A DNA stretch of 64,000 bases from Fidelibacterota bacterium (GTDB lineage: Bacteria > Fidelibacterota > Marinisomatia > Marinisomatales > Marinisomataceae). Positions 1 through 64,000 of this stretch are shown here, piece after piece; within the stretch, counting starts at the first letter, position 1, and every line of letters starts with the position of its first letter. A program made the translations under genes and the position numbers. The stretch lies in NCBI GenBank assembly GCA_038280095.1, contig JAYPYG010000001.1:7392-71391 (forward strand), read 5' to 3'. The notes beneath the pieces were generated by a model. The model was not told the origin of the DNA and made no database searches. It worked only from the letters and a program-made list of their open reading frames with translations.

Positions 1-77
1 GGGCGCGATTATACGCTCGTCTCCGATGGGGAGACTTGGAAATTGGTTTCGTTGACCACTAATAGAGACCCAAATAG

Positions 78-467
78 TTAAATGGTCACTTTAATATGCT
101 TATTCTCAAACGTCTTTTGGCGAGTTGGGTCTAAAGGGTCTTTTATCCCACCTCGAAGCTTGGCATAATCCGCAAACTTCTTTTGGCGCAACGGGTCTAT
201 TCCGCCGTTTTCTGCCGCACGCTTTTCGCTCATTTCTTGAGAGCGGTCCATCAAGTCCCCATAGGTGCCCTTTTGAGCCCCAGTTGAATTAATGAAGCCG
301 TTCTTATCCCAAGGGTCGCACACTTTTGTAGCATTAACCTGTGGGGAAGTTAATACCCTTTTCCACTTAACTCCGAATTCGTCAACAAACTCGTGTTTGT
401 CTGTCATTTTTTGAAGAACTTCGACGTACTCGTCGTACTCTGGGTGCTTGTAAATATAAAAAGGCAT
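78..467 (-). CDS. hypothetical protein (129 aa)
   Basis: Uninterrupted ORF at the 3' end of the minus-strand array 78-3498. No motif I can assign. Confidence 0.5.
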   Translation of the reverse strand: MPFYIYKHPEYDEYVEVLQKMTDKHEFVDEFGVKWKRVLTSPQVNATKVCDPWDKNGFINSTGAQKGTYGDLMDRSQEMSEKRAAENGGIDPLRQKKFADYAKLRGGIKDPLDPTRQKTFENKHIKVTI

Positions 468-482
468 ACAGATAATGTGTAA

Positions 483-1565
483 TTAAAAGATTTTTTCTAG
501 TATTTTTTGAGTTGTTTTTTTGTAAGAAAAAGTGGATTGTAGGTTTTGCCCCGCAATATTAAACTTACCAACTTTCTTTTCTGCATCTTCCATCGCTGTC
601 ATCATGCCAAGCTCTGAAAGTGAGTGAATGTGACCCTGGTTGTAATCCAACCCAGTCTTAAAAAAGATTCCATCGTCTGGCTTTATTTTGTATTCAGGCT
701 CAACGAGGATGCTGTTTTCTGGGGTCGCCCAATCCTTGTGAGATGTATGGTTTTGCACACAGCTCCATTTTCCCAAACATGTGGCGTTGAAGGCTGGGAG
801 ATTCCATCCTTCTGCCCCGCTCAATCCTGTGAGGTCAATGTCGATGTTGTTAAGAAATTGATTTACATCTGAATTTTTAGGAAGAAACGGAAGGAAGTTG
901 ATGTTGAAATATTGTTTTCCTTCGAGAGCTTCGGCGAGTTCGGCGTTAAGCTTCTCTGTTGGCATAAATTTGTTTGTTATTGCGCAAGAGAGTAAATAAC
1001 CTTTCCTGTTTCCGTATTTCTTAGCCCAGGCTTGAATGATTTCTTTTGTTCTTTTTCTTTTTTCGAACTTACCCATTAGCCCAAAGTGGACTACACCTTT
1101 TTCAGCGACTCTTTTTCTTGGTTTTAAGTCTGGGTCGAATCCGAGGGGAATGTAGCTACAGGATTTAATTCCTGCGTTTTTAAAACAATTTGCTGCGTGC
1201 GAGGAGCTGAACATAACTCCATCGTGCATTTTGAGGATTTTTACCTCTGTGAAAGTTGGTTTGTCTAACTCGTAAAATGAGTAAAGAAAGCTTTTATCAG
1301 AAAGCTTATCGAATGAGTCTTTTATGTGCCAGATTTTGAAGGTAGGCGTATCTCTGTTTAGCATTTTGTGGCGATGCTTAAAGCACGCCCCTAGCCAGGC
1401 TCTAAAGTCTTCGCTTAATTCATTGAATACCGTGATGTCGATATTGTCTTGAACTGGGAATAGTGCAACTTCAAGGTCGAGCTGGAACATCTCCCTTAGT
1501 ATGTTAAGGGAGACGTTTCCTAGGCTCGTTGAGTTGATTGGGGCTTTTACTAGAAGCTTGTCCAT
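483..1565 (-). CDS. GT-B fold glycosyltransferase (GT4-like)
   Basis: 360 aa. The C-terminal Rossmann half carries GLSGAEGWNLPAFNATCLGKW, which parallels the GT4 E-G-F-G-L-x-x-x-E-A-M-A-x-G-x-P nucleotide-sugar motif. Confidence 0.55.
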   Translation of the reverse strand: MDKLLVKAPINSTSLGNVSLNILREMFQLDLEVALFPVQDNIDITVFNELSEDFRAWLGACFKHRHKMLNRDTPTFKIWHIKDSFDKLSDKSFLYSFYELDKPTFTEVKILKMHDGVMFSSSHAANCFKNAGIKSCSYIPLGFDPDLKPRKRVAEKGVVHFGLMGKFEKRKRTKEIIQAWAKKYGNRKGYLLSCAITNKFMPTEKLNAELAEALEGKQYFNINFLPFLPKNSDVNQFLNNIDIDLTGLSGAEGWNLPAFNATCLGKWSCVQNHTSHKDWATPENSILVEPEYKIKPDDGIFFKTGLDYNQGHIHSLSELGMMTAMEDAEKKVGKFNIAGQNLQSTFSYKKTTQKILEKIF

Positions 1566-1975
1566 TAGAATGGTGGCTCTTCGTCGTCTTCGTCGTCGTG
1601 GTCGTAATTACTTGACGCTGGTGCAGAGGATTGACTTGCGGAACCTGATGATTGGCTTGTGTCATCATTTTTTCCTGGGAAAAACTTAACACCCTGTGCA
1701 TTGATGTAATGCTTCTGACGCTTATTTCCTTCTTCGTCTTCCCAGCGGTTGAGTTGAAGGCGGCCTTCAACAAGAACTTTGCGACCTTTTTCAAGGTACT
1801 TGGCGCAGGCGTCCGCTGTCTTTTCCCATGTTTGCACGTCCACAAAAAGTGGATTCTTATCATCCTTGTCCAGATTTACTGCCAAGGTAAAGGTGGCAAT
1901 ACTCTTGCCTCCTGACGTTGTTCTCACTTCGGGGTCGGCTGTGAGATTACCGATACCAATGAATTTATTTAACAT
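1565..1975 (-). CDS. ssb: single-stranded DNA-binding protein
   Basis: 136 aa. OB-fold N-terminus MLNKFIGIGNLTADPEVRTTSGGKSIATFTLAV, a Ser/Gln-rich linker and an acidic tip DDEDDEEPPF typical of bacterial/phage SSB. Confidence 0.9.
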   Translation of the reverse strand: MLNKFIGIGNLTADPEVRTTSGGKSIATFTLAVNLDKDDKNPLFVDVQTWEKTADACAKYLEKGRKVLVEGRLQLNRWEDEEGNKRQKHYINAQGVKFFPGKNDDTSQSSGSASQSSAPASSNYDHDDEDDEEPPF

Positions 1976-2567
1976 GTTTTACTTTATTCCTTAGTTTGAT
2001 TAGAGTTTTGTTGTGAATATCGATGCAAGCCTGTTTACTTAACCCCATTTCTTCGCTGATTTCCCTCCAAGGCATTAGCTTGTTGCCTTTGCCTTGAATG
2101 TATCTCATGCGTAAGATTTTGATAGCTCTTTTATCTGGGAGCTTTGAAATGATTTTTGTGACATATGAAAATGCGTCCTTCCTTGAAATGCTGTTTATTG
2201 GGCCATCGTCTTTGAGGTGACTTAAGTCAAAATCGAATTGAAGGTTGGAAGATGGAAGTATTGCCCGACCTTTTGTTTTGTTGTACGCCCTTAAGCAAAG
2301 CCATTTAGTTTTGTTCGCTAAATGTGTGCTAAATTTGGTGCCCCTTAATTCGTCGAATGTCATTATTGCATCGTAGATGCAGTAGTCTTTTTCTTCAAGA
2401 ATTTCAGGTTTATTGCAAAGTGCATTGCTTTGGGGTACAAGTTTTGACACCATATCGACAAATATACCGCTGTGTCTATCAATTAGCTCCCGAAGCTCTA
2501 ATGTGCATTTCTTGGGCTGTTGCTTTACCGCGAGAATCAACTCGATATCTGACTTATTCTTCAACAT
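1965..2567 (-). CDS. sigma-70 family RNA polymerase sigma factor (phage-encoded)
   Basis: 200 aa. Region-2-like ELIDRHSGIFVDMVSKL and FSTHLANKTKWLCLRAY. Region-4 HTH LPDKRAIKILRMRY...WREISEEMGLSKQACIDIHNKTLIKLRN. Confidence 0.7.
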   Translation of the reverse strand: MLKNKSDIELILAVKQQPKKCTLELRELIDRHSGIFVDMVSKLVPQSNALCNKPEILEEKDYCIYDAIMTFDELRGTKFSTHLANKTKWLCLRAYNKTKGRAILPSSNLQFDFDLSHLKDDGPINSISRKDAFSYVTKIISKLPDKRAIKILRMRYIQGKGNKLMPWREISEEMGLSKQACIDIHNKTLIKLRNKVKHVK

Positions 2568-3168
2568 GAAGCTTTTTTAGGGTTGCTCTAACGTCTGGAC
2601 TTAGTTTTTTCTCAAGAAGTTTCTCAAATTCAACCTGCGTCGAATCTTCTGGCCGTGAAACAGACTCCCACTGTAGTTGTATGTCCGCCAGATTCTTTAC
2701 TATTGGGTCGTGTTCAGCCTCTGTGTCGTTTGCTGGCCCTAAATTTTCTTGAGAGATATGAACGACCTTACCACCGTTTTCATGAACAAAACGAACCTCG
2801 TTTTCAAATCTTACATCTGAGATAAAGAGAGGAAGGTTCATTTTTTGACCCAGCTTAAAGCTCATCTCAAGCCTTTTTACCCAACAGTCTTCATCGATTC
2901 CCCGCATCATCATTCCGTAAGAAACAAGTAGTGGTCTGATGATTTTCTTTTCCTCGGATTCTTGGGTATAAGCACTAATTCCTGCCTTAGTAACCAAGAG
3001 TTTGTGTAAGTCTTGTTTTACTGCGTCAGCAAAAGCTGACCGCATCACACCCTTTTCTGTCGCCTTCTTCATTACTAGGTTAGAAACTGCAACAAAAGTA
3101 TCTTTTCCGCTTCGAGCGACACCTGAGATGCCGACGATTGGAGGAAGTTTTATTTCTGAAGTTTTCAT
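2554..3168 (-). CDS. deoxynucleoside monophosphate kinase-like P-loop protein (T4 gp1-like)
   Basis: 204 aa. P-loop GISGVARSGKDT resembles the T4 gp1 SGVKRSGKDT signature. Confidence 0.55.
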   Translation of the reverse strand: MKTSEIKLPPIVGISGVARSGKDTFVAVSNLVMKKATEKGVMRSAFADAVKQDLHKLLVTKAGISAYTQESEEKKIIRPLLVSYGMMMRGIDEDCWVKRLEMSFKLGQKMNLPLFISDVRFENEVRFVHENGGKVVHISQENLGPANDTEAEHDPIVKNLADIQLQWESVSRPEDSTQVEFEKLLEKKLSPDVRATLKKLHVEE

Positions 3169-3453
3169 TTATTTATTTGAATCTATAATTTGTTTAAGAG
3201 ACCTTGCTGAGTCGTGAAACCCTGCATTAGCTAAAATTTCCGTAGAAGCAACTCTTTCCCTATACTGCTCCAGTTCATGGTCTTCCATTAAGTCTGAATA
3301 GCAAATAGTGTCAATGACTGGGGTGATTTGCATATTCTCACCCTTTACTGCCATAACTTTTTCAAACGCCGAAGTGGCTGCGGCCTCTGGGGAAATCCCT
3401 TCGCTCATTACAACCCAGTCAGCACAGGTGATTATATAAAGTTTCTTCTTCAT
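3169..3453 (-). CDS. hypothetical protein (94 aa from ATG; the track ORF extends to a TTG at 3498)
   Basis: First gene of the leftward operon. I prefer ATG 3453 because the TTG at 3498 lies inside the predicted -35 element. Confidence 0.45.
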   Translation of the reverse strand: MKKKLYIITCADWVVMSEGISPEAAATSAFEKVMAVKGENMQITPVIDTICYSDLMEDHELEQYRERVASTEILANAGFHDSARSLKQIIDSNK

Positions 3454-3469
3454 TAAATTTTCGAGCAGT

Positions 3470-3498
3470 ATCTTAACCCATCTAAAAGGAGATGTCAA
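3470..3498 (-). promoter_or_regulatory. sigma70-type promoter for the leftward operon (TTGACA-17-TAAGAT on the minus strand)
   Basis: The reverse complement of 3493-3498 is TTGACA and of 3470-3475 is TAAGAT, with a 17-nt spacer. It lies 16 nt upstream of ATG 3453. Confidence 0.5.
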
Positions 3499-3518
3499 GC
3501 CTTTCTTTTATTTTTACT

Positions 3519-3553
3519 GACCTATTGCTTGCAATAGGTCTGTTTTTGTTTTC
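3519..3553 (+). terminator. perfect 10-bp hairpin (GACCTATTGC-tt-GCAATAGGTC) followed by a T-rich run
   Basis: Stem 3519-3528 pairs with 3531-3540, followed by TGTTTTTGTTTTC. It has the shape of an intrinsic terminator on the + strand, but no + strand gene lies upstream, so the role is uncertain. Confidence 0.3.
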
Positions 3554-3654
3554 TTTAGTAGAACCCTAGTGGTAGTACCTTATAGGTTCTTAAGTTCCTT
3601 TTAGGGTACTTAAAGGACTGGAAGTCGCACGCACACGCGTACGGTATTTTTTAT

Positions 3655-3683
3655 TTGACTTTTGTGATAAAATCCTTCATTAT
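3655..3683 (+). promoter_or_regulatory. sigma70-type promoter for glycan island I (TTGACT-17-CATTAT)
   Basis: -35 at 3655-3660 and -10 at 3678-3683. ATG 3693 is 9 nt after the -10, so the leader is very short or absent. Confidence 0.5.
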
Positions 3684-3692
3684 TAAAAGCTA

Positions 3693-4433
3693 ATGACGAA
3701 AATTTCAATAATCACTTCCATGAAAACTGGAAGCGAACAACTAAAAAACCTCTGGGAGAATATTCAAGCTCAGTCTGCTTTCGATTATTGTGAGTGGATA
3801 ATTATCGATGCAGATTCCAAGGATGAGGATGCAAAAACCTTCGGAAGAGGGCTTCATGGAGATTTTTGGCCAAATGTTAGGTTTTTTGAATTGGATAGCG
3901 ACCCAGGACTTTATAGTGTATGGAATCAGGCGATTGAAAAATCAAAATCTCCATACATTACAAACATGAACATGGATGACAGGCGCGCACCTTGGGCTCT
4001 TGAGGAATTGGCTTTTTATCTAGACCAAAATAAGAGCGTTGACATAGTCTACGGAGAGTGCCTTGAAACAAACAAGCCCAATGAATCTTTTTTAAAAAAT
4101 TCCGCAACAACAAAATTCCCTTGCTTACCAGCCACGCTAGAAAATATGCTAAAAGCAAACTCACCACACGCAGCCCCAATGTGGCGTAAGTCCCTGCATG
4201 AGAAGTATGGGCTTTTTGACGAGGAGTATAAAATTTGCGGCGATTACGAAATGTGGATGAGGGCATTGAGAAAAGGAGCTAAATTCAAAGCAATCAATTC
4301 AGAATCATGTCTTTACTATAGGAATCCAGACGGATTAAGCACCAAAAAAAACAACATCCCTTTAGCCCGACAAGAAATCAACAAAATCAAAAACAAGGGC
4401 TTAGCAAATAAACCAAGGACTATATTTAAATGA
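3693..4433 (+). CDS. family 2 glycosyltransferase (GT-A fold)
   Basis: 246 aa. ISIITSMK...EWIIIDADSKDED and YITNMNMDDRRAPWALEEL match the GT2 N-terminal strand, the D-x-S-x-D region and the DXD motif. Confidence 0.7.
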   Translation: MTKISIITSMKTGSEQLKNLWENIQAQSAFDYCEWIIIDADSKDEDAKTFGRGLHGDFWPNVRFFELDSDPGLYSVWNQAIEKSKSPYITNMNMDDRRAPWALEELAFYLDQNKSVDIVYGECLETNKPNESFLKNSATTKFPCLPATLENMLKANSPHAAPMWRKSLHEKYGLFDEEYKICGDYEMWMRALRKGAKFKAINSESCLYYRNPDGLSTKKNNIPLARQEINKIKNKGLANKPRTIFK

Positions 4434-5008
4434 AAGCGTCTGTAGTTAGTTTCTCGAAAAAAGGCAGAGCTTTCAACGCTCCAGTTTCCTACGTCTACGC
4501 AAATATCGAAAGAAAGACGTATCACAAGACAAAAAAACCATCTTTCATATTCCCTATATACAGCGACAAAGGCCCAATATCTGGAGAAGACTTCTTAAAC
4601 AAGTTCAAGGAGGATGAAAAAAAAATAAAACACGAGTTAAAAATCATAACTCCTTACAAAAAAGAAGGCTCAACAGACGACTGTAAAGAGGTCAATTGGA
4701 GGCTACATGAAAACAACAGCGTGTACACAGATTACGACTTTGGCTTCCCTTATATCAGCGCTATAGCAACACCATTAATGTTCTCCTTGTATTTTTGCAA
4801 AGACAACAACATAAACACAATCATAATAGAAGGATTAAATTACCAAGCCTTAAGTGAAGAGAATAAATCTATATTATTAAGGTTCCTTCACTACGGAGAC
4901 AAGAACAAAATTTCTTTTATTGGAGTGAAATCTAAATCAACAAGAATTCCACTAATATTAAATCTAAACAAGGTAGACGTGGAGACAGTGATAAGCAAGT
5001 GCATTTAA
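4430..5008 (+). CDS. hypothetical protein (192 aa)
   Basis: ORF with an ATGA stop-start overlap to the upstream GT2. No motif recognised. Confidence 0.45.
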   Translation: MKASVVSFSKKGRAFNAPVSYVYANIERKTYHKTKKPSFIFPIYSDKGPISGEDFLNKFKEDEKKIKHELKIITPYKKEGSTDDCKEVNWRLHENNSVYTDYDFGFPYISAIATPLMFSLYFCKDNNINTIIIEGLNYQALSEENKSILLRFLHYGDKNKISFIGVKSKSTRIPLILNLNKVDVETVISKCI

Positions 5009-5793
5009 TAACAACATTTCCAATAAAAAATCACCCCAGAATAGAGGAGTACGGAACTTGCCTCCGCTTAAATCTATTCAACCCTTACATAAAAAAAATA
5101 ACAATAGTTACAGATGTTTTTAATGTGCCACACAACCTCGGCCTTACAAATCTTATAAGGGATTTCTCAATAAACTTTTATGGCCCAACAAACAAAGATG
5201 TCGAAAAAAATGAAATCACAATCCTAAAACATTGGCCAAAGTACAACGACATCTTCAAGATTGCAAACATGTCAACGCAAGACTACACGATAATAACAAA
5301 TGGAGACATCTTTCTAGATGAAAGCGTCCGAAAACTAAAAAGAATAAAATGGAATTCTAGCAAAAAATTTCTATGCATCACAAGAAGAGAGGTATCCTTA
5401 AGCCATGACCCTGTAGAAAATCACCTCTCATTACATTCATTGAGAGATAGAGTTAAAGAGCATGCTCCTGATGGCATGTGCGACTTCAATTCCATCCTCG
5501 AAATGCATCCCAATAAATTTAGAGGCAGTGCTGACGCATGGGCCTTTAAGGGAAAAATTTCGGAATTCGGCGAAGATGTTGAGCTTGGCACCTCTTTTTG
5601 TGACCACGCAATAGCATCCTTAGCAAAAGAGTCGGGTTATGAAATATACAACCCATGTCTAGATATCTCTATAAACCACCTACACAAAGCAATAGAAGGT
5701 AGACACAAAAAAGCTCGCGAAGAAAAAAAATACAGGAAAGGTATTAAAATACCAAACCTCACACCAATAACAAGAATAAAAGACATTAATTAA
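4999..5793 (+). CDS. hypothetical protein, possible GT-A-like transferase
   Basis: 264 aa with a GTG start. The only clue is IITNGDIFLDES, a DXD-like acidic motif after a beta strand. Confidence 0.3.
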   Translation: MHLITTFPIKNHPRIEEYGTCLRLNLFNPYIKKITIVTDVFNVPHNLGLTNLIRDFSINFYGPTNKDVEKNEITILKHWPKYNDIFKIANMSTQDYTIITNGDIFLDESVRKLKRIKWNSSKKFLCITRREVSLSHDPVENHLSLHSLRDRVKEHAPDGMCDFNSILEMHPNKFRGSADAWAFKGKISEFGEDVELGTSFCDHAIASLAKESGYEIYNPCLDISINHLHKAIEGRHKKAREEKKYRKGIKIPNLTPITRIKDIN

Positions 5794-5798
5794 TAATC

Positions 5799-6542
5799 AT
5801 GAAAAAAGTTTCAATGCTAACCGTTAGCTACGATAAAGACCTAGAGTGGCTCAAATACCAAAAACAATCATTTGATAAATTCTGCTCAGGATACCACTCA
5901 TACACAGTGGTTTCTTACCCAGAAGACAATGAGAGATTACAAAAATGGCTGAACAACGAAGGAATCAGTTCATTTACCTCCAATCATTCTAAAAACATAA
6001 AGAAGGGGTACATGAAACAGCAAATCATAAAACTTCACGCAGATGAGTTTTGTGGAGATGCGGATTATATCATGCACGTAGACAGTGATTGTGTTTTTCA
6101 CACAAAAAACAAACCGTCAGATTATTTCATTGAGGGAAAACCAGTAATGCTAATGACCTCATACGAAGGCCCAACGCTCAAGAATGACCAAGCTTACTGT
6201 TGGAAAAAAATCACAGAAGACGCCCTAGGAGAAAATGTTGAATACGAGTTCATGAGAAGAATTCCACTCATTTACCCAATTGGACTATACAAAGAGTTGA
6301 GAGATTTTATTATCAGCGTTCACGGCAAAACCATAACAGAGTATGTAGAAAACGGAGGCGCGCTTTCTGAATTCAACCTTCTTGGAGCGTATTGCTGGAG
6401 ATATCACAGGGACAAATTTTACTGGATTAACACAGACATCTCCGCTCCCCCCAAAGAAGTGCTTAGGCAGTTTTGGAGCTACGGAGGGGTAAGCAAAAAT
6501 GAAAAAGAAATCGACAAACTACTCTACAATAAAACCAACTAA
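5799..6542 (+). CDS. hypothetical protein, possible nucleotide-diphospho-sugar transferase fold
   Basis: 247 aa. N-terminal VSMLTVSYDKDLEWLKYQKQSF and IMHVDSDCVF (a DXD-like motif). Confidence 0.3.
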   Translation: MKKVSMLTVSYDKDLEWLKYQKQSFDKFCSGYHSYTVVSYPEDNERLQKWLNNEGISSFTSNHSKNIKKGYMKQQIIKLHADEFCGDADYIMHVDSDCVFHTKNKPSDYFIEGKPVMLMTSYEGPTLKNDQAYCWKKITEDALGENVEYEFMRRIPLIYPIGLYKELRDFIISVHGKTITEYVENGGALSEFNLLGAYCWRYHRDKFYWINTDISAPPKEVLRQFWSYGGVSKNEKEIDKLLYNKTN

Positions 6543-6547
6543 AAACA

Positions 6548-7498
6548 ATGAGAGGTATATATATAAAAGAAAGCTCCTTCTCAATGGGTAGGCTTGGAGA
6601 CAAGCTGAATGTAATATTGTCTCTCATAATAATGGCTTGCGAAACAAAATCAGTTTCACATATAATACAAGAAGAGGACAATCAAAATAAAGACCTTAGA
6701 CTAGCATTATCCCTTTTAGATTTAAAAAAATCCAAATACTTAAAACTAACAAGCGAGTACCCAGACCCCGTCACAAGGTTAGACTTTGCTGAAAAAAAAT
6801 TTAGGCTACACAAACCACATTACACAAATACACATCTGCTAGCAAAATCAGGAGGCGGAGTTAAGAAGTTTCTATTAGAGTATATCGAGAGCAATCTCAA
6901 CAAAAGAGCCTCGGTAAACTTAGAAATAAAGGACACGCCAAGGATTGACTTGAGAGACTTAAACAAAGCTCACCACGATGGTAAAATAAACCCCACAACA
7001 ATTAAGTCATCTATCGAGGACTTTAGGAAAGCGTTTGGGGAAACGACTTTAAATAAAAACTTGGCAGCAATCCATATTAGAAGGCAGGACTCCTTCAGGA
7101 CAGAGATAACTAACGGGTTTGACTCAAATTACTACACTAAACTAATCGACCATATATCCAAACAAAACAACGAGTTAAGAATCAAAATTTTCTCCCAAAA
7201 AGAGAATTCTGAAGATTTAAAAAAAATAAATCTCCCAGCAAACGCAACCATGTCATTAGCAAATTCAAACGACAGCAATAAAGCTGCACTAGACTTCAAA
7301 GAGATGTGTTCTGCCGAATTTTTATTCCCAGCGAAATCATACTTTTCGATAATGGCTTCCGTAATAAATAGAAACAAAATCTTCCACGACAAGGCTAAGG
7401 TTGGGCAACCGCACATAGCGAACGACAGAAGCCATGAATTTTCCTATGGAAATATTCGACAAGGATTCTATAATATAAGCGACATTATAATTCAGTAA
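6548..7498 (+). CDS. GT11-like (alpha-1,2-fucosyltransferase fold) glycosyltransferase
   Basis: 316 aa. AIHIRRQDSF matches the H-x-R-R-x-D motif I of GT11. DFKEMCSAEFLFPAKSYFSIMASVIN parallels the C-terminal GT11 motif (D-x-x-x-M-x-x-C ... S-T-F-S-W-W). Confidence 0.45.
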   Translation: MRGIYIKESSFSMGRLGDKLNVILSLIIMACETKSVSHIIQEEDNQNKDLRLALSLLDLKKSKYLKLTSEYPDPVTRLDFAEKKFRLHKPHYTNTHLLAKSGGGVKKFLLEYIESNLNKRASVNLEIKDTPRIDLRDLNKAHHDGKINPTTIKSSIEDFRKAFGETTLNKNLAAIHIRRQDSFRTEITNGFDSNYYTKLIDHISKQNNELRIKIFSQKENSEDLKKINLPANATMSLANSNDSNKAALDFKEMCSAEFLFPAKSYFSIMASVINRNKIFHDKAKVGQPHIANDRSHEFSYGNIRQGFYNISDIIIQ

Positions 7499-7503
7499 GA
7501 CCA

Positions 7504-8097
7504 ATGATTTCTCACAAACATAAATGCATATTCGTTCACATTCCGAGGACAGCTGGCTCATCAATAGAGAGCATGATTTGTGGAAAAGATTGGTGGTCCA
7601 TTGATTTAAAAACAAAACACATAACGGCAAGCACAAGCAAGGAAATATACTCAGAATACTGGGACGATTATTTCAAGTTTGCGTTTGTAAGAAACCCGTG
7701 GTCAAGGGCAGCTTCACTTTCGCTCTGGCCAAACCATTATGGAAGCTCAATCAAAGACGGCAAAATAGATTTGCGCGAATACGCAAAAAAACACCACCCC
7801 TTAAGCATAGATTATCGCTCAATAGAAAAAAATAAACAGATTAAAGTAAAATTTCCCAAAGGAGGCGTATACTTAAACACCCTAGGTGAAGACCTAGATT
7901 TTATAGGCAAATTTGAAAACCTCGAATCAGACATAAGCTACATTAAGGAAAAACTAAAAATAAAAACCAAAATGCCCCATGTGCAAAAAGGGAGTTTTAA
8001 CACAAAAGATTACAGAAAACTCTTCTCGGACGACTCTAAAAGAATAATACAGGAATGTCACGAACTGGATATACAGAAGTTTGGCTACGAATTCTAA
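7504..8097 (+). CDS. sulfotransferase family protein (Sulfotransfer_2-like)
   Basis: 197 aa. N-terminus MISHKHKCIFVHIPRTAGSSIE carries the PAPS 5'-phosphosulfate-binding loop (H-I-P-K/R-T-x-G-S/T-S). Clear paralog of 11564-12196. Confidence 0.7.
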   Translation: MISHKHKCIFVHIPRTAGSSIESMICGKDWWSIDLKTKHITASTSKEIYSEYWDDYFKFAFVRNPWSRAASLSLWPNHYGSSIKDGKIDLREYAKKHHPLSIDYRSIEKNKQIKVKFPKGGVYLNTLGEDLDFIGKFENLESDISYIKEKLKIKTKMPHVQKGSFNTKDYRKLFSDDSKRIIQECHELDIQKFGYEF

Positions 8098-8428
8098 AAA
8101 CTTTATGAAAATATCAAAAATAGCAAAAATGAAAGGAGGGTGGTTTATAGGAGACTTTGAGCCAACAGCCTTCCATTCAAAAGACTTTGAAGTGAGTTAT
8201 AAAGTTCATAAAAAGGGGGAGAAATGGGATACGCATACGCACAAAATCGCCACGGAAATAAACCTATTGATAGAGGGCAGGATGGAGAATTGCGGGGTGC
8301 CCATCAAGTCTGGCGATATATTTATTGTTTACCCGAATGAAAAAATGGAGCCAATATTTCATGAGGACTGTAAAATAATTTGCGTAAAAACACCAAGTGT
8401 AAAAGGTGACAAACATATCATACCATGA
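8081..8428 (+). CDS. cupin-fold protein
   Basis: 115 aa. KGEKWDTHTHKIATEINLLIEGRME...IKSGDIFIVYPNE fits the two-motif cupin barrel pattern. The start could instead be ATG 8106. Confidence 0.45.
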   Translation: MATNSKNFMKISKIAKMKGGWFIGDFEPTAFHSKDFEVSYKVHKKGEKWDTHTHKIATEINLLIEGRMENCGVPIKSGDIFIVYPNEKMEPIFHEDCKIICVKTPSVKGDKHIIP

Positions 8429-9537
8429 ACATACTAATACCAATGGCTGGACTTGGTTCCAGATTCAAAAGAGCGGGCTTTCTCAAAGAAAAGCCCTTGA
8501 TAGAATTCAACGGAAAAACACTAATAGAGCACTCCGTGGAAACACTGGGCATAGACGGTAGAATTATATTCGTCACAAGAAAGTACGAAGACAGGGAAGC
8601 GAACAAAGAGCTTTCCTCGGTCCTAAGTAAGATAAAAAAGAATCACATAGAAATAGTTGCCCAAAAACCAACAAGCGGAGCAGCAGAGACAGCTTTGCTT
8701 GCCAAAAAGTACATAAACAACAACGAGCCACTTATAATCTCCAACTGCGACCAGTTAATGGATTGGAATCACGAGCTTTTCATAAATGAGGTTATGGATG
8801 CAAACGTAGACGGAGCCGTAGTTACTCACACATCAACAGACCCAAAACATTCTTACGCCAAAACTGTTAAATCGCGCAATTCAAATAAAATAGCCAAAAT
8901 AGTAGAAAAAGAGCTCGTATCCGACATGGCCCTAACTGGAATCCACTTCTGGAAGAGCGGGGCGGATTTTGTTGAATCCGCACAAGACCTTGTCATGAAT
9001 TACGAAAACTTAAGAAGGAAAGAGTGCTTTATTTCAGAGACGTACAACATATTAATAAATAAAGGTAAAAATATAATCGCCCACCACGTCCCCGAAAACT
9101 CATACACGTCACTTGGAACGCCCAAAGACCTAAAAACATGCCTCGGTAAAATAAAAGAATTCAAGTCAAAAAAACCAAAAACCATATTCTGTGATATAGA
9201 CGGGACAATCCTTTCTCACGCCCATTGTTTTAGCGAGCTAAAAGATGGAAAACAAATCCCGCTAAATAAAACCCTAGACAAGTTTGACGAATGGGATTCA
9301 TTGGGTCACAAAATAATACTGTGCACAGCAAGAAAAGAGTCAGCTAGGGCCACGACCGAAAAACACCTAACATCACTCGGTTTTTGTTGGGACGAGCTTA
9401 TTATGGGGGTAACAAGCGGAGACAGAGTGCTAATCAATGACAAACTTAAACCGAGCGACAAAGATAGAGCTATAGCCATAAACTCAATAACAAACAAAGG
9501 TTTTTCGCAAGAAGAATTAAAAAAAGCAGGGTTATGA
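8425..9537 (+). CDS. bifunctional sugar/alcohol-phosphate nucleotidyltransferase - HAD phosphatase fusion
   Basis: 370 aa. The N-terminus MNILIPMAGLGSRFKRAGF..KPLIEFNGKTLIEH carries the NTP-transferase G-x-G-x-R signature. The C-terminal third has the HAD motifs IFCDIDGTIL, ILCTARKE and INDKLKPSDKD. Confidence 0.65.
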   Translation: MNILIPMAGLGSRFKRAGFLKEKPLIEFNGKTLIEHSVETLGIDGRIIFVTRKYEDREANKELSSVLSKIKKNHIEIVAQKPTSGAAETALLAKKYINNNEPLIISNCDQLMDWNHELFINEVMDANVDGAVVTHTSTDPKHSYAKTVKSRNSNKIAKIVEKELVSDMALTGIHFWKSGADFVESAQDLVMNYENLRRKECFISETYNILINKGKNIIAHHVPENSYTSLGTPKDLKTCLGKIKEFKSKKPKTIFCDIDGTILSHAHCFSELKDGKQIPLNKTLDKFDEWDSLGHKIILCTARKESARATTEKHLTSLGFCWDELIMGVTSGDRVLINDKLKPSDKDRAIAINSITNKGFSQEELKKAGL

Positions 9538-9974
9538 AATTAATATCCCACAGGGGGAACGTGTACGGTAGAGAGCCTAACGAAGAGAACACAATCAAAC
9601 ACATAACCCGCGCATTGAGTCTCGGCTACGATGTAGAAATCGACTTGTGGTCAATCTGTAACAAAATATACCTTGGGCACGATAGTCCCGACTACGAAGT
9701 AAGCATAAACTTCTTAATGGAGAATAAGGGCAAACTATGGTGTCACGCTAAAAACATTGAAGCATTATGCGCACTAAACTCTAAAAAACTAAACACATTT
9801 TTTCACGATAAGGACGATGCAACAATAACAACAAAAGGGTTCCTATGGCTCAGCCCGTGGGTAGAATATATCCCCAAAAACTCCATTATCGTGTCAGATG
9901 AAATCAAAAACATAAAAAACAAGGCGGGGTTCAAAACCCTATACGGAGCCTGCTTAAATAATTTACATGGATAA
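9534..9974 (+). CDS. glycerophosphodiester phosphodiesterase-like protein (short)
   Basis: 146 aa. MKLISHRGN...EENTIKHITRALSLGYDVEIDLW...LGHD matches the GDPD H-R-G / E-N-T / E-x-D / H-D catalytic pattern. It is shorter than typical GDPD enzymes. Confidence 0.5.
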   Translation: MKLISHRGNVYGREPNEENTIKHITRALSLGYDVEIDLWSICNKIYLGHDSPDYEVSINFLMENKGKLWCHAKNIEALCALNSKKLNTFFHDKDDATITTKGFLWLSPWVEYIPKNSIIVSDEIKNIKNKAGFKTLYGACLNNLHG

Positions 9975-10800
9975 CGCAGCAATAATAGTCGTAGGTCAAA
10001 TAAGAAACAAGTCCCCAAATCAAAAAAAACTTTTTTCAAAAAACCTAGAAATCTTCAATAGAGAGAACGTATTCTTTTCAACATACGAAGAGGACGCTCA
10101 AAAACTTAAAGGGTGGAAAGCGAATATACTCACAATAAAAAGAAGCGAACTTCTCAACACAGACTCGCCTGGACTAAAATGGATATTTCCAAAAGACTTC
10201 AAACATACTTTAGCAGAAGGTAGAGTTATTCAGCATGTTCACTTAAGAAATTGCATAGAGAGGTTTTGTGATAAAATCTCTAAATACGACTACGTATTAA
10301 AGACCAGGGTGGATGTGAATTCCAATATACAACAATGTATTCAGTCTATCCAAAAGAACCCCAATAAATTCTCAATGGCGTCAGATTTAAGCTACGGCTG
10401 CGGAATAAACTTGTTCATGAAAATGTTTCACGACAATAACTTTTTAAACTTTGTTAAAAAATTAATTAATAATGACAAAAGCTACGTTTCACTAAACCAT
10501 AAAAATCTCCTAGGCTCAATTAACTCAAACCCAAACTGCTTTAAATGGTGGTGGATAAGATACCCAAACTCAATAAAAACAGTATCCAAGGATTCCGTTT
10601 TGAGTCTTTGTAAAAAAAACATAAATAACAACGCCGACATCCAGACATATGAAATAAAAAAAGATTGGGCAGAAAAGACAATAGACAACAAGAACTTTTC
10701 AAATCATTTTTGTTCGGAAAAATATCTAGCCCTATACGCCTTATTGTTTTCTGAAATCAACCAGCTCCAATCTCCAGCAATACCCACAATTGTCAGATAA
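9967..10800 (+). CDS. hypothetical protein (277 aa), paralog-family member
   Basis: Shares an N-terminal strand (IIVVGQIRN) and the motif KYDYVLKTRVDV with 33918-34664 (QYDGVIRSRPDY). Confidence 0.4.
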   Translation: MDNAAIIVVGQIRNKSPNQKKLFSKNLEIFNRENVFFSTYEEDAQKLKGWKANILTIKRSELLNTDSPGLKWIFPKDFKHTLAEGRVIQHVHLRNCIERFCDKISKYDYVLKTRVDVNSNIQQCIQSIQKNPNKFSMASDLSYGCGINLFMKMFHDNNFLNFVKKLINNDKSYVSLNHKNLLGSINSNPNCFKWWWIRYPNSIKTVSKDSVLSLCKKNINNNADIQTYEIKKDWAEKTIDNKNFSNHFCSEKYLALYALLFSEINQLQSPAIPTIVR

Positions 10801-10817
10801 ATATAAACAAAAAGACA

Positions 10818-11567
10818 ATGAAAAAATTAGCTGTAATAATATTTGGGTGCCTAGGAAGGTCTTTACATATAACCCACAAGAATCATAAGGAAAGAATACT
10901 AAACAAAATAAATCTAGACCATGATTTGATTTACGTAAATAACCATACACAAGAAATAGATGGGGTAAAATCATCTCCCAGATTCAGAGAGATAGCAAAG
11001 CCTAACCTACTTATAGAACTCAACCAAGAGTATATTGACTCAAAAATATTAAAAACCCACCCACATTACAAAGACTATTTCAAAGACAATTATATTAATA
11101 TTCACAAAAAAAACCCACTAAGGAATAGCTACATAGAGACCATAGTATCAAAAACCCTAAACTCACCCTTTCTCACAGAGCATACACACGCGTTAGTGTT
11201 TTGCGCTGATTTTTGGTTAGAAAAATACTTTGACGAGTCCTGGTTAGATAAAAATGGCGTTGTGACGGGAGACCAAAACCCAGGGGGAGGATACACAAAT
11301 GGATTTTATGCTGGCAAAAAAGAGCAAGTAAGCAAGCTGCTAGATTCATTTTATGACTTAAAAAACTTGTCAAAGTTGGATTACGAAGGTATACTAAAGC
11401 TAAACGCAAAAAAACACAGAATACCAATATTCCCAGAACCCATAAGATTCCTGAAAATTAGAGCAAACGGAGATTTGGCGTATAGAGGTAAAAAACACTC
11501 GTGGAAAAAGATAAAACACATTGAATCCGATTACATAAACAGCAAACAAACAGACAATCAAGAATGA
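10818..11567 (+). CDS. hypothetical protein (249 aa)
   Basis: ORF in the island I array with an N-terminal strand LAVIIFGCLGRS. No assignable motif. Confidence 0.4.
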   Translation: MKKLAVIIFGCLGRSLHITHKNHKERILNKINLDHDLIYVNNHTQEIDGVKSSPRFREIAKPNLLIELNQEYIDSKILKTHPHYKDYFKDNYINIHKKNPLRNSYIETIVSKTLNSPFLTEHTHALVFCADFWLEKYFDESWLDKNGVVTGDQNPGGGYTNGFYAGKKEQVSKLLDSFYDLKNLSKLDYEGILKLNAKKHRIPIFPEPIRFLKIRANGDLAYRGKKHSWKKIKHIESDYINSKQTDNQE

Positions 11568-12196
11568 TAAGCCACAAACACAAACTCATCTTCATACACA
11601 TACCAAAGTGCGCTGGCACCAGCATTGAACGCTCCTTATTCAATAATCACCAACCAACACAAACCAACTACAAAAATTGCTGCGGATGGGATGAGAAAAA
11701 CAAAATCTGGATGCAGCATGCGACAGCAAAACAAATCAAAGAATTATACGTCGATGACTTTTACAGCTTTACCAGGTTTACTGTAGTCAGAAATCCCTGG
11801 GACAGGGCGGTATCAGATTACATGTGGGTTAAGCGTGAACTAAAAATAGGCGGCAGCTTAAAAGATTACTTGCTCCTCGAAGGTAAGTTCAATGATAATA
11901 GACTAAAACTTCCACAAAGAAACAAATCAACAAGAGCAGACCACATAAGACCACAGAGTGACTTTATTTTTTCGCAAAGCGGAGAGAATCTCGTAGAGCA
12001 TATATGCAAATTTGAAAATCTCCAACAGGAGTTTGATGATGTACTCCTTAAAAACCACCTACCAAAACTTAAATTACCTCATGTAAACAAAACAAACCAT
12101 AAACACTACACAGAATACTACAACAATGAAACAATTGAAATTGTTGAGCGAAAATTCTCCAAAGATATAAAAAACTTTAACTACAAATTCCAGTAA
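11564..12196 (+). CDS. sulfotransferase family protein (Sulfotransfer_2-like)
   Basis: 210 aa. MISHKHKLIFIHIPKCAGTSIE and VVRNPWDRAVS parallel 7504-8097 (FVRNPWSRAAS). Confidence 0.7.
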   Translation: MISHKHKLIFIHIPKCAGTSIERSLFNNHQPTQTNYKNCCGWDEKNKIWMQHATAKQIKELYVDDFYSFTRFTVVRNPWDRAVSDYMWVKRELKIGGSLKDYLLLEGKFNDNRLKLPQRNKSTRADHIRPQSDFIFSQSGENLVEHICKFENLQQEFDDVLLKNHLPKLKLPHVNKTNHKHYTEYYNNETIEIVERKFSKDIKNFNYKFQ

Positions 12197-12197
12197 A

Positions 12198-12740
12198 ATG
12201 AACAAATTCTGCATTATAACACCACCGAGGACTGGTAGCACACTGCTAACAAATATCATTCACGGATTTTTTGACCCCAACGCTCCCTGCTCTTTCGGAC
12301 TAAGAAAAAGGACTATAAAATTTATAAGCGGCAAGGAAAATAATAGTGTAATCCTTAAAAGCCACGATGTAAAATTAATAAACTATCCAATAGCAGAAAA
12401 CTGTTACATAATAAGCTCAATTAGGCCAGAAATCAACAAAGTTGTACCTCCACTAAAAAACAAAAACAGCAACATCTTGATATTGGATTACACAACCGAC
12501 CTCTTGTACGCGTCTCCATACAGCGAGAACAACGGAAAGACCCTTGACGACGTTATTAAAAACGTAGCAAGTAAGATTAAAGAGGAGTTCAGCATACCAA
12601 TTCTAACAAGCCAAATCAATCAGGCAAAAGATAGGGTTCTAAAAATGAACGAAGCGTACGAGAAAATCAAACACAAACCCTTTGCGAAGTTCGACGAATT
12701 TTATCACATACACGGAAATCATAGAAATAGAGGAAGATGA
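12198..12740 (+). CDS. sulfotransferase-like P-loop protein
   Basis: 180 aa. FCIITPPRTGSTLLTNII matches the 5'-PSB loop P-K/R-x-G-S/T-T of PAPS-dependent sulfotransferases. Confidence 0.45.
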   Translation: MNKFCIITPPRTGSTLLTNIIHGFFDPNAPCSFGLRKRTIKFISGKENNSVILKSHDVKLINYPIAENCYIISSIRPEINKVVPPLKNKNSNILILDYTTDLLYASPYSENNGKTLDDVIKNVASKIKEEFSIPILTSQINQAKDRVLKMNEAYEKIKHKPFAKFDEFYHIHGNHRNRGR

Positions 12741-12793
12741 ACTGCCTGCCGTCCGAAATATACCAGTTCACCAAAAACAAACCTTAATATTTA

Positions 12794-12822
12794 TTGACTT
12801 AAGTCTAAAACCGTGATAAACT
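12794..12822 (+). promoter_or_regulatory. sigma70-type promoter with extended -10 (TTGACT-17-TGaTAAACT)
   Basis: -35 at 12794-12799, TG at 12814-12815 and -10 at 12817-12822. The ORF start (TTG 12829) is 6 nt after the -10. Confidence 0.45.
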
Positions 12823-12828
12823 ACTCTC

Positions 12829-13152
12829 TTGAATAAAAGAGAAATCATAGAGCGCCTAGTAATCATCCCACCAAAAGGAAAGCGACCCTTTTGGGCTAGA
12901 GAGATGAAATTGCTCAATAATCTCTTAGAGAAGCGGCCAAATCTTGACTTCTGGAGCAAAGTAAGATTTCCCGACAAATACGATAGCTTGGCATACCTTC
13001 TATCAGAATGGGGTGAATCTATGCTCAGAAACAAGTATAATGAATTCACCTACAAACCTAAAAAAATCAAAGCGCCCGAAATCTCCGACCAAAAATTCGG
13101 CGAGGACGCAGTAATAACAAAAACCCGCAAAACAGTAAAGGACTTTTTCTAA
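12829..13152 (+). CDS. hypothetical protein (107 aa; start uncertain, TTG 12829 or ATG 12904)
   Basis: ORF ending in a TAATG overlap with the RecA-like gene. Confidence 0.4.
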   Translation: MNKREIIERLVIIPPKGKRPFWAREMKLLNNLLEKRPNLDFWSKVRFPDKYDSLAYLLSEWGESMLRNKYNEFTYKPKKIKAPEISDQKFGEDAVITKTRKTVKDFF

Positions 13153-14249
13153 TGGCAAAAAAGAAAGTGACAACCCAAGAGCAAATTCAAGACTTCTTAA
13201 CCGACAAGAAGCACGAAAAACACCACTACAACAACCTAGAAGAAGAATACTACAAAATATCAAGTGGTAGCATGTATTTAGACATGGCGATGGAGGGAGG
13301 CTTACCCCCAGGAGTTCACAGATTTACAGGCCACACAGAAGGAGGTAAGACGAGTTGCGCACTAGCCTTCGCCAAATCATTTCAAGAGAGATTTGATGAC
13401 GGCATGGTAATATATATTCGTGCAGAGGGAAGGTTGACGCCAGAACATATTGCTCGCTCTGGAGTGGACACAAGCACAGATAAATGGTTCATTCTCGACA
13501 CGAATGTTTTTGAAACAGCGTTCGAGTTCATCAGAAGGCTTGTCTTTAACAACGACGAAAAGAAAAAATACTTTTTCATTGTCGATAGCGTTGATGCACT
13601 TAATAGAATTGCGGACATAGACAAGCCGTTTAGTGAGTCTGACCAAGTGGCTGGTGGTGCATTAATATCATCGGTCTTTTTAAAGAAAATGGTCTTACCA
13701 ATCATGAAGACAAACCATATTGTCATCCTCACGTCCCAAGTGAGAATTGAAGTTTCTCCAAACCAAGGCAGAGGAGGCCCAAAAAAGAAAGAGGCTGGAG
13801 GTAACGCGGTAAAACACTATTCAAGCCACATCCTCGAATTCCAAGAAAGGTACGAAGGAAAGGATGTTATTTGGGAAAATCCGAGCGCCGAGACAGTGGA
13901 CGCTCGCGGTGAACCAATCGGACACCACTGTAAAATCAAGTTCAGAAAAAGCGTCAACGAGAAATCTAACGCATCTGTGCGTTATCCAATCAAGTACGGC
14001 AGAACAGGCGGAAAAAGTGTCTGGCTTGAGCGCGAGGTCGCAGAAATGATGGACTTATGGGGTTTTTACGAAAAGAATGGAAGCTGGCTCACCATAGACC
14101 CCGAGTTAGTTAAGGAAGCCAAAGAAAAAGACATAAATTGTCCCGAAAAAATTCAAGGAATAAATCAACTTTTAGCTAAGCTAGAAGAAGACGAAGCACT
14201 CCTACACTTTTTTAGAGACAAAGTAAACCAAGAAATAGGAGCAATTTGA
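13152..14249 (+). CDS. RecA/UvsX-family recombinase
   Basis: 365 aa. Walker A FTGHTEGGKTSCALAF, Walker B YFFIVDSVDAL, and a RecA-like GGNAVKHYSSHILEF strand. Confidence 0.75.
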   Translation: MAKKKVTTQEQIQDFLTDKKHEKHHYNNLEEEYYKISSGSMYLDMAMEGGLPPGVHRFTGHTEGGKTSCALAFAKSFQERFDDGMVIYIRAEGRLTPEHIARSGVDTSTDKWFILDTNVFETAFEFIRRLVFNNDEKKKYFFIVDSVDALNRIADIDKPFSESDQVAGGALISSVFLKKMVLPIMKTNHIVILTSQVRIEVSPNQGRGGPKKKEAGGNAVKHYSSHILEFQERYEGKDVIWENPSAETVDARGEPIGHHCKIKFRKSVNEKSNASVRYPIKYGRTGGKSVWLEREVAEMMDLWGFYEKNGSWLTIDPELVKEAKEKDINCPEKIQGINQLLAKLEEDEALLHFFRDKVNQEIGAI

Positions 14250-14659
14250 GGAAATTCCGAACATTGGCAGGGAAAATTCAATCTCTCCAAAAGCCAGTCA
14301 AGTACATGATTGACTGGGACGCTAAAAGCAGGAGCAAAATCCAGACGAAAGTCAAGGAGTTCCTCCGCCATCACTGGGAAAACGAGGCAGTCTTCGAAGA
14401 GTTTCCCGTTGTTGGCACCAAATTGACAATTGATTTTTATAACGCAACGAGAGATGTCGCCGTTGAAGTGCAAGGCCAACAACACAGGAGATATACAGCA
14501 CATTTCCACAACAAAAATAAAGTGAACTTTTTAAATCAACTTCGCCGCGACAAAGATAAGCTTGAATTTTGCGAGAAGAATTGTATAAAATTAGTAGAGG
14601 TTTATCACGACGATGAGCTTACAGAAGCCCTTTTTGAGAAACAAGGGGTAAAATTATAA
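14246..14659 (+). CDS. DUF559/Vsr-like (PD-(D/E)XK-type) endonuclease-domain protein
   Basis: 137 aa. LTIDFYNATRDVAVEVQGQQH...RRDKDKLEFCEKNCIKLVEV resembles the D-F ... A-I-E-x-D-G-x-x-H ... D-x-x-R core of DUF559. TTG start; the alternative is ATG 14306. Confidence 0.4.
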   Translation: MRKFRTLAGKIQSLQKPVKYMIDWDAKSRSKIQTKVKEFLRHHWENEAVFEEFPVVGTKLTIDFYNATRDVAVEVQGQQHRRYTAHFHNKNKVNFLNQLRRDKDKLEFCEKNCIKLVEVYHDDELTEALFEKQGVKL

Positions 14660-14682
14660 AATACTTGTGTAAATAAAGCATC

Positions 14683-14976
14683 ATGGACAATAAAGAAGAA
14701 GAAGAATTTGATTTCGAGAATATGGAATTCGAAATTCCAGAAAACTTCCTAAAGACGCTGTATGACTTCACAGGAACATCTGACAAAGATAGGGGTTTTT
14801 GCTTAGCGTATGTCGACCAAGCTGGACAGGTTCGAGTAATTTCAAAGGCAGAGTCTATGGTCGTTGACCTCGGCCTAAGAAAAGGCATAGAAACATATCT
14901 CACCGACCTAGAGGACGATGAAGCCTCAATGAGGTTCCTTGGGGGCGATGACGATTTTGAAGAAGATAGTCCTTGA
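14683..14976 (+). CDS. highly acidic hypothetical protein (97 aa)
   Basis: N- and C-termini are rich in D/E (MDNKEEEEFDFENMEFE ... GGDDDFEEDSP). It sits directly upstream of dnaB. Confidence 0.45.
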   Translation: MDNKEEEEFDFENMEFEIPENFLKTLYDFTGTSDKDRGFCLAYVDQAGQVRVISKAESMVVDLGLRKGIETYLTDLEDDEASMRFLGGDDDFEEDSP

Positions 14977-15011
14977 CTAATACTAAGCTTCTGTGCTAGT
15001 ATTGGTTGAAT

Positions 15012-16634
15012 ATGATATATTCTCATGAATTAGAGCAGCACCTTTTAGCTGGCTTAATAAAATACCCCAAGCAATACTTCGCACTAGCGAACCTCATCGA
15101 AGAGGATGATTTTAGGGCAGGGGAAGATGATGTCAACAAGACAATCTTCAAAATAATCAAACAAGCCCTTGAGTTCGGGGAGTCTGTCGACGATGTACTC
15201 ATCTCACAAAGACTAAAGGAACTCAATATTTCTTTTGAAGGGAAGCAAGATGTTTATCAGTACGTCAAATCCCTTTCTATGCGCCGAATCTCACAAGAGG
15301 CCGTCGAGCAGGTCGCAAAAGACCTAAAGAAAATTTCAATCAAGAATAAGATTTATAAGACGTGCCTCTCAACAGCTCAAGAAGTCAAGAAGCTCCCTAC
15401 GTCAGCCACATTCGAAGAAATCATCGAAACATCAGACAAGGGCTTTAACATAAGTCTCAATAGTTATTTCACTAGGTCAAAATCTGAGCCAGAAAACATT
15501 TTCGACGTAATGGAGGAAATGATTGAGGAGCGCGGCAACAATCCCCAAACTGAATTCGGGATGATGGGACCGCACAAATCCCTTAACGATACATACGGCT
15601 CCTTATTACGCCCAGGAAATATCACAGTTATTGTCTCGCGCTCTGGAGTAGGGAAGACGACATTCTGCCTAGACTATTGCACAAAAGTCTCTGCGAATTA
15701 CGACCACGTTCCAGTTCTCCACTTCGATAATGGTGAAATGAGTAAAGAGGAGCTTATCATGCGCCAATGTGCCGCACTATCTGGAGTTCCAATGTACTAT
15801 CTCGAAACAGGGTTGTGGAGAAAGAATGCCGATTTCGAAAAAAAAGTAAGAGCAATTTGGCCAGTAGTCAAAAACATGAAACTGTATTACCACAATGTGG
15901 CAGGGGTAACGGTAGACAATATGATTAATATCATGCGACGATTCTACTACCAAAAAGTCGGGCGCGGCAACAAAATGATTTTTAGTTTCGACTATATTAA
16001 GGCTGGAGCGGAGAATACGAGCAACGGAAACCATTGGCAAGTAATTGGCGACATGGTTACAAAATTCAAAAACTTCATTCAAGAAGAAATGGTTTTTGAA
16101 GATGGCCCAGTAATTGGAATGCTCACAAGTGTTCAGAGCAACAGATATGGCATCACTACCAACAAAAAGTCAGAAGACATTGTAGATGACGAAAGCATCG
16201 TTTCACTTTCTGACCAAATCACGCACTTCAGCACCCACTTATTCTGCCTTCGCAAAAAAACCATCAACGAAATGGCGGAAGAGCCAGAAGGATTTGGGAC
16301 ACACAAGCTCATTTGCTTCAAGCACAGGCACCTTGGTAAAGAGGTTGGTAGAGCTTTAAATGAAGTAGAGTTTCCAGATGGCTCAAAGAAGAAAAACTTC
16401 ATCAATCTTGAGTTCTCTAATTTTGGAATAACAGACAAAGGTGATGCGTTTGATATGGTGGAATTCATGGAGGCTAGTGGAATTTGCGTTCCACAAGAAG
16501 AGGAGCAAACCAAAAGAGCAAAGACCCCGCGCAAGCCAAAGGTTTACCCACAAAACCCACCAATCCCACAGCATCAACAAGTAGAAATGTCATTCGGGGG
16601 AGTTGACGACTTAGACCTATCGGAGTACGATTAA
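15012..16634 (+). CDS. dnaB: replicative DNA helicase DnaB
   Basis: 540 aa from ATG 15012. N-terminal DnaB domain (ELEQHLLAGLIKYP), Walker A VIVSRSGVGKTTF, and RecA-like core motifs FDNGEMS and FSFDYIK. Confidence 0.9.
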   Translation: MIYSHELEQHLLAGLIKYPKQYFALANLIEEDDFRAGEDDVNKTIFKIIKQALEFGESVDDVLISQRLKELNISFEGKQDVYQYVKSLSMRRISQEAVEQVAKDLKKISIKNKIYKTCLSTAQEVKKLPTSATFEEIIETSDKGFNISLNSYFTRSKSEPENIFDVMEEMIEERGNNPQTEFGMMGPHKSLNDTYGSLLRPGNITVIVSRSGVGKTTFCLDYCTKVSANYDHVPVLHFDNGEMSKEELIMRQCAALSGVPMYYLETGLWRKNADFEKKVRAIWPVVKNMKLYYHNVAGVTVDNMINIMRRFYYQKVGRGNKMIFSFDYIKAGAENTSNGNHWQVIGDMVTKFKNFIQEEMVFEDGPVIGMLTSVQSNRYGITTNKKSEDIVDDESIVSLSDQITHFSTHLFCLRKKTINEMAEEPEGFGTHKLICFKHRHLGKEVGRALNEVEFPDGSKKKNFINLEFSNFGITDKGDAFDMVEFMEASGICVPQEEEQTKRAKTPRKPKVYPQNPPIPQHQQVEMSFGGVDDLDLSEYD

Positions 16635-17674
16635 TGGACCAAATAGAAATCAAAGCAGTATTAGAAGACCTCGGCTACAACCTTATAGACCGAGGTGATT
16701 TCTGGCACGCTGCCGCAGTTTACAGGGGCGGGGATAACGAAACGGCGTTACAGATTTATAAAAACACGGGAGTCTGGAAAGATTACGTGGAGGACACTCC
16801 ATTTTACCCATTTAAAGTTCTAATCGAGAAGAGTGCGGGAGATTTCGAGGAAAAAGATATTGAAAAAATCTTAAAGCGCATCGGAGAAGAAGGTAGTTCG
16901 CTAAGAACTATAGGAAAATCAAAATCTGAAAAAATCGACAAAATCTACCCAGACGATGTCCTTGACAACTTTCTTCCCCATTATTCATTTTACAATGACA
17001 GAGGAATATCAGACGAACTTCTTGCTTCACTAAAAGGCGGATTAAATACAGGAGGCCAAATGTATCAAAGGTTTGTTTTTCCAATCTATAATGAAGATGG
17101 CCAAATTTTTGGATTCTCGGGTAGGGATATGATAAATAAAGAAGGTCGCCCAAAATGGAAGCACGTTGGCAAAAAAACCAAATGGGTCTATCCACTTCAC
17201 GTCCCTTCGTACAAACCAAAGCAAGAATGGGGAAATGGGCCGATTTTTCTTGTAGAAAGCATCGGAGACCTCCTCTCTTTTAGAGAGCATACAGACTACA
17301 ATGCGCTTGTTGTTTTTGCGGTTCACGTCGGCCCCTCCTTAATGAACGCTCTTATATCTTTAGCCCCTGAAAAAATTATTCTATCTCTCAACAACGATGA
17401 AAAAGAAGACGGGGAAAACGTAGGAAAGAAGTCTAGTATAAAAAATTACCTTCGAATGCTTAGTCACTTCGACTATGATAAGTTGAAAATTTGCCTGCCA
17501 ACAAAAAACGACTTTGGCGATATGAGGGCAGAGGACTACCCATCATGGATAAATAAATTTGAAAAAATTATGGAAAAAGACCAGCGCCCTTATATCATCA
17601 AAGAGGCGGAAGAGATGCGTCGCAATGAAAAGCTGTCAGACCAGCTATACAAAAACCTCAAATACATAAAATGA
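16634..17674 (+). CDS. DnaG-type primase (RNA-polymerase core + TOPRIM), Cys-less N-terminal domain
   Basis: 346 aa. FVFPIYNEDGQIFGFSGRD is a primase core motif. TOPRIM is seen as FLVESIGDLLSF and LNNDEKEDGENVG. The first ~170 aa contain no cysteine. Confidence 0.7.
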   Translation: MDQIEIKAVLEDLGYNLIDRGDFWHAAAVYRGGDNETALQIYKNTGVWKDYVEDTPFYPFKVLIEKSAGDFEEKDIEKILKRIGEEGSSLRTIGKSKSEKIDKIYPDDVLDNFLPHYSFYNDRGISDELLASLKGGLNTGGQMYQRFVFPIYNEDGQIFGFSGRDMINKEGRPKWKHVGKKTKWVYPLHVPSYKPKQEWGNGPIFLVESIGDLLSFREHTDYNALVVFAVHVGPSLMNALISLAPEKIILSLNNDEKEDGENVGKKSSIKNYLRMLSHFDYDKLKICLPTKNDFGDMRAEDYPSWINKFEKIMEKDQRPYIIKEAEEMRRNEKLSDQLYKNLKYIK

Positions 17675-18795
17675 AAAAACCCCTCTCTGCTAGTAAAATA
17701 AAGACGCTCCAGTCTTGCAGTTGGACATATTGGTGCAACTATCACTTAAAACTCCCAGATGAGGGAAATGACGGAGCAAGTCGAGGAACGATTTGCCACT
17801 TAGTCTTTGAAGTCCTTGGAAACAAAAGGCACCACCACCACTTCAAGCAAGTAATGGATAATGGCAACGTCTGGCAAGACCAAGCCATTGCCAACTTAAT
17901 TAGAAAAAATGCTCGCGCATTAAATGTCGATGATAGCGAAAATCTCAGTCTGATAAACGACATGATTATGAACGGCCTTGAATATGACTTCTACGCCCTT
18001 GAAGAGCATGGGGAAGAGCCATGTGAGTCAATTTCCGAAAGAGACTTTAGTCTTACAGTTGATGACGAAGACGAGGGTAAGAAATATTCTATGCGTGGAT
18101 TTATTGATAAGCTTTTTCTTTGGCACAAAAAGAAAAAAGCGCTAATCCGAGACTTTAAAACAAGCAAGTCAGTCTTTACACCACACGAGCAAGACGATAA
18201 CGTACAAGAGCTAATGTACGACCTCGCCGTTAAAAAACTATACCCCCACATCGAAGAAAGGCAGTCGGAATTTATTTTCCTGAAGTTCGACTTAGGTAAT
18301 GATTTATTTGGAGGAGAGGGACATGGGATTGTTAAGAATCCGCCAGCTTGCCAAAACGAACTCGGTGGTTTTGAATATTTCTTAACAGAGATGCAGCAGG
18401 TTACAGACAACTTCACAGAGGATGACGCCAAAAAAGACTTTGCAAAAAACAAACCCTGGCCATCAAAAGAAGAAGGGTTCAAGGGTCCGTTGAATTGCGG
18501 ATTCGCTAAATTTCCTGGCCAACTAAAGAAAGACGGGAGTAAAATGTGGCACTGTGCCTACAAGTTCGCATTCGACTACTGGAAACTAATGAGTAAAGAT
18601 GGAAAAATTTTAAAAACATCCAAGAATAATGACTTAATACCCAACGAAGAAGAAGGAGAGTATATTGAAGAAGCTCACTACGGCGGCTGCCCAGCACACC
18701 TCCAACCCCACGTAGAGAAGAAGCCTGTTGAAACATGGGATTGGTTAGACGACGTAGATTCAGCGCACGATGAGGACGATGAATTTGCTTTATGA
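17671..18795 (+). CDS. PD-(D/E)XK (RecB/Cas4-like) nuclease
   Basis: 374 aa. GTICHLVFE, then GFIDKLF...ALIRDFKTSK gives the D ... D/E-x-K core. N-terminal CSWTYWC plus C-terminal Cys residues (CGF..., WHCAYKF, GGCPAH) are compatible with a Cas4-like Fe-S cluster. Confidence 0.6.
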   Translation: MKKPLSASKIKTLQSCSWTYWCNYHLKLPDEGNDGASRGTICHLVFEVLGNKRHHHHFKQVMDNGNVWQDQAIANLIRKNARALNVDDSENLSLINDMIMNGLEYDFYALEEHGEEPCESISERDFSLTVDDEDEGKKYSMRGFIDKLFLWHKKKKALIRDFKTSKSVFTPHEQDDNVQELMYDLAVKKLYPHIEERQSEFIFLKFDLGNDLFGGEGHGIVKNPPACQNELGGFEYFLTEMQQVTDNFTEDDAKKDFAKNKPWPSKEEGFKGPLNCGFAKFPGQLKKDGSKMWHCAYKFAFDYWKLMSKDGKILKTSKNNDLIPNEEEGEYIEEAHYGGCPAHLQPHVEKKPVETWDWLDDVDSAHDEDDEFAL

Positions 18796-18889
18796 TTGCC
18801 ATACACTTTTTTTTGTGGTAGAATAAAAAAATCACCAAAATTCAACACTTTTTTACAAGAGACCCCTACGGGGTGTATGTAAAAACACA

Positions 18890-21166
18890 ATGGAAAATTT
18901 AAAAGTAGAAAAACGCAACGGACAGCTCGAAGAGCTAAATTACGACAAGATTCACAAAGTCCTCTATTGGGCCACAGAAGGCATCAAAGGGGTAGCAGTA
19001 ACAGATATTGAAGTAAACGCAAAACTTTACATAAAAGATGGAATAAAAACTAGCGACATCCACAAGGTTCTTATCGACTCGGCAGCAGAGTTAATATCAG
19101 TAGAGCAGCCAAACTACCAAATTGTTGCAGCTCGACTTCTTATGCACCTTCTAAGGAAAGATGTCTTTGGGTCGGTAAAAAACATTCCACACATCAAAGA
19201 CTTAATTAAAAAGAACGTCGACGAAGGAATCTATGATAAAAACCTTCTTCGTTACGACGACGAAGAGCTTGATACCATAAATGACTTCATAAAGCATGAG
19301 AGAGATTTTGAATTACAATATGCTGGAGCAAAACAACTTCTCGACAAATACCTCATCCAAGACAGGAGCAAATATCAGTTCTTCGAAACACCGCAATTTG
19401 CATTCATGCTCCAAGGAATGATTTTCTTTCAAGATTACCCCGCGGCAAAAAGAATCCAATACATTCGCAAATTCTACAACGCAGCCTCAAGATTTAAAAT
19501 CAATCTCCCGACACCAGTTATGTGTGGCGTGAGAACCCCAAACCGCCAATGGTCAAGCTGCACATTAATAGATGTTGGCGACGACCTAGACAGCATAACC
19601 TATTCAGATGCAGCAGTAACTTTTTACACTGCAAAAAGGGCTGGAATCGGCCTCAATGTAGGAAGAATTCGTGCAGTTGGCTCTAAAATTCGCGGCGGAG
19701 AAGTTGTGTCCACAGGAGTAATCCCTTACTTAAAAAAGTTTACAGCATCAACTCGTTGTTGCACCCAAAATGGGGTGAGAGGGGGAAACTCCACAACACA
19801 CTACCCGTTTTGGCACCTTGAGGTTGAGGAACTTTTGGTTCTCAAAAACAACAAAGGCACAGAGGATAATCGCGTCAGAACAATGGATTACTCAATCCAG
19901 TTCAACAAAACCCTGTATAAGCGCGTACAAGAAAACAAAGAAATCACACTTTTTAGCCCACACGAAGTTCCAGACCTATACGAAGCATTTGCTGGAGACC
20001 CAGATGAATTCGAAAATCTTTACGTCAAATACGAAAAAGACGACTCTTTAGTTAAGCGCAAAATTAGCGCAATGGAACTCTTTAAAGCCTTTTGCTTAGA
20101 GCGGTATGAAACGGGTCGAGTCTACGTAATGAATATCGACCATTGCAACACCCATAGCTCGTTCACAGACAAGGTTTTCATGTCCAACCTTTGTCAAGAA
20201 ATCACCCTACCAACAAAACCAATACTCAACCTACATCAGGCGTCAGATGACCAAGAAATTGCTTTGTGTGTCTTAGCTGGAGTAAACATGGGTAACACAA
20301 AACTCAATGAACTCCCTAGCGTTTGCGATATAATTGTTCGAGCACTCGATTACATCATCGACCACCAAGACTACCCTGTCATCCACGCCGAACACATGAA
20401 GAAGCGCAGAAGCATTGGAGTTGGACTCACGAATCTCGCCTACTTTCTTGCGAAAAAGAAAATGCCATACGGCTCAGACGAAGCTTTAGAGCAGGTCGAC
20501 ACATACGTTGAAGCATATCAATATGCACTTCTGAAAGCGTCAAATAATTTAGCTAAAGAAAAAGGCGCTTGCGAATGGTTTAATAAAACAAAATACGCTA
20601 GCGGAATTTTACCAATTGACACATACCATAAAGGCGTTGATAAAATCATCAAACACAACCCCAAATTAAACTGGGAGGAATTGCGTGAAAATATACTCGA
20701 ATTTGGATTAGCCAACTCCACGCTCACAGCCATCATGCCAAGCGAGAGTTCTGCGGTTGTTTCTGGAGCGACAAACGGAATTGAGCCCCCACGCGAATTA
20801 CTTTCATACAAGAAGTCAAAAAAAGCAAAACTACCTATCGTTGCACCCGAAGCAGATAGGCTCAAAAAGCATTACACATTAGCATTTGATATGCCCTCAA
20901 ATGAGGGGTATATAAAAACCTGCGCAGTTATCCAAAAATGGACAGACCAAGCAATTAGCGTAAACACATACTACTCCCCGTTAAAATACGAAGACGGAAA
21001 CCTTCCATTGTCAGTAGTAATGAAAGATGTGTTTTTACATTACTCGCTTGGCGGCAAGACCATGTATTACGCTATCACAGATGACGGCAGGAAGGAAGAC
21101 GAAGAAACCAACACAGAAGAAACAGAAGAGCCGCAAGCTTGCGGCGCAGGAGGATGCACACTATAA
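18890..21166 (+). CDS. nrdA: class Ia ribonucleotide reductase alpha subunit
   Basis: 758 aa. ATP-cone (VEKRNGQLEELNYDKIHKVL), active-site WSSCTLIDV and SNLCQEITLPT, and a C-terminal redox tail CGAGGCTL. Confidence 0.95.
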   Translation: MENLKVEKRNGQLEELNYDKIHKVLYWATEGIKGVAVTDIEVNAKLYIKDGIKTSDIHKVLIDSAAELISVEQPNYQIVAARLLMHLLRKDVFGSVKNIPHIKDLIKKNVDEGIYDKNLLRYDDEELDTINDFIKHERDFELQYAGAKQLLDKYLIQDRSKYQFFETPQFAFMLQGMIFFQDYPAAKRIQYIRKFYNAASRFKINLPTPVMCGVRTPNRQWSSCTLIDVGDDLDSITYSDAAVTFYTAKRAGIGLNVGRIRAVGSKIRGGEVVSTGVIPYLKKFTASTRCCTQNGVRGGNSTTHYPFWHLEVEELLVLKNNKGTEDNRVRTMDYSIQFNKTLYKRVQENKEITLFSPHEVPDLYEAFAGDPDEFENLYVKYEKDDSLVKRKISAMELFKAFCLERYETGRVYVMNIDHCNTHSSFTDKVFMSNLCQEITLPTKPILNLHQASDDQEIALCVLAGVNMGNTKLNELPSVCDIIVRALDYIIDHQDYPVIHAEHMKKRRSIGVGLTNLAYFLAKKKMPYGSDEALEQVDTYVEAYQYALLKASNNLAKEKGACEWFNKTKYASGILPIDTYHKGVDKIIKHNPKLNWEELRENILEFGLANSTLTAIMPSESSAVVSGATNGIEPPRELLSYKKSKKAKLPIVAPEADRLKKHYTLAFDMPSNEGYIKTCAVIQKWTDQAISVNTYYSPLKYEDGNLPLSVVMKDVFLHYSLGGKTMYYAITDDGRKEDEETNTEETEEPQACGAGGCTL

Positions 21167-21167
21167 A

Positions 21168-22238
21168 ATGAGTTACAACATAATAAACACACAAGAACTT
21201 GACCACACAAAACAACCCCTCTTCTTCGGGGAGGGGCTTGGGCTCCAAAGGTACGATACCTTTCGATACAAAAAGTATTACGACTCCTTCTTGAATCAGC
21301 TCTCTGCGTTTTGGCGTCCAGAAGAGATTGACATAACAAACGACGCAGCACAATTCAAGCAACTTCCTGGGCAGGAGAAACACATCTTCACAGAAAATTT
21401 AGGCTTCCAAACGCTCTTAGACTCAGTCCAGACTCGCGGAATTCCCAACTTGTTAAGGAATTGCTCGAATCTTGAATTTGAGGCATGTGCAAACGCATGG
21501 ATGTTTTTTGAACAAATCCACTCCTACAGCTACACATACATCATCAAAAACATTTACTCCAACCCAAGCGAAGTCTTTGATTCGTTTAGTCAAAACGAAG
21601 ACATTATTAATCGAGTTTCTGGAGTCACAAAATATTATGACAAATACATAGACTCCTTAGGCTCATCGGTCGACGAACAAAAAGAAGCTCTTTACTTAAC
21701 ACTTGTCTCCATTAACATTCTTGAAGGAATCAGGTTTTACGTTAGCTTTGCTTGCTCATTTGCGTTTGCAGAGCGCGGCCAAATGGAAGGCAACGCCAAA
21801 ATAATCTCTTTAATCCAAAGAGACGAGCAAAAACATTTAGCAATAACCCAAAACACACTAAATTATCTTCGTAAAGAAGCTGGAGAAGGCTTCCAACACA
21901 TTGTCAAGAAGTGTGAGCCAATCGTTCGTAAAATGTACGAAGATTCTGCGAACGAAGAAATCCAATGGGCAAACTACTTATTTAAAGACGGCGGGATGCT
22001 TGGACTCAATGCAGATATTCTTACAAAATTTATGTTTTGGTTGACAAATAAACGCATGAAAGCTATAGGTTTAACCCCACTTAACGATGTTAATAAGAAT
22101 CCACTCAACTGGATGAACTCGTGGATAAACTCAAGAGCGGTGCAAGTGGCTCCCCAAGAAACTGAGAACGAGTCCTATCAAGTTGGAGCAGTTAAGCAAG
22201 ATGCGAGCGAATTAAACTTAGGAGACTTCAAGTTATGA
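21168..22238 (+). CDS. nrdB: class Ia ribonucleotide reductase beta subunit
   Basis: 356 aa from ATG 21168, 1 nt after the nrdA stop. Di-iron/tyrosyl motifs FFEQIHSYSYTYII, LEGIRFYVSFACSFAFAERG and RDEQKHL. Confidence 0.9.
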   Translation: MSYNIINTQELDHTKQPLFFGEGLGLQRYDTFRYKKYYDSFLNQLSAFWRPEEIDITNDAAQFKQLPGQEKHIFTENLGFQTLLDSVQTRGIPNLLRNCSNLEFEACANAWMFFEQIHSYSYTYIIKNIYSNPSEVFDSFSQNEDIINRVSGVTKYYDKYIDSLGSSVDEQKEALYLTLVSINILEGIRFYVSFACSFAFAERGQMEGNAKIISLIQRDEQKHLAITQNTLNYLRKEAGEGFQHIVKKCEPIVRKMYEDSANEEIQWANYLFKDGGMLGLNADILTKFMFWLTNKRMKAIGLTPLNDVNKNPLNWMNSWINSRAVQVAPQETENESYQVGAVKQDASELNLGDFKL

Positions 22239-22750
22239 GTAAAGCTAAAGTGTCTGCCATTTCAGAAAAATTCAGAGAAGCAAAAGAAGCTCTTCAACTC
22301 TTCCTAAATGAAGGGAATAAACATAAACATGTTTTTGAGTTCGGAATAGGCTGTACAACACAATGGATTTTAGAAACAGAATCAACAACTCTTTTTTCAA
22401 TAGAAGAAGACCAAGATTGGATAAACGAGGTGTACGATGGCCTCACGAAAGAGCAGCAGGACCGCGCGAGATTTCAATACTCAAAATTCAAATCAAAAAC
22501 AAAAGAGGAGGCAAGAAAATACGCCTCAGCAATACACTCTTGCAATAAAACTCCAGACGCAATTATTGTAAGTAGCGAACCATCAAACATCATGGTAGAA
22601 GAAGCTTTAAAATACATAAACAAAACACCTAAAGCAAATCCCCGCATATATCTTTGGAATATGGGCAAGCCAAACTCGCAATTAGCGTCAGGAATGCTCA
22701 AACCAATCGAAAACACAGGAAACCTACTCCTCAAACCGTACACAACGTAA
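22235..22750 (+). CDS. hypothetical protein, possible class I SAM-methyltransferase-like fold
   Basis: 171 aa. HVFEFGIGCTTQWILE...LFSIEEDQDWINEV resembles the E-x-G-x-G ... E-x-D strand pattern. The evidence is weak. Confidence 0.3.
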   Translation: MSKAKVSAISEKFREAKEALQLFLNEGNKHKHVFEFGIGCTTQWILETESTTLFSIEEDQDWINEVYDGLTKEQQDRARFQYSKFKSKTKEEARKYASAIHSCNKTPDAIIVSSEPSNIMVEEALKYINKTPKANPRIYLWNMGKPNSQLASGMLKPIENTGNLLLKPYTT

Positions 22751-22974
22751 TGAACAATCTTTCTCCAGAAGATAAAAACGCAATCGAAAATCTCATAATC
22801 CTAGCCCGCTACGTAGAAGACAACTCCATCTTCACAAAAGAGGATAGAGCAACAACAAGAAGGTCTATCGCCAGAGCAGAAAAGCTTATTGGAAGACAGG
22901 CGGGGCAGGATTCAGAAATGGATGCTGCGGCGCAAGAAGCGATAGAAATGGTGAAATCAAAATTCTCTTCTTGA
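22750..22974 (+). CDS. hypothetical protein (74 aa)
   Basis: I prefer ATG 22750 (TAATG overlap with the upstream stop) over the track start 22654. Confidence 0.4.
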   Translation: MNNLSPEDKNAIENLIILARYVEDNSIFTKEDRATTRRSIARAEKLIGRQAGQDSEMDAAAQEAIEMVKSKFSS

Positions 22975-22999
22975 CTTAAGTAAACATCCCTGCTATTAT
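22971..22999 (+). promoter_or_regulatory. sigma70-type promoter (TTGACT-17-TATTAT), leaderless geometry
   Basis: -35 at 22971-22976 and -10 at 22994-22999. ATG 23007 is 7 nt after the -10. Confidence 0.55.
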
Positions 23000-23006
23000 T
23001 ATTGGG

Positions 23007-23759
23007 ATGACACCATTATTCAAATCCCATTTTAGCATAGGGAAAAGCATTTTAGTCCTAAAATCCAATGGCGACGAAAAATCGTCCGATGGAATTTTTG
23101 ACATAGCAAAAGAAGCTGGGCTCAAAGATGTTGTTCTGGTAGAGGATAACATGACAAGCTTCCTCCAAGCAGCGAAAACCAGCAAAGAGTTTGGCGTAAA
23201 CCTAATCTACGGATTAAGGATTACAGTCTGCGATTCTTATTCAGAAGAAAGCTATGGAAAAGATTGCCACAAAGTAATTATTTTTGCGAAAAATGGCGAG
23301 GGATGCAAGAGGCTAAACAAAATCTACAGCGCCGCATTTTCCCAAGAACACAACTCAATAACCCTTTCGAAACTCAAGGAGCTATGGACAAAAGACGTGA
23401 AGCTTGCTATACCTTTCTATGACTCATTCATATACAATAACCTAATGGAGTTTTCTAGCTGCATCCCTAGGTTTGACTTCACAGAGCCCACGTTCTTTAT
23501 TGAAGATAATGAACTGCCATTCGACCAAATAATCAAAGAGAGTGTCGAAAAATATGTCAAGAAAAACAAGCATCAAGTAGAGAGAGTTAAAACAATCTAT
23601 TATAAAAACCGAAAAGATTTCGCCGCATACCAAACATTTAAGTGTGCAGCAAATCGCTCAGGGTGGGCAGGAAAAACAATCTCACTTCAAAAACCAAACT
23701 TAGAACACTGTGGCAGTAGCGAATTTTGCTTCGAAAGCTATTTAGCGGCAACCAAATAA
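23007..23759 (+). CDS. DNA polymerase III alpha N-terminal PHP-domain protein (separate gene)
   Basis: 250 aa. The N-terminus MTPLFKSHFSIGKSIL aligns with the DnaE F-x-H-L-H-x-H-S-x-Y-S-L start, but the His ligands are mostly replaced. It sits immediately upstream of the exonuclease and polymerase-core genes. Confidence 0.55.
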   Translation: MTPLFKSHFSIGKSILVLKSNGDEKSSDGIFDIAKEAGLKDVVLVEDNMTSFLQAAKTSKEFGVNLIYGLRITVCDSYSEESYGKDCHKVIIFAKNGEGCKRLNKIYSAAFSQEHNSITLSKLKELWTKDVKLAIPFYDSFIYNNLMEFSSCIPRFDFTEPTFFIEDNELPFDQIIKESVEKYVKKNKHQVERVKTIYYKNRKDFAAYQTFKCAANRSGWAGKTISLQKPNLEHCGSSEFCFESYLAATK

Positions 23760-23760
23760 A

Positions 23761-24402
23761 ATGCAAGAAGACTTACTAAGATTTAACTCCAATCAAATGT
23801 TTTGCATGTGGGATTATGAAACATGCCATCTAAACCTTAGGTCAGAAACCAATAGACCTTGGCAGTTAGCCTACATTGTCGCAGACCAAAAGAAAATCCA
23901 TTACAAGAAAGACCACTACCTTTGGTGGGATGATTTGGAAGTGTCTCCAGAGGCAGCACGAATCACAGGATTCAATCGGGCGGTGTACGAAAAGAGAGCT
24001 GAAGACCCGCGCAAAGTTCTCAAAGAATTCCGCAAAGTAATTCACGATAAAAGTGTTCGCCCAGCAGGGCACAACATCCTTGGTTTTGACGTTTACATTG
24101 AGGCGATACACGCAAGGGGGTCAAACATGCCCGTTGACCACTCCTACGTCGACAGACTAATCGACACAAACTGCTTAGAAAAAGCAATTGTGGAAGAAAT
24201 CCCATACAACAAAAACACAAGCTTTATAGGGTGGCAATATTCACTAGCCAACTTCAGAAAAAGAGGTCTAAAAACAAGCCTACAACAATGCGCAAAGAGG
24301 TATGGTATTGAATTTGACGCGAGCAAGCTTCACGACGCGCTTTACGACATAGGAATCAACCTTGAAGTCCTAAAAAAACAACTTTGGAAAATTGAAATAT
24401 GA
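23761..24402 (+). CDS. dnaQ: DEDDh 3'-5' exonuclease (DnaQ/epsilon-like)
   Basis: 213 aa. ExoI FCMWDYETCH, ExoII GHNILGFDVYI, ExoIII LHDALYDIG (H-x4-D). Confidence 0.8.
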   Translation: MQEDLLRFNSNQMFCMWDYETCHLNLRSETNRPWQLAYIVADQKKIHYKKDHYLWWDDLEVSPEAARITGFNRAVYEKRAEDPRKVLKEFRKVIHDKSVRPAGHNILGFDVYIEAIHARGSNMPVDHSYVDRLIDTNCLEKAIVEEIPYNKNTSFIGWQYSLANFRKRGLKTSLQQCAKRYGIEFDASKLHDALYDIGINLEVLKKQLWKIEI

Positions 24403-26966
24403 GCTTCTTTTCAGACATAGAAAAATACGAAGACTTTGCTCCTCCAGGAGTAAGGCTCCCAGAGATTAATATTGAGCAAAAATATTACGACGAATTAGGT
24501 ATCAAAAACACCTCAACAAACTACGAGTTTTTGACCAATCTTTGTCGCAAAGGCTTTCGAGACAGAGCGCTCATAGGCGTGCCCAACAAAAAGGCTTATG
24601 GAGACAGAGTCAAAATGGAGTTAGAAATTTTAGAAGAGCTAGGGTTCACAGACTACATTTTGCTCAACTGGGATATTCTTAATTTTTGCCACGAAAACAA
24701 CATCCCAACTGGCCCAGGCAGAGGCTCCGCCGCAGGCTCATTGGTTCTCTACCTTATTGGGGTAACTCAAGTCGACCCAATTAAATACAGTCTTTTCTTC
24801 GAAAGATTTGTGTCAAAAAGTCGAGCAAAGAAAACAATTAAAGATGGAGTGACATACCTCGATGGGTCGCTGCTTGCTGACGTTGATAACGATATTGCAT
24901 TTGAACACAGACAAACTGTCATTAAATATATTGAGGACAAGTATCCTGGCCGAACTTGCAAAATCCTCACCTTAAACACGTTGAGCGGGAAGCTTTGCGT
25001 TAAAGAGTGTGGTAAGATTGCCGCAGGAATGACGGAGGAAGAAGTGAACCATTTGAGCGATGTTATTCCTAAAAAGTTTGGGAAGGTCGCCCCTTTAAAG
25101 GAGGCTAAAGAGGAAGAAGGTAAGTTTAGGGATTGGGCCGAAGCGAATCCTGAAGCTTACGACATTTGCCGTAAACTGGAAGGCTTGAACAAGAATACTG
25201 GAGTCCATCCAAGCGGAATCGCCATCTCATACGATAAGCTTGAAGACATCTGTCCAATGCAGACGACGGGCGACGGAGATATCGTCAGCGGTTACGACAT
25301 GAATTGGGTCTCAGAATTAACTGTTAAATTTGACATCCTTGGATTAAGAACCTTAAGCGTAATTTACGACGTATGCAGGGAGTTTGACATTGACCCAGTG
25401 AAAGACATTCCAATTGATGAAGATTTCATGTACGAACCACTCAAGGAGCTAAAAGCCCCACAAGGGCTTTTTCAAATTGAGGCAGATACAAACTATAGAG
25501 TGTGTCGCAAAATTAATCCAAGCAACCTAGAAGAGCTTAGCGCGGTTGTGGCTATTGCGAGGCCAGGAGCTATGGACTTCCTTGACGACTTTTCCAAATT
25601 CGTGGAGACAAAAGAGTTTCAAAGCGTCCACAAGCTTTATGACGAAATTCTTGAATACACTGGCGGGATTCCACTTTACCAAGAGCAGTTAATGCAAATG
25701 GCCGTGAAAATCGGATTCACGCTAGATGAAGCGGAGCAACTCAGACGCATTGTAGGCAAGAAAAAGGTCGAACTAATGCCAGCTTGGAAACAAAAAATTG
25801 AAGACAAAATAAAAGAAAACGACTTGCCAACCGACGCAGGAGAGTTTTTATGGAAAGTTGCAGAAGATAGCGCGAATTACTCCTTCAATAAGTCCCATAG
25901 TATTTCTTATGCAATGCTCGCTGCATGGACGACCTACTTAAAGTTTGTTCACCCACAAGAGTTTTACGTCGCACTCTTAAGGATGACGGAAAATGAACAG
26001 CAGCCCCAAGAAGAAATCCAGAAAATAACTCAAGAACTCAGGCATTTTAATTTAGAGCTTCTGCCGCCAGACTTAGCAAAGTCTAATATGCGATTCTCGA
26101 AAGAAGGAAGAAATATTCGTTACGGACTAAACAGCATCAAGGGCGTAAGCGAAAAATCACTAGAGGCTTTGCAAAGTTTTCGAGAGTCAGATTCCCCAAG
26201 TAAATATGACGTGTTTATAGACGCAAAGCAAGCGGGGATAAATATTGGTATTTTGTCTGCGCTAATTCAAGCAGGAGCGATGTCTTCATACAAAACAGCT
26301 CGCTCCAGAATGGTTTTAGAAGCTCAAGCGTTCAATAAATTAACAGAGAGAGAGAAGCGTCAATTCACACTATTGGGCGAAGAATGCGACTTTAACCTCC
26401 TGAAAAATATTATTGATGTAAAAAACGAAGAAAGAATCGGTGACGATAATAAAAAAATCATGACCGAGAAGCGATTCCAAACATTTAAAAAGCACTTTAA
26501 AAAATATCGCGAAATTTATGACAAAAATAAAGAGCACGAAACATTTGCAAACTGGTATTTTGAGAACCAACTTTTGGGATACTCTTACACAAGCAGATTG
26601 AAAGACATATTCTCAACTCGCAATAAGCCCTATAAGGATTCACAGTTTTTCTGGGAAGAAATGAGTAATGATGACGGAGATGTTTTTATAGGAACCGTGA
26701 AAGACGTTTTCAAAAAGAAGTCTCAAAAAAGCGGAGCGCCTTATATCAAGATTACGATTGCAGATGAAGTGGGCACAATTCAAGGCATGATGGGAGACTG
26801 GGGCAAGCAAATGGCTCTCTCAAAATATCTCGACAAAGGAGGGGTCATGCCAGAGAAAGGTAGCATTGTGACCATTTCTGGCCGCAAAAACGATGACATT
26901 ATATTTATGGACAATATGTCTGTTTTGGACCAAAAGATTTATATGAAACTTGCAGACTTAAAGTAA
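24399..26966 (+). CDS. dnaE: DNA polymerase III alpha catalytic core (lacks most of the PHP domain)
   Basis: 855 aa. GPGRGSAAGSLVLYLIGVTQVDPIKYSLFFERF, ARPGAMDF, YQEQLMQMA, FNKSHSISYAMLA, and a C-terminal OB-like region. Confidence 0.9.
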   Translation: MSFFSDIEKYEDFAPPGVRLPEINIEQKYYDELGIKNTSTNYEFLTNLCRKGFRDRALIGVPNKKAYGDRVKMELEILEELGFTDYILLNWDILNFCHENNIPTGPGRGSAAGSLVLYLIGVTQVDPIKYSLFFERFVSKSRAKKTIKDGVTYLDGSLLADVDNDIAFEHRQTVIKYIEDKYPGRTCKILTLNTLSGKLCVKECGKIAAGMTEEEVNHLSDVIPKKFGKVAPLKEAKEEEGKFRDWAEANPEAYDICRKLEGLNKNTGVHPSGIAISYDKLEDICPMQTTGDGDIVSGYDMNWVSELTVKFDILGLRTLSVIYDVCREFDIDPVKDIPIDEDFMYEPLKELKAPQGLFQIEADTNYRVCRKINPSNLEELSAVVAIARPGAMDFLDDFSKFVETKEFQSVHKLYDEILEYTGGIPLYQEQLMQMAVKIGFTLDEAEQLRRIVGKKKVELMPAWKQKIEDKIKENDLPTDAGEFLWKVAEDSANYSFNKSHSISYAMLAAWTTYLKFVHPQEFYVALLRMTENEQQPQEEIQKITQELRHFNLELLPPDLAKSNMRFSKEGRNIRYGLNSIKGVSEKSLEALQSFRESDSPSKYDVFIDAKQAGINIGILSALIQAGAMSSYKTARSRMVLEAQAFNKLTEREKRQFTLLGEECDFNLLKNIIDVKNEERIGDDNKKIMTEKRFQTFKKHFKKYREIYDKNKEHETFANWYFENQLLGYSYTSRLKDIFSTRNKPYKDSQFFWEEMSNDDGDVFIGTVKDVFKKKSQKSGAPYIKITIADEVGTIQGMMGDWGKQMALSKYLDKGGVMPEKGSIVTISGRKNDDIIFMDNMSVLDQKIYMKLADLK

Positions 26967-26971
26967 CATGC

Positions 26972-27000
26972 TTTACAAGCGGCAGTTCTTTTGATATAAT
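26972..27000 (+). promoter_or_regulatory. sigma70-type promoter (TTTACA-17-TATAAT) upstream of the Clp ATPase gene
   Basis: -35 at 26972-26977 and -10 at 26995-27000. ATG 27015 is 14 nt after the -10. Confidence 0.55.
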
Positions 27001-27014
27001 AATCAAAATCAAAT

Positions 27015-29480
27015 ATGAAGACTCAGCCGAATTTTACCCCACGAGCACAAGAATCAATACGAGAAGCGAGGTTAATAGCCTTAGAAAACAAGGAGTCCAA
27101 AATAACAATGGACCACTTGACTCTCGGCGTTGTTTCCATAGACAGTGTAAGTATCATAGAATTTTTTGATACCGCTGAAGTTGACCACGTAAAAGCGATT
27201 CAGTACATCACAAATAAAATAAAGCAAAACGGCGGCGATACACCCAAGCAACTCGAACCCGCAGAAGATTTTAAGCGCGTATTGCGAGCATCACACAACG
27301 CATCCATAAAAATGGAACATCCTTATGTTGGGGTGGAGCATATTCTCTTAGCTATATTTGAAGAAGGAGCAAATTCCTTGGTTCACTTTTTGGCGTCAGA
27401 AGGAGTCTCGATGAGAGACGCAAAAAGAATCGTTCAGTCTCGATTTTTAGTTGAAGACGCGGAAGAGGAGAGGTCAATTACAAAAACCCAAGAAAAGAAA
27501 GAGTCCCAAACCCAAGACCCATCCCAAAAGAGGAAGCAGAAAAAAGAAAAGTGTGCCACTTTTGAAAAATTCACCACCAACTTAAATAAGTTGGCGGAAG
27601 ACGGAAAGTTTGATAGTGTTATTGGTAGGAGTTCTGAAATAAAAGACGCGGCAGAGGTATTGTGCCGCCGAAATAAAAACAATCCAATTCTACTCGGAGA
27701 AGCGGGTGTCGGAAAAACCGCAATAGTTGAGGGGTTGGCACAAACAATCATTTTCAGCCAATGCACCAGCTTTCTAGAAAGCAAGACGATTTATGCAGTA
27801 GACCTTGCTGGAATGATTGCTGGAACAAAATACCGAGGTCAATTCGAAGAACGCTTAAAAAAAGTCATTGACGGGGCAGTCAATGACGATGATGCAATCC
27901 TCTTCATAGATGAGATTCATACTTTAATCGGGGCTGGTAGTGCGGAAGGCACTATGGACGCAGCAAACATACTCAAGCCACTTTTGGCGAGGGGCAAAGT
28001 TCGCTGTATAGGAGCCACAACAAGAAAAGAGTACAGGAAAACGATTTTAAAAGACGGAGCCTTAGACAGAAGATTCCAACCAATTATAGTAGAAGAACCG
28101 TCTGAAGAAGACTGCGTGAAAATTCTTAATGGAGTGAAAGCTAATTATGAAAAATTTCACAAAGTCGTTTATCCGCAAGCCGTAGTCAACGAGGCAGTAA
28201 AACTCTCCAGCAGATACATTACAGACAGATACCTTCCAGATAAAGCCATTGACTTGCTTGACCAAGCAGGCTCAAAAGCAAAAATTAGGGCATTTAGAAG
28301 ACCGCAAGAAGCCCTTGACATCGAAAAAGAGATAGAGCGACTTTATCTGTCCGAACAATGCTCAAGCGAACCTCACATTGTAATACGTAAAAAAGAGGAG
28401 CTTGTGAAAAAATACACAGCCATCATGGAGGCTTGGGCAAATGAATCCACATCACGAGCAACAGAGGTTCAAAAATCCGACATTCATAAAGTCTTAACTC
28501 AAAAAACAGGAATTCCCGTAAAAGACATTTCCCAGAGCGAGAAAGAGCGAATCCTTAACCTTGAGCCAAATTTAAACGAAGTAATCGTTGGGCAAGAAAA
28601 GGCAGTCGAGAAATTATGCAAAGCAATCCTGAGAAACAAGGCGGGACTAAACGATAGAAACAAACCCATAGGCTCATTTCTCTTTCTTGGCTCTAGCGGC
28701 GTAGGTAAAACATACCTCTCCCAACAACTCGCCCACTATATTTTCGGTGGCGAAAAAAATGTCATCAAGCTTGACATGTCAGAATATGGCGAAAAAGCCT
28801 CGACCGCGAAAATTACTGGAGCAGTTCCAGGTTATGTTGGGTACGAAGAGGGTAGCAGTATTATCGAGAGAATTAGAAAACAGCCTCACAGCGTCGTACT
28901 GTTCGACGAAATAGAGAAGGCTCACCCAGATGTACTGAATCTTTTACTCCAAATACTAGAAGATGGGCAAATAACAGACAGCTCAGGAAGAACCGCGAGC
29001 TTCAAAAGCTGCGTAATCATCATGACGAGCAACGTCGGTTCTCACCTCACAAAAAAAACCAACACAATGGGCTTTGGAGCATCAAACGACGACAACAACG
29101 AATCCGCTGTTCTTGAAGAAGCGGGAAAAGTTTTCAAGCCAGAGCTGTTGTCAAGAATCGAGTCAAAAGTCGTATTCAACAATTTAAAAGATGAGCAAAT
29201 CAGAAAAATCACAGAGCTTGAATGCGCCAAACTTGAGCGACGAGCAGAAGAAAAAGTGTCTTCAATCCACTTTGATGAAACACTGTATCAACACATATGC
29301 GACAAGCTTTCAAAAGAAAATAATGAATCAGGCGCACGACCTATTCGGACAATCATCAAAGAAGAAGTTGAGCAGCCCCTTGCGGAATCCCTCATCAACT
29401 GCGATTCACCATTTCAAGTCAAGGCAACAATTGCTTTTGATGGAGAGGTGCGCGTTACAATATACGAGGAAAGCGAATGA
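27015..29480 (+). CDS. ClpA/ClpC-type AAA+ unfoldase (Clp_N repeats + two AAA modules)
   Basis: 821 aa. Two Clp_N repeats (ITMDHLTLGVV and VGVEHILLAIFEE). D1 Walker A LLGEAGVGKTAIVEGLA, D2 FLFLGSSGVGKTYLSQQLA. A short coiled-coil linker. The loop TNTMGFGASND lies at the position of the ClpP-docking I/V-G-F/L tripeptide. Confidence 0.9.
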   Translation: MKTQPNFTPRAQESIREARLIALENKESKITMDHLTLGVVSIDSVSIIEFFDTAEVDHVKAIQYITNKIKQNGGDTPKQLEPAEDFKRVLRASHNASIKMEHPYVGVEHILLAIFEEGANSLVHFLASEGVSMRDAKRIVQSRFLVEDAEEERSITKTQEKKESQTQDPSQKRKQKKEKCATFEKFTTNLNKLAEDGKFDSVIGRSSEIKDAAEVLCRRNKNNPILLGEAGVGKTAIVEGLAQTIIFSQCTSFLESKTIYAVDLAGMIAGTKYRGQFEERLKKVIDGAVNDDDAILFIDEIHTLIGAGSAEGTMDAANILKPLLARGKVRCIGATTRKEYRKTILKDGALDRRFQPIIVEEPSEEDCVKILNGVKANYEKFHKVVYPQAVVNEAVKLSSRYITDRYLPDKAIDLLDQAGSKAKIRAFRRPQEALDIEKEIERLYLSEQCSSEPHIVIRKKEELVKKYTAIMEAWANESTSRATEVQKSDIHKVLTQKTGIPVKDISQSEKERILNLEPNLNEVIVGQEKAVEKLCKAILRNKAGLNDRNKPIGSFLFLGSSGVGKTYLSQQLAHYIFGGEKNVIKLDMSEYGEKASTAKITGAVPGYVGYEEGSSIIERIRKQPHSVVLFDEIEKAHPDVLNLLLQILEDGQITDSSGRTASFKSCVIIMTSNVGSHLTKKTNTMGFGASNDDNNESAVLEEAGKVFKPELLSRIESKVVFNNLKDEQIRKITELECAKLERRAEEKVSSIHFDETLYQHICDKLSKENNESGARPIRTIIKEEVEQPLAESLINCDSPFQVKATIAFDGEVRVTIYEESE

Positions 29481-29806
29481 CTCTAATAGGTGATTCTTCT
29501 AGCGATGTTGCGACGCAGTTCAAGGCAATCCCCAAGAGGCACTTAAGGGGGTACCTCAAAAACGAGCTTTTTCGATTCAATAATGGGATAAACCAGAGGT
29601 GCAGCGTGTATGGCGACTTACTTATTGACGTAATCTATGTAACAACAGAAATAAACGGCAAAACATATTATGGAGCTTCAGACAGTTTAATAAAGGACAG
29701 CGCAATGAAGGAGCGCCGAAACTACATTGCACAAGGGGATAGGTTGGTAGCAATGGACACTTTAGCCAGAATCCTCTCAAAATACGAAGGCGACAAAAAT
29801 TCATGA
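29477..29806 (+). CDS. hypothetical protein (109 aa)
   Basis: ORF with an ATGA overlap to the clp gene stop. Confidence 0.45.
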   Translation: MTLIGDSSSDVATQFKAIPKRHLRGYLKNELFRFNNGINQRCSVYGDLLIDVIYVTTEINGKTYYGASDSLIKDSAMKERRNYIAQGDRLVAMDTLARILSKYEGDKNS

Positions 29807-29891
29807 TAAGCCATAAATACAAATACAAATACAACGCAATGGCGACGATTGATATGGCGCTGCGCTCAAATAATCTCATCAGAGATTTTTG

Positions 29892-29920
29892 TTGACAAAT
29901 AAACTCACTTTTGCTATCAT
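29892..29920 (+). promoter_or_regulatory. sigma70-type promoter (TTGACA-17-TATCAT), leaderless geometry
   Basis: -35 at 29892-29897 and -10 at 29915-29920. ATG 29927 is 6 nt after the -10. Confidence 0.6.
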
Positions 29921-29926
29921 AAGAAA

Positions 29927-30316
29927 ATGAGAAAATTACTGTTAATTCTCGCTCTCATTGTCGGTGCATTCTCCACCCAATCATACCACATTCCCATTGA
30001 GGACCACCAATGCACTGGACTCATAAGAGTCATGCAGGTAGAAAAAACCATAGAAGACAACATTCCTCGTTATTATGTAAGAACAAATTCAGGCTGGATG
30101 GAAATCCGCTCAGCCTCAAAAAGAATAGAAGAAGACATTTACCAAACTCTTTTAAAAAACAAAAACAGAGTATTTGGCGCACTGTTTGTGGCCCCAATGT
30201 ACTACGGATATGCGCTAGATAACGCCCACAGTATTTTTGATATAACTCAACAACCATACGAAGAAATCGACGAAAGACTCAACCCCCAAAACCCAAACAT
30301 AGACAAAGAACTATAA
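29927..30316 (+). CDS. secreted hypothetical protein (129 aa)
   Basis: N-terminal signal-peptide-like MRKLLLILALIVGAFSTQS. Confidence 0.5.
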   Translation: MRKLLLILALIVGAFSTQSYHIPIEDHQCTGLIRVMQVEKTIEDNIPRYYVRTNSGWMEIRSASKRIEEDIYQTLLKNKNRVFGALFVAPMYYGYALDNAHSIFDITQQPYEEIDERLNPQNPNIDKEL

Positions 30317-30750
30317 TGCCTTATATCACACAAGAAGACAGAAAACGAGTAGACGAAACCAAAGTAGCAAAAACCCAAGGAGAATTAAATTACCTTATTC
30401 ATACAATTTTAGAGAAGCGCCTAAAGGTTTCTTATTCAACACTCAATGATTTAATTGGCGCTCTTGACGAGGCCCTAGATGCCACAATAAATTTCAAAAC
30501 ACTTATTGAAAATCAACCACAAGTCGTTCGGGACATCCACCATGCAATGGTTTCTTACATCGAGCACGACGCCAAGTATTCTATCGCCACAAACGAAGAA
30601 AGCGAAAAGAGGGCGGCAGAATTAAGTACCGAACTCAAGGGCGTAGCGAGATGTATTCAGCTCGAAATCTATCGTCGCATCGCCGCACCATACGAAGAAA
30701 AGAAAAAAGAAGAAAACGGCGATATATCTTTTTACTCTAACGCGAAATAA
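30316..30750 (+). CDS. conserved-looking hypothetical protein (144 aa)
   Basis: TAATG overlap. Contains GELNYLIHTIL ... LEIYRRIAAPYEEKKKEENGDI. Function unknown. Confidence 0.45.
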   Translation: MPYITQEDRKRVDETKVAKTQGELNYLIHTILEKRLKVSYSTLNDLIGALDEALDATINFKTLIENQPQVVRDIHHAMVSYIEHDAKYSIATNEESEKRAAELSTELKGVARCIQLEIYRRIAAPYEEKKKEENGDISFYSNAK

Positions 30751-30752
30751 CT

Positions 30753-32306
30753 ATGTCTCTTTGGTACGAATGCGGAAACGGCTCAGTAAGAGTCACATCA
30801 GGATGGGCCTACAAAAAGCATCCTCTAGATTTTTACATATGCTGCACAGGTCCTTCTTTGAGAGAAGTCTCAAACTCGGACTTTAAGCATCCAGGCATTT
30901 TTACGATAGGAATCAACACATCCTACCCATACATAAAACCAGACCTATGGATAGGCATGGACAAACCAGAGTGTTACGATTCAAAATTATGGTGGGAGCC
31001 ATTTAGGAAAATTTGCAGAGGCCCTTATATAAATACGCGCTTCCACGGCTATGAGCTAAAATCTATGCCAAACACCTTTTTTGCAGACGTGAAAAAGCCA
31101 GAAAAAGATGTGGAAATTTTTGAAAGAAGGGGTCATGATATTGATTTTATTTGGAGAAAAAACACTTTAGTCGTTGCTCTTCACACTGCGATATGGATGG
31201 GTGCGCAGAGAATTCATCTAGTTGGTTGTGACCTCGGCGGACCAAGGGATTATTACGATAATAGAGTTTTGACAGAAGAGCAAAAAGCACACAACAAAAA
31301 ACTGTACGACTCTCAAGTTATCTGGCTAAAGTGGTTTTATCAAGCAGCAAAAAAACGCAGGATAGAAGTAATATCCTGCTCGGAGCAGGCTCCAATAAAC
31401 GATATAGTTACTTACAAGAATATTCATGAGAGCTTAATTGAGTCTCGAAGAAGAGTTCCTCAAATAAACTCTGAAATAGTTCACGCTATTGATGCCAATA
31501 AGAAGCCAAAAAAAGAACAGCCTAAAGCGGAACCGAAAAAGCTGGCAAGCAAAAAAGCAGAAGTGGAAGTTTTAAACCCGAATGATAAGCTTAGAGTATT
31601 CGTTGGAGCATCAGAACAAGAGGGTGTTCCTACGAAAGTCTTAGAATCCTCTATAAAAAGGCGCGCAACAATTCCTGTTGGAGTTTACTCCCTTGGCGAG
31701 GTTATGGAAAAGAAAGGAATTAAAGTTCCCACGCCAAAAGACCCACAAAACAGACCTAAGACAAATTTTTCATTTCACCGCTGGTGCATACCTGAAATTT
31801 GCGACTATAAAGGAAAGGCAGTTTACTGTGATTCAGACCAAATCGTCTTAGAGGATGTAGCAGAACTACTTAAATTTTTCGACAAATATCCAGACAAAAG
31901 CGTATTAGTAATGTCAGATAAAAAGGATTATATCGAAACATCAGTGATGCTAGTAGACTGCGAAAAAGTAAATTGGGACATACGTAAGATTGTCCAAAAT
32001 TTAGATGACGGAAGCCTTAACTACAAATCCTTAATGTTTAAAATGGGGCTAGAGAGCAAAGGCGACTACATCATCGGCGCAGGTCCAGAATGGAATAGCC
32101 TTGACGAATTTGAAGAGGGCAAAACCAAACTCCTTCACTATACAAATAGAGGAACTCAACCATACAAAGGAGGCAAGAGTCCACTAACGCACCTTTGGAT
32201 GAATGAATTGTGCGCAGCCCTCAACATAGGATACGTATCCAAAGACGAAGTTGCGGGTGCTGTTAAAAATAGGTGGATTTCTACGAACTGCCTTCAAGCG
32301 AAATGA
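30753..32306 (+). CDS. two-domain glycosyltransferase: CstII/DUF115 (MAF)-like domain + GT8-like domain
   Basis: 517 aa. The N-domain FYICCTGPSLREVSNSDFKHPGIFTIGINTSY and NTLVVALHTAIWMGAQRIHLVGCDLGG parallel the CstII/DUF115 motifs (x-G-N-G-P-S-L ... and ... G-x-x-x-I-x-L-x-G-x-D). The C-domain has FSFHRWCIPEI...AVYCDSDQIVLEDVAELLKF, a GT8 DXD region. Confidence 0.5.
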   Translation: MSLWYECGNGSVRVTSGWAYKKHPLDFYICCTGPSLREVSNSDFKHPGIFTIGINTSYPYIKPDLWIGMDKPECYDSKLWWEPFRKICRGPYINTRFHGYELKSMPNTFFADVKKPEKDVEIFERRGHDIDFIWRKNTLVVALHTAIWMGAQRIHLVGCDLGGPRDYYDNRVLTEEQKAHNKKLYDSQVIWLKWFYQAAKKRRIEVISCSEQAPINDIVTYKNIHESLIESRRRVPQINSEIVHAIDANKKPKKEQPKAEPKKLASKKAEVEVLNPNDKLRVFVGASEQEGVPTKVLESSIKRRATIPVGVYSLGEVMEKKGIKVPTPKDPQNRPKTNFSFHRWCIPEICDYKGKAVYCDSDQIVLEDVAELLKFFDKYPDKSVLVMSDKKDYIETSVMLVDCEKVNWDIRKIVQNLDDGSLNYKSLMFKMGLESKGDYIIGAGPEWNSLDEFEEGKTKLLHYTNRGTQPYKGGKSPLTHLWMNELCAALNIGYVSKDEVAGAVKNRWISTNCLQAK

Positions 32307-33139
32307 AAATAGGGATTTTTGAATCAACACTTTCCTCCAAGGAGCACGTACGCCCAATCCACTCCCTTGCGGGAGGTATGCGAAAACTAAACCTAGAATT
32401 CTTTTTTAGCAAAGAATATAAGCCGTGTGACATAGCTGTTTCTTGGGGGGTTTACAAAAAAATAAAAAAAGAGACGAAGGTAAGGAATGAAATAAAGTTA
32501 AGGCAATTATCGAGAGGCAGAAGAACCCTAGTAGTGGAAAGGGGCTACCTCAAAAGAGATTCCTATTTTTCCATAGGATTTGATTCTCAAAATGGCTGGG
32601 CAGACTTTAACAACAAAACTTGCCCCATTGACAGATGGAGCAAACTTGGAATAAAGTTAAAACCAAAAATAAGCAAAGGCGAGAACGTCTTGTTTTGCGG
32701 ACAGGTTCCTTGGGACACGGCAGTTCAAGATATAGATTATATACAGTGGTGTAAGGATATAGTAAAATCTATAAGAGAAGTTACCGACAGGAACATAATT
32801 TTTCGCCCACACCCTCTTGGGCCAGACATGTCCAAACACATCAAAGAAACAAGGCGAGTTAAAATGTCAACGAACAAAAACATTTTAGAGGATTTTAAAG
32901 AGACTTGGTGTGCGGTAGCATACAACTCAAACGCTTTAGTCGAAGCAGCAATAGAAGGAATCCCTGTTTTCGCTTTTAATAATGGAGCGATGACATGGGA
33001 GATTGCAAACAAAAACATTACAAACATAGAGAACCCAAAACTTCCGCCAAGACAACAATGGGCCGCAAACCTAGCATACACTCAATGGACCCTTGATGAG
33101 ATGAAGGAAGGACTACCATTGAAACACTTACTATCATGA
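32303..33139 (+). CDS. putative capsule-type (KpsS/KpsC-like) glycosyltransferase
   Basis: 278 aa from ATG 32303 (ATGA overlap). ENVLFCGQVPWDTAVQ...NIIFRPHP resembles the Capsule_synth pattern (L-Q-V-x-x-D-S ... K-x-H-P). Weak evidence. Confidence 0.3.
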   Translation: MKIGIFESTLSSKEHVRPIHSLAGGMRKLNLEFFFSKEYKPCDIAVSWGVYKKIKKETKVRNEIKLRQLSRGRRTLVVERGYLKRDSYFSIGFDSQNGWADFNNKTCPIDRWSKLGIKLKPKISKGENVLFCGQVPWDTAVQDIDYIQWCKDIVKSIREVTDRNIIFRPHPLGPDMSKHIKETRRVKMSTNKNILEDFKETWCAVAYNSNALVEAAIEGIPVFAFNNGAMTWEIANKNITNIENPKLPPRQQWAANLAYTQWTLDEMKEGLPLKHLLS

Positions 33140-33921
33140 AAATATTCTCAACATTCAACGACAAAATATACCATTCTTCAGGAAGGGATTTAATCTTTTC
33201 GCTAAAAGGCGCGGGGATGATAGATTCATTTATCGGGTACTATGAATTTTCCGACAAAGAGAATGTTAAAACATTACTTAAACTCGCCCCAAACTCAAGA
33301 AATCTAAACTCCTCTATTTGTGGCGAAATAATAACAAATATTTTTAATAAAAATAAACATATCATCCCACAAAAACACGGAGGCACAGCACCTCAGGAAA
33401 TTTGCGACGACTTCTGGAATAGAAGATGGTTTAGCTGGTTTAAAAAAATAGCAATGGCGTACGACGCCCTATGGAGGGAAGATGCAGATGCTGGAGAAAT
33501 TTATCTTTTCCTAGACTCAGATATTCGAGTAATAAAGCCATTCAATCAGTTACAATTAAAAAAACTCATGAATGGCGCAGATATAGGCATACTAAAAGGC
33601 AATCGAGAGGCAGTTGAGGCAGGAGTAATTGCAGTAGACGCGAGAATGCTTATGGCCAGCAATTTTTATGAAAAGCTCCTTAGGTTATTCAGCTCAGGAG
33701 CGTTTCAAAATATGAAGAGGTGGGATGACGGATATGTTTTTGCAAAACTCATGAAAGGTGAGGGGCTTTGCAAATTTCACGATTTCGCAAAAGAAAAGAA
33801 ACAAAAAAAATTCACAAACTCAAATGGCCACGAAACAAACAACCAAATCTTGCCGTTCTCAGAGTTGGGCGAGTTTTTTGAGCACGACAAAGGAAAGCAC
33901 GTCAGAGAGTCAATAATATGA
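33136..33921 (+). CDS. hypothetical protein, possible DXD nucleotide-sugar transferase
   Basis: 261 aa. GEIYLFLDSDIRVIKPF is a DXD-like motif. Confidence 0.3.
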   Translation: MKIFSTFNDKIYHSSGRDLIFSLKGAGMIDSFIGYYEFSDKENVKTLLKLAPNSRNLNSSICGEIITNIFNKNKHIIPQKHGGTAPQEICDDFWNRRWFSWFKKIAMAYDALWREDADAGEIYLFLDSDIRVIKPFNQLQLKKLMNGADIGILKGNREAVEAGVIAVDARMLMASNFYEKLLRLFSSGAFQNMKRWDDGYVFAKLMKGEGLCKFHDFAKEKKQKKFTNSNGHETNNQILPFSELGEFFEHDKGKHVRESII

Positions 33922-34664
33922 TGAGCAACACAAAAAAGACAAAGATAGCGCTACTTCAATGCGGGTTTATCAGAGACATGAGTCACATGTCTAGAATGAG
34001 GAGTTTCATCCATAACAATAGCGAATTCGAAATAGATGTTTACTTGCAGACATATAATATAATAGGGGTTGATGAAAAATTCGTAAGGAACAGAGGGGGA
34101 TACTTGAGTTCCGACAGGACAGACATAGAAGAAATAAACAGAATCTGCCCCATAAAAAACTTTCAAATCTTAGACCCGATTGCGACAGAAAAGAAGGCGA
34201 AAGCAAGAAATCCAACCCTCATTAACGCTATTTGCCAATTCCAAAATGTATTTGACGCGATGCAAATGATAGACACCAAGCAATACGATGGAGTTATTAG
34301 GTCAAGGCCCGATTACTTCATTAAACATATGCGTCTCAAAAATTATGATGTAGAAAAAATATTAACATCAAATTTACTTTTAGCTAAACTTAAATCTGGA
34401 AAAATTCTTAAAAAAGCGGAGGGTCACTTAAAGCAAAGATGTCTTAATTTCCTTCTCTACGACGGGTTCGCACTTGGAGGTGTAAGAAATATGGAAAAAT
34501 ACTGCGACTTTATTAATCAAGAGGTTTTTTCTCTCAAAAGGAATGGTATTTTTGCAGAGTTAGAATTAACAAATTATATAAGCAATAACCTAAAGCTAGA
34601 CGTTTGCAACATCAACGACAAAGACCTCCTAGAGCCCTGCATATGGAGAAAGCTACAAGGTTAA
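33918..34664 (+). CDS. hypothetical protein (248 aa), paralog-family member
   Basis: Shares an N-terminal strand (KIALLQCGFIRD) and QYDGVIRSRPDY with 9967-10800. Confidence 0.4.
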   Translation: MMSNTKKTKIALLQCGFIRDMSHMSRMRSFIHNNSEFEIDVYLQTYNIIGVDEKFVRNRGGYLSSDRTDIEEINRICPIKNFQILDPIATEKKAKARNPTLINAICQFQNVFDAMQMIDTKQYDGVIRSRPDYFIKHMRLKNYDVEKILTSNLLLAKLKSGKILKKAEGHLKQRCLNFLLYDGFALGGVRNMEKYCDFINQEVFSLKRNGIFAELELTNYISNNLKLDVCNINDKDLLEPCIWRKLQG

Positions 34665-34791
34665 AACAGACCATTAATCAAAAAAAAATTAGAGCGTTTG
34701 AAGCCTCAAAAATGCGGGGGCTAGGCACACCAGAAGACTTAAATCACTACTTAGTAAATCACAAAAGCATCAACAAATAAATCATAACAAC

Positions 34792-35334
34792 ATGATAAAC
34801 GTAGATAGAAAATTCATCTTACTCTTGCCACAAAAAACTGGCTCAACGTCAATCACACACCTAATGAAAGAGCAGGGCGTCAAAGACGAAATGGGTTCAA
34901 AACATCACACGTTAGGAGAATGTATTAAAAACTGGAAAGATGAATGGGGAGATATTGACGAATATCTTATCGCTTCAACCTTGCGAAATTGCTACGACAA
35001 AGTCGCATCGACATGGGAATCAAAAAAAGGCAAAATAATAGCGAAAAGTTTTACCAACTACTGCCTTAAAACCCACAAGCCATCCCTAGCTTCAAAAATC
35101 GTTTTTTTTGGCCAATACTCACCCCAAGCATACATTAATTTCGAAACACTGCAAGACGACTTTCGAGCATTTTGCAACATGGTTGACATTAAAAAAAGTG
35201 ACATTCCCAAAAAGAATATGGCAAAAAACCGAGAGCACTACTCCAAATATTATTCAAATGAATCAAAGAAATGTGTTGAAAAAATGTACAAAGATGATAT
35301 ACTCATTTTCAACTTTAAATTCGAAAACCAATGA
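34792..35334 (+). CDS. sulfotransferase-like protein
   Basis: 180 aa. FILLLPQKTGSTSITHLM matches the P-x-K-T-G-S-T PAPS-binding loop. Confidence 0.45.
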   Translation: MINVDRKFILLLPQKTGSTSITHLMKEQGVKDEMGSKHHTLGECIKNWKDEWGDIDEYLIASTLRNCYDKVASTWESKKGKIIAKSFTNYCLKTHKPSLASKIVFFGQYSPQAYINFETLQDDFRAFCNMVDIKKSDIPKKNMAKNREHYSKYYSNESKKCVEKMYKDDILIFNFKFENQ

Positions 35335-35882
35335 GATTACCAAAACACCTAGGCGGCCACTTAAATAAAACGCACATAGACAATGGCGCACTACATTATC
35401 TTAAAGACAAGCTTTTAATCAAAAGCATGTTGGACGTGGGCTGTGGGCCAGGAGGAATGGTTTACAGAGCAAGAGAAATAGGGATAGATTCCTTTGGAAT
35501 AGATGGGGATTTTACCACCATACCGAAGGACTCATTTTTTTCTGTTCACGATTATCAAGACGGCCCCTCTGATTTAAGGGAAGCAACATTTGACTTGGTT
35601 TGGAGTTGCGAATTTGTAGAGCACGTTTTCGAAGAGTATATCCCCAATTATGTGGCTGATTTTCTCAGAGGGAAGTATTTGCTAATGACACATAGCGAGT
35701 CACCTAACGGCTATCATCACGTCAACATCAAAAACGAAGGGTATTGGATTGATAAAATGAAGTCTTTTGGTTTCGAGCTTGACGAACAAAGAACTAAAGA
35801 GGTCAGAGCCGCCTCAACAATGAAAAAAAAGTTTGTGCAAAAAACAGGGTTGCTTTTTAAAAACGCAAATAGGGACACATGA
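35331..35882 (+). CDS. class I SAM-dependent methyltransferase
   Basis: 183 aa. Motif I MLDVGCGPGGMV, followed by an acidic strand (FGIDGD) and DLVWSCEFVEHV. Confidence 0.75.
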   Translation: MRLPKHLGGHLNKTHIDNGALHYLKDKLLIKSMLDVGCGPGGMVYRAREIGIDSFGIDGDFTTIPKDSFFSVHDYQDGPSDLREATFDLVWSCEFVEHVFEEYIPNYVADFLRGKYLLMTHSESPNGYHHVNIKNEGYWIDKMKSFGFELDEQRTKEVRAASTMKKKFVQKTGLLFKNANRDT

Positions 35883-36322
35883 ACAGAATCGCCGAACTCA
35901 CCGCTATCCAAGCGCACCAAAATCGACAGTCTTTTATTCTTGTGGTTTGCGAAAAGCCGAGCGAAATCTGCGAAAGAGTATCTGACCTTTTAACCAGATT
36001 AGGCTTACCAAGACAAAAAGGCAAGACAAACATTTATGGCGGCGAAGGAATAAGAAACCTATACATTGAATTCGTCACAAAAGAAAATCTTGAACAAAGT
36101 ATTCGTGGAGTTCGCCCTGCTAGAGTTCTACTCGAAGGCTCTTCCCAAGACTATACTAAAGACTTGATAGACCTTACTATACCTGCTTTAATTGCAGGGG
36201 AGCAGAGTGAATCAGACCTTCGAATTTTAATTAACCAACTCAAACTCCCGCATGACGCAAGCTGGATTAATGACACAGAGCGACCACACAATAAACTATT
36301 TTTTTCAGACATAAGGGCATAA
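35879..36322 (+). CDS. hypothetical protein (147 aa)
   Basis: ORF with an ATGA overlap to the methyltransferase gene. Confidence 0.4.
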   Translation: MNRIAELTAIQAHQNRQSFILVVCEKPSEICERVSDLLTRLGLPRQKGKTNIYGGEGIRNLYIEFVTKENLEQSIRGVRPARVLLEGSSQDYTKDLIDLTIPALIAGEQSESDLRILINQLKLPHDASWINDTERPHNKLFFSDIRA

Positions 36323-36366
36323 ATGGCAGAATAAGTTATTATTAGAGGGCTTCGTCAATTAATTTA

Positions 36367-36395
36367 TTGACAGTGTTGAGAAAATCGTGTACTAT
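36367..36395 (+). promoter_or_regulatory. consensus sigma70-type promoter of the tmRNA gene (TTGACA-17-TACTAT)
   Basis: -35 at 36367-36372 and -10 at 36390-36395. The mature tmRNA 5' end (36421) is 26 nt downstream, which implies RNase P-type 5' processing. Confidence 0.65.
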
Positions 36396-36420
36396 ACACA
36401 CAGTTCTTTTATATTTAAAC

Positions 36421-36819
36421 GGGGGTGTTATGGATTCGACTTAATACCTGACGACATTTACCGCAAGTCGGAGAGTGCTTGGCTCCGTTATCAAGGCACA
36501 CACGCACAAATGGCAAAACCAAAAGTGTTAAGAAGTTCAACTTCCGCAGCCGCGTCATTGGCGCTCGCCGCGTAAGCCGCAGCTTCGCTCTGGCAGCTTA
36601 AGCTGTCACCTCTCAGCGATTGACGCAGATAGAGCGTTCGAGGGGTCATCCATCTGCAAAGGTAGAAAAAGTTTTTTCGTGGCACAAACTATCTTAAACA
36701 AATAAATGAAACGAAAAGCTAGGAGTCTATACCAAAGCTCAAAATAAGAATAGACTAAACTTGTAGAAGTAATTGATTGATGATTTAAGGACGTGGCTTC
36801 GATGCCACCACCTCCACCA
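36421..36819 (+). ncRNA. ssrA: tmRNA (transfer-messenger RNA, one-piece)
   Basis: - 5' GGGGGTGTTATGGATTCGAC and 3' GGACGTGGCTTCGATGCCACCACCTCCACCA are the hallmark tRNA-like ends.
- The 7-bp acceptor stem GGGGGTG/CACCTCC has a G3:U pair (the Ala identity element), and CCA is encoded.
- The internal tag frame GCA AAA CCA ... GCG TAA (36513-36575) encodes AKPKVLRSSTSAAASLALAA*.
- As I read it, the T-loop is TTCGAT (6 nt), one nt shorter than canonical. Confidence 0.9.
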
Positions 36820-36826
36820 TTTTTTA

Positions 36827-36854
36827 TTGCCAACTCCACCAAATTGTATATAAT
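36827..36854 (+). promoter_or_regulatory. sigma70-type promoter (TTGCCA-16-TATAAT), leaderless geometry
   Basis: -35 at 36827-36832 and -10 at 36849-36854. ATG 36861 is 6 nt after the -10. Confidence 0.5.
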
Positions 36855-36860
36855 ATATCC

Positions 36861-36953
36861 ATGATACTAGATGAAAAGAAAATCAACGGAAGAAAAAATA
36901 TTCTGCTAAGATGCGCCCACTCTGGCGAAAAGTTCTTTGACCAAATAACATGA
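36861..36953 (+). CDS. short ORF (30 aa) translationally coupled to the HNH gene
   Basis: Encodes MILDEKKINGRKNILLRCAHSGEKFFDQIT. Its stop overlaps the HNH start (ATGA at 36950-36953). It is too short for the supplied ORF track. Confidence 0.25.
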   Translation: MILDEKKINGRKNILLRCAHSGEKFFDQIT

Positions 36954-37483
36954 AAGAAGTCTGGAAAGACATTCCTAAATCTAACAGAGACCATCAGGTG
37001 TCTAACCTTGGAAGGGTAAGGTCACTCAAGTTCTCAAAGGAAAGAGTCATGAAGCAATGCGTGCGAAGAAGCTATCCTTCAATTACGCTCTGGCTCAATA
37101 GAAAGCGCAAGCATTTTTTTGTGCACAGGCTTGTGGCAGAAGCATTTATTAAAAACCCCGACAACAAACCCCAAGTAAATCACAAAGACTCGAACAAGAC
37201 AAACAACCATGTGTCAAACCTAGAATGGGTGACGCCTTCAGAAAACATACTTCATCATTACAATTCAAGCAAAGGCAAAAATCGCATTATAGGGATTACG
37301 GGAGAAGGCAACCACGCGTTTAAAGGACATATAGAAGCATACAAAGATGGAGTAAAAATAGAAACCTTTTGCGGGGAAAGGGATATGAAAAAAAAAGGCT
37401 TCGATTCGTCTACAGTTTACGCTTGTGTCAACGGAAAACATAAAACACACAAAGGCTGCACGTTCAAACGAGTCTCAAAATAA
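36950..37483 (+). CDS. HNH homing endonuclease (NUMOD4 + HNH_3)
   Basis: 177 aa. WKDIP...HQVSNLGRVRS is NUMOD4-like. VHRLVAEAFIKNPDNKPQVNHKDSNKTNNHVSNLEWVTPSEN is the HNH_3 signature. Confidence 0.85.
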   Translation: MKEVWKDIPKSNRDHQVSNLGRVRSLKFSKERVMKQCVRRSYPSITLWLNRKRKHFFVHRLVAEAFIKNPDNKPQVNHKDSNKTNNHVSNLEWVTPSENILHHYNSSKGKNRIIGITGEGNHAFKGHIEAYKDGVKIETFCGERDMKKKGFDSSTVYACVNGKHKTHKGCTFKRVSK

Positions 37484-37558
37484 CACACAACCTCCAGAAC
37501 AAAATGAACAGACGCAAACTAATTAAATCCGCCGCAATCGCGTGATTATTAAAAGAGT

Positions 37559-37870
37559 CTAACGTCTCGCCAAAATACTCAACCTCCCGATAACAAAATC
37601 GAGGTTTCCGTAAGAAATGCGCGGAACCGTTATGTTGCCTTTATCCTCTCGAATACTAACGCCCTCAATAGTTTTTGGCGGGACAATGTCTTTTATAAAA
37701 TCCCACGCATGTCTCTGCTTCAACCAAGTCCAATAAATATCTTGGAGGCTAGGGTCGCATTCAAGCAGTACACTTCTCCCAAGCAGAACATTCGCGTAGA
37801 GGGTAACATCCCTAAAGCACACGACTTCACTGGGAGGCTCACAAAGCGTACAATTAATCAAGACAGGCAT
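37559..37870 (-). CDS. hypothetical protein (103 aa), isolated minus-strand gene
   Basis: The only credible minus-strand ORF between 3498 and 41549. Contains CTLCEPP near the N-terminus. No family assigned. Confidence 0.4.
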   Translation of the reverse strand: MPVLINCTLCEPPSEVVCFRDVTLYANVLLGRSVLLECDPSLQDIYWTWLKQRHAWDFIKDIVPPKTIEGVSIREDKGNITVPRISYGNLDFVIGRLSILARR

Positions 37871-37877
37871 TTCTCTA

Positions 37878-37907
37878 TTGACAAGGGTTCACCTCTTAGT
37901 ATATAAT
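37878..37907 (+). promoter_or_regulatory. sigma70-type promoter (TTGACA-18-TATAAT)
   Basis: -35 at 37878-37883 and -10 at 37902-37907, inside an AT-rich divergent region and 125 nt upstream of ATG 38032. Confidence 0.45.
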
Positions 37908-38031
37908 ACACGAAATTTAAAAAACTTAAAATAAAAATATCAATTTCAGCAAAATACACCATTGAAATGATAGAGAAATTTACGAAAAGACATACGACTG
38001 TATCGACCAATAACAAAACAAAAAACCACTA

Positions 38032-38658
38032 ATGACAAAATACTTAAAAATCCCGAAAGATAAGGTGGATAAGCTTTATTTTTCATCAGACTTTCACGGA
38101 TACCACTCGGCAATCTGTGAAGGGACAACTCGGTGGGAAAGATTCAAAGGTGACACAGTTCGACCATTTCCCGACCCAGAAACCATGACTGCCAAATTAA
38201 TTGACAATGTCAACAAAGTAGTCCCAGAAGACGGAATTCTATTCCATCTCGGAGACTGGTGCTGGGGAGGTTCAGAGAATGCGCGGAAGCTCAGAAACGC
38301 CCTCCACGTTAGAACAATTTATGCAGTCCAAGGAAATCATGATGATTTTTCTTGGGAGTTTGCAAACGAATTATTTGACGCATATCACTCAATGTACGAG
38401 CTGACGGTCAAGGGGCCAAAAGTACGCAGAGTCACACTTTGCCACTATGCGATGAGGGCTTGGAACTGCTCACATTACGGAGCATATCATTTATTTGGGC
38501 ATACTCACGCCATGACTCCACCATTAGGCAAATCAATGGATGTGGGCATCGACGCAAATAAAAACTTTCGCCCATTTTCGTGGCAAGAAATTGAAAACAT
38601 TTTATCAAATCGCGAAGCACACGATACAATCACAAAAGGAACAAGATACATATATTAA
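38032..38658 (+). CDS. calcineurin-like metallophosphoesterase
   Basis: 208 aa. Motifs SSDFHGYH (D-x-H), HLGDW (G-D), QGNHD (G-N-H-D/E) and FGHTH (G-H-x-H). Confidence 0.8.
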   Translation: MTKYLKIPKDKVDKLYFSSDFHGYHSAICEGTTRWERFKGDTVRPFPDPETMTAKLIDNVNKVVPEDGILFHLGDWCWGGSENARKLRNALHVRTIYAVQGNHDDFSWEFANELFDAYHSMYELTVKGPKVRRVTLCHYAMRAWNCSHYGAYHLFGHTHAMTPPLGKSMDVGIDANKNFRPFSWQEIENILSNREAHDTITKGTRYIY

Positions 38659-39015
38659 ATGAATTCAGTAAAAATCAACAAAAAAGAATTACTCCAAATT
38701 GTTCGCAATAACCGCGAAGAATCCGCCAAAGAATACTCCGAAGCAAATCAAGAATACGAAAGACTCATGATTGAAAATCTCGGAGAAGCGATTAACGAAA
38801 TCAAAACAAACGGCAGAATCAAAGATGCGGATATTTATCTCGTCCCTCCAATTGACAGTAGTAGTTGCTACGACAAAATCATTAAAATGCTTGAAATAAG
38901 CGTTGATGATGTGATAGAATTAACCCACGAACAATTTTCAGAATACGTCTTGGACAACTTACCTTGGAGAAGGTACGCCAAGACAACAAACCAGAAATAC
39001 ATATCAAGACCATAA
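38659..39015 (+). CDS. hypothetical protein (118 aa)
   Basis: ORF starting directly after the upstream stop. Confidence 0.45.
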   Translation: MNSVKINKKELLQIVRNNREESAKEYSEANQEYERLMIENLGEAINEIKTNGRIKDADIYLVPPIDSSSCYDKIIKMLEISVDDVIELTHEQFSEYVLDNLPWRRYAKTTNQKYISRP

Positions 39016-39084
39016 AATGTTTTTATCAGAATTAGCGTTTAATAAACACCAACTCTGGCTCAAGCCATCAATGGAACAAAGATA

Positions 39085-39501
39085 ATGTATAAACTTCGAG
39101 AAAAGGCTACAGGAATGTACTACTCCGACCCAGTTAGCGCTGGAAATGGAAAAGAAACTAACTTTTCTTGGGTGGGTAACTCCTTTTCCACAAAAAAGGA
39201 AGCTCGAACAAAGTGGCTCCAAATAATTCAAAACGGCATCTCCCGACCGAATGGCGATAGATACATGCCATCAGAGCACGAGTTTGAAATAGAAGACCTG
39301 TCCCCAAAGGCTAAACCGCCAGAAGGGAGCATTATTCTAACCGACGAAGAAAAAACCTTAATCAAGCAGCTTTGTAAAATGCAAATCAAAATGCTAGAAA
39401 ACTTAATTCACGACGAAAGAGCGTTATGTACGACTCCAGATGTAGGCTCACTCGAACAACAAATCTGTAAAACAAGGGAACTTTGCAAAAAACTAAAATG
39501 A
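39085..39501 (+). CDS. hypothetical protein (138 aa)
   Basis: ORF in the + strand array. No motif recognised. Confidence 0.45.
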   Translation: MYKLREKATGMYYSDPVSAGNGKETNFSWVGNSFSTKKEARTKWLQIIQNGISRPNGDRYMPSEHEFEIEDLSPKAKPPEGSIILTDEEKTLIKQLCKMQIKMLENLIHDERALCTTPDVGSLEQQICKTRELCKKLK

Positions 39502-39530
39502 AATCAACAAATAAAATGCAACAAGTCAGC

Positions 39531-39559
39531 TTGACATTTTCTCTATAATATAGTAACAT
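39531..39559 (+). promoter_or_regulatory. sigma70-type promoter (TTGACA-17-TAACAT), leaderless geometry
   Basis: -35 at 39531-39536 and -10 at 39554-39559. ATG 39567 is 7 nt after the -10. Confidence 0.55.
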
Positions 39560-39566
39560 TCTCTCC

Positions 39567-40673
39567 ATGAAACCAAAGGAAAGAATGAAAATAGATTTTG
39601 CAGACTACGACTTGTCAGAGTTTCGTGTTCGTGACGTAGTATTTTGTGGCAAAGAAGCGTTACTTATTAACCCAAACCACATTGGCACAAAATTCAATCA
39701 ACGGAACAAAATTTTTCGTTCGTCGATTTGGTCAAAAGATGGCGAATTGCTGTCGGCAGGCTTTCCGAAGTTCAAAAATTGGGGCGAAGACCCAATCGAC
39801 TTCCCAAAGCCAAAGAAGAATAAAATCCATGAAGCAATTTTCACAGTAAAGGCTGACGGCTCTCTGCTTATTTTAGACCGAGTCAACGGACAAGTAAATA
39901 TTCGCTCTCGCGGCGCAGCAGAAGCTTCGGTTTTAGACAATGGCGAAGACTGGCAACTTATTCTCGAAAAGTACCCAAGCGTTTTAGAGTTTACTCTAGC
40001 GAACCCAGAAATGTCACTCCTCTTCGAGATTGTGACGCCAAACAATAAAATTGTTTTAAACTACGGTGAAGAGATTGATTTCTATTTTATCGGTGCAATT
40101 GACAAATCAGACTATTCTTTAGCCACACAACGTCAATTAGACGTTTGGGCCGAGAAGTTAAACCTCAAGCGCCCAGGTTACAACACATTCAAGAATGTGG
40201 ATGAAATCATGGAGTTTGTGGAAAACAATAAAGACTCAGAAGGCTTTGTTATCTATCACGACGGCGACAGAATGACAAAAATCAAGACAGACTGGTATCG
40301 AAAGATTCACTCACTCAAGAGCGAGCTTAGCTCCTTTGAGAAAGTTCTTGACTTTTATCTGGTCAACGGCATGAAAGGTTACGAAGAAACCCTCCAAGAG
40401 GTCACGGACACAATCGACTTTGAGGTATCGCAACAAGTTGCTCCAATGGTCTCGAAAATCTGTGACGCCATGAAACAGGTTCGCATGTTCGAAGCTCACG
40501 CCCGAAAATTCGTTGCAGACCAACCATTAACACGCTCAAAGAAAGACATTGTTCTGGAAATCTTTGAAAAATGGGGTCAAACAAATCGCGCCCACATGGT
40601 AATCTCATTACTTGATGGCAAAGAATTAACTACAAAAGATTATAAAAAACTCTTATTTCAAAAATCTAAATAA
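39567..40673 (+). CDS. RNA ligase, T4 Rnl1-like
   Basis: 368 aa (T4 Rnl1 is 374 aa). Nucleotidyltransferase motif I FTVKADGSLL (K-x-D-G-S-L), motif IIIa SLLFEIV, motifs IV/V EGFVIYHDGDRMTKIKTDWY. Confidence 0.7.
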   Translation: MKPKERMKIDFADYDLSEFRVRDVVFCGKEALLINPNHIGTKFNQRNKIFRSSIWSKDGELLSAGFPKFKNWGEDPIDFPKPKKNKIHEAIFTVKADGSLLILDRVNGQVNIRSRGAAEASVLDNGEDWQLILEKYPSVLEFTLANPEMSLLFEIVTPNNKIVLNYGEEIDFYFIGAIDKSDYSLATQRQLDVWAEKLNLKRPGYNTFKNVDEIMEFVENNKDSEGFVIYHDGDRMTKIKTDWYRKIHSLKSELSSFEKVLDFYLVNGMKGYEETLQEVTDTIDFEVSQQVAPMVSKICDAMKQVRMFEAHARKFVADQPLTRSKKDIVLEIFEKWGQTNRAHMVISLLDGKELTTKDYKKLLFQKSK

Positions 40674-41552
40674 ATGAGTAAAACAGACGCAGAATACAAA
40701 AGAATATACCGCCAAATCATGAAGGAGGGGGCTTGGAAAGATAATCGCACAGGAGTAAGAACAATCGCCACGACAGGGCTAACATTTACTCACTTTATGG
40801 AAGATGGATTTCCCGCACTTACCACAAAGAAACTTTTTTACAAAGCAGTGAAAGTAGAGCTTGAAGGGTTCATCAAAGGAATTACTTCAAAGAAGTGGTT
40901 TCAAGACAGGGGTTGTCGAATTTGGAATGAGTGGTGCAATCCACAAAAAGTTCCCTACTCCACCGACCCAGAGGTTCAAAAACAAATGGCTGCGGAAGAT
41001 GACCTTGGCCCATGTATTTACGGAGCGGCTTGGAGGAATTTTCACGACCCAAATGCTTGCTATCCAGATGCCAAGAACTACGGAATCGACCAATTAAAGG
41101 GAATTGTTGACGCATTAAAAACAAATCCAAATGATAGGCGCATGATTTGCATGGCTTGGAATCCAGCTGGACTAAAACACGCAGCGTTGCCGCCGTGCCA
41201 CTTTGGGTTTCAGGTAGTTGTCGTTGGTGATAGGCTCGACTTAATATGGAGCCAGAGAAGCGCGGACTTCTTTCTTGGTGTGCCATTCAACATTGCGAGT
41301 TATGCAACACTACTTCACCTTCTGTCCCTTGAGTCAGGCTTCAAGGCTGGGAAGCTTACAGGTAATTTCGGAGACATCCATATCTACGAAAACCACATGG
41401 ACGCTCTGGACGAACAAAACTCGCGAAGTATGTTTGCAGCGCCAAGAATCAACACAGAAGATTTCACCTCAATTTTTAATTGGGAAGCTGGACAAACAAA
41501 GCTAGTGGATTATAATTCGCACTCAGCCATAAAGGGGACGGTGGCAGTTTAA
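40674..41552 (+). CDS. thyA: thymidylate synthase (ThyA type)
   Basis: 292 aa. DNRTGVRT, IWNEW, catalytic ALPPCHFGFQV, QRSADFFLGVPFNIASY, GDIHIYENH, and a TS-like C-terminus IKGTVAV. Confidence 0.9.
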   Translation: MSKTDAEYKRIYRQIMKEGAWKDNRTGVRTIATTGLTFTHFMEDGFPALTTKKLFYKAVKVELEGFIKGITSKKWFQDRGCRIWNEWCNPQKVPYSTDPEVQKQMAAEDDLGPCIYGAAWRNFHDPNACYPDAKNYGIDQLKGIVDALKTNPNDRRMICMAWNPAGLKHAALPPCHFGFQVVVVGDRLDLIWSQRSADFFLGVPFNIASYATLLHLLSLESGFKAGKLTGNFGDIHIYENHMDALDEQNSRSMFAAPRINTEDFTSIFNWEAGQTKLVDYNSHSAIKGTVAV

Positions 41553-43066
41553 ACATCTTCGTACCAAGTTAATGTTGCCGTAACATCAGCGTCAGACCCA
41601 CCACTCCTATAAGCGACAACAGAGAGGGTTGAATTTGGAGAAATTCTAGCCCTATATGGAGAAAGGTCAAAAAGCTTACTACCCTTCTCCTGAAGGGGGA
41701 CTGCCACAATAGACCTTCCACCACTCACATTGTCAGAAGCAGTATCAACGTCAGTAAAGTAAGCTCCGCTAACATCATCAAAATCCCTATTTTCTGAAGT
41801 TGTTGCGTTTTCTCTTAGCTCAATAATTATATTCTTGTTGTTTTCCGACGCAACCCCCAAGAAGAGAGGTTGAAGTTCTCTCCCGTTAAGAGCTTCTCCA
41901 AGAAGCCCTTTGTTTCGAATAGTGAGGATATTAATGTGAGAACCATTAGGCACAGTTTTTGTATTGTATGCTGAAATAGAGTTTTCTACAGGAACCTCAA
42001 GTCCCTGCCTAAACCCAGCAATAGAAGAGCAGTAAACCGTAACACTAGATGCGGCATCTGGATTGGAGGCTTGAAGGCCGAGGTTAAATGAAGGATTCCC
42101 AAGGCTTGTAGCAGTATTCGAATTTGCATACTGCAAGATGTGAACAGGCTTAAGCACACCATCAACAGGGTCTTCGATAGAAAAAATAATTGCGCCATAA
42201 CCTAAATACTGGTAATTTATTTGGTAAACATTTCCCTTTGTCGGGTCTAACTCTTCAAACGTATCACAAGACCAATCCTCTTGAGGGATTAACTCCCCGT
42301 ATTGGTCTCTACCACTTTGGTCAATAGTAACAAGGCCAAAAGCAGAAGAAGAAGAGAATGAATTATTCCCAGACTTATTACCGACCTCATTGAACCAGAA
42401 TGTAACAGTCTGGCCATTTTGCTCAGCACTAATATCATCAACATTATCGTTCAACCAAGTGGCGATTTCACTTGCTGTATAAGCAGTATCTCCAGAAGCG
42501 TCAGTTAAAGGAATGGTATATTCCACCCCGTCAATTTCAAACGTAGCATTCTCTGAACCTGAGGCGGCAATAGTTACAATTAATCTGCCAGTCTGAACCA
42601 ATCCATGATATTTGTGCCAAATACCAAATTGAGTTCCATCATAACCAAAAGAAAGTTCATCGGTTTTATTAAATGCGCCCACAGACTGTTTGCATCCCTC
42701 TGCGCTGTCGGGAAATCTCGCGGCAAATCTTATTAAACCACCCTCTCCAGCTCTGTAATTCAAGAACCTTTTTGACATAAACTCTCCTTTTGACCCTTGA
42801 GTTAAGCCAGAAGTAACCTTCATCTCGTTAGCGGAGACAATTGCGTTACCACTTCCCGAAGATGAGGCATTCATATTTGGTGGATTTATATTGCGAGCAG
42901 GAATACACTGAACTACAGGCTCATTAACAGCAACAAGCCTTTCACCAAATACAGTCAGCGGGTCGGTGTAAGATGCGTCGCCCTCCCATTTTGTAGTTAT
43001 TGGGTTATATTTATGAGAGTAACTCTTTTGCTCTTTTAGAGCGGGTGGTAGTGATGCGTTATTCAT
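41549..43066 (-). CDS. large beta-rich protein, putative virion structural protein
   Basis: 505 aa, rich in Ser/Asn/Gly/Thr, with no enzymatic motif. Segments such as FLNYRAGEGGLIRFAARF ... QSVGAFNKTDELSFGYDGTQFGIWHKY look like jelly-roll/lectin-type structural proteins. This is an impression only, so the function is uncertain. Confidence 0.3.
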   Translation of the reverse strand: MNNASLPPALKEQKSYSHKYNPITTKWEGDASYTDPLTVFGERLVAVNEPVVQCIPARNINPPNMNASSSGSGNAIVSANEMKVTSGLTQGSKGEFMSKRFLNYRAGEGGLIRFAARFPDSAEGCKQSVGAFNKTDELSFGYDGTQFGIWHKYHGLVQTGRLIVTIAASGSENATFEIDGVEYTIPLTDASGDTAYTASEIATWLNDNVDDISAEQNGQTVTFWFNEVGNKSGNNSFSSSSAFGLVTIDQSGRDQYGELIPQEDWSCDTFEELDPTKGNVYQINYQYLGYGAIIFSIEDPVDGVLKPVHILQYANSNTATSLGNPSFNLGLQASNPDAASSVTVYCSSIAGFRQGLEVPVENSISAYNTKTVPNGSHINILTIRNKGLLGEALNGRELQPLFLGVASENNKNIIIELRENATTSENRDFDDVSGAYFTDVDTASDNVSGGRSIVAVPLQEKGSKLFDLSPYRARISPNSTLSVVAYRSGGSDADVTATLTWYEDV

Positions 43067-43080
43067 TTTTATTTTTATTT

Positions 43081-43527
43081 CTAATTAGATTGTGAAGTTT
43101 TCGGGTTTTGTGGTGGCTGAATCGCAAAAGACTTTAAATCCTGCAACAATTGAGCCACGTTTTTAAGTTCTGCGTGCATTGAGCCAATTTCAATGCGTAT
43201 TTCTGTCCCTAATTCTGTTTGTCTTTGAAGGTCTTCTTTCATAGTGTTCATAGTTTTTTCATTTGTTGTGATGCGCTCTTTTAACAAATCTATGTCCGAC
43301 TTGTTCGCTAGGTATTTCTTAGATTCTTCTATTTTTTCTAATCGCCCTGTAAGAGAGTTAATTTTTCCTTCAATCTCCTCGATAATTTTCTTACGAGATT
43401 CTTCTCCGTCTATAAGCTTCTTCGTCTTATACCTAGTGATAAGGGCGGAACCAATGATACCACCAAGAGCTATAGCACTTAAAATCAAAGCCAATACATC
43501 TTTTGCTAGTTTTATTTCGTCGCCCAT
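43081..43527 (-). CDS. N-terminally membrane-anchored coiled-coil protein
   Basis: 148 aa. TM helix VLALILSAIALGGIIGSALI followed by heptad-rich E/K/L sequence. It has one of the few AGGAG motifs in the window, 14 nt upstream of its ATG. Confidence 0.5.
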   Translation of the reverse strand: MGDEIKLAKDVLALILSAIALGGIIGSALITRYKTKKLIDGEESRKKIIEEIEGKINSLTGRLEKIEESKKYLANKSDIDLLKERITTNEKTMNTMKEDLQRQTELGTEIRIEIGSMHAELKNVAQLLQDLKSFAIQPPQNPKTSQSN

Positions 43528-43581
43528 TGTTAAAATCCCTACTCCTTAGTACACTGAAAGACAATTTATTTTTGGTTTTTC

Positions 43582-43610
43582 TTGCAAGTTGTACGAAAAT
43601 TTGCTAATTT
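43582..43610 (+). promoter_or_regulatory. sigma70-type promoter (TTGCAA-17-TAATTT), leaderless geometry
   Basis: -35 at 43582-43587 and -10 at 43605-43610. ATG 43619 is 8 nt after the -10. Confidence 0.45.
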
Positions 43611-43618
43611 TGTCACAA

Positions 43619-43861
43619 ATGAAAGCCCCTGAAATCAAAAACATTCATTTCCCTAACAGGAGAAGCCTTCAAACATCTCGCAAGAGGAAAGCTGAGGTAG
43701 GTGACACTGTCCGAATTGGAGTTCAGGGCATAGAGTTTGAGGGTTGCGAGGGGTTTGTTGTTTCTCGAAATGGGGCTTATTACTACATTCGCCCAAAATA
43801 CTACAAACATCAAATTGAACTTTTCCGTCATGAATTTACTCTTTTACGAAAGAAAGCTTGA
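43619..43861 (+). CDS. hypothetical protein (80 aa from ATG 43619)
   Basis: The track ORF starts at TTG 43589, inside the promoter. I prefer ATG 43619. Confidence 0.4.
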   Translation: MKAPEIKNIHFPNRRSLQTSRKRKAEVGDTVRIGVQGIEFEGCEGFVVSRNGAYYYIRPKYYKHQIELFRHEFTLLRKKA

Positions 43862-43906
43862 TTTTCTGCACGAATTTTAGTATGCTTCTCTCATCACACA
43901 AAAACC

Positions 43907-44806
43907 ATGATAGAAATTAAAAACAACAAAGGTCAAACCCTCAATCACAAATCTTTCACTTTTAGCGGCGGAGAGGTTCAAGTTAAATTAGACCCAGAAG
44001 GAAAAGCTTGGTTCTTTAAAGGGGTCGATGGGTACATAATTACTGCTCGCATTCGCTCCAGCGAAGACTTAATGGAGCTAGTTATGGCAACAGATGCTTT
44101 GCGCAGGGTAGCCAGAGCATTCTCCAGCAAGGCTGAAATTATATTAAAACTCGGCTATACTCCATACGCTCGCCAAGACAGAGTTTGTGATGCTGGTGAA
44201 GCTTTTGGAATGAAGGCTTTTGCGAATATCATCAACTCCCTTGGTTTTGAAGATGTGCTTGTCTTAGACCCACATTCCGACGTTGTTTGCGCAACAATCG
44301 ACAGTTGCTACTCTATTGACATGTACGACATTGTTCGCTCTTGGATGGGGTCTATGGCTCGAACAGGTATCCCCGAACTAAACTTACACCTCGATGATTG
44401 GGACTTTATTTCTCCCGACGCTGGAGCAAACAAAAAGACAGCGAAGCTTGCAGGAGCATTTAAGAAAACAAGTTTCATTCGGGCCGATAAACTTAGAGAT
44501 TGCACAAACGGAGAAATCCTTGAAACAGTTGTTTACGGCCAACCAAAGAAGAAAGTTATGATTTTTGACGACATTTGTGACGGAGGGATGACTTTCATCA
44601 AACTCGCTGAAGCCCTCCAAGCAAAAGGAGTTGAAGACATCAACCTTTATGTAACTCACGGAATATTTTCCAAAGGGCTACTCCCTCTTACTGAAGCAGG
44701 CATTAAGAGAATCTTCACAACCAACACCTTTAGAACAAAGGAAGAGTATTCCGAAGAGTTTGGCAATCTTGTTGGAGAACAATTATTTGTATTAGACATT
44801 ATCTAA
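43907..44806 (+). CDS. ribose-phosphate pyrophosphokinase homolog (Prs-like; candidate ADPR pyrophosphokinase Adps)
   Basis: 299 aa. PRTase-type ribose-phosphate loop VMIFDDICDGGMTF with an overall Prs layout. It lies directly upstream of a NAMPT homolog. Confidence 0.75.
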   Translation: MIEIKNNKGQTLNHKSFTFSGGEVQVKLDPEGKAWFFKGVDGYIITARIRSSEDLMELVMATDALRRVARAFSSKAEIILKLGYTPYARQDRVCDAGEAFGMKAFANIINSLGFEDVLVLDPHSDVVCATIDSCYSIDMYDIVRSWMGSMARTGIPELNLHLDDWDFISPDAGANKKTAKLAGAFKKTSFIRADKLRDCTNGEILETVVYGQPKKKVMIFDDICDGGMTFIKLAEALQAKGVEDINLYVTHGIFSKGLLPLTEAGIKRIFTTNTFRTKEEYSEEFGNLVGEQLFVLDII

Positions 44807-44812
44807 AAGAAA

Positions 44813-46468
44813 ATGAATCCATTATTAGCAACAGATAGCTACAAACAAAGCCACTGCCAACAGTACCCAGAGGGTACGGAAATGGTATATTCCAACCTAA
44901 CGCCGCGCTCTACTAAGTACGCCCCAAAAGCTGAAGGAGCAGACGATAAGGTTGTCAGTATCGGCATTCAGTTTTTTGTCAAAGAATTTTTGATTGCGCG
45001 GTTTAATAAATACTTTTTCAACCGCCCTAAAAAAGAAGTGATTGCAGAGTATGAGCGAGTCATGCGAGCACACCTTGGCAACGACGGGGTCGGCGTAGAC
45101 AAAATCGCCGCGTTGCATGATTTGGGCTATTTACCAATCTGCATTCGCGCACTCCCAGAAGGTTCCGTAGTGAAAGCTGGAGTTCCAGTTATGACCATTT
45201 ACAACCTTTTGCCTGAATTTTACTGGTTGACAAATTATCTTGAGACAATCCTCGCAGGCTACACATGGAAGGCGTCCACAAGCGCTACAACAGCTCGAAA
45301 ATACAAACAAATCGCACTTAAGTATGCTGCTCCAGAAGAGCGTCCAGCGGTCGATGTTCAAGGACACGACTTCTCCTTTAGAGGAATGACGTTTCTTGAT
45401 GACGCTGGAATGAGCGGCTTAGGTCACCTTCTCAACTTCATTGGAACGGACACTATCGCGGCAATTCCATATATTGAGGATTACTACAATTCCGAAGTCG
45501 GAAAAGATTTTGTCGCAATCTCTGTGCCAGCTACAGAACACAGCGTACAAAGTCTTAGAGCAGACTACTCTGGAGAAGAGCCAGATGAACTCGAAAGCAT
45601 TCGAGAATTAATTGAAGACATCTACCCAGAGAATATCGTATCCATTGTTGCAGACACGTTTGACTTCTGGAATATGATTACAGTCAACGCTCGAATATTA
45701 AAGCCAAAGATTCTCGCTCGAACTGGAGAAGCTCCATTTCCACGGGTAGTTTTCCGTCCAGACAGCGGAAATCCAGTAGACGTTCTTTGCGGAAAAGCAA
45801 AGGAAGTTGAAAATCTCACAGAAAATTCCGTATCGACAGCGGCGTTCGAAGGCTTCACGTACGTCAAAAACAAAGGTAAGTTCTTCCAAATCATCAATAA
45901 ATATCCAGCGAGTAATTCTGTAAGCTGGAGAGAGGTGACAGAAGAACTGACAGAGCAGGAAGAAGCCGAGCTTAATGGCGCGGTTGAAACGCTCTGGAAT
46001 ATTTTTGGCGGTACTGTGAATAGCGAAGGTAATCGACTCATGGATTCTCACGTTGGCCTTATTTATGGTGACTCCATCACTCTTGAGCGTGCAGAAATCA
46101 TCTTCCGCCGCCTAAAAGCAAAAGGGTTCAGCACATTGAATGTCGTTCTTGGTATTGGTTCTTTCACCTATCAATGCGTAACTCGCGACACTTATGGTTA
46201 TGCTGTAAAAGCTACAGCGGGAATTGTTTATGGCGATGAAAAATTCATCTACAAAGCACCAAAGACAGACACTGGAGGCTTCAAGAAGTCTGCTCGCGGA
46301 TTCCTTGCGGTTCGCAAAGACGAAAGTGGAGAATACTACTTAGTAGACAAACTCTCCTTTAAAGAGTCTGAGAAAAACACAGAACTTGATGTTGTTTTCT
46401 TCAACGGTGAGCTTCGTCGAGATGAAAACTTCGCAGATATTCGCAAACGCTACCAAAAGACTCTATGA
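44813..46468 (+). CDS. nicotinamide phosphoribosyltransferase homolog (NAMPT/NadV-like; candidate Namat)
   Basis: 551 aa. MNPLLATDSYKQSH, YWLTNYLETIL, GHDFSFRG, NFIGTDTIA, PATEHS, FRPDSGNP and LIYGDSIT all parallel conserved NAMPT blocks. Confidence 0.85.
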   Translation: MNPLLATDSYKQSHCQQYPEGTEMVYSNLTPRSTKYAPKAEGADDKVVSIGIQFFVKEFLIARFNKYFFNRPKKEVIAEYERVMRAHLGNDGVGVDKIAALHDLGYLPICIRALPEGSVVKAGVPVMTIYNLLPEFYWLTNYLETILAGYTWKASTSATTARKYKQIALKYAAPEERPAVDVQGHDFSFRGMTFLDDAGMSGLGHLLNFIGTDTIAAIPYIEDYYNSEVGKDFVAISVPATEHSVQSLRADYSGEEPDELESIRELIEDIYPENIVSIVADTFDFWNMITVNARILKPKILARTGEAPFPRVVFRPDSGNPVDVLCGKAKEVENLTENSVSTAAFEGFTYVKNKGKFFQIINKYPASNSVSWREVTEELTEQEEAELNGAVETLWNIFGGTVNSEGNRLMDSHVGLIYGDSITLERAEIIFRRLKAKGFSTLNVVLGIGSFTYQCVTRDTYGYAVKATAGIVYGDEKFIYKAPKTDTGGFKKSARGFLAVRKDESGEYYLVDKLSFKESEKNTELDVVFFNGELRRDENFADIRKRYQKTL

Positions 46469-46731
46469 GTGATTCAGGGTACGAGGTAAGGAACGGGTTG
46501 ATTGGGCTACAAAGCTCAGTCACCGTTTCCTTGTCTCCTGAAGAACTGCAAGACCTCAAAAAAACAATCAATTTAATTATAGCGGGAAACGAACAAGGCA
46601 AGTCGAAAGACATAGAAACACTGAACAGGGTAAGTTCAGCTCACAGGCAAGCCGAACACCTTTACAATTGCAAAGTGAAATGTTGGTACAACCCAACATC
46701 AGGAAAACTCATAAGAATTGAACAGATATGA
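46465..46731 (+). CDS. hypothetical protein (88 aa)
   Basis: ATGA overlaps at both ends. Confidence 0.4.
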   Translation: MSDSGYEVRNGLIGLQSSVTVSLSPEELQDLKKTINLIIAGNEQGKSKDIETLNRVSSAHRQAEHLYNCKVKCWYNPTSGKLIRIEQI

Positions 46732-48212
46732 AAATCGCATTAGTAGGAGCGCATTGCACAGGAAAAACCACACTAGCTCAGGCTTTAGAAACAAAAATGG
46801 GCTTCCCATTTCTAAAACTAGATGAGGCTGCGAAACTTGGGGCGGAATTGGCGCCAAATCTTAGACTAGATAAAATTCCAACAGATAAGCAGCGCGACCT
46901 TCAGCGAGCATTTTACAAAAATGCACAAAAGCTTCAGGACAGCGAAGGCCCATTCATCCTCGACTGCTGTTCACTAACTTGCATTCCATATAGAAAGCTA
47001 CTTAACACACCATTCCAGCTTGGCACAGACGCACTAGAATCAATAAACAGCGCAAGGCAGCTCGATTTCATTTTCTATCTTCCGCCAGAAATTCCATATA
47101 AAGCTGAAAACTTTCGACCCAAAGCCCCTGAGACGAGAAGTTATATTGACAAGGAAATACTTCACCTTCTTGATTCAGAAGAGATACCATACACTACACT
47201 ACATGGCACAGTAAAACAGAGAGTTGAGCAAATTTTTTCGACAATCAACTACAAACAAAGCCAAGAAATAGTCAAAAAAAAGGGTGCTTACATTGCATTT
47301 GAGGGGCTTCCTGGCAGCGGGAAGACCACACAAATTGAAATGCTAAAAAACAGACTAGAAGGTCTTGGGTACAAAACTCATGTATGCGAGAGAACATTCA
47401 CCGAAGAGAAAAAAAATAGAATTTTTGAACTGTATAAAGATACAAAAAACAATGCCAAAGAACTTTTAGAACTCCACGTTCAGGCATTTCGGGAGCAGGA
47501 GTGGAAAAATCAAGTCCCACAAAGATTGAGGGATGGCGAGATTGTAATCACAGACAGGCACATAGCCACAGTCACAACATTTCACGAAGCCCTTGGAATT
47601 ATTCCGCGAGAAGAAATATTACAGTCAATCGGAGACATACTCAGACCAAGTAAAACAATTTATATAGACATCCCTCCCGCCTTGGCAATTTCAAGGATTA
47701 TCGAGCGCGGAGAAGAAAAAGAAACTCCAGCAAAGAAAGACTTCTTAGTTCAATCTGAAGTGCGCAGAAATTACCAACACTGGCTCAAGAGTGCGGTGGG
47801 AGCAATTAGCGTGTGCGGCTCGCAAAACCAAAAAAGAATCCATGAAAATATTATGGATGCCCTGAAGTTCGAGCCAGACTTCTCGGCGGTAGTTGAGGCA
47901 AGCAAACATATTGAAAGAATGTACTCTCGCCAAAAAACAACCCCAATTTGGGGGGAAAGTGAAATACTCCTCGACTTGCAGTATCAAGTTGGGCAAATGG
48001 CGAGGAATTATCTTCAAACACACAGATTATGTCACGAAAAAATTGAAGAGCCACAAAAAGAGCTTGCATTAGATATTAGTGATGTGATATACTTATCTTC
48101 TCTTTTAGCAGGGAAGAGAGGAATTGACCTCAATGAAGCATTTTCCGCACACACGAAAGTTGAAGCAGAAAAAATCAACAAAAGAGTGAATGAAGTAAAC
48201 AAAGACAAATGA
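46728..48212 (+). CDS. three-domain fusion: NadR/AAA_28-like P-loop kinase + thymidylate-kinase-like domain + MazG-like helical domain
   Basis: 494 aa.
- Domain 1: MKIALVGAHCTGKTTLAQAL.
- Domain 2: AYIAFEGLPGSGKTTQIEMLKNRLEGLGY ... ITDRH, a Tmk signature.
- C-terminus: ELALDISDVIYLSSLLAGKRGIDLNEAF resembles the second MazG helix pair, whereas the first E-E-x-G-E helix reads LQYQVGQMA. Confidence 0.55.
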   Translation: MKIALVGAHCTGKTTLAQALETKMGFPFLKLDEAAKLGAELAPNLRLDKIPTDKQRDLQRAFYKNAQKLQDSEGPFILDCCSLTCIPYRKLLNTPFQLGTDALESINSARQLDFIFYLPPEIPYKAENFRPKAPETRSYIDKEILHLLDSEEIPYTTLHGTVKQRVEQIFSTINYKQSQEIVKKKGAYIAFEGLPGSGKTTQIEMLKNRLEGLGYKTHVCERTFTEEKKNRIFELYKDTKNNAKELLELHVQAFREQEWKNQVPQRLRDGEIVITDRHIATVTTFHEALGIIPREEILQSIGDILRPSKTIYIDIPPALAISRIIERGEEKETPAKKDFLVQSEVRRNYQHWLKSAVGAISVCGSQNQKRIHENIMDALKFEPDFSAVVEASKHIERMYSRQKTTPIWGESEILLDLQYQVGQMARNYLQTHRLCHEKIEEPQKELALDISDVIYLSSLLAGKRGIDLNEAFSAHTKVEAEKINKRVNEVNKDK

Positions 48213-48598
48213 AATTAAAAAGTTCAAAAGAGCAAATCCCCTACAAACACCGCCCTTGGATTGGCGTTGACCTTGACGGGACTCTCGCCTACTATCAAAG
48301 CGGTGACGGAGTAGATTCAATTGGCGCCCCAATCCCTAAAATGAAGGATAGGGTTGTAAAGTGGGTTTTAGCGGGAGAGCGCGTAAAAATCATGACAGCT
48401 CGCGCATGCCAACAACCATACAAAGACGAATTGGTTGCACAGATTAAAGAGTGGCTAAAACTCCACTTTCCAGTCTACTGTCACGACATTGAAGTGACGA
48501 ATGAAAAAGATTTTCTTATGAAAGTTCTGTATGACGACAGAGCGGTACAAGTATTAGCAAACACAGGAGATATAGTTGGCGGTGAACATCTTAGATAA
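48209..48598 (+). CDS. small HAD-superfamily phosphatase-like protein
   Basis: 129 aa. WIGVDLDGTLAYY (D-x-D-G-T), VKIMTARA, LYDDRAVQV. Confidence 0.5.
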   Translation: MKLKSSKEQIPYKHRPWIGVDLDGTLAYYQSGDGVDSIGAPIPKMKDRVVKWVLAGERVKIMTARACQQPYKDELVAQIKEWLKLHFPVYCHDIEVTNEKDFLMKVLYDDRAVQVLANTGDIVGGEHLR

Positions 48599-48857
48599 TG
48601 TTAGAAAATGGCTAAACAGAAGGCCAGTAAAGGTAGACAAATTCGAGTTAATCTCGAATCAAGACAGGTTTTATGCCTACAAAATCTCAGTCTACAAACG
48701 TGAAGAGGTTATCGTAAAGAAAGGCTTAATTGAAAGCACCTTTATTCAAACGATGGATAATCCAGAAATTGTTGCCAAGTTTCGCTGCGGAAAAGATGGC
48801 GAAGATTGCGCAATGGAACTCGTCGCGAAGTTAGCAGCATCACAAAAAATCATCTAA
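48576..48857 (+). CDS. hypothetical protein (about 93 aa; non-ATG start uncertain)
   Basis: ORF with a TTG/GTG start that overlaps the upstream gene. Confidence 0.35.
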   Translation: MAVNILDNVRKWLNRRPVKVDKFELISNQDRFYAYKISVYKREEVIVKKGLIESTFIQTMDNPEIVAKFRCGKDGEDCAMELVAKLAASQKII

Positions 48858-49096
48858 TGAAAGCATTCATTCTTATTACGTTAGCCCTCTTATGTGGAGG
48901 GTGTTTAACACAGTCTGAGCAAGTCTCGCTTCAAGAAGCTCCCATTTCTCGAATAGGCATGGGCAATGATTCTCACAGAGCTAACGCAAAAAAGCTTGGG
49001 ATTCCCTACGTGGATTATCTCCACATGCACAATACTGGTAAAGTGAGAGCCACTAAATCACGAATTGTACATTATCACAGGTTTGAATTGCGATGA
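48857..49096 (+). CDS. small putative lipoprotein / secreted protein (79 aa)
   Basis: ATG 48857 (TAATG overlap). N-terminus MKAFILITLALLCGGCLTQ is a signal peptide with a lipobox-like L-x-G-G-C. Confidence 0.45.
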   Translation: MKAFILITLALLCGGCLTQSEQVSLQEAPISRIGMGNDSHRANAKKLGIPYVDYLHMHNTGKVRATKSRIVHYHRFELR

Positions 49097-49119
49097 AGTG
49101 TAAATCGTCAAATTAGACA

Positions 49120-49149
49120 TTGACAATTACATAGGCTTTGCTGTACAAT
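49120..49149 (+). promoter_or_regulatory. sigma70-type promoter (TTGACA-18-TACAAT)
   Basis: -35 at 49120-49125 and -10 at 49144-49149, 76 nt upstream of the GTG 49226 start. Confidence 0.45.
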
Positions 49150-49225
49150 GGGAAGACTTAAAAAAATAAAACAAATAATACCATACACCATTCATCTACG
49201 GAGCTATAGAAAAGGTTAAAAGCAA

Positions 49226-49480
49226 GTGAGCAACTCTTACGAAATCAAATTCACAGAAGAAAGAATTCGCCAATTAGAGCAAATCAAAAAAAGTCGTCCC
49301 AAGAAGTTAATTCTGACTCCAAGATTTTTATTTGAGTTTGATTCCCCAAACAACACAATTAACAGCTTCATAGATTTTGGAGCATCGGATATTTTTACCC
49401 CAGACGAGCTTGCAGAAGCTATAATCTCAAAACTCAATGGCAGACTCTCTCAACTTCGTGGCGAAAACGCTAGAATTTAA
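49226..49480 (+). CDS. hypothetical protein (84 aa, GTG start)
   Basis: ORF preceded by an AAAGG motif 11 nt upstream. Confidence 0.4.
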   Translation: MSNSYEIKFTEERIRQLEQIKKSRPKKLILTPRFLFEFDSPNNTINSFIDFGASDIFTPDELAEAIISKLNGRLSQLRGENARI

Positions 49481-49484
49481 AGCT

Positions 49485-49787
49485 ATGGAAAAAGGCTCGA
49501 AAAGTTTATTCCCATTAAAAACTCTTGAAGAGGGTAGATTTTACGAAATCGACGCTCGAAACTTTGGTGTAGGGTTATACATTGGAGAAGGGAAGTTTCT
49601 TGGGGCGAGAGAAAGCTTTGGGGATATTTTTTTATTCCCAGAGGAGCATGAGGACGCACCCTACCTCGGAACGGTGAGAGTCATAAGAAAAACTAACTTA
49701 AAACTAGAGAAGGATGCGGAAGAGTACGAAGAGGAAGAAATTATAAACATGCTTCGCGAACTTGGAAAGGAAATAGAAGATGAATAA
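49485..49787 (+). CDS. hypothetical protein (100 aa)
   Basis: I prefer ATG 49485, just after the upstream stop, over the track start 49437. Confidence 0.4.
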   Translation: MEKGSKSLFPLKTLEEGRFYEIDARNFGVGLYIGEGKFLGARESFGDIFLFPEEHEDAPYLGTVRVIRKTNLKLEKDAEEYEEEEIINMLRELGKEIEDE

Positions 49788-50319
49788 CTTACTAGCAAAT
49801 ACAAAAACCTACCTAGTTGGCCACATGCAGTATGTTGAAGGCCGAAACTGGAGAGAAGAAGTAACAGAGAAGCTGTCAAAGATAAATGTTAAGTGCTTTG
49901 ACCCATACAAAAAACCATTTATTGAAGAGGTTAAAGAGGATGAGGAAACCCGCGAGACTCTTGACAAGTGGATGCGCTCAAAACAATATGATAGGGTTGC
50001 CGAACGACTCAAAGCGGTAAGAGCGTACGACCTCAACCTTGTTGACCGCTCAGATTTTATTGTAGCTCACCTTGTCCCTGAAGTTGCGAGCTGGGGAAGT
50101 GCGGAAGAAATCACAACTGCGGTGCGTTGCCGCAAGCCTATTTTTGTCAGCATGGAAGGCGGGAAAGAAAAAACTCCACTCTGGATGATGGGAATGTTTC
50201 CACACAAATACATTTACGATTCAGTGGACGAGATTGTGGATGTGCTTTATGCAATTAATGATGGAACACAGCCTATCGACTCAGATAGGTGGAGACTTCT
50301 AAAACCTGAATATAGATAA
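49780..50319 (+). CDS. nucleoside 2-deoxyribosyltransferase-like protein
   Basis: 179 aa. TYLVGHM...NWREEV ... DLNLVDRSDFIVAHL ... SWGSAEEITTAVRCRKPIFV follows the layout of the NDT-like family (Rossmann-like, with acidic residues after strands). Confidence 0.4.
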   Translation: MNNLLANTKTYLVGHMQYVEGRNWREEVTEKLSKINVKCFDPYKKPFIEEVKEDEETRETLDKWMRSKQYDRVAERLKAVRAYDLNLVDRSDFIVAHLVPEVASWGSAEEITTAVRCRKPIFVSMEGGKEKTPLWMMGMFPHKYIYDSVDEIVDVLYAINDGTQPIDSDRWRLLKPEYR

Positions 50320-50385
50320 GATGGGCTGGGAAATAAACTTCATAATATTTGTTGCATGCTCTTACCTAGTTTATAGGAAATGGGC

Positions 50386-50415
50386 TTGACAGAAATCACT
50401 GTAATATAGTAAAAT
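50386..50415 (+). promoter_or_regulatory. sigma70-type promoter (TTGACA-18-TAAAAT), leaderless geometry
   Basis: -35 at 50386-50391 and -10 at 50410-50415. ATG 50423 is 7 nt after the -10. Confidence 0.5.
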
Positions 50416-50422
50416 AAAAATC

Positions 50423-50593
50423 ATGAATAACAGAGTATCAAAAAAATTACGCAAAATCTTTAATCCGTCGAAAGACAACCCTCGAAGTGTTCGAGCGTAT
50501 CGCATAGCAAAGCGACAATACAACTCAATGGAAATTGGCGAACGCACCAAATTTCTCTCATCCCTCAACACAATCCAAAACTCAGCACGATAA
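50423..50593 (+). CDS. small basic hypothetical protein (56 aa)
   Basis: Encodes MNNRVSKKLRKIFNPSKDNPRSVRAYRIAKRQYNS... Not in the supplied track (<60 aa). It sits exactly at the leaderless distance from the promoter. Confidence 0.3.
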   Translation: MNNRVSKKLRKIFNPSKDNPRSVRAYRIAKRQYNSMEIGERTKFLSSLNTIQNSAR

Positions 50594-50597
50594 CAGC

Positions 50598-50897
50598 ATG
50601 TCCGAAGAAACAGAAAAAAAAGAAAGCAAGTGGGAACGCCGCGAACTTGGGGCGCTCTGGAGAAAACAGGGTGCAAACCAAAAGTACCTTTCGGGATTTA
50701 TTAAAATCGGCGACGAGCTTGAAGAAGTTCGCGTAGACATGATTGTCTTCGCCAACAAGCATAAACACAAAAACTCCAAAGCTCCAGATTTTGTAATTTA
50801 TGAATCAGAGGCTCCAAAGCGGCGGAGCACAAACAATGAAGAGTCAGAGCCTATAAATCAGGAAGATGACGGAACCTCAGAACTAATGGAAGACTGA
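50598..50897 (+). CDS. hypothetical protein, DUF736-like pattern (99 aa)
   Basis: ATG 50598. GALWRKQGANQKYLSGFIKIGD...VDMIVFANKHKHKNSKAPDFVIYES resembles DUF736 (G-x-l-w ... G-x-I ... N ... K-x-x-P-D-f-x-v). Confidence 0.3.
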   Translation: MSEETEKKESKWERRELGALWRKQGANQKYLSGFIKIGDELEEVRVDMIVFANKHKHKNSKAPDFVIYESEAPKRRSTNNEESEPINQEDDGTSELMED

Positions 50898-51244
50898 TGG
50901 AAATAGAACACGCCTTAGTAACAAGTTCTGCTTTGCCTGACCAAATTAGGGCGAGCGAAAACTTTGTCGAGTTAGACCAAGACCAACTTAGAGACTTAGT
51001 AGATTACTCTCGAACCATCGAGCCAAAGAGCAGCAAAGAAAAACTTATGGTTCTAGTTGTTGCTCATGGGACTCCTGAACAAGAAGCTGCCGAAAAAGCT
51101 CGCCTCGAAGAAGAGGAGAAAAGAAAGGCTGCTCTTGAAGAAGAGGAGCTCAAAAAAGAAGAGCAGAGAGAACAACAAGAGCGCGACCAAGCTCGTCGCC
51201 GAGCGCGCTCAAAGGAATTATTCAATGGACTCTACGGAAGATAA
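50897..51244 (+). CDS. hypothetical protein with an E/K-rich coiled-coil tail (115 aa)
   Basis: TGATG overlap. The C-terminal half reads EAAEKARLEEEEKRKAALEEEELKKEEQREQQERDQARRR. Confidence 0.4.
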   Translation: MEIEHALVTSSALPDQIRASENFVELDQDQLRDLVDYSRTIEPKSSKEKLMVLVVAHGTPEQEAAEKARLEEEEKRKAALEEEELKKEEQREQQERDQARRRARSKELFNGLYGR

Positions 51245-51264
51245 CGCAAAGCAAGCTCACAAAG

Positions 51265-51609
51265 ATGAATAGCGCAACAGAAACAAAAGTTCAGTACATC
51301 CTCAAAAAGTGTGCCGAAAAAGGCGTGAATGACCTTTTTGTCGAAGAAATGCTTGATAAGCAAGATGGTTTGGAGGATTTTGAGTACGTTGTAATTTACA
51401 ATCAGCGAGGTGACGTTGCCACAGTTAGCGAGGACACATCCCTTCTTGAGCCTGCTCGATATATTCCAAAATGGACAAAAGAAACGAAAGCTTGGGCAAA
51501 GGCAGAAGGCTTTTCTAAAGAACAAATCAAAAATCAAGACTTAATCAGAGAAGCGCCCCCCAAAGAAATCGCAAACTTTTTTGCAACACCTCCTCTCATC
51601 AGCGTGTAA
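51265..51609 (+). CDS. hypothetical protein (114 aa)
   Basis: ORF in the + strand array. Confidence 0.4.
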   Translation: MNSATETKVQYILKKCAEKGVNDLFVEEMLDKQDGLEDFEYVVIYNQRGDVATVSEDTSLLEPARYIPKWTKETKAWAKAEGFSKEQIKNQDLIREAPPKEIANFFATPPLISV

Positions 51610-51623
51610 TCAAGCGAAAGAAC

Positions 51624-51652
51624 TTGACTTTTCTTACTGTATAAGAAATAAT
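51624..51652 (+). promoter_or_regulatory. sigma70-type promoter (TTGACT-17-AATAAT)
   Basis: -35 at 51624-51629 and -10 at 51647-51652. ATG 51664 is 11 nt after the -10. Confidence 0.4.
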
Positions 51653-51663
51653 ATCCTCATTTA

Positions 51664-52041
51664 ATGAATGTAAAGGTTAAAAAAGAAACCCTTGGAGCAA
51701 AACTCCCAGAACGCAATAAAGATGGAGTGTGTTTCAATCTCTTTGCAAGAAGCTCGGCTTGGTCACCCTCCGACTTAATTGGCAAATATACGGAATACAG
51801 GACGGGAGTGTCCTTTAAAGTACCAAAAGGATATGTGGGAGTAGTGATTCCTCACGACGAAATACACAGGACTCATCACTTTCTTAGAAACTCACTTACA
51901 GTCATCGACCATACGAACAACAAAGAAGTCTCTCTCAGGTTTGCTCCAGACCCATCAAGAATGGCTTACAAGGTTGGAGATGTAATAGCGAAAATATTTT
52001 TCGTAAAAGCAGCGCCAGTTGAATTAGAAGAAATCAAATAA
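51664..52041 (+). CDS. dUTPase-fold protein with degenerate catalytic motifs
   Basis: 125 aa. It aligns by eye to trimeric Dut (LPERNKDGVCFNLFAR vs L-P-x-x-x-x-x-x-S-A-G-x-D-L; TVIDHTNNKEV vs G-x-I-D-x-x-Y-x-G-E; VGDVIAKIFFV vs G-x-R-I-A-Q). It lacks the P-R-S motif, the Tyr, and the C-terminal Gly-rich motif V. Confidence 0.45.
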   Translation: MNVKVKKETLGAKLPERNKDGVCFNLFARSSAWSPSDLIGKYTEYRTGVSFKVPKGYVGVVIPHDEIHRTHHFLRNSLTVIDHTNNKEVSLRFAPDPSRMAYKVGDVIAKIFFVKAAPVELEEIK

Positions 52042-52556
52042 TGCCCGAAAACAAACCCTCCCCCTTAAAAGAAGAAGCAATCCGAGCAAACGGAGAATTT
52101 CAAAAAATAGCAGAATCAAAAAAATACAAGGTTCGCTATCCCTCAAAGAAGGTTTCTGCGGAGCTGTACGTATCCTTATACTTGAAGGGTCAGGATGCAA
52201 GCACTAAGCTAGACCGTGAGGTAGCTGTAGACGTAAAGGCATTTAAGAAGCCCAAGGGAAGAAATAATGGTTGGGTTTGGATAGAGGTGAAAAATGTTCG
52301 CGGCCAAGACGGTTGGATAAACGGAGAGTCCAATTTTGTCGCTTTCGAGAGAGAGAAGGATTTTATCCTAATCCCGCGAACACAAGTCCTCCATTTAGTC
52401 AATTCAAAAGTTAGGTTCGACCTTGGACTTGTTAATTCTGCGCACCAAGCTAAATATAGAGTCTATCAACGCAAAGGTCGTCGCGACCAAATTGCTCAGG
52501 TGAAAATTTCAGATTTACTCAAACTCAACAACGTATCCATTTGGAAAAAACTATGA
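52041..52556 (+). CDS. hypothetical protein (171 aa), possible PD-(D/E)XK-like core
   Basis: TAATG overlap. VAVDVKAFKK...WVWIEVKNVRG could be a D ... E-x-K motif. Weak evidence. Confidence 0.3.
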   Translation: MPENKPSPLKEEAIRANGEFQKIAESKKYKVRYPSKKVSAELYVSLYLKGQDASTKLDREVAVDVKAFKKPKGRNNGWVWIEVKNVRGQDGWINGESNFVAFEREKDFILIPRTQVLHLVNSKVRFDLGLVNSAHQAKYRVYQRKGRRDQIAQVKISDLLKLNNVSIWKKL

Positions 52557-52738
52557 CAAATAAAGAAGTATATGTAGTAACGCGCCGAAATAGGCGGATT
52601 GAACCTAATAATTACGAAGCTGAAGAGGACGCTCGCTCAAGAGCAAATAGCCTTGCTTCGATGTTGAGAGTCTTTGACCCGAATGACCTTAACACCATTC
52701 GTATAGTCAAAACTCAATACCCAAACACGGTAACGTAA
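52553..52738 (+). CDS. hypothetical protein (61 aa)
   Basis: ATG 52553 forms an ATGA overlap with the upstream stop. Confidence 0.35.
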   Translation: MTNKEVYVVTRRNRRIEPNNYEAEEDARSRANSLASMLRVFDPNDLNTIRIVKTQYPNTVT

Positions 52739-52938
52739 TGAACGACGCAATAGACTATTCTCTCAACAAGTTCATGCCATTTGTGGCTCTGACGCTTGTT
52801 GTATTTTTAAGCTTTGGGGTTATGGCTTGGCAACCTTACTTAATTTTACTAATAGCAGGTTACGCCGCGAAATTCCACTTTGAGGAAGGCTATTCGGTAG
52901 CGTACTGCGAGGAGAATGACTTGCTGGACGATGACTGA
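52738..52938 (+). CDS. small two-helix membrane protein (66 aa)
   Basis: Hydrophobic stretches FMPFVALTLVVFLSFGVMAW and PYLILLIAGYAAKF. Confidence 0.4.
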   Translation: MNDAIDYSLNKFMPFVALTLVVFLSFGVMAWQPYLILLIAGYAAKFHFEEGYSVAYCEENDLLDDD

Positions 52939-53305
52939 TGCTGAGATAATAGCCGCTGTACTCTTTGTGGCATCAGTCTGTCTTGTGATGATAAACAAAG
53001 CGAGGCTTGACTCATTTCGAGCAGAAAAGAGAATATATCTTTCCCAAATAAAGAGTAGGGAGGTTTTATTGGGACACGCTCTCGAAAAACTAGCTCCATA
53101 TATCGACGGCTTAGGTGTAGACCCACGAACAGCTCAATTTTTAGGGCAACCCATAGACTTCATTTCGTTTGGCGAGGACGAAATCACCTTCATTGAAGTT
53201 AAAAGTGGCAAATCACAACTTTCAAAAAAACAGAGAAGAATCCGCGAGCTTGTTAAGGAAAAAAAAGTGAACTGGAAAGAGGTGAGGTTACCAAAATCTC
53301 ATTAA
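52931..53305 (+). CDS. membrane-anchored PD-(D/E)XK endonuclease related to archaeal Holliday-junction resolvases
   Basis: 124 aa from ATG 52931. N-terminal TM IIAAVLFVASVCLVMI. C-terminal GQPIDFISFGEDEITFIEVKSGKSQLSKKQ gives the D ... E-x-K core, the architecture described for Pfam Endonuc_Holl. Confidence 0.45.
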   Translation: MTDAEIIAAVLFVASVCLVMINKARLDSFRAEKRIYLSQIKSREVLLGHALEKLAPYIDGLGVDPRTAQFLGQPIDFISFGEDEITFIEVKSGKSQLSKKQRRIRELVKEKKVNWKEVRLPKSH

Positions 53306-53309
53306 CATT

Positions 53310-54122
53310 ATGACACTCATGGCAAGAACATCAAAAAAACAAACACCAAAAACAAGACAAAGAAAAACCCCGCGAAAAGCGGCGGTTAAGGAGTTAGATA
53401 TTAACGACATTGATATTCCGCAACTCAAGCAGACAATTACCATTCAAAGTAAAAAACTGGATGAAAAGCAATTGAGATTCCTCGAAAAATCCCTCCACGA
53501 GGACACAAACTTAATGTTTGTCGTTGGCCCCGCTGGAGCAGCAAAAACATACATGGCAGTTTATTCAGCTTTACGAATTTTAAGTAGTGACGACAATATG
53601 GACTTACTCTACATTAGAAGTCCAATTGAAGCATCGGAAAGAAGCTTAGGATTTTTGCCAGGAAATGTTGAAGAAAAGTTCGACCCTTACCTCTGGCCCC
53701 TTCAAGACAAATTAGACGAATTTCTTCCTAAAGAAAAGTCTGACCAATCGGAGCTTTTGAAAGCGGGGAGGATTACTGGTATGCCAAATTGCTTTTTGCG
53801 AGGAGCAGACTGGAAAAATAAAGTCGTTGTTTGCGACGAAGCTCAAAACTTCACCTACGAAGAATTAAAAACTTTAGTTACCAGAGTTGGTGAAAATTCT
53901 CGTTTATTTTTATGTGGGGATTTAATGCAATCTGACATTGGCAGAAAAAGTGGACTCAAGGAAGTTATGGGAGTATTCTCTGGCAAGAGATGGGCTAATA
54001 GCAGGAAATGCCATACATTCGAGTTTGATGTAAAGGATATTAAACGCTGTGAATTTGTCATGGAAGCGGTTCAAAGCTTCATAGACCACGAAATAGAAAG
54101 GGACAAAGTCAATGGACGCTAA
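53310..54122 (+). CDS. phoH: PhoH-like ATPase
   Basis: 270 aa. Walker A VVGPAGAAKTYMAV, Walker B VVVCDEAQNFTYEELKTLVTRVG, and a GDLMQSD block. Confidence 0.85.
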   Translation: MTLMARTSKKQTPKTRQRKTPRKAAVKELDINDIDIPQLKQTITIQSKKLDEKQLRFLEKSLHEDTNLMFVVGPAGAAKTYMAVYSALRILSSDDNMDLLYIRSPIEASERSLGFLPGNVEEKFDPYLWPLQDKLDEFLPKEKSDQSELLKAGRITGMPNCFLRGADWKNKVVVCDEAQNFTYEELKTLVTRVGENSRLFLCGDLMQSDIGRKSGLKEVMGVFSGKRWANSRKCHTFEFDVKDIKRCEFVMEAVQSFIDHEIERDKVNGR

Positions 54123-54375
54123 TCTTCCAACTAAGCTTATCGGCCAAGTGCTTCAAGCTCACATTAATAACAGAGAAGAACTCGTAAAAAAAATCAAGGA
54201 AGGAGCGGAAGGAAGCTTGACAACTGACACGTCTCATGAGATAATTCAACTCGAAGAATCGTTAGAAATTCTTGATTCAAAAATCGCAGCAATTGAGTAC
54301 ACTTATAACTACGTTGATTTAATGCTCAAAAAAGCCATCAAAGAAAAAGAAAAAGAAAAATTACAACCAGCATGA
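54112..54375 (+). CDS. hypothetical protein (87 aa)
   Basis: ORF overlapping the phoH 3' end by 11 nt. Confidence 0.4.
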   Translation: MDANLPTKLIGQVLQAHINNREELVKKIKEGAEGSLTTDTSHEIIQLEESLEILDSKIAAIEYTYNYVDLMLKKAIKEKEKEKLQPA

Positions 54376-54809
54376 CCGTAAAACAACAACTTCCCTACTT
54401 CGCAAACAAAGAAGAATCAGGACAAAGGATTCGACAAATATGCCCAAGGGCTACAGACCTTGAAGTATGTAAAATTAGAAACCTTGCAACAGAGCTATTT
54501 GCGTTGAAAGCGGTAAGGCACGACCCCTTTAAACTAAAGGGGACGAGTTTTAAGGGTATTGATGGGAATAGGCACGATGTGGCCTACGTCATAAATGCGA
54601 AAACGAAAAATAAGTACGAGGTAGACAAATACTCCTTTGACGAAATTATCGGCATGGATATTGGTCACGTTTTCCCTCGCAGCAAACAGCGAACCGTATT
54701 GGCTTACCTAATGCAGTTGAGCGAAATGGGCGATACACTCAACGAGTGTCAAGCGAACATTATAGCCAGCGACACAGCAATTTCAGCCCTAGATATGTTA
54801 AAACAATGA
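54372..54809 (+). CDS. hypothetical protein (145 aa)
   Basis: ATGA overlap with the upstream stop. Confidence 0.4.
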   Translation: MTVKQQLPYFANKEESGQRIRQICPRATDLEVCKIRNLATELFALKAVRHDPFKLKGTSFKGIDGNRHDVAYVINAKTKNKYEVDKYSFDEIIGMDIGHVFPRSKQRTVLAYLMQLSEMGDTLNECQANIIASDTAISALDMLKQ

Positions 54810-54985
54810 GTGCAGGAAAAGGCGATAAACCCAGAAACAATTCCTCTAAGAAATTTAGAGACAACTACGAGAAAATAAATTGGAATGCAAACAAGAACAC
54901 TGAAAAACGGCGAGTTCTCTTACAACGAGGAGAAGAACACATTCACAATAATAGACAAAGATGGGAACAAAGTAACACTGAGTAA
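54806..54985 (+). CDS. small protein with an MSAGKGDKPR N-terminus (59 aa)
   Basis: ATG 54806 (ATGA overlap). Its 3' 100 nt overlap the next ORF in another frame, so the true end is uncertain. Confidence 0.3.
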   Translation: MSAGKGDKPRNNSSKKFRDNYEKINWNANKNTEKRRVLLQRGEEHIHNNRQRWEQSNTE

Positions 54986-55184
54986 AGTTTACGCTTATGC
55001 TTTTCAGCGCTTCCTTGTGAGCATTTCTCAAAAATGGAAACCATTAACAAGAAAAACTCAAAAAGTGAATGCGAAAAAGCCAAACAAGGCTGAAGTAAAG
55101 GTTGAGGAAGACGACCCTCGCCAGCAATTTCTCAACTTTGACAATGCAGAAAGGGAGCTTTCAGAGTTAGGAATAAGTGAATAA
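54885..55184 (+). CDS. hypothetical protein (99 aa)
   Basis: ORF with plausible globular sequence (GEFSYNEEKNTFTIIDKDGNKVTLSKVYAYAFQRF). Confidence 0.35.
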   Translation: MQTRTLKNGEFSYNEEKNTFTIIDKDGNKVTLSKVYAYAFQRFLVSISQKWKPLTRKTQKVNAKKPNKAEVKVEEDDPRQQFLNFDNAERELSELGISE

Positions 55185-55363
55185 GAAATTTTACACAGGT
55201 GTTGGGTCAAGAGATTGTCCAGAAAGGTATTTTTTATTGCTTAAAAAATAACATCCACGGAGTAGCAGTTTACAATATTGGCATCGAGTCAGATATTGAG
55301 CGATTCGAAAACGAAGTAATCTTACCACTAAGCAAATAATTCAACACAAAATCAAATTCAAAA

Positions 55364-55534
55364 ATGACGACATTCCTAAAACTTCTTGACATGTGGAACG
55401 ATAACAAGTATATTGAACTCGGCTGCATAATCGAAGACGAAAACTGGAAGCCAGCGCGAGTTGCAGAATTTTGCAACTATATGGCCAAGAACGCTGGCAT
55501 ACAATCATTAGAGCAACTTTACAAATTTTTATGA
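55364..55534 (+). CDS. small hypothetical protein (56 aa)
   Basis: Encodes MTTFLKLLDMWNDNKYIELGCIIEDENWKPARVAEFCNYMAKNAG... It ends in an ATGA overlap with the next ORF and is below the track length cut-off. Confidence 0.3.
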   Translation: MTTFLKLLDMWNDNKYIELGCIIEDENWKPARVAEFCNYMAKNAGIQSLEQLYKFL

Positions 55535-55743
55535 ACGACGAAACGCTGACAGTAGGAGACATAAGAAAGCTTATTGATGGGGTTCCCGACGAAGCGATTA
55601 TTGGGTTCCCTGATTATTACAAAGGTGCGAGAATTTCTGGATACAAAAAAAGCAAGGCTTGGAGGTTCCCAAATCGGGAACTTCCTTCTGAAACAAAAGC
55701 AATAGTTATTACGAAACATGAACCAAATCCCAAAACCATTTAA
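55531..55743 (+). CDS. hypothetical protein (70 aa)
   Basis: I prefer ATG 55531 (ATGA overlap) over the track start 55471. Confidence 0.35.
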   Translation: MNDETLTVGDIRKLIDGVPDEAIIGFPDYYKGARISGYKKSKAWRFPNRELPSETKAIVITKHEPNPKTI

Positions 55744-55882
55744 TTTAACTGAATCCACGCTAACTGAACTCAAGAAAACACTCATTACTACAGACGGGAA
55801 AGGCAAGCGGGCTAAGGAAGCTGCTCTTATGGAAATCGTAAGGCGGGTTGTCGAAACCGCAGATGGCCGCAAAATTAATTGA
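55718..55882 (+). CDS. small hypothetical protein (54 aa)
   Basis: Encodes MNQIPKPFNLTESTLTELKKTLITTDGKGKRAKEAALMEIVRRVVETADGRKIN. I prefer it to the 123-aa antisense ORF 55519-55890. Confidence 0.25.
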   Translation: MNQIPKPFNLTESTLTELKKTLITTDGKGKRAKEAALMEIVRRVVETADGRKIN

Positions 55883-55907
55883 CAAACCACAATTAATACA
55901 ATAGTCT
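55879..55907 (+). promoter_or_regulatory. sigma70-type promoter (TTGACA-17-TAGTCT), leaderless geometry
   Basis: -35 at 55879-55884 and -10 at 55902-55907. ATG 55914 is 6 nt after the -10 (spacer ACAACC, identical to the one at 58475-58480). Confidence 0.5.
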
Positions 55908-55913
55908 ACAACC

Positions 55914-56216
55914 ATGAACTACCCAAAAGAACTGTTCAAAGTTACCAAAAAAGGTAAACTTCACAAATTCACATTCAAGCACGAGTTTGACCCTGTAAAC
56001 AAAGACTCAGCCTACAGCAACTTTTTTTATTACGAAAACAAAGAGTGCAACCTTGTGACACTGAATGTAGTCACAGACATTGGAAAAACATATTTTCTTA
56101 CCGCCGAAGAAGCAAGGGACGATAGGCTCCGCAAAAACGAGGTAGAAATAAAAGACCTGAAAGACAGAATAAAAAAACTTGAAAACTCTATTGCCGAAAT
56201 AAAGAAACTGCCATGA
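55914..56216 (+). CDS. hypothetical protein (100 aa)
   Basis: ORF with a C-terminal coiled-coil-like segment (EIKDLKDRIKKLENSIAEIKKL). Confidence 0.45.
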   Translation: MNYPKELFKVTKKGKLHKFTFKHEFDPVNKDSAYSNFFYYENKECNLVTLNVVTDIGKTYFLTAEEARDDRLRKNEVEIKDLKDRIKKLENSIAEIKKLP

Positions 56217-56710
56217 AGTTGGAAGAAATCAAAAATACTCGCGACAATTACTTCAAAACACTGGCGTACCTCGAAGCTCGCCTAGAGAAACTTGACAACG
56301 AAGCGTCAAAAGAAATATTTAAACACTTCTGCATCCCAGTTTTCGCTATCAGGTTTTACAACAACCACATCACCAATGGCGGCGCGTTCTCTCTCCGAGG
56401 GTTAGACGACCACATAAATCGTTATTTTTACTACACAAACAAGACTCGCGAATTAAAAATCTCCAAAGACGGCGAAAGGCTTCATGTCTACCGCCAAGAT
56501 TGCTCTGGAGAGCGTAGAGACTACGACGTAAATATGGATTTATTACTTGACGAGAAGAAATTCAATCACTATATTAGTGAGATAAGCAAAGAAATCAAAA
56601 AACAAAAAGAGGAAAACGCCGAAAATAAGCGCAAAGAAACCCTCGAAAAAATCAACAAAGAAAAACAGCTATACGCAGAACTTCACGCAAAATATGGCGC
56701 GCAAAATTAA
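56213..56710 (+). CDS. hypothetical protein (165 aa)
   Basis: ATGA overlap with the upstream stop. Confidence 0.45.
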   Translation: MKLEEIKNTRDNYFKTLAYLEARLEKLDNEASKEIFKHFCIPVFAIRFYNNHITNGGAFSLRGLDDHINRYFYYTNKTRELKISKDGERLHVYRQDCSGERRDYDVNMDLLLDEKKFNHYISEISKEIKKQKEENAENKRKETLEKINKEKQLYAELHAKYGAQN

Positions 56711-57122
56711 CATCACAAAACGAGCAGATGGAAAGTTCGACGAGGTTTCATTTGAGCTCCTCGGCAAAAACAACAAAACTCAAACAACAAAACTCAACAC
56801 CCCCCTCCTTAATAAGCAGAAAGTTTCCGACGAACAGCTTCAAAAGATAATTGCTGCATACAGGAGAATGGTTTCTCTTGTAAAAAGGGCTGCGTCACTA
56901 GACATCAACAAACAAAAACCAAGAATCAAAAGACTGGCAGACTTACACAGGGAAGCAGAGTTTGAATTACAAGAAGCGTGGAATTTTCCGCGAGACGCTC
57001 GATTTCATAAATATTGGTACAGATTTCCCCATTGCACTTGTCCCAAGTTGGACAATATAGATGCTTGGGGAACAGACCGAGCAGTAATCAACTCAAACTG
57101 CCCCATACACGGACAAGTATAA
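56694..57122 (+). CDS. hypothetical protein with a C-terminal Cys/His cluster (142 aa)
   Basis: FPHCTCPKLDN...NSNCPIHG suggests a small metal-binding site. Confidence 0.4.
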   Translation: MARKINITKRADGKFDEVSFELLGKNNKTQTTKLNTPLLNKQKVSDEQLQKIIAAYRRMVSLVKRAASLDINKQKPRIKRLADLHREAEFELQEAWNFPRDARFHKYWYRFPHCTCPKLDNIDAWGTDRAVINSNCPIHGQV

Positions 57123-57496
57123 TGAGTAGAGAAATTACAGACATCACAATTGCCAAAAAGTACATCAATAAAGCTAAAAACGCGAAAAAGGACAAGATTG
57201 AGTTTTCTCTTTCGCTTCTTCAATTTGCGGCTTTAATGAGGGAAACTAGGTGTGCGTACACAGGCATTGAACTAACCTACCAAAAAGACCACATTCCCCA
57301 GCCTACTGATATTACTATCGACAGGATAGATAATACCAAGGGATACGTAAAGGGAAATGTCGTGGCAACATGCTTTGCGGCAAATAACATCAAATCTTTT
57401 TGGGAAAACCCAAGCAAGCTCCTAACTTATGATGATGTCAAAAAAATGATTCGTAGGCTAGACAGAATTAAAGTGAAAAAATGTACGAAATCGTAA
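57122..57496 (+). CDS. HNH-like (beta-beta-alpha-Me) motif protein
   Basis: 124 aa from ATG 57122 (TAATG overlap). TIDRIDNTKGYVKGNVVATCFAANNIK follows the HNH spacing, but the first His is replaced by Arg. Confidence 0.3.
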   Translation: MSREITDITIAKKYINKAKNAKKDKIEFSLSLLQFAALMRETRCAYTGIELTYQKDHIPQPTDITIDRIDNTKGYVKGNVVATCFAANNIKSFWENPSKLLTYDDVKKMIRRLDRIKVKKCTKS

Positions 57497-57741
57497 AAAG
57501 CGGCGCAAATTGCCTTTTGTGTAAAAAAGAGTTCCTTGGCCTCGAACACGGCGACCCAAGAAGAGGCAAGCTCAAGTACAAGGTTATCAGCACAATAGGT
57601 ATTAGCTTTGAGCCAGACTGTCTAGGTAAAGCTACAGAAGTGAAGACGGGTACAGGTAAGACTTATCAATTCAAGGAATCGCCAGAGCAGTTCGAGCAAA
57701 AGGTTATCAACGCCATGAGAAAAGGTTCGCTCCAGTTATAA
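57481..57741 (+). CDS. hypothetical protein (86 aa)
   Basis: ORF overlapping the upstream gene by 16 nt. Confidence 0.4.
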   Translation: MYEIVKSGANCLLCKKEFLGLEHGDPRRGKLKYKVISTIGISFEPDCLGKATEVKTGTGKTYQFKESPEQFEQKVINAMRKGSLQL

Positions 57742-57828
57742 TAGAATTAGATATAGCCTTGCTATTCAAATGGAGGAAGCAAGAACCTCATCGTGGCGAC
57801 ATAATGCTATAAACTGTGTAACTCAAGC

Positions 57829-58068
57829 ATGAATATTATCAGATTAATTGTTCGCCGCCTTACAAGATGGGCGTGGGATGAAGTAAAAAACCCAAGCAAC
57901 GACAAAAAAGTTCTTAAATTTCTCGACAAATATTGTATGGGGTTCAAGGTCAAGAACGAAGCAGGTCAATATCGAGCGTACTATCGTTGCGACAACGGCA
58001 TATACGATGCAGTATTAACAGTAATAGAAGAAGACAGTGAATATCTTAAGGTTAAGAAAGAGGTATAG
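57829..58068 (+). CDS. hypothetical protein (79 aa)
   Basis: ORF in the + strand array. Confidence 0.4.
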   Translation: MNIIRLIVRRLTRWAWDEVKNPSNDKKVLKFLDKYCMGFKVKNEAGQYRAYYRCDNGIYDAVLTVIEEDSEYLKVKKEV

Positions 58069-58393
58069 AGTCAAAGAAGAAAATGGCCGCTTTTACCCAG
58101 AATTCAGAACATTTTTTATTTGGCACAGGTTCAAGTGGATTCATAAACTTGAATCATATACCATCTCATTCGACAACAATAAACATGCCGCGCATTTCGT
58201 CAACATGTGCAGAAGCGAGGGTCACGCAAAACACATAAAATGGATATATGAAATTCGCGAACAACTTGAAACAGCTTTTAAAATAGCAAATGAAAACAAC
58301 GACGAAAAACCCAAAACGATTAGCGAACAACTTGATTCTATTTTCCTAAAACTACTAAAAGTTAAAACCTTTAACGGAATGTTTTGCAAATGA
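58037..58393 (+). CDS. hypothetical protein (about 118 aa; GTG start uncertain)
   Basis: ORF overlapping the previous gene by 32 nt. No in-frame ATG lies near the 5' end. Confidence 0.35.
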   Translation: MNILRLRKRYRVKEENGRFYPEFRTFFIWHRFKWIHKLESYTISFDNNKHAAHFVNMCRSEGHAKHIKWIYEIREQLETAFKIANENNDEKPKTISEQLDSIFLKLLKVKTFNGMFCK

Positions 58394-58445
58394 GCGTAGA
58401 ATGGAAAAGAAACGTCGAAGTAATCGACGAAATTTGGAAACACGC

Positions 58446-58474
58446 TTGACAACATTGCGGCATTCTGCAATAAT
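58446..58474 (+). promoter_or_regulatory. sigma70-type promoter (TTGACA-17-AATAAT), leaderless geometry
   Basis: -35 at 58446-58451 and -10 at 58469-58474. ATG 58481 is 6 nt after the -10. Confidence 0.5.
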
Positions 58475-58480
58475 ACAACC

Positions 58481-58993
58481 ATGATAAACGAAATCAAAGG
58501 AAATTTACTAAACTTCCCCGCTGACATTAATGTCGCGGCTCATTCAGCTAATTGTCAAAACACAATGGGTTCTGGCATAGCTCTACAAGTAAGGCAACGC
58601 TTCCCAAAAGCTTGGGAGGCGGATTGCCGAGCCGCAGAAGTAGGGGGCAATAGATTGGGAAATATTTCACACGCTTTCATTTCCCCAAAAGGCACTCTCG
58701 CTAAAGGCGCGAAGGCTATTTTCAATCTTTACACTCAAGATGGGTTTGGCGCAAATGGTCGATTCGTCAACTACGAAGCCTTTTATGTTGCCCTTGAAAA
58801 AATGGTTGAGAAACTTAAGAGCTATGAAGATATGTCTAACGGAGAATGGATTCCCCACGTCGGCGTACCAAGGTACATTTCTGCGGATAGAGCGGGAGGC
58901 TCATGGAATGTCATCAAAGCAATGCTTATAGATGTGTTTGCAAAAAACGAACTAAGCTTGACAATTGTCGAGTTTGACCCCAATCAAGCTTAA
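58481..58993 (+). CDS. macro-domain protein (ADP-ribose binding/hydrolase fold)
   Basis: 170 aa. IKGNLLNFPADINVAAHSANCQNTMGSGIALQVRQRFP and YISADRAGGSWNVIKAML match the macro-domain N-x-x-x-x-G-x-G-I-A and I-G-x-G-x-A-G-G blocks. Confidence 0.75.
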   Translation: MINEIKGNLLNFPADINVAAHSANCQNTMGSGIALQVRQRFPKAWEADCRAAEVGGNRLGNISHAFISPKGTLAKGAKAIFNLYTQDGFGANGRFVNYEAFYVALEKMVEKLKSYEDMSNGEWIPHVGVPRYISADRAGGSWNVIKAMLIDVFAKNELSLTIVEFDPNQA

Positions 58994-59122
58994 TTCAACG
59001 AATAACTCAATACAACAATCCAGTAACAGCTCCACATTTGCACAGTAAAACAATGGACTTACAAGAATTATTACAAACCTCACCAGAGAATCTGGCTCAG
59101 AAACAAATGGAAGCACTTAAAA

Positions 59123-59545
59123 ATGTCAAAGAGTAAAATATTCGCATCATTCATAGTTTGTCCCATTGCAAACGGCAAAATCGCCGCAACAACTCGCCCA
59201 CTCGACAAGGGCAAAGGAATGAAGATTGGATTGCCAGGAGGCAAGTTAGAAGCTGGCGAAACTTCCGTGCAAGCCGCAATGCGTGAATCCTACGAAGAAG
59301 GTTGGCACATTAGCTTGGCAACCAAAGAGCCGTTCTTTCTTTATGATATAAAAGAGGGGATGACAATTGCTTGGCATCTCGGCCAATTCGCAAGCCAGCT
59401 TGACGTTTACAAAGAAAGCCACCGAATTTCTCCAGTAGAAGCGACACTTAAGCAAGTCATCCAATCTGGTTTTGGCAACGATAAAGCTATGGAGGCTTAC
59501 GCCAATTCCCTTACAAATGTAGCAGAATGGGTTAGGAACATCTAA
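59123..59545 (+). CDS. Nudix hydrolase
   Basis: 140 aa. Nudix box GGKLEAGETSVQAAMRESYEEGW (G-x5-E-x7-R-E-x-x-E-E-x-G). Confidence 0.8.
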   Translation: MSKSKIFASFIVCPIANGKIAATTRPLDKGKGMKIGLPGGKLEAGETSVQAAMRESYEEGWHISLATKEPFFLYDIKEGMTIAWHLGQFASQLDVYKESHRISPVEATLKQVIQSGFGNDKAMEAYANSLTNVAEWVRNI

Positions 59546-59862
59546 TGTGCGGAGCAGTTGTAACCATCGTTTTTGTTATAGTTCTTTTGGCTTGGGCCAC
59601 ATACTCTTCAAATCTGGAGGATAATAAGCCAAGTGGCAAAGTAGCAATCATAATCCAAGGCGACCAAGCAGTCTACGCTCAATATGAAGATTCGCTGGGC
59701 GAATGGCATTATTTTACTTGGGAGGGAAGTGTTCCACAAAAATATAAATTTGAGACTTTACAACAAGCCGAAAATTTCCTAAAATACCAAAACATAGTAA
59801 AAATCATCACATCAAAAAAGGTCATCAATTATGAAGACATTAAGCACGAAAACAAAATTTGA
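59545..59862 (+). CDS. N-terminally anchored hypothetical protein (105 aa)
   Basis: TAATG overlap. TM helix GAVVTIVFVIVLLAWATY. Confidence 0.4.
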   Translation: MCGAVVTIVFVIVLLAWATYSSNLEDNKPSGKVAIIIQGDQAVYAQYEDSLGEWHYFTWEGSVPQKYKFETLQQAENFLKYQNIVKIITSKKVINYEDIKHENKI

Positions 59863-61228
59863 AAATTATCAAGCCAAAGTCGTCAAACTAAGCGACTTTA
59901 TTCCACACCCGAACGCAGACCGACTGCATATTGCGGTTGTTGACTTTCAAAACGTCATCACAAGCAAAGAACAAAAAGCTGGAGACTTATGCGTATTCTT
60001 TCCCGTTGAATGCGCAATCAACAAAGACTTCCTAAAGTTTTCTAACTTGTTTGACAAGCCTGAGCTAAATGCAGACCCAACAAAGAAGGGTTACATCAAC
60101 AAGCATGGTCGCATTCGTTGCACTAACTTTCGCGGCACTGCGTCAGAAGGCTACTTACATCCACTTTCAAAAGTGAATGATTGGCTGGCAAATATCGGAG
60201 AATCTGAAATCTCAGAAAAGGACATTGGAACAACCTTTGACACAATCGGCAAAACCCCTTTTGTCACAAAGTACATTCCAGCCTACAATAAGCAAGCAAA
60301 GGAAGCTGGCCAAGGCAAATCCAAAAATGGTGAAAAAGAAAATAAACGCTTAGTTGAAGGTCAATTCCATTTTCACGGAGACACAAGCCATTTGAAGAAA
60401 AACCTCCATACAATCAATCCAGAAGATTTGATTTCCGTTCAATACAAATACCACGGCTCAGCATTTTCATGCGGCAACCTTCTCACTAAGAAAAAACTTA
60501 GCCTGATAAGCAAAGCGGCATACTGGCTTGCAAAAGCTTTTGGGGTGGAAGTGAACGACAAAGAGTACAACTACCTCTGGTCTTCAAGAAGGGTTATTAA
60601 AAACCCAAATCACAACTCCTTTATCAACAAGGATGACGCTTGGACGAAAACAGCTCTTAGTCTTACAGGCAAGATTGAAAGAGGTATCACAATTTATGGC
60701 GAAATAGTTGGATTCAAGCCCAATGGAGCGCCAATGCAAAAAATGGGCGGAAAAGCCTTCGACTACGGCTGCGAACAAGGCGAGAGTGAGCTATATGTTT
60801 ACCGCATTACCCACACAGACCAATTTGGTTCTGTTCGTGAGTTTTCTGTGCCGCAAATCGAACGCTACTGCGCCCAATACGACTTAAAACCATGCCACAC
60901 CTTTTTCTTTGGTAGGGCAGACACCCTCGTTCCATTCTCAGGCGTTGTTCATTCAGACGCAACTCGCGTTATCACGGAGGGCGATGTAGAGGATGCGAAA
61001 AACAAATGGAGGAAAGAGCTTCTCGACTTCATGGTAACTCACTACAACGAGAAGGATTGTTTTATTTGCGAAAATAAGCTTCCAGAAGAAGGCGTTGTAG
61101 TTCGCAAAGACGACAAAACATTCTCAGCATACAAACTCAAAAGCATTCGCTTCCTAGAACATGAAACTATCGAACTCGATAGCGAAACCGCCGAAGTCCC
61201 AGATGACGATAAGGCGGAAGAAGAGTGA
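59831..61228 (+). CDS. RNA ligase, DRB0094/Rnl5-like
   Basis: 465 aa. The N-terminal OB-like module AKVVKLSDFIPHPNADRLHIAVVDFQNVITSKEQKAGDLCVFFP is typical of the DRB0094 family. Motif I is YKYHGSAF (K-x-x-G-S), motif IV YGEIVGF, motif V AYKLKS. Confidence 0.65.
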   Translation: MKTLSTKTKFENYQAKVVKLSDFIPHPNADRLHIAVVDFQNVITSKEQKAGDLCVFFPVECAINKDFLKFSNLFDKPELNADPTKKGYINKHGRIRCTNFRGTASEGYLHPLSKVNDWLANIGESEISEKDIGTTFDTIGKTPFVTKYIPAYNKQAKEAGQGKSKNGEKENKRLVEGQFHFHGDTSHLKKNLHTINPEDLISVQYKYHGSAFSCGNLLTKKKLSLISKAAYWLAKAFGVEVNDKEYNYLWSSRRVIKNPNHNSFINKDDAWTKTALSLTGKIERGITIYGEIVGFKPNGAPMQKMGGKAFDYGCEQGESELYVYRITHTDQFGSVREFSVPQIERYCAQYDLKPCHTFFFGRADTLVPFSGVVHSDATRVITEGDVEDAKNKWRKELLDFMVTHYNEKDCFICENKLPEEGVVVRKDDKTFSAYKLKSIRFLEHETIELDSETAEVPDDDKAEEE

Positions 61229-61414
61229 TTACTTGAACATCGTCTTCACCCTGCGGGGTGAAGATGATGTGAGTAGTACCCTTTCCCTTATGTTAAGAGA
61301 GGAAGAGGCTTTTAACATGCAAAGGTTTACTCAAGCATTTGGCCATGTTGGAGAGGACGCTCTTGGGAAACTCGCAAAAACACAAAAGGAACAACGAAAG
61401 AAACAATCTCAAAT

Positions 61415-61681
61415 ATGCAAGTCTCAGTCTTAGAGAAAAAAGAAGCAACGCTTCCCGAATACGAGCAAAAAAGAGTGGTTAGAGAGTATTTGTCCAAACT
61501 GCTTTATAAAAATCTTAATGATGATGATTTTTTTTCACCCAATGGTGAGATTCTCGAAGTTAGAAACCAGCCCATTTTTAATTTAAACTCAACTTATACA
61601 AGATTGGCCACAAAAGAAGAGAGCGAGCTTTACTCTGCGGTAAACATTATTCACGCCGAAATGGAAAAGTCCGAAAAGTGA
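61415..61681 (+). CDS. hypothetical protein (88 aa)
   Basis: ORF in the + strand array. Confidence 0.4.
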   Translation: MQVSVLEKKEATLPEYEQKRVVREYLSKLLYKNLNDDDFFSPNGEILEVRNQPIFNLNSTYTRLATKEESELYSAVNIIHAEMEKSEK

Positions 61682-61700
61682 ACGCGGTTGAGCCAAATAT

Positions 61701-62642
61701 ATGAAATACGTTGCAATAATATTAATGCTCTTCGCGGCGGTGTGCCACGGACACCACCATTTCACCTCCCAAGAGTTCTCAGACCCCGTTGTAGTCCATA
61801 AATTTGAGATAAAAAATGGTGCAAATTTTCTCTCTTGGGGAATGTATGAAGACCCACTTCACATGGGAGATGTAGACGCAGTTGACGGCGTTTTCATCAA
61901 GCCAACATTGGGCATTTATGACGAGCTTGAACCAGACATTTTTGCTCAACAACCGTGCCTCTTAATATCCAGAGAGGAAGACGAAATTGGCAAATATTAC
62001 AGCATCGTAGGCAATACCGCGGATTCAATCCAAATCTCCGACCCAAACCACACGTTTGAAGTGGGCGATTTTATTTCGGTGGTTTACGCGACCAGATTAA
62101 AGGACATATTTTTTGAAGTTCACGATAACATAGACCGATTCGACCAACTGATAACGTGGTCTGGAGTGGGCTGGAAATCCTACAGCTACATCAATGGTCA
62201 ATGGTACACAGCAGGAACGCGAGCAGACCAAGGCGACACGATAATTTATCCAAACCAAGGATTCGTTTACCTTCGCAACAAGCCTGACGGCTTTACATTC
62301 TGGCAAGCTGGCAACGCAAACCTATTTGCTAAATTAAAAATACCAAATAAAGGAAAAAAAATACTTTCAGCAAACCCATTCCCTGTTGATGCGTCCCTAA
62401 ATGAGCTGATTGGAAATTTTAATCTAAAAAAAATAAACTCAATCACACAGGCTGATAAAATCGCACTGTGGCAAAGTGGAGGGTTTTGGAAAATCTTCTA
62501 CCACAACGGAACTGAATGGGTGGACGAAGGAAATCAACCGAACGAACCGATAATCGAATCGGGAGGCTCATTTTTCATAATGAGGTCTAACGAAAACGGA
62601 GTGTCGCCAGAAGAAATTTTTATCTTAAATCCAAATTTGTGA
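61701..62642 (+). CDS. secreted protein with an internal duplication (313 aa)
   Basis: Signal peptide MKYVAIILMLFAAVCHG. Two related segments: DQLITWSGVGWKSYSYINGQWYTAG...IIYPNQGFVYLRNK and DKIALWQSGGFWKIFYHNGTEWVDEG...IIESGGSFFIMRSN. Confidence 0.5.
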   Translation: MKYVAIILMLFAAVCHGHHHFTSQEFSDPVVVHKFEIKNGANFLSWGMYEDPLHMGDVDAVDGVFIKPTLGIYDELEPDIFAQQPCLLISREEDEIGKYYSIVGNTADSIQISDPNHTFEVGDFISVVYATRLKDIFFEVHDNIDRFDQLITWSGVGWKSYSYINGQWYTAGTRADQGDTIIYPNQGFVYLRNKPDGFTFWQAGNANLFAKLKIPNKGKKILSANPFPVDASLNELIGNFNLKKINSITQADKIALWQSGGFWKIFYHNGTEWVDEGNQPNEPIIESGGSFFIMRSNENGVSPEEIFILNPNL

Positions 62643-62650
62643 TTGATTAA

Positions 62651-63574
62651 ATGCACGAAATGTGCAATAATGTGCGCTTTATGAAACAAAACAAACTTAC
62701 TCTACTTGCGCTCCAAGGCATTCCAGCTTGCGGAAAATCAACAATCGCTCTTAAACTCGTCGCAGAAGACAATTCATACGTGCGCGTTAATCAAGATGAT
62801 ATGCGTCTGTCTTATTTTAATAGACAGTTTGAGCCGAAGGACGAGCCTTTCATTTATAGAATGAATCTGGAATTAACTCGCCAAGCTCTCGCCGCTGGCA
62901 AGAATGTGGTCAACGATAACACCAACTTCAACCCAAAGACGCTCAAGGCTCTCGAAGCAATCGCTAACGAATTTGGTGCAGAGTTCAAGGTTCAACGAGT
63001 GAATATTTCAAAAGGTGAAGCTCTCAGGCGGGATGAAGTTCGCGAAATGCCTGTTGGCAAAAAGGTAATCAATTTCTTTTGGGAAAAATACATTACGCCT
63101 GAACTCAGGTACAAGACTCCTACATTCGACCCCAATAAAAAAGACGCGATTGTTGTTGACCTTGATGGGACTTTGGCTCATATTAGTGAAAAAGGTCGGA
63201 GCTTCTTTGAATATCACAAGGTTGACGAAGATATTCCAGATAAGGTTATTTGCAGTCTCGTCAGGCAACTCTCGCAAAATCATGCAATCATCATTGTTTC
63301 TGGTAGGGAGAATATGCCCTATAATGACGGAGAAGAAAGCACGGAATCCATTACAAAAGGATGGCTCAAAAGACACAACATTCCATGCGATAAGTTTTTT
63401 CTTCGTAGAAACGGCGACAAGCGCAAGGATTATGATGTCAAGCAAGAACTGTTCTTCGACCACATCGAACCCCTGTATAACGTAATCTTCTCACTTGACG
63501 ATAGGAATCAAAGTGTCAAATGCTGGCGCGACCTCGGAATCAAAACTCTTCAAGTTGAAGACGGGGATTTTTGA
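62651..63574 (+). CDS. polynucleotide 5'-kinase / 3'-phosphatase (T4 Pnkp-like)
   Basis: 307 aa (the start may be ATG 62681). Kinase P-loop LLALQGIPACGKSTIA. HAD phosphatase AIVVDLDGTLA, IIIVSGRE, FSLDDRNQSVKCWRDLGIKTLQVEDGDF, which closely parallels the T4 Pnkp C-terminus. Confidence 0.85.
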   Translation: MHEMCNNVRFMKQNKLTLLALQGIPACGKSTIALKLVAEDNSYVRVNQDDMRLSYFNRQFEPKDEPFIYRMNLELTRQALAAGKNVVNDNTNFNPKTLKALEAIANEFGAEFKVQRVNISKGEALRRDEVREMPVGKKVINFFWEKYITPELRYKTPTFDPNKKDAIVVDLDGTLAHISEKGRSFFEYHKVDEDIPDKVICSLVRQLSQNHAIIIVSGRENMPYNDGEESTESITKGWLKRHNIPCDKFFLRRNGDKRKDYDVKQELFFDHIEPLYNVIFSLDDRNQSVKCWRDLGIKTLQVEDGDF

Positions 63575-63665
63575 ATGGTCGCGATACCCAGAAGAAATAA
63601 AAAATGGAGCAGAACACAAGAGAATTCTTGACAAAACGCGGCGAATCTGCCACACTGATTAAATC

Positions 63666-64000
63666 ATGAATAAAGAAACCAATATTAAAAAAGAAATCAA
63701 TATCAATGGCTCGTATGTTGAGTATTTAGCTTGCGCCATTTTTTTAATTTCTTTCACAGTCTTCGGGGAAACCAATTTCGTTGCCACGCTCGCGGCGATA
63801 CTATATAGCTTTTGGACAGGTCTTATCACCTTTGTCCTCGCATTAACACTCGCTGTTTCTGGAAAACTTAAAAAACGGCTATCTGAAAAAGGCGTTCTAC
63901 CAAGAGGTCAATACATGAATTTCTGCCGCTTTATAGTTATACTGAACATGGTTCTACTATTCAATCTTGGGCATACAATTGCAGGTTGGCTTGTAGCCAC
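63666..64000 (+). CDS. multi-pass membrane protein, 3'-truncated by the window edge
   Basis: The ATG 63666 ORF stays open to the window end. Hydrophobic helices YLACAIFLISFTVF, FVATLAAILYSFWTGLITFVLALTLAV and FIVILNMVLLFNLGHTIAGWLVA. Confidence 0.45.
   Translation, partial: MNKETNIKKEININGSYVEYLACAIFLISFTVFGETNFVATLAAILYSFWTGLITFVLALTLAVSGKLKKRLSEKGVLPRGQYMNFCRFIVILNMVLLFNLGHTIAGWLVA

Follow-up and report, generated by a model that had tools for sequence, protein, structure and literature searches.

Island II, at positions 30753 to 35882 of the window (the whole stretch of 64,000 nucleotides that was analysed), was found to be a run of translationally coupled genes from an uncultured marine phage. 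We read it with moderate confidence as a cassette that assembles and tailors a glycan, probably one that is Kdo-containing, sulfated and methylated. This upholds the core of the first-pass annotation, which had placed here a glycan island encoding a sulfotransferase, a methyltransferase and proteins with signatures of ulosonic-acid-type transferases. Hundreds of other marine phages, one of them a cultured SAR11 phage, likewise carry the core genes of the cassette without annotation.

Organisation of the island

The island extends from the ATG of its first ORF to the final stop-codon base of its last and contains six intact ORFs in the same direction (g1 to g6; Table 1), and the same six genes were found in independent gene calls on an identical public contig. 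Seven genes had been claimed previously, a number reached only if the ORF at 35879, beyond the end of the island, is included; the sole other candidate, a 58-aa TTG ORF overlapping the end of g4, was unconvincing. Most junctions had been described as ATGA overlaps, which was the case for four of the five internal junctions (4 nt each, at 32303, 33136, 33918 and 35331) and likewise for the junction with the downstream ORF, which gave no Pfam or NCBIfam match and is possibly co-translated with the island. As only 15 of the 64 co-directional junctions in the whole window are ATGA overlaps, island II is coupled more tightly than the background. In the single intergenic gap nothing resembling a strong promoter or terminator was detected, and the best upstream promoter match is a possible start of a transcription unit running through the island.

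Table 1. Features of island II, its flanks and the related genes of island I
Feature	Position	Strand	Basis
Island I sulfotransferase, g5 paralog	7504..8097	+	Pfam Sulfotransfer_2 E = 1e-11; BLASTP vs g5 and 11564
Island I sugar-1-phosphate nucleotidylyltransferase fused to HAD phosphatase	8425..9537	+	Pfam NTP_transferase and HAD families
Island I sulfotransferase, g5 paralog	11564..12196	+	Pfam Sulfotransfer_2 E = 5e-14
Best upstream sigma-70-like promoter match	29892..29920	+	11/12 consensus, extended TG; consensus match only
g1, 517 aa, DUF115/Maf/CstII-like domain fused to GT8 domain	30753..32306	+	
g1 N-terminal domain (aa 1-260), DUF115/Maf/CstII-like	30753..31532	+	Profile and hhalign matches
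g1 interdomain linker (aa 256-276), Lys/Glu/Pro-rich	31518..31580	+	Low model confidence, variable length
g1 C-terminal domain (aa 277-517), GT8-type retaining GT-A glycosyltransferase	31581..32306	+	Foldseek, motifs, PF01501
g2, 278 aa, KpsC/KpsS/WbbB-like retaining beta-Kdo transferase candidate	32303..33139	+	Family profile, fold, motifs
g3, 261 aa, divergent GT8-like DxD glycosyltransferase candidate	33136..33921	+	Invariant motifs, hhalign, neighbourhood
g4, 248 aa	33918..34664	+	Only PHROG 13607 (unknown function) matched
Intergenic gap, 127 nt	34665..34791		Sequence read; sole non-overlapping junction of the island
g5, 180 aa, PAPS-dependent sulfotransferase	34792..35334	+	PHROG 3347 E = 3e-9; Pfam Sulfotransfer_2 E = 2e-3, under cut-off
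g6, 183 aa, class I SAM-dependent methyltransferase	35331..35882	+	Pfam Methyltransf_11 27.6 bits, over 21.2 cut-off
Downstream ORF, 147 aa	35879..36322	+	ATGA junction at 35879

Five of the six earlier family calls stood, through profiles, folds or both: the DUF115-like and GT8 fusion, the KpsC/KpsS-like protein, the DxD protein, the PAPS-loop sulfotransferase and the class I methyltransferase. The DUF115, GT8 and KpsC/KpsS-like families were all supported, and the earlier reading was not refuted on this point; for g1 and g2, whose window sequences stay under the Pfam curated cut-offs, the support came from family profiles and predicted structures (AlphaFold models with pLDDT 93-95). Catalytic motifs were kept across homologs at 25-55% identity.

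The candidate Kdo transferase g2

In Pfam, NCBIfam and PHROG no match to g2 was found, and in the PDB its family profile matched only KpsC (6MGD, E = 1.4e-3) and WbbB (5FA0, E = 0.022), with the QxxxD and HP motifs aligned. KpsC and WbbB also occupied ranks 1-8 when the g2 model (pLDDT 95) was compared with the PDB by Foldseek, at moderate TM-scores of 0.46-0.60, and the best match in BFVD was a 'Capsule polysaccharide biosynthesis protein' from Tetraselmis virus 1 (TM 0.80). Within the g2 family, Q134 and H170 are conserved in 41/41 sequences and D138 in 34/41; the seven relatives missing the Asp of QxxxD include the subfamily of the best-matching (query) copy in locus L013, which also carries KdsA and KdsB. 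The g2 Asp and the His of the HP motif are in register with the nucleophile and the His that have been proven catalytic in KpsC and WbbB (PMC10148158), and no g2 counterpart of the general-base Glu of Kdo transferases was mapped. Fold and motifs make g2 a candidate retaining beta-Kdo transferase, and because the HP motif is common to CMP-sialic-acid enzymes too, its donor specificity is predicted rather than proven.

The two modules of g1

The g1 model has an overall pLDDT of 92.7, with about 95 in the N-terminal domain, and its sole low-confidence part is residues 256-269 (pLDDT <50) in the linker, which differs in length between homologs. For the C-terminal domain, the top Foldseek matches in the PDB were all retaining GT8/GT-A enzymes (3TZT, glycogenin, XXYLT1, LARGE1, LgtC and WbbM; E about 1e-7), D360-x-D362 and H462 were at least 90% conserved (71 sequences), and PF01501 was precomputed on 35 of the 70 homologs found. 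GT8 structures filled the Foldseek list for g1, and the assignment of the N-terminal domain rests on sequence. This domain matched PF01973 under the Pfam cut-off (E = 1.5e-3), as did 19 of the 20 members of its family (best E = 8e-7), and gave a weak match to PHROG 4603 'alpha-2,3-sialyltransferase' (E = 3e-4). By hhalign, its family aligned with a PF01973-carrying protein from locus L016 (95.6% probability, E = 1e-8), and the domain with CstII (1RO7; 65%, E = 6e-5), in the latter case with the GPSL and G-x-D motifs aligned. The domain is a candidate CMP-ulosonic-acid transferase module; for the Maf enzymes of PF01973, the transferred sugars include Kdo as well as nonulosonic acids (bioRxiv 10.1101/2020.06.03.131540).

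Other genes of the island and links with island I

The g3 family has the invariant residues D127-x-D129, W196-D-D198 and H250-x-K-G-x-H255, and was aligned by hhalign (85%, E = 7e-6) with a domain that, in other proteins, takes the place of GT8 after the DUF115-like module, and for which the only PDB matches are GT8 enzymes (LgtC, LARGE1 and WbbM). Relatives of g3 commonly accompany g2, being found in 61 of the 80 g2-anchored IMG/VR loci and within 100 nt of g2 in 46 of these. The g4 protein had 17 relatives among 1.8 billion representative proteins, and its family gave no match against Pfam or the PDB. Absent from 80/80 g2-anchored loci, it is no conserved part of the cassette; L017, the closest IMG/VR relative, has a KdsA gene at the equivalent position.

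Sulfotransferase motifs were found in g5 (5'-PSB PQKTGSTS and 3'-PB RNCYDKVAS), and motif I of g6 is VGCGPGG. The two islands had been said to have paralogs in common, which was confirmed for the sulfotransferases (BLASTP of g5 vs the genes at 11564 and 7504, E = 1e-7 and 2e-3) but could be demonstrated for no other genes. The supposed paralogy of g4 and island I ORF 9967 failed (BLASTP E = 2.7; g4-family HMM E = 0.12; hhalign probability 0.7%), the two having only a short Q...YD-V-[IL]-[RK]-[ST]-R-x-D motif in common. The proposal of one distributed pathway gained indirect support from island I-type sulfotransferases lying within island II-type cassettes, in Pelagibacter phage Mosig and in locus L004, where a sulfotransferase between g2 and g3 homologs is 28.5% identical to the product of 11564..12196. 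The fusion protein at 8425..9537 had its best NCBIfam matches to RmlA, GlmU-N and GalU types, not to KdsB or NeuA, and would supply an NDP-sugar rather than a CMP-ulosonic acid.

Conserved neighbourhoods and the identity of the sugar

The gene order of L017 is g1-g2-g3-KdsA, in which KdsA is bona fide (Pfam 1.3e-67; the top 40 PDB matches are all Kdo8P synthases). Three further loci (L013, L087 and L088) have KdsA and KdsB together with GT8, g3 and three g2 paralogs within 8 kb. From the side of KdsA, g2 relatives were present in 22 of 80 anchored viral loci (4 of 19 clusters after dereplication), while from the side of g2 the linkage was found in only 2 of 39 clusters. In L016 the genes for DUF115, sulfotransferase, g2, sulfotransferase and methyltransferase are in a row, and L012 and L014 have g6 homologs (39-41% identity) within about 1-3 kb of their relatives of g2 and g3.

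It could be that the family resemblances are real and that the genes are nevertheless unrelated morons or decayed remnants with no single working pathway, as several assignments rest on below-threshold matches, g4 is without a function and the g2 family is sometimes found without other cassette members. We give this very little credence. The ORFs are all intact and coupled, their catalytic motifs are conserved, the models are confident, and both the g2-g3 pair and its neighbours (GT8, sulfotransferase, methyltransferase) are found again in cultured phages and in contigs that are only distantly related.

Either a nonulosonic or an octulosonic acid had been envisaged initially. The octulosonic acid Kdo is favoured by the comparative data, through the KdsA and KdsB genes linked in relatives, and nonulosonic acids became the less favoured part of that proposal. 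Transfer of a nonulosonic acid of the sialic, pseudaminic or legionaminic type, with a donor provided by the host or by other genes of this genome, would fit the main use of CMP-nonulosonic acids by the DUF115/Maf and CstII families, the PHROG 4603 match of g1, the shared HP motif and three weakly GT29-like genes around the g2 paralogs of L014. We consider it unlikely, since the solved relatives of g2 are all Kdo transferases, Maf enzymes accept CMP-Kdo too, the pathway genes beside relatives are KdsA and KdsB, and no nonulosonic-acid pathway family was present among the Pfam listings inspected. With Kdo as the preferred sugar, the host is likely to supply the donor CMP-Kdo, because examination of 72 kb of the source genome revealed no gene for ulosonic-acid biosynthesis; the availability of CMP-Kdo in the host is assumed.

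Proposed pathway and acceptor

Transmembrane segments were detected in none of the island II proteins, and as all six appear soluble, their expected site of action is the cytoplasm of infected cells. The donors, the product and the sequence of steps that follow are inferred. Up to four glycosyltransferase active sites would be available, namely the two modules of g1, g2 and the divergent GT8-like g3. In g2, Asp138 of the QVPWD motif would accept Kdo from CMP-beta-Kdo while His170 of the HP motif helps CMP to leave; the Kdo would then be handed, with its configuration retained, to a sugar acceptor. The GT8-type domains would add hexoses from UDP-sugars by their DxD/His metal sites, and the DUF115-like module may add a further ulosonic acid or start the chain. 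The product could then be decorated by g5 and g6, using PAPS and SAM that would come, like CMP-Kdo, from the host, and island I may contribute a GT2, a further pair of sulfotransferases and the supply of an NDP-sugar. Polysaccharides that contain Kdo and are sulfated are made by marine bacteria (PMC11766843).

Neither an acceptor nor an exporter or lipid-carrier priming enzyme was identified. The leading candidate for the acceptor, at a little under an even chance, is a glycolipid or polysaccharide precursor of the host envelope, on the inner membrane face. Virion proteins come second and are clearly less probable, some other acceptor is unlikely, and phage DNA is the least likely of all.

In the last case the cassette would hypermodify phage DNA with a glycan, in the manner of the clusters that add hexoses, heptose, uronic acids or Kdo to 5-hydroxymethylpyrimidines. 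Phage glycosyltransferases can place Kdo-like and multi-sugar glycans on cytosine (bioRxiv 10.1101/2023.12.21.572611), the enzymes of island II appear soluble, and the island is located amid replication and nucleotide-metabolism genes, with a thymidylate-synthase-family gene 4.8 kb downstream. However, this homolog scores as a canonical ThyA (TIGR03284, 242 bits vs a cut-off of 108) and has, in PFNIASY, the Asn that specifies dUMP; there is a dTMP kinase as well, and no TET/5mYOX or C5-methyltransferase was found among the ORFs scanned. The Kdo-adding DNA enzyme of that study resembles T4 beta-glucosyltransferase, not KpsC, and sulfotransferases have no occurrence in it. There is, in our view, only a slight chance that DNA is the target of the glycan.

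Comparison with known systems

The N-terminal domain of g1 has in common with Maf (PF01973/DUF115) and CstII-type GT42 enzymes the GPS(L) nucleotide-binding loop and the G-x-D-x-G strand-loop motif, and aligns with CstII and with a PF01973 protein over about 190-200 residues; the donors of both families are CMP-activated ulosonic acids, Kdo included. It differs from CstII in that no counterpart of the catalytic His188 was established, and from Maf in its fusion to GT8 instead of the Maf flanking domains, the absence of a flagellin context and its score under the Pfam cut-off. Two different glycosyltransferase modules per chain, as in g1, are also found in the two-module GT8 synthases WbbM and LARGE1, both among its structural matches, and in KrkA, a dual-module Kdo capsule polymerase whose Kdo transferase and second transferase together build a polymer of disaccharide repeats. 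The partner module of g1 is DUF115-like, a pairing absent among the solved structures that matched, and a polymerase activity of g1 is only putative.

The g2 model has the unusual reduced GT-B-like fold of KpsC/KpsS (GT107), WbbB (GT99) and KrkA (GT140), with the QxxxD and HP motifs of KpsC and WbbB and its Asp aligned to the proven nucleophile. Like KrkA, it has negligible sequence similarity to the other families of this kind, and the kinship is visible mainly in structure. In contrast to the KpsC modules of about 320 aa, g2 is a single shorter module; it is viral, without a Pfam Capsule_synth match, and does not adjoin kps export genes. Genes of the g2 type often occur as 3-6 tandem paralogs, unlike KpsC, WbbB and KrkA, and their activity and donor are predicted.

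As a cluster, a close cultured parallel is in Mosig (MT647606.1, Mosig_00183-00191), which has g3-like, GT8, g2-like, sulfotransferase and second g2-like genes, two annotated methyltransferases alongside and a further GT8-like gene, adjoining ribonucleotide reductase genes. It is without the DUF115-like module and its identities to island II are only 27-34%; the annotation lists its g2-like and g3-like genes as hypothetical, and we found no published functional analysis of the cluster. Kdo biosynthesis genes and numerous glycosyltransferases are a known part of the gene content of marine phages (PMC12801897). The 'cell wall/LPS' auxiliary genes of cyanophages include KdsA and KdsB, as do several contigs bearing g2, whereas the window carries, instead of biosynthesis genes, candidate Kdo transferases together with tailoring enzymes.

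Organisation of island II

The second glycan island of the window (island II) was described in a first-pass annotation as carrying ulosonic-acid-type transferase signatures, a sulfotransferase and a methyltransferase, and family profiles and folds bear out the core of this description. Its boundaries were exact, running from the ATG of g1 to the stop codon of g6. Six co-directional genes are present instead of the seven proposed, in agreement with the gene calls of an identical public contig. The expected predominance of ATGA junctions was also found, with ATGA overlaps at four of the five internal junctions, a 127-nt gap at the fifth, and a further ATGA overlap between g6 and the next ORF. 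As 15 of the 64 co-directional junctions across the window are of this type, island II is unusually tightly coupled. No membrane segments were predicted in its proteins.

The window appears to come from the large genome of an uncultured phage, with genes for a RecA-like recombinase, DnaB helicase, primase, ribonucleotide reductase and a split DnaE-type polymerase, together with genes for a ClpB-like ATPase, ThyA, NAMPT, PhoH, RNA ligases and a polynucleotide kinase-phosphatase (PNKP). The polymerase is divided into separate PHP, RNase_T-type exonuclease and DnaE-like genes, followed by the gene for the 821-aa ClpB-like double AAA+ ATPase, and a PRPP-synthetase-like gene lies beside the NAMPT gene as an NAD salvage pair. 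A short way downstream of island II is an HNH/NUMOD4 homing-endonuclease gene, and two genes upstream of g1 is a 129-aa ORF with a signal-peptide-like N-terminus, preceded by the best sigma-70-like promoter match of the region. Megablast of island II against 50,697 phage records gave no match, and tblastn of the DnaE-like polymerase against phage records found no cultured close relative. A scan of cellular genomes with a single protein query returned just two weak relatives and so gave no pointer to the host.

Positions of the island II genes and of other features in the window and in related viral contigs
Feature	Sequence	Position (nt)	Strand	Remark
g1	window	30753-32306	+	517 codons, opens the island at ATG
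g2	window	32303-33139	+	start ATG overlaps g1 stop
g3	window	33136-33921	+	ORF
g4	window	33918-34664	+	ORF
g5	window	34792-35334	+	ORF
g6	window	35331-35882	+	183 codons, stop closes the island
ORF following g6	window	35879-36322
HNH/NUMOD4 gene	window	36950-37483	+
129-aa ORF and promoter match	window	29892-30316	+
Split polymerase and ClpB-like ATPase	window	23007-29480	+
NAD salvage pair	window	43907-46468	+
313-aa ORF	window	61701-62642	+	26 kb downstream of island II
ORF 5799 (island I)	window	5799-6542	+
ORF 9967 (island I)	window	9967-10800
g5 paralog	window	7504-8097
g5 paralog	window	11564-12196
313-aa ORF homolog	L001	3894-4943
313-aa ORF homolog	L002	8856-9905
PSCyt2/PSD1 and DUF1501 genes	L004	637-3830
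APS-kinase-like gene	L012	2187-2624
g2 paralogs with GT29-like genes among them	L014	2639-10909
Macro-domain gene	L016	10891-11481
259-aa gene	L017	11795-12574

Predicted glycosyltransferases

For g2, no match was found in Pfam (E up to 1), NCBIfam or PHROGs, its 65 homologs carry no precomputed Pfam domain, and the curated Pfam Capsule_synth model was not matched. Retaining β-Kdo transferases (GT99, GT107 and GT140) can be without detectable sequence similarity to each other, as with KrkA (GT140). Searching the PDB with the single g2 sequence gave chance matches only. A 41-sequence g2 profile, searched against the PDB with E up to 10, returned only six sequences, all of them β-Kdo transferases: KpsC (6MGD, E = 1.4e-3, and 6MGC) and WbbB (5FA0 and variants, E = 0.022 and weaker). 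In the profile alignment, Q134-V-P-W-D138 of g2 fell on the QxxxD motif of KpsC and on QVEDD of WbbB, in which the Asp aligned with D138 is D232, the residue changed in the D232N entries, while R168-P-H170-P171 fell on the HP motif of both enzymes. In KpsC/WbbB-type enzymes the QxxxD Asp is the covalent nucleophile and the HP His is the acid catalyst (PMC10148158, PMC9587256). Both motifs of retaining β-Kdo transferases are therefore present in g2, and they are conserved across its family (Q134 and H170 in 41/41 sequences, P171 in 40/41 and D138 in 34/41). Candidates for the Glu general base, which activates the acceptor in these enzymes, are E79 (Glu in 33/41, Asp in 6/41) and the invariant E266; the alignments to solved enzymes cover residues 121-223 only.

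The AlphaFold model of g2 (pLDDT 95.1, pTM 0.91) shows a modified GT-B-like fold, made up of two Rossmann-like domains in reduced form. Ranks 1-8 of its Foldseek matches in the PDB were KpsC (8FUX, 6MGD, 8FUW, 6MGC, 6MGB) and WbbB (5FA1, 8CSC), with E = 1e-8 to 2e-6 and TMq of 0.46-0.60. The best matches among predicted viral structures were two Tetraselmis virus 1 proteins annotated as 'Capsule polysaccharide biosynthesis protein' (TM 0.80 and 0.78) and one Caulobacter phage protein. From the profiles and the predicted model, g2 appears to represent a large, virus-rich, unannotated branch of the retaining Kdo-transferase fold. It is predicted to use CMP-β-Kdo and to form an Asp-Kdo adduct, for which the KdsA and KdsB genes found near relatives are indirect support.

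The Pfam matches of g1 were weak (MptE-like/DUF115, E = 1.5e-3; GT8, E = 0.013). Among its 70 homologs, 8 are full length, 17 share residues 1-260 only and have another C-terminal part, and the remaining 45 share residues 277-517 only, 35 of these with PF01501. The AlphaFold model, built from homologs (mean pLDDT 92.7), contains a disordered linker at residues 256-269. The C-terminal domain is below the PF01501 gathering threshold (15.5 bits against a cut-off of 24.3), and homologs of it at 31-40% identity have precomputed PF01501 matches. In the predicted model this domain has a GT-A fold resembling GT8 structures; the best Foldseek matches of g1 in the PDB were 3TZT (GT8), glycogenin, XXYLT1, GlyE, LARGE1, LgtC and WbbM (E = 6e-8 to 4e-6). 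The canonical metal motif of GT8 enzymes is a DxD with a distal His within an H-x-x-G-x-x-K-P-W-like motif. In g1, D360-S-D362 and H462, the latter in the local sequence HYTNRGTQPYK, are at least 90% conserved among 71 sequences.

The N-terminal domain of g1 also scored below its Pfam threshold (PF01973, 18.8-20.4 bits against 34.6), with only the last 22 profile positions matched, and 19 of 20 members of the N-domain family match PF01973 below threshold (best E = 8e-7). Homology over the full domain was found with a recognised PF01973-type member, a 487-aa protein from an analogous cassette on the related viral contig L016 that has a precomputed PF01973 match (hhalign, 95.6% probability, E = 1e-8, 198 columns); an HMM of the g1 N-domain finds this protein at E = 6e-12. 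When aligned by hhalign with the CstII sequence identical to PDB 1RO7 (65% probability, E = 6e-5, 192 columns), GPSL, N55 and G158-x-D160 of g1 lined up with AGNGPSL, RCN and SGID of CstII, and a clear partner of His188 was not found. Both nonulosonic acids and Kdo are transferred by Maf enzymes, whose PF01973 domain is related to GT42 CstII through its modified GT-A topology (bioRxiv 10.1101/2020.06.03.131540). The 50 Foldseek matches listed for the two-domain g1 model were all to GT8, with none for the N-domain among them. Among PDB sequences, g1 found nothing meaningful either as a single query or as a profile of its close homologs, and a profile of the N-domain alone had no match there.

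In g3, the motifs DxD, WDD and H-x-K-G-x-H are invariant; the protein had no database match, and its family profile matched nothing in the PDB or Pfam. It is akin (85% probability, E = 7e-6) to a domain that, in P0009 and similar proteins, follows the DUF115-like module in place of GT8. As the PDB matches of this replacing domain are GT8 enzymes only (LgtC, LARGE1, WbbM), g3 is best read, at the level of sequence, as a divergent GT8-like transferase; 5 of the 12 members of the replacing domain also weakly match PF01501. The fusion in P0009-type proteins ties g3 functionally to the DUF115-like module. A kinship of g3 to ORF 5799 of island I was rejected, because the DxD stretch (VDSDCVF) is all that they have in common (17% probability). 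This ORF has a weak DUF6492 match and may be another divergent GT-A enzyme.

Sulfotransferase, methyltransferase and g4

The g5 protein matched PHROG 3347 (E = 3e-9) and scored below the PF03567 cut-off (18.8 bits against 22). Its motifs P-Q-K-T-G-S-T-S (residues 13-20) and R-N-C-Y-D-K-V-A-S (approximately residues 65-73), considered against the usual definitions of the PAPS 5'-phosphosulfate-binding loop and the 3'-phosphate-binding motif, line up with the same motifs of two paralogs in the window that both pass Pfam. By these motifs, g5 is a predicted PAPS-dependent sulfotransferase. Likewise, g6 is a predicted class I SAM methyltransferase, with a Methyltransf_11 match above threshold (27.6 bits, cut-off 21.2) and LDVGCGPGG as motif I. 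In NCBIfam, weak methyltransferase matches were the only ones for the six island II proteins.

The g4 gene had been taken for a paralog of ORF 9967 in island I, which was rejected in three separate tests. The two are not significantly similar overall and share only a short motif (Q, some 17 residues, then YD-x-V-[IL]-[RK]-[ST]-R-x-D), and this YD-type motif was probably what led to the claim. Only 17 relatives of g4 were found among 1.8 billion representative proteins, its family profile had no match in Pfam or the PDB, and it is absent from all 80 g2-anchored comparison loci.

Conservation of the cassette in viral contigs

A g2 relative is present in at least 595 IMG/VR viral contigs, and the family also occurs in Caulobacter jumbo phages, a SAR11 phage and an algal giant virus. 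Neighbours were counted in the best 80 of these at least 595 g2 loci, which form 39 clusters at 60% identity. A g3 relative was near g2 in 61 of the 80 loci (within 100 nt in 46) and in 25 of the 39 clusters, a relative of the GT8 C-domain in 47 loci and 21 clusters, and more than one g2 paralog was found in 14 clusters. Tandem arrays of 3-6 g2 paralogs occur in many viral contigs (for example L096, L079 and L025).

The composition of the cassette varies. Three TARA contigs (L004-L006) carry g1, g2, an unknown gene, an island I-type sulfotransferase and g3. The 443-kb contig L016 has DUF115-like, sulfotransferase, g2, Macro, sulfotransferase and two methyltransferase genes. In L012, g2 and g3 relatives adjoin and a g6-type methyltransferase lies some 1.5 kb away from g2, and L014 has five g2 paralogs, a g3 relative and two g6-type methyltransferases, one of them adjoining a g2 paralog. 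The cultured Pelagibacter (SAR11) phage Mosig (MT647606.1) carries g3-like, GT8, g2-like, sulfotransferase, g2-like, a further GT8-like gene and two methyltransferases beside its ribonucleotide reductase genes; the cluster is annotated mostly as 'hypothetical', and nothing relevant on it was found in the literature. In Caulobacter Bertelyvirus phages, two g2-like genes come right after the tail fibre genes. It could be argued that island II is a collection of unrelated or decayed genes, which is unlikely given the translational coupling, the conservation of motifs and the recurrence across distant contigs.

Further genes were observed around these cassettes. The otherwise phage-like contigs L004, L005 and L006 have PSCyt2/PSD1 and DUF1501 genes at a distance of 2-5 kb from g1-g2; these are typical of Planctomycetota-type bacteria and may either point to the host or form an unusual pair of auxiliary genes. 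The Macro-domain gene of L016 is located between the g2 homolog and a sulfotransferase gene, on a contig that also has IF3, DnaJ, Cpn10 and a sigma factor. An APS-kinase-like gene (weak match) about 7 kb from the g2-g3-methyltransferase group of L012 hints that some phages may also boost the supply of PAPS. Among the g2 paralogs of L014 are three genes with weak matches to GT29, the eukaryote-type sialyltransferases. In the window itself, a 313-aa ORF without a Pfam match has homologs (33% identity) that lie divergently, directly upstream of a g1 homolog, in three related contigs including L001 and L002; the ORF may be a cassette gene that has been displaced.

Identity of the sugar acid

The first-pass annotation had left open whether a nonulosonic or an octulosonic acid is transferred; the linkage of KdsA and KdsB genes in relatives favours Kdo, the octulosonic acid, over nonulosonic acids. 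In L017, the closest IMG/VR relative among the matches listed (g2 44% identical), g1-g2-g3 is followed directly by a 259-aa gene, which sits where the window has g4. Its product matches DAHP_synth_1 (1.3e-67). Kdo-8-phosphate synthases take all of the first 40 places among its PDB matches (E down to 8e-85), and DAHP synthases score much more weakly, so that by sequence it is a genuine Kdo-8-phosphate synthase. Each of L013, L087 and L088 has three g2 paralogs together with GT8 and g3, with KdsA and KdsB 5-8 kb off. Of 80 KdsA-anchored viral loci, 22 contain g2 relatives, often three each, corresponding to 4 of 19 KdsA clusters after dereplication.

A search for nonulosonic-acid (neuB/pseI-like) genes had been suggested for this genome; no pathway gene for these acids or for Kdo was found among the scanned ORFs of the window or in the precomputed Pfam lists for the rest of its 72-kb public copy, and neither a sugar-acid synthase nor a CMP-sugar synthetase (KdsA/B/C/D or NeuB/NeuA type) was seen in these 72 kb of the 100.6 kb that the longest copy spans. 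The nucleotidyltransferase of island I was considered as a CMP-Kdo or CMP-sialate synthetase and was rejected, as it is of the RmlA/GalU type. With the pathway genes absent from this stretch, the donor would have to be host CMP-Kdo, a source that can reasonably be expected only of a Gram-negative host. A nonulosonic acid as the donor is quite unlikely, even though g2 has its HP motif in common with sialic-acid enzymes, the DUF115 and GT42 families also include such enzymes, and GT29-like genes are present in the locus of one relative (L014); the linkage to Kdo synthesis genes points to Kdo instead.

Proposed function of the cassette

The gene organisation, the assignments at the level of folds and motifs, the conserved neighbourhoods and the linkage to Kdo synthesis genes in relatives are what the data show. 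Every functional statement on the cassette is computational, and several matches are below curated thresholds. In the pathway that we propose, g2 would move Kdo via Asp138 by double displacement, as KpsC and WbbB do, the GT8-type sites would add hexoses from UDP-sugars, and the DUF115-like module would add, or prime with, another ulosonic acid. The sulfotransferase and methyltransferase could then cap the product, which island I may feed and extend.

An acceptor that is a host envelope precursor would fit the precedents of every family involved, and no phage exporter would be needed if the host machinery exported the product. Marine bacteria make Kdo-containing and sulfated polysaccharides (PMC11766843). 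A virion protein as the acceptor would be in line with the precedent of Maf, with the location beside tail fibre genes in Caulobacter phages and with the occurrence of the fold in an algal giant virus. A more far-reaching reading is that the g2 family is a virus-rich clade of retaining Kdo transferases that has gone unrecognised and amounts to a new family at the CAZy level, and that together with the near-obligate g3, sulfotransferases and methyltransferases it builds a sulfated or methylated, Kdo-rich glycan on the virion or on DNA and not on the host envelope; we regard this combined reading as doubtful.

Glycan hypermodification of DNA by the cassette is, taken by itself, very unlikely. 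There are phage enzymes that attach Kdo-like sugars to cytosine, and their gene clusters are located close to replication genes and to homologs of thymidylate synthase. However, the published Kdo-adding DNA enzyme has a fold like that of T4 β-glucosyltransferase and not of KpsC (bioRxiv 10.1101/2023.12.21.572611), and no TET-like or C5-methyltransferase gene was seen among the scanned ORFs. The thymidylate-synthase homolog of the window was rejected as a hydroxymethylase, being a canonical ThyA by its NCBIfam score and specificity Asn.

Kdo and sulfated sugars have a central part in bacterial surfaces and in the recognition of these surfaces by phages, and to our knowledge phage genes that add either have hardly been described. 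None of the families in island II is new; we did not find the combination of g2, a GT8-like partner, a DUF115-GT8 fusion, sulfotransferases and methyltransferases described in the literature. If the proposed function is true, many marine phages, including one that infects SAR11, the most abundant bacterium of the ocean, would remodel a cell surface or cover themselves in a glycan that is acidic and sulfated, and superinfection, grazing, the stickiness of particles and the flow of carbon and sulfur could be affected. It would give a function to a large family of 'hypothetical' viral proteins and increase the number of known retaining Kdo transferases, enzymes of interest for their mechanism and as drug targets. 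A glycan on the virion or genome would be a decoration of a kind new for abundant marine viruses. The relatives in two cultured systems, Mosig and the Caulobacter Bertelyvirus phages, make the idea directly testable.

With its two modules, g1 is built like WbbM, LARGE1 and the Kdo-ribose polymerase KrkA, and by analogy with these enzymes this build suggests that a g1-type enzyme makes a repeating unit.

Follow-up and report, generated by a model that had tools for sequence, protein, structure and literature searches.

The window, as we call the whole stretch of 64,000 nucleotides that was analysed, belongs to a 72-kb contig and carries a tmRNA gene. ARAGORN placed the gene at 36421-36819 (+), and an Infernal cmscan search with Rfam RF00023 returned the same coordinates, which confirms the boundaries. 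The RF00023 match covered model positions 1-374 of 374 and scored 132 bits against a gathering score of 47 (E=2e-51). The hallmarks of a tmRNA fold and show compensatory changes among four homologues, and the locus is a genuine tmRNA gene, as had been recognised earlier from the sequence. Its layout is colinear, running from the 5' acceptor strand at 36421 to the T-arm and CCA at 36793-36819, and the family matched was RF00023, not RF04321. A two-piece (circularly permuted) tmRNA (RF04321/RF01849) was considered and rejected, as no 3' acceptor/T-arm piece is encoded upstream. The Rfam scan detected no riboswitch. The features of the locus are collected in Table 1.

Table 1. Positions of the tmRNA gene, its structural elements and its neighbours in the window
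Feature	Position	Strand	Basis
ClpC-type double-AAA+ unfoldase, ClpP-docking loop motif MGF (residues 685-687)	27015..29480	+	Pfam, PDB homologue
Sigma-70-type promoter: TTGACA (36367-36372), 17-nt spacer, TACTAT (36390-36395)	36367..36395	+	10/12 consensus positions
Region from -10 to G1: presumed transcription start and short 5' leader	36396..36420	+	CACACAGTTCTTTTATATTTAAAC conserved in all homologues
One-piece tmRNA gene, 399 nt, encoded CCA end	36421..36819	+	ARAGORN and RF00023
Acceptor stem, 5' strand GGGGGUG, pairing with 36809-36815 (CACCUCC), G3:U	36421..36427	+	7/7 pairs kept in 4/4 homologues
PK1: stem 1 CGGAG/CUCCG, stem 2 GUGCUU/AGGCAC	36469..36499	+	100% paired in all homologues
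Best-supported tag frame: resume GGC 36512-36514, 29 codons (GKTKSVKKFNFRSRVIGARRVSRSFALAA), stop TAA 36599-36601	36512..36601	+	ARAGORN, cmscan, substitutions
Alternative (+1) frame of the preliminary description: AKPKVLRSSTSAAASLALAA-TAA, stop 36573-36575	36513..36575	+	Read from GCA 36513
Predicted long imperfect hairpin in tag ORF, spanning most of the 54-nt insertion	36532..36586	+	RNAalifold
Duplication unit 1, 33 nt, in frame: CCGCAGC + CGCGTCA + TTGGCGCTCGCCGCGTAAG	36544..36576	+	Aligned to unit 2
Duplication unit 2, 26 nt: CCGCAGC + TTCGCTCTGGCAGCTTAAG, bearing in-frame FALAA-TAA	36577..36602	+	Aligned to unit 1
Helix 5 (UGGCAGC-UUAA-GCUGUCA), stop codon in loop	36591..36608	+	7 pairs, 96% of cells paired
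PK2: CCUCUC/GAGGGG + AGCG/CGUU, and GCAGAU/AUCUGC	36609..36657	+	96-100% of cells paired
PK3 (proposed): GGUAG/CUAUC, UUUUCG/CGAAAA	36661..36717	+	96-100% of cells paired
PK4: GCU/AGC, GUCUAU/AUAGAC	36718..36755	+	100% of cells paired
T-arm: 5-bp stem GUGGC/GCCAC, 6-nt loop UUCGAU (36798-36803)	36793..36808	+	cmscan 1-nt deletion against consensus
Acceptor stem, 3' strand CACCUCC, with discriminator and CCA (ACCA), then TTTTTT	36809..36819	+	Read from sequence; structure model
Second near-consensus promoter TTGCCA-16-TATAAT, for downstream genes	36827..36854	+	11/12 consensus positions
HNH/NUMOD4 homing-type endonuclease, directly 3' of the tmRNA gene	36950..37483	+	PHROG 59, E=3e-44; Pfam NUMOD4 and HNH_3

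An explicit structure model, derived from the window's own sequence, was evaluated on a comparison set of four full-length homologues, three of them near-identical. We found 97.1% of the cells paired, against about 40% in slid controls, and six compensatory pairs (four in the T-stem, one in PK1), a number reached in 0 of 500 shuffles. Both ends of the gene read exactly as stated in the preliminary description, that is GGGGGTG...GGATTCGAC at the 5' end and GGAC-GTGGC-TTCGAT-GCCAC-CACCTCC-ACCA at the 3' end, and the G3:U wobble reported there for the 7-bp acceptor stem is present in all four homologues. The G3:U pair is an identity element for AlaRS. Double changes across homologues affect four of the five T-stem pairs, while stem 2 of PK1 shows one compensatory change (G:C to A:U) and a change from U:G to C:G in the relative L192. 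PK2 and PK4 fold as H-type pseudoknots; the pairs of PK2 are invariant and so give no covariation evidence, and those of PK2-PK4 are mostly invariant, with little such evidence. PK1, PK2 and PK4 thus fold, and PK3, for which the cmscan posterior probability is low, is proposed as the least certain element. Helix 5 aligns in cmscan to the Rfam helix that bears the consensus UAA.

The T-loop had been read as 6 nt long, where the consensus length is 7 nt. This reading was upheld by the cmscan alignment, and the same loop occurs in the independent assemblies L194 and L191, giving three independent assemblies in all. The loop retains the U54-A58 core, and in L194 and L191 it is accompanied by a compensatory T-stem change from U:A to C:G; L192 has a loop of 7 nt, UUCGAAU. 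Using a fixed-length pattern, we found 105 stretches with a 6-nt T-loop in IMG/VR, and 17 IMG/VR contigs shared the 31-nt 3' end including this loop, the tmRNA being permuted in each of them. A survey of about 185,000 bacterial species turned up 55 loci at which a one-piece tmRNA has a T-arm shorter by 1 nt. A T-loop of 6 nt is not confined to this gene but recurs: permuted phage tmRNAs often have it, bacterial one-piece tmRNAs rarely. As it occurs in many otherwise intact tmRNAs, T-loop length is a variable and not a defining trait. Recent acquisition of the T-arm from permuted phage tmRNAs was rejected, the identity ending at the 31-mer. Neither the conserved GG of the GGAC motif nor the C20-G369 pair is retained in L191 or L192, which could reflect relaxed constraint.

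The promoter TTGACA-17-TACTAT, noticed upstream of the gene in the preliminary description, is conserved in every relative. Its hexamers are invariant in L194, L195 and L191, with differences at five spacer positions, and L192 has TTGACA-17-TATAGT at the same distance from the gene although its flanking sequence is unrelated; the hexamers are thus kept in five relatives despite divergent flanks. The -10 hexamer lies 25 nt from G1, and the intervening leader may be removed by RNase P. The second promoter, downstream of the gene, is conserved in L194, L191 and L192. A second TCCACCA sits in its spacer, and a third copy is found in L192. The downstream GCCAACTCCACCA was considered as a tmRNA 3' end displaced by integration, and this was rejected because it lies in the TTGCCA-16-TATAAT spacer. 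An HNH/NUMOD4 endonuclease, 59% identical, is also present in L191.

Genes in the surrounding 64-72 kb (window and contig) encode a DnaB-like helicase, a primase, a UvsX-like recombinase, Pol III alpha, an RNR, PNK, two RNA ligases, Srd-like anti-sigma factors, HNH endonucleases and a PHROG virion structural protein. The stretch of about 1 kb 3' of the RNR large subunit is the RNR small-subunit ORF, with no RNA family match. Phage-type genes extend for more than 30 kb on both flanks of the tmRNA gene, on one strand and at a coding density of 93%, and no integrase and no bacterial housekeeping or core genes were found in the contig. This bears out the view that the tmRNA is phage-encoded; by its gene content the contig looks like, and very likely is, part of a large lytic phage. 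The 72 kb examined contained no capsid or terminase gene, and searching the ORFs of the window and of the flanks of the 72-kb contig yielded no SmpB family match.

Upstream of the tmRNA gene, at a distance of 6.9 kb, lies the gene for a ClpC-type unfoldase with the Pfam domains Clp_N, AAA, AAA_lid_9, AAA_2 and ClpB_D2-small. Two AAA+ modules, the Clp_N domain and a D2 docking loop of the form [LIVM]-G-[FL] are all present. Its best solved homologue is B. subtilis ClpC/MecB, which matches end-to-end (E=2e-181) with MGF opposite VGF; the assignment to the ClpC subfamily rests on this PDB match, since the protein stays below the NCBIfam equivalog cut-offs for ClpB, ClpA and ClpV. In six other viral loci, on the IMG/VR contigs L174, L265, L346, L325, L108 and L141, a homologue of the unfoldase lies upstream of a one-piece tmRNA at a distance of 2-4 kb, and a regex and nhmmer scan found a tmRNA nearby in 0 of 80 other Clp loci. 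We know of no description of these Clp-linked tmRNAs. They share with the window the position of a ClpC-like ATPase upstream on the same strand, GGC as the resume codon at nt 91-95 and long tags (21-22 aa in their case). They differ from it in that the tmRNAs are only 43-48% identical in global alignment and the tag sequences are unrelated. The gap between Clp and tmRNA is 2.1-3.6 kb there against 6.9 kb in the window, an M20/M42-like peptidase and an unknown gene of 350-600 aa lie in between, and three of the loci carry a GOLLD RNA. The window has no GOLLD RNA, and neither a diverged M20-like peptidase nor the unknown 350-600-aa family was found in it. Three of the Clp-linked tmRNAs have a 6-nt T-loop and the other three a 7-nt one, so that switching between the two lengths within groups of close relatives is seen in two separate phage clades. 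This suggests that the tRNA-like domain of tmRNA can accommodate a change seldom accepted by canonical tRNAs.

Five metagenomes contain the gene together with the same neighbours, the source of L191 being the Black Sea. ARAGORN fails on L191, and in the two phage groups it missed 5 of the 11 tmRNAs detected by Rfam, from which it follows that phage surveys based on ARAGORN alone undercount tmRNAs. No match to GenBank phages was obtained by blastn for the tmRNA, its 15-kb flank, or two permuted tmRNAs sharing its T-arm. Neither the 5' 20-mer nor an invariant 19-mer had an exact match in IMG/VR; two metagenome contigs matching the 19-mer were rejected as chance matches, no tmRNA being present in them. 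A family profile search with the upstream ORF returned nothing beyond five known proteins. The tag had been proposed as a clue to the host lineage. Searches among about 185,000 bacterial species yielded no host: no bacterial tmRNA resembled this one beyond the tRNA-like domain, to which the resemblance of the 55 bacterial one-piece tmRNAs with a short T-arm is also confined, and a pattern combining the PK1 motif with TGGCAAAACCAAAAG had 0 matches.

The preliminary description gave an internal frame ending in AAASLALAA-TAA, and a tag of at least 20 residues, or 23 if translation resumed at GCA 36504. That string exists, in the frame of GCA 36513, but this frame is probably not the translated one. 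The resume codon is probably GGC 36512, which gives a 29-residue tag. The claim of a long tag thus holds more strongly (29 codons as against 20-23), whereas the quoted peptide and the GCA 36513/36504 resume do not. The GGC frame has no start codon and ends in FALAA-TAA with its stop inside the UUAA loop of helix 5, and both its resume and stop codons fall at consensus positions in the cmscan alignment. Among the homologues 7 of 10 codon changes are synonymous in this frame (expected fraction 0.24, p=0.003), in substitution statistics that rest on about 13 sites. The context aaat-GGCAA is identical in L174 and L141, where the GGC frame encodes a conserved tag and the +1 frame is junk, and the conserved tags of all six Clp-linked tmRNAs begin with GGC. 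Marginal look-alikes of the GGC-frame tag were the B. subtilis tag and L146, at p of about 0.01-0.03, uncorrected for about 11 comparisons. A 29-residue tag that is basic and contains a hairpin is atypical.

Relative to the Rfam consensus, the tag ORF carries an insertion of 54 nt at 36529-36582 (cmscan). Here two tandem units align with 21 of 26 positions identical and one 7-nt gap, a score that 0 of 5000 shuffles equalled. The 3' part of unit 2 supplies helix 5 with its 5' strand and loop, and deletion of unit 1 in silico leaves an 18-residue tag, GKTKSVKKFNFRSFALAA. The LALAA-TAA of the upstream copy lies out of frame because that copy has a 7-nt insertion, and the ending quoted in the preliminary description can be read as an out-of-frame product of the tag duplication. 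The five mismatches between the units are all of period 3 and all fall at third (synonymous) positions of the ALAA frame, as would happen by chance in about 1% of cases. Most of the insertion might be taken up by a hairpin, for which we observed one compensatory pair, an insertion of 15 nt in L192 that falls in the apical loop, and few variable sites.

Taking these observations together, we consider it quite probable that a large lytic phage, uncultured and aquatic, carries here a functional one-piece tmRNA (ssrA) gene, with a tag that owes its length to an in-frame 33-nt tandem duplication of its 3' end and a 6-nt T-loop that is a tolerated variant recurring in phage tmRNAs. Host RNA polymerase would transcribe the gene from the sigma-70-type promoter present at the locus, whose timing and use we infer, and the 5' leader would be trimmed to G1. 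The host AlaRS may then charge the RNA with alanine through the G3:U pair, a determinant that can be read directly, and the tmRNA would enter stalled ribosomes with SmpB, presumably supplied by the host since none is encoded in the 72-kb contig. Translation would resume at GGC 36512, add (A)GKTKSVKKFNFRSRVIGARRVSRSFALAA and stop at the UAA of the helix 5 loop. The C-terminal ALAA degron would route the products to Clp-type proteases, and the phage ClpC-like unfoldase, docked on host ClpP, is possibly among these.

The frame of the preliminary description could itself be the translated one, with translation resuming at GCA 36513, adding AKPKVLRSSTSAAASLALAA and stopping at TAA 36573-36575, so that FALAA-TAA would be no more than the 5' strand of helix 5. 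GCA (Ala) is the Rfam consensus resume codon, ARAGORN picks the GCA frame for L192, and the frame is open there too, ending in LLLAA-TAA; the third-position mismatches between the units also fit it. Its tag is weakly similar to that of Coprobacillus (L218, AKPSYFESARSTPSLALA; p of about 0.01, uncorrected), a similarity lost on correction for about 11 comparisons. This frame shows no coding constraint, with 2 of 8 substitutions synonymous (chance level, p=0.7), and 4 of the 5 sites 3' of its stop are synonymous in the GGC frame. Its stop lies outside the helix 5 loop, removal of the in-frame 33-nt unit would leave it without a degron, and all six Clp-linked tmRNAs use GGC in the same context. 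We therefore regard its use as the main frame as unlikely; it is probably a relic. Use of both frames is a related idea, in which an imprecise choice of frame, for example with a non-cognate host SmpB, would leave LALAA-TAA as a fail-safe. An ALAA-type degron in an alternative frame occurs in 0 of 177 other unique tmRNAs, and here the window and the diverged lineage of L192 have both preserved it; the pattern of unit mismatches agrees with such retention, the third frame closes after five codons, and position -5 lacks the U of the consensus context UAAuU-GCa (cmscan). On the other hand, a tandem duplication followed by a 7-nt insertion would explain the module without selection, the invariant block CTCGCCGCGTAAG has other reasons to be conserved, being coding in the GGC frame too and lying in the predicted hairpin, and just two independent lineages are involved. 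We hold use of both frames to be decidedly unlikely, and retain the GGC frame as the one probably translated.

Two further alternatives concern the gene as a whole. It might not be a working rescue RNA at all, but a decoy or regulator competing for SmpB, AlaRS or ribosomes, or a decaying gene. A CDS-less tmRNA of mycobacteriophage DS6A has been reported to inhibit the endogenous tmRNA (PMC11915505), and the shortened T-loop, the absence of an SmpB gene from the contig, the deviating GGAC motif of L191 and L192 and the failure of ARAGORN on L191 could all be taken in this sense. Against it, all hallmarks are intact and covarying, the promoter is conserved, a T-loop of 6 nt is found widely among tmRNAs that are otherwise intact, and purifying selection acts on the tag ORF, which closes with ALAA and a stop inside the loop of helix 5. 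On these grounds we hold this reading to be very improbable. The contig could also be bacterial, or span a junction of prophage and host, with the tmRNA being the host ssrA. tmRNA genes are frequent integration sites (PMC11915505, PMC3146451), and capsid and terminase genes are absent from the 72 kb. The phage-type flanks with their dense one-strand coding, the lack of an integrase and of bacterial housekeeping genes, the absence of a similar tmRNA from about 185,000 bacterial species and the recurrence of the gene with its neighbours in five metagenomes leave this reading scarcely credible. A functional one-piece phage tmRNA with a GGC-initiated tag accounts best for the locus.

The ClpC-like unfoldase is a possible functional partner of the tag, the link between the two being purely positional. 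If it is functional, it would give the phage control over proteolysis of tagged proteins. More broadly, a set of aquatic large phages might carry a linked 'tag and destroy' module of a ClpC-type, ClpP-docking unfoldase and, 3' of it on the same strand, a one-piece tmRNA with a long GGC-initiated tag, the long tag bodies being recognised by the phage unfoldase and not by host ClpX/SspB, with LALAA-TAA as a fail-safe for mis-framed resumption in the window's clade. We put this forward as a speculation that is unlikely to be right. Such a module would provide the phage with its own route to clear the products of stalled ribosomes during takeover, or to recycle them into amino acids, and in one subgroup it would include the M20/M42-like peptidase between unfoldase and tmRNA. 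The locus itself is a clear case of tmRNA tag lengthening by in-frame tandem duplication, and it illustrates that automated and by-eye tag calls may fall in different frames.

To our knowledge, phage tmRNAs are known but their function has barely been studied. Their rarity, which the preliminary description had stated, is not borne out by published surveys: tmRNAs were found in 402 of 18,146 phage genomes (2.3%), including two-piece forms in the OM43 phage Melnitz and in pelagimyophages (PMC9004378), and huge phages encode both tmRNA and SmpB (PMC7162821). Like the phage tmRNAs described, the gene in the window is a complete ssrA gene of a lytic-looking large phage, placed just 3' of an early-type promoter and of aquatic source, as judged from L191; it differs from them in that no riboswitch was detected in the window and no GenBank phage matched by blastn. 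With the 17 permuted phage tmRNAs of IMG/VR it shares the identical 31-nt 3' end with the 6-nt T-loop, but the gene is one-piece and identity stops at the 31-mer. In common with bacterial one-piece tmRNAs (RF00023; E. coli and B. subtilis SsrA) it has the acceptor stem with G3:U, the encoded CCA, the D-loop-like GGAUUCGAC, helix 2, PK1, PK2-PK4 and the T-arm, and a tag ORF that ends in ALAA with the stop in the helix 5 loop. The window tag also begins with G-K-T, as does the B. subtilis SsrA tag AGKTNSFNQNVALAA (PMC8767453), a similarity that is statistically marginal. It differs from bacterial tmRNAs in being phage-encoded with no SmpB gene nearby, in having a T-loop of 6 nt in place of 7, and in the 54-nt insertion of its tag ORF, which has 29 codons where the most frequent tag length is 10 (PMC11915505). 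The tmRNA database of PMC11915505 comprises 97,179 sequences. Phage tmRNAs as such were already known; the long duplicated tag, the short T-loop and the ClpC-type neighbour distinguish this one.

ARAGORN and the Rfam covariance model RF00023 placed a one-piece tmRNA gene identically in the window. The Rfam match (132 bits; gathering score 47; E=2e-51) spanned model positions 1-374 of 374 and was the sole RNA family match across the 64 kb. Both tmRNA ends previously read in the sequence at 36367-36819 are present: 5' GGGGGTG...GGATTCGAC and 3' GGAC-GTGGC-TTCGAT-GCCAC-CACCTCC-ACCA. We drew an explicit structure model (acceptor stem, helix 2, PK1-PK4, helix 5 and T-arm) and counted its pairs on four full-length homologues. 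Standard pairs were observed in 97.1% of cells versus 38-43% with partners slid, the former figure being biased upward, as the window's own sequence had served to draw the model. G3:U was found in all four homologues. Six pairs had changed on both sides (four in the T-stem, one in PK1 stem 2, one in helix 2a), which 0/500 shuffles reached, and these compensatory changes are independent evidence for the tmRNA structure. Since a covariance-model match, foldable pseudoknots and a resume context were all found, the identification as a tmRNA stands.

Features of the window and of loci retrieved for comparison (L-numbers; all other positions are in the window)
Feature	Position	Strand	Details
One-piece tmRNA	36421-36819	+	
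tmRNA promoter	TTGACA 36367-36372; TACTAT 36390-36395	+	17-nt spacer; 25 nt from -10 hexamer to G1
Second near-consensus promoter	36827-36854	+	TTGCCA-16-TATAAT, 11/12 matches; 3' of tmRNA gene
GGC frame (ARAGORN)	from 36512		GKTKSVKKFNFRSRVIGARRVSRSFALAA-TAA, stop 36599-36601
GCA frame (preliminary description)	from 36513		AKPKVLRSSTSAAASLALAA-TAA, stop 36573-36575
Duplication unit 1	36544-36576		33 nt; CCGCAGC + CGCGTCA + TTGGCGCTCGCCGCGTAAG
Duplication unit 2	36577-36602		26 nt; CCGCAGC + TTCGCTCTGGCAGCTTAAG
HNH/NUMOD4 homing-type endonuclease	36950-37483		after remnant ORF
ClpC-type double-AAA+ unfoldase	27015-29480		821 aa; end-to-end alignment with B. subtilis ClpC/MecB, E=2e-181
T4-like RNA-repair set	62651-63574; 39567-40673; 59831-61228		one polynucleotide kinase/phosphatase (AAA_33 + HAD_PNKP); two RNA ligases, one Rnl1-type, the second PHA02142 OB-fold + RNA_ligase
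Clp-M20/M42-like metallopeptidase-unknown protein-tmRNA block	L174 6029-10899; L265 1688-6451; L346 161-4312; L325 1674-6429; L108 3095-9084; L141 57-4595		
GOLLD RNA	L174 13991-14383; L346 6680-7086; L325 1131-1537		
tmRNA missed by ARAGORN	L191 824-1222; L108 8666-9084; L141 4199-4595; L325 1674-2083; L346 3921-4312		

The tmRNA has no DNA match among GenBank phages and no close relative in IMG/VR. Homologues were reached via the 147-aa ORF directly upstream, whose few homologues lie on contigs with the same tmRNA. The tmRNAs of contigs L194 (JGI) and L191 (Logan, from a Black Sea water-column sample) are ~97-98% identical to that of the window, L195 (ENA) contains its first 44 nt only, and in L192 (Logan) the tmRNA is 87% identical with a neighbouring protein at merely 46%. 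The window, itself part of a 72-kb Logan contig, is 93% coding with nearly all genes on one strand. Its replication and recombination genes encode a DnaB-like helicase, primase, SSB, UvsX-like recombinase and Pol III alpha; nucleotide metabolism is represented by both RNR subunits, thymidylate synthase and dNMP kinase; and NAD salvage and takeover by PhoH, NAMPT, PRPP synthetase and Srd-like anti-sigma or sigma-70-decoy proteins (PHROG matches 'Srd anti-sigma factor' and 'decoy of host sigma70'). HNH endonucleases are also encoded, as is a single virion structural protein matched by PHROG. NAMPT, PRPP synthetase, PhoH and thymidylate synthase were found in the region 44813-46468 and other ORFs of our alignment A3, which also include two sulfotransferase-like ORFs and glycosyltransferases. 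The RNA-repair set together with the tmRNA suggests a phage prepared for attacks by the host on tRNA, mRNA or translation. Across the window and the contig's extra 8 kb we found no integrase, bacterial core gene, tRNA or SmpB, and a bacterial origin of the gene is hardly credible. Protein identity to GenBank phages is low (merely 27-33% for Pol III alpha, 38-46% for Clp), therefore the phage is novel.

The TTGACA-17-TACTAT promoter noted earlier is present. Both hexamers are unchanged in L194, L195 and L191, with the spacer varying at five positions; L192 has a different flank, in which the promoter overlaps the end of another ORF, yet TTGACA-17-TATAGT is retained there at an equal distance from the gene. 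Since this promoter is conserved, as is the second one after the gene, the tmRNA is predicted to be an autonomous transcription unit for a sigma-70-type holoenzyme.

TCCACCA, expected about 0.2 times per 3 kb, occurs twice within 22 nt (36813-36841), in the tmRNA 3' end and in the spacer of the downstream promoter, and three times in L192 (2208-2270), where an extra 34-nt insert contains CCCGCCATGTCCACCA; recombination at the tmRNA 3' end may have left these repeats behind. The strongly conserved GGAC preceding the T-stem (36789-36792; columns 384-387 of our alignment A4) is replaced by ACAC in L191 and UUAC in L192, breaking the C20-G369 pair. L192 has GGAAUCGAC where the window has GGAUUCGAC, and the ~35 nt before CACCTCCACCA are ~50% identical between the two versus ~93% elsewhere, resembling a 3' module that was swapped or evolves fast. 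The small ORF following the tmRNA (36861-36953, MILDEKKINGRKNILLRCAHSGEKFFDQIT) is an internally deleted remnant, comprising the N-terminal 25 aa and C-terminal FFDQIT, of a 196-aa ORF intact in L191 (region 1266-2389). In both, an HNH/NUMOD4 endonuclease comes next (59% identity between the two).

Two tag frames carry an ALAA-type degron. Marginal look-alikes were found for both in tag-peptide similarity, and four lines of evidence favour the GGC frame over the GCA frame chosen in the preliminary description. Its resume codon and stop occupy consensus positions in the cmscan alignment, the stop lying in the UUAA loop of helix 5 (UGGCAGC-UUAA-GCUGUCA). Among homologues, 7/10 codon changes are synonymous in this frame (expected fraction 0.24, binomial p=0.003; p=0.008 without one indel-boundary site) versus 2/8 in the GCA frame (expected 0.28, p=0.7), and, of five substitutions past the GCA-frame stop, four are silent when read in the GGC frame. 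The tag is thus under coding constraint, and a decoy or decaying gene appears improbable. Six further phage tmRNAs, the Clp-linked family described below, have conserved 21-22-aa tags, all GGC-initiated at nt 91-95; the window's context aaat|GGCAA is identical in two of them, in which the +1 frames are junk.

The fourth line is a tandem duplication inside the tag ORF, whose two units match at 21/26 positions with one 7-nt gap (a score reached by 0/5000 shuffles). Unit 1 was inserted in frame and adds 33 nt, without which the tag would read GKTKSVKKFNFRSFALAA, and the unit 2 copy forms helix 5. With just the 7 extra nt removed, the GGC frame would terminate at the LALAA-TAA of unit 1; hence the degron first reported is the upstream duplicate, which the 7 inserted nt shifted out of frame. 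This out-of-frame degron is an odd feature that occurs in 0/177 other unique tmRNAs sampled, and L192 retains it as LLLAA-TAA. The five positions at which the units differ are all third codon positions in the ALAA frame, most simply explained if unit 1 was a translated degron for some time before the 7-nt insertion. Translation of the GCA frame is unlikely in our estimate, and use of both frames, with the out-of-frame degron as a fail-safe, slightly more so. RNAalifold predicted a long imperfect hairpin inside the ORF (36532-36586), which has a 15-nt in-frame insertion of L192 in its apical loop and coincides with a 54-nt insertion relative to the cmscan consensus; without the latter, the tag would be GKTKSVFALAA. 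The earlier claim of a long tag holds at 29 codons, the commonest length being 10 (PMC11915505). Tags of at least 20 residues make up ~10% of viral-contig tmRNAs, with a maximum of 30 (two samples).

The 6-nt T-loop (UUCGAU, closed by C:G) proved real, being seen in three independent assemblies with a T-stem U:A pair of the window changed to C:G in L194 and L191. Covariation of the closing pair (C:G or U:A) favours a true 6-nt loop rather than an 8-nt loop on a 4-bp stem. Its length is not fixed within the clade, since the T-arm of L192 (ACGAG-UUCGAAU-CUCGU) has a 7-nt loop. Both lengths also occur among the Clp-linked tmRNAs, those of L174, L108 and L141 having 6-nt loops and those of L265, L346 and L325 having 7-nt loops; L108 and L325 are 82% identical despite this difference. 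The exact 31-nt 3' end was found in 17 IMG/VR contigs, all with permuted two-piece tmRNAs that share no identity with the window past the 31-mer. A tRNA-Arg(UCU) lies 250-520 nt downstream of such permuted tmRNAs (seen in L001, L004, L006, L008, L010, L013, L014 and L017), a conserved pair of uncultured, probably aquatic phages without blastn match to GenBank phages. A fixed-length degenerate T-arm pattern matched 105 IMG/VR stretches, of which ARAGORN called 61 permuted and 3 one-piece and missed others; the Rfam permuted consensus still has a 7-nt T-loop. One-piece tmRNAs whose T-arm lacks one base turned up at just 55 loci among ~185,000 bacterial species, some with G/C runs permitting alternative drawings. 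They are mostly gut/rumen Bacilli/Erysipelotrichaceae MAGs, with some Omnitrophota, Marinomonas, Psychromonas and Desulfovibrio. Many of the gut/rumen MAGs (within L198-L252) have the T-arm GGU-UUCGAY-ACC and an unusual tag, DNSYMRAPRAQSLCLA, ending LCLA instead of ALAA.

Upstream of the tmRNA lies a ClpC-type unfoldase gene, whose product scores under the NCBIfam equivalog cut-offs and has MGF where B. subtilis ClpC has VGF at its ClpP-docking loop; the window showed no ClpP gene. Searching 225 tmRNA-bearing viral loci with this protein gave six matches (41-46% identity), all followed 2.1-3.6 kb downstream on the same strand by a full-length one-piece tmRNA (Rfam 80-117 bits). The order is that of the window, whose gap is 6.9 kb. 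In the six loci, Clp and tmRNA are separated by genes for an M20/M42-like peptidase and an unknown 350-600-aa protein. The window has the Clp gene alone in common with them. The conserved block of these six IMG/VR contigs ends in a tmRNA with a GGC-initiated tag, e.g. GNVLDKMETLGLVRESEVTVA. We know of no description of such a module. In 80 other Clp-bearing viral loci, no tmRNA was found within 10 kb of Clp. Clp and tmRNA genes are therefore genuinely linked in some phages (about four lineages by tmRNA divergence); any functional meaning of this linkage is putative, and it is one lead worth following. Three Clp-linked contigs also have GOLLD RNAs (RF02032, 294-325 bits) 0.1-3 kb from the tmRNA, adjoining tRNA genes; GOLLD had no match in the window. 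ARAGORN made no tmRNA call at five loci scoring 80-117 bits with RF00023, so phage surveys based solely on ARAGORN will undercount tmRNAs.

We consider it likely that the gene yields a working ribosome-rescue RNA. Host polymerase would transcribe it from its own promoter, host AlaRS would presumably charge it and host SmpB deliver it, and the 29-residue GGC-frame tag would be added, its ALAA end directing products to Clp proteases. The phage ClpC-like protein may degrade tagged products, with processing and timing likewise inferred. Phage tmRNAs are found in 402/18,146 genomes, two-piece forms being typical of marine phages (PMC9004378), and tmRNA together with SmpB occurs in huge phages (PMC7162821). 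The present gene is a phage-encoded one-piece tmRNA of an already known kind, with three modest variant features.
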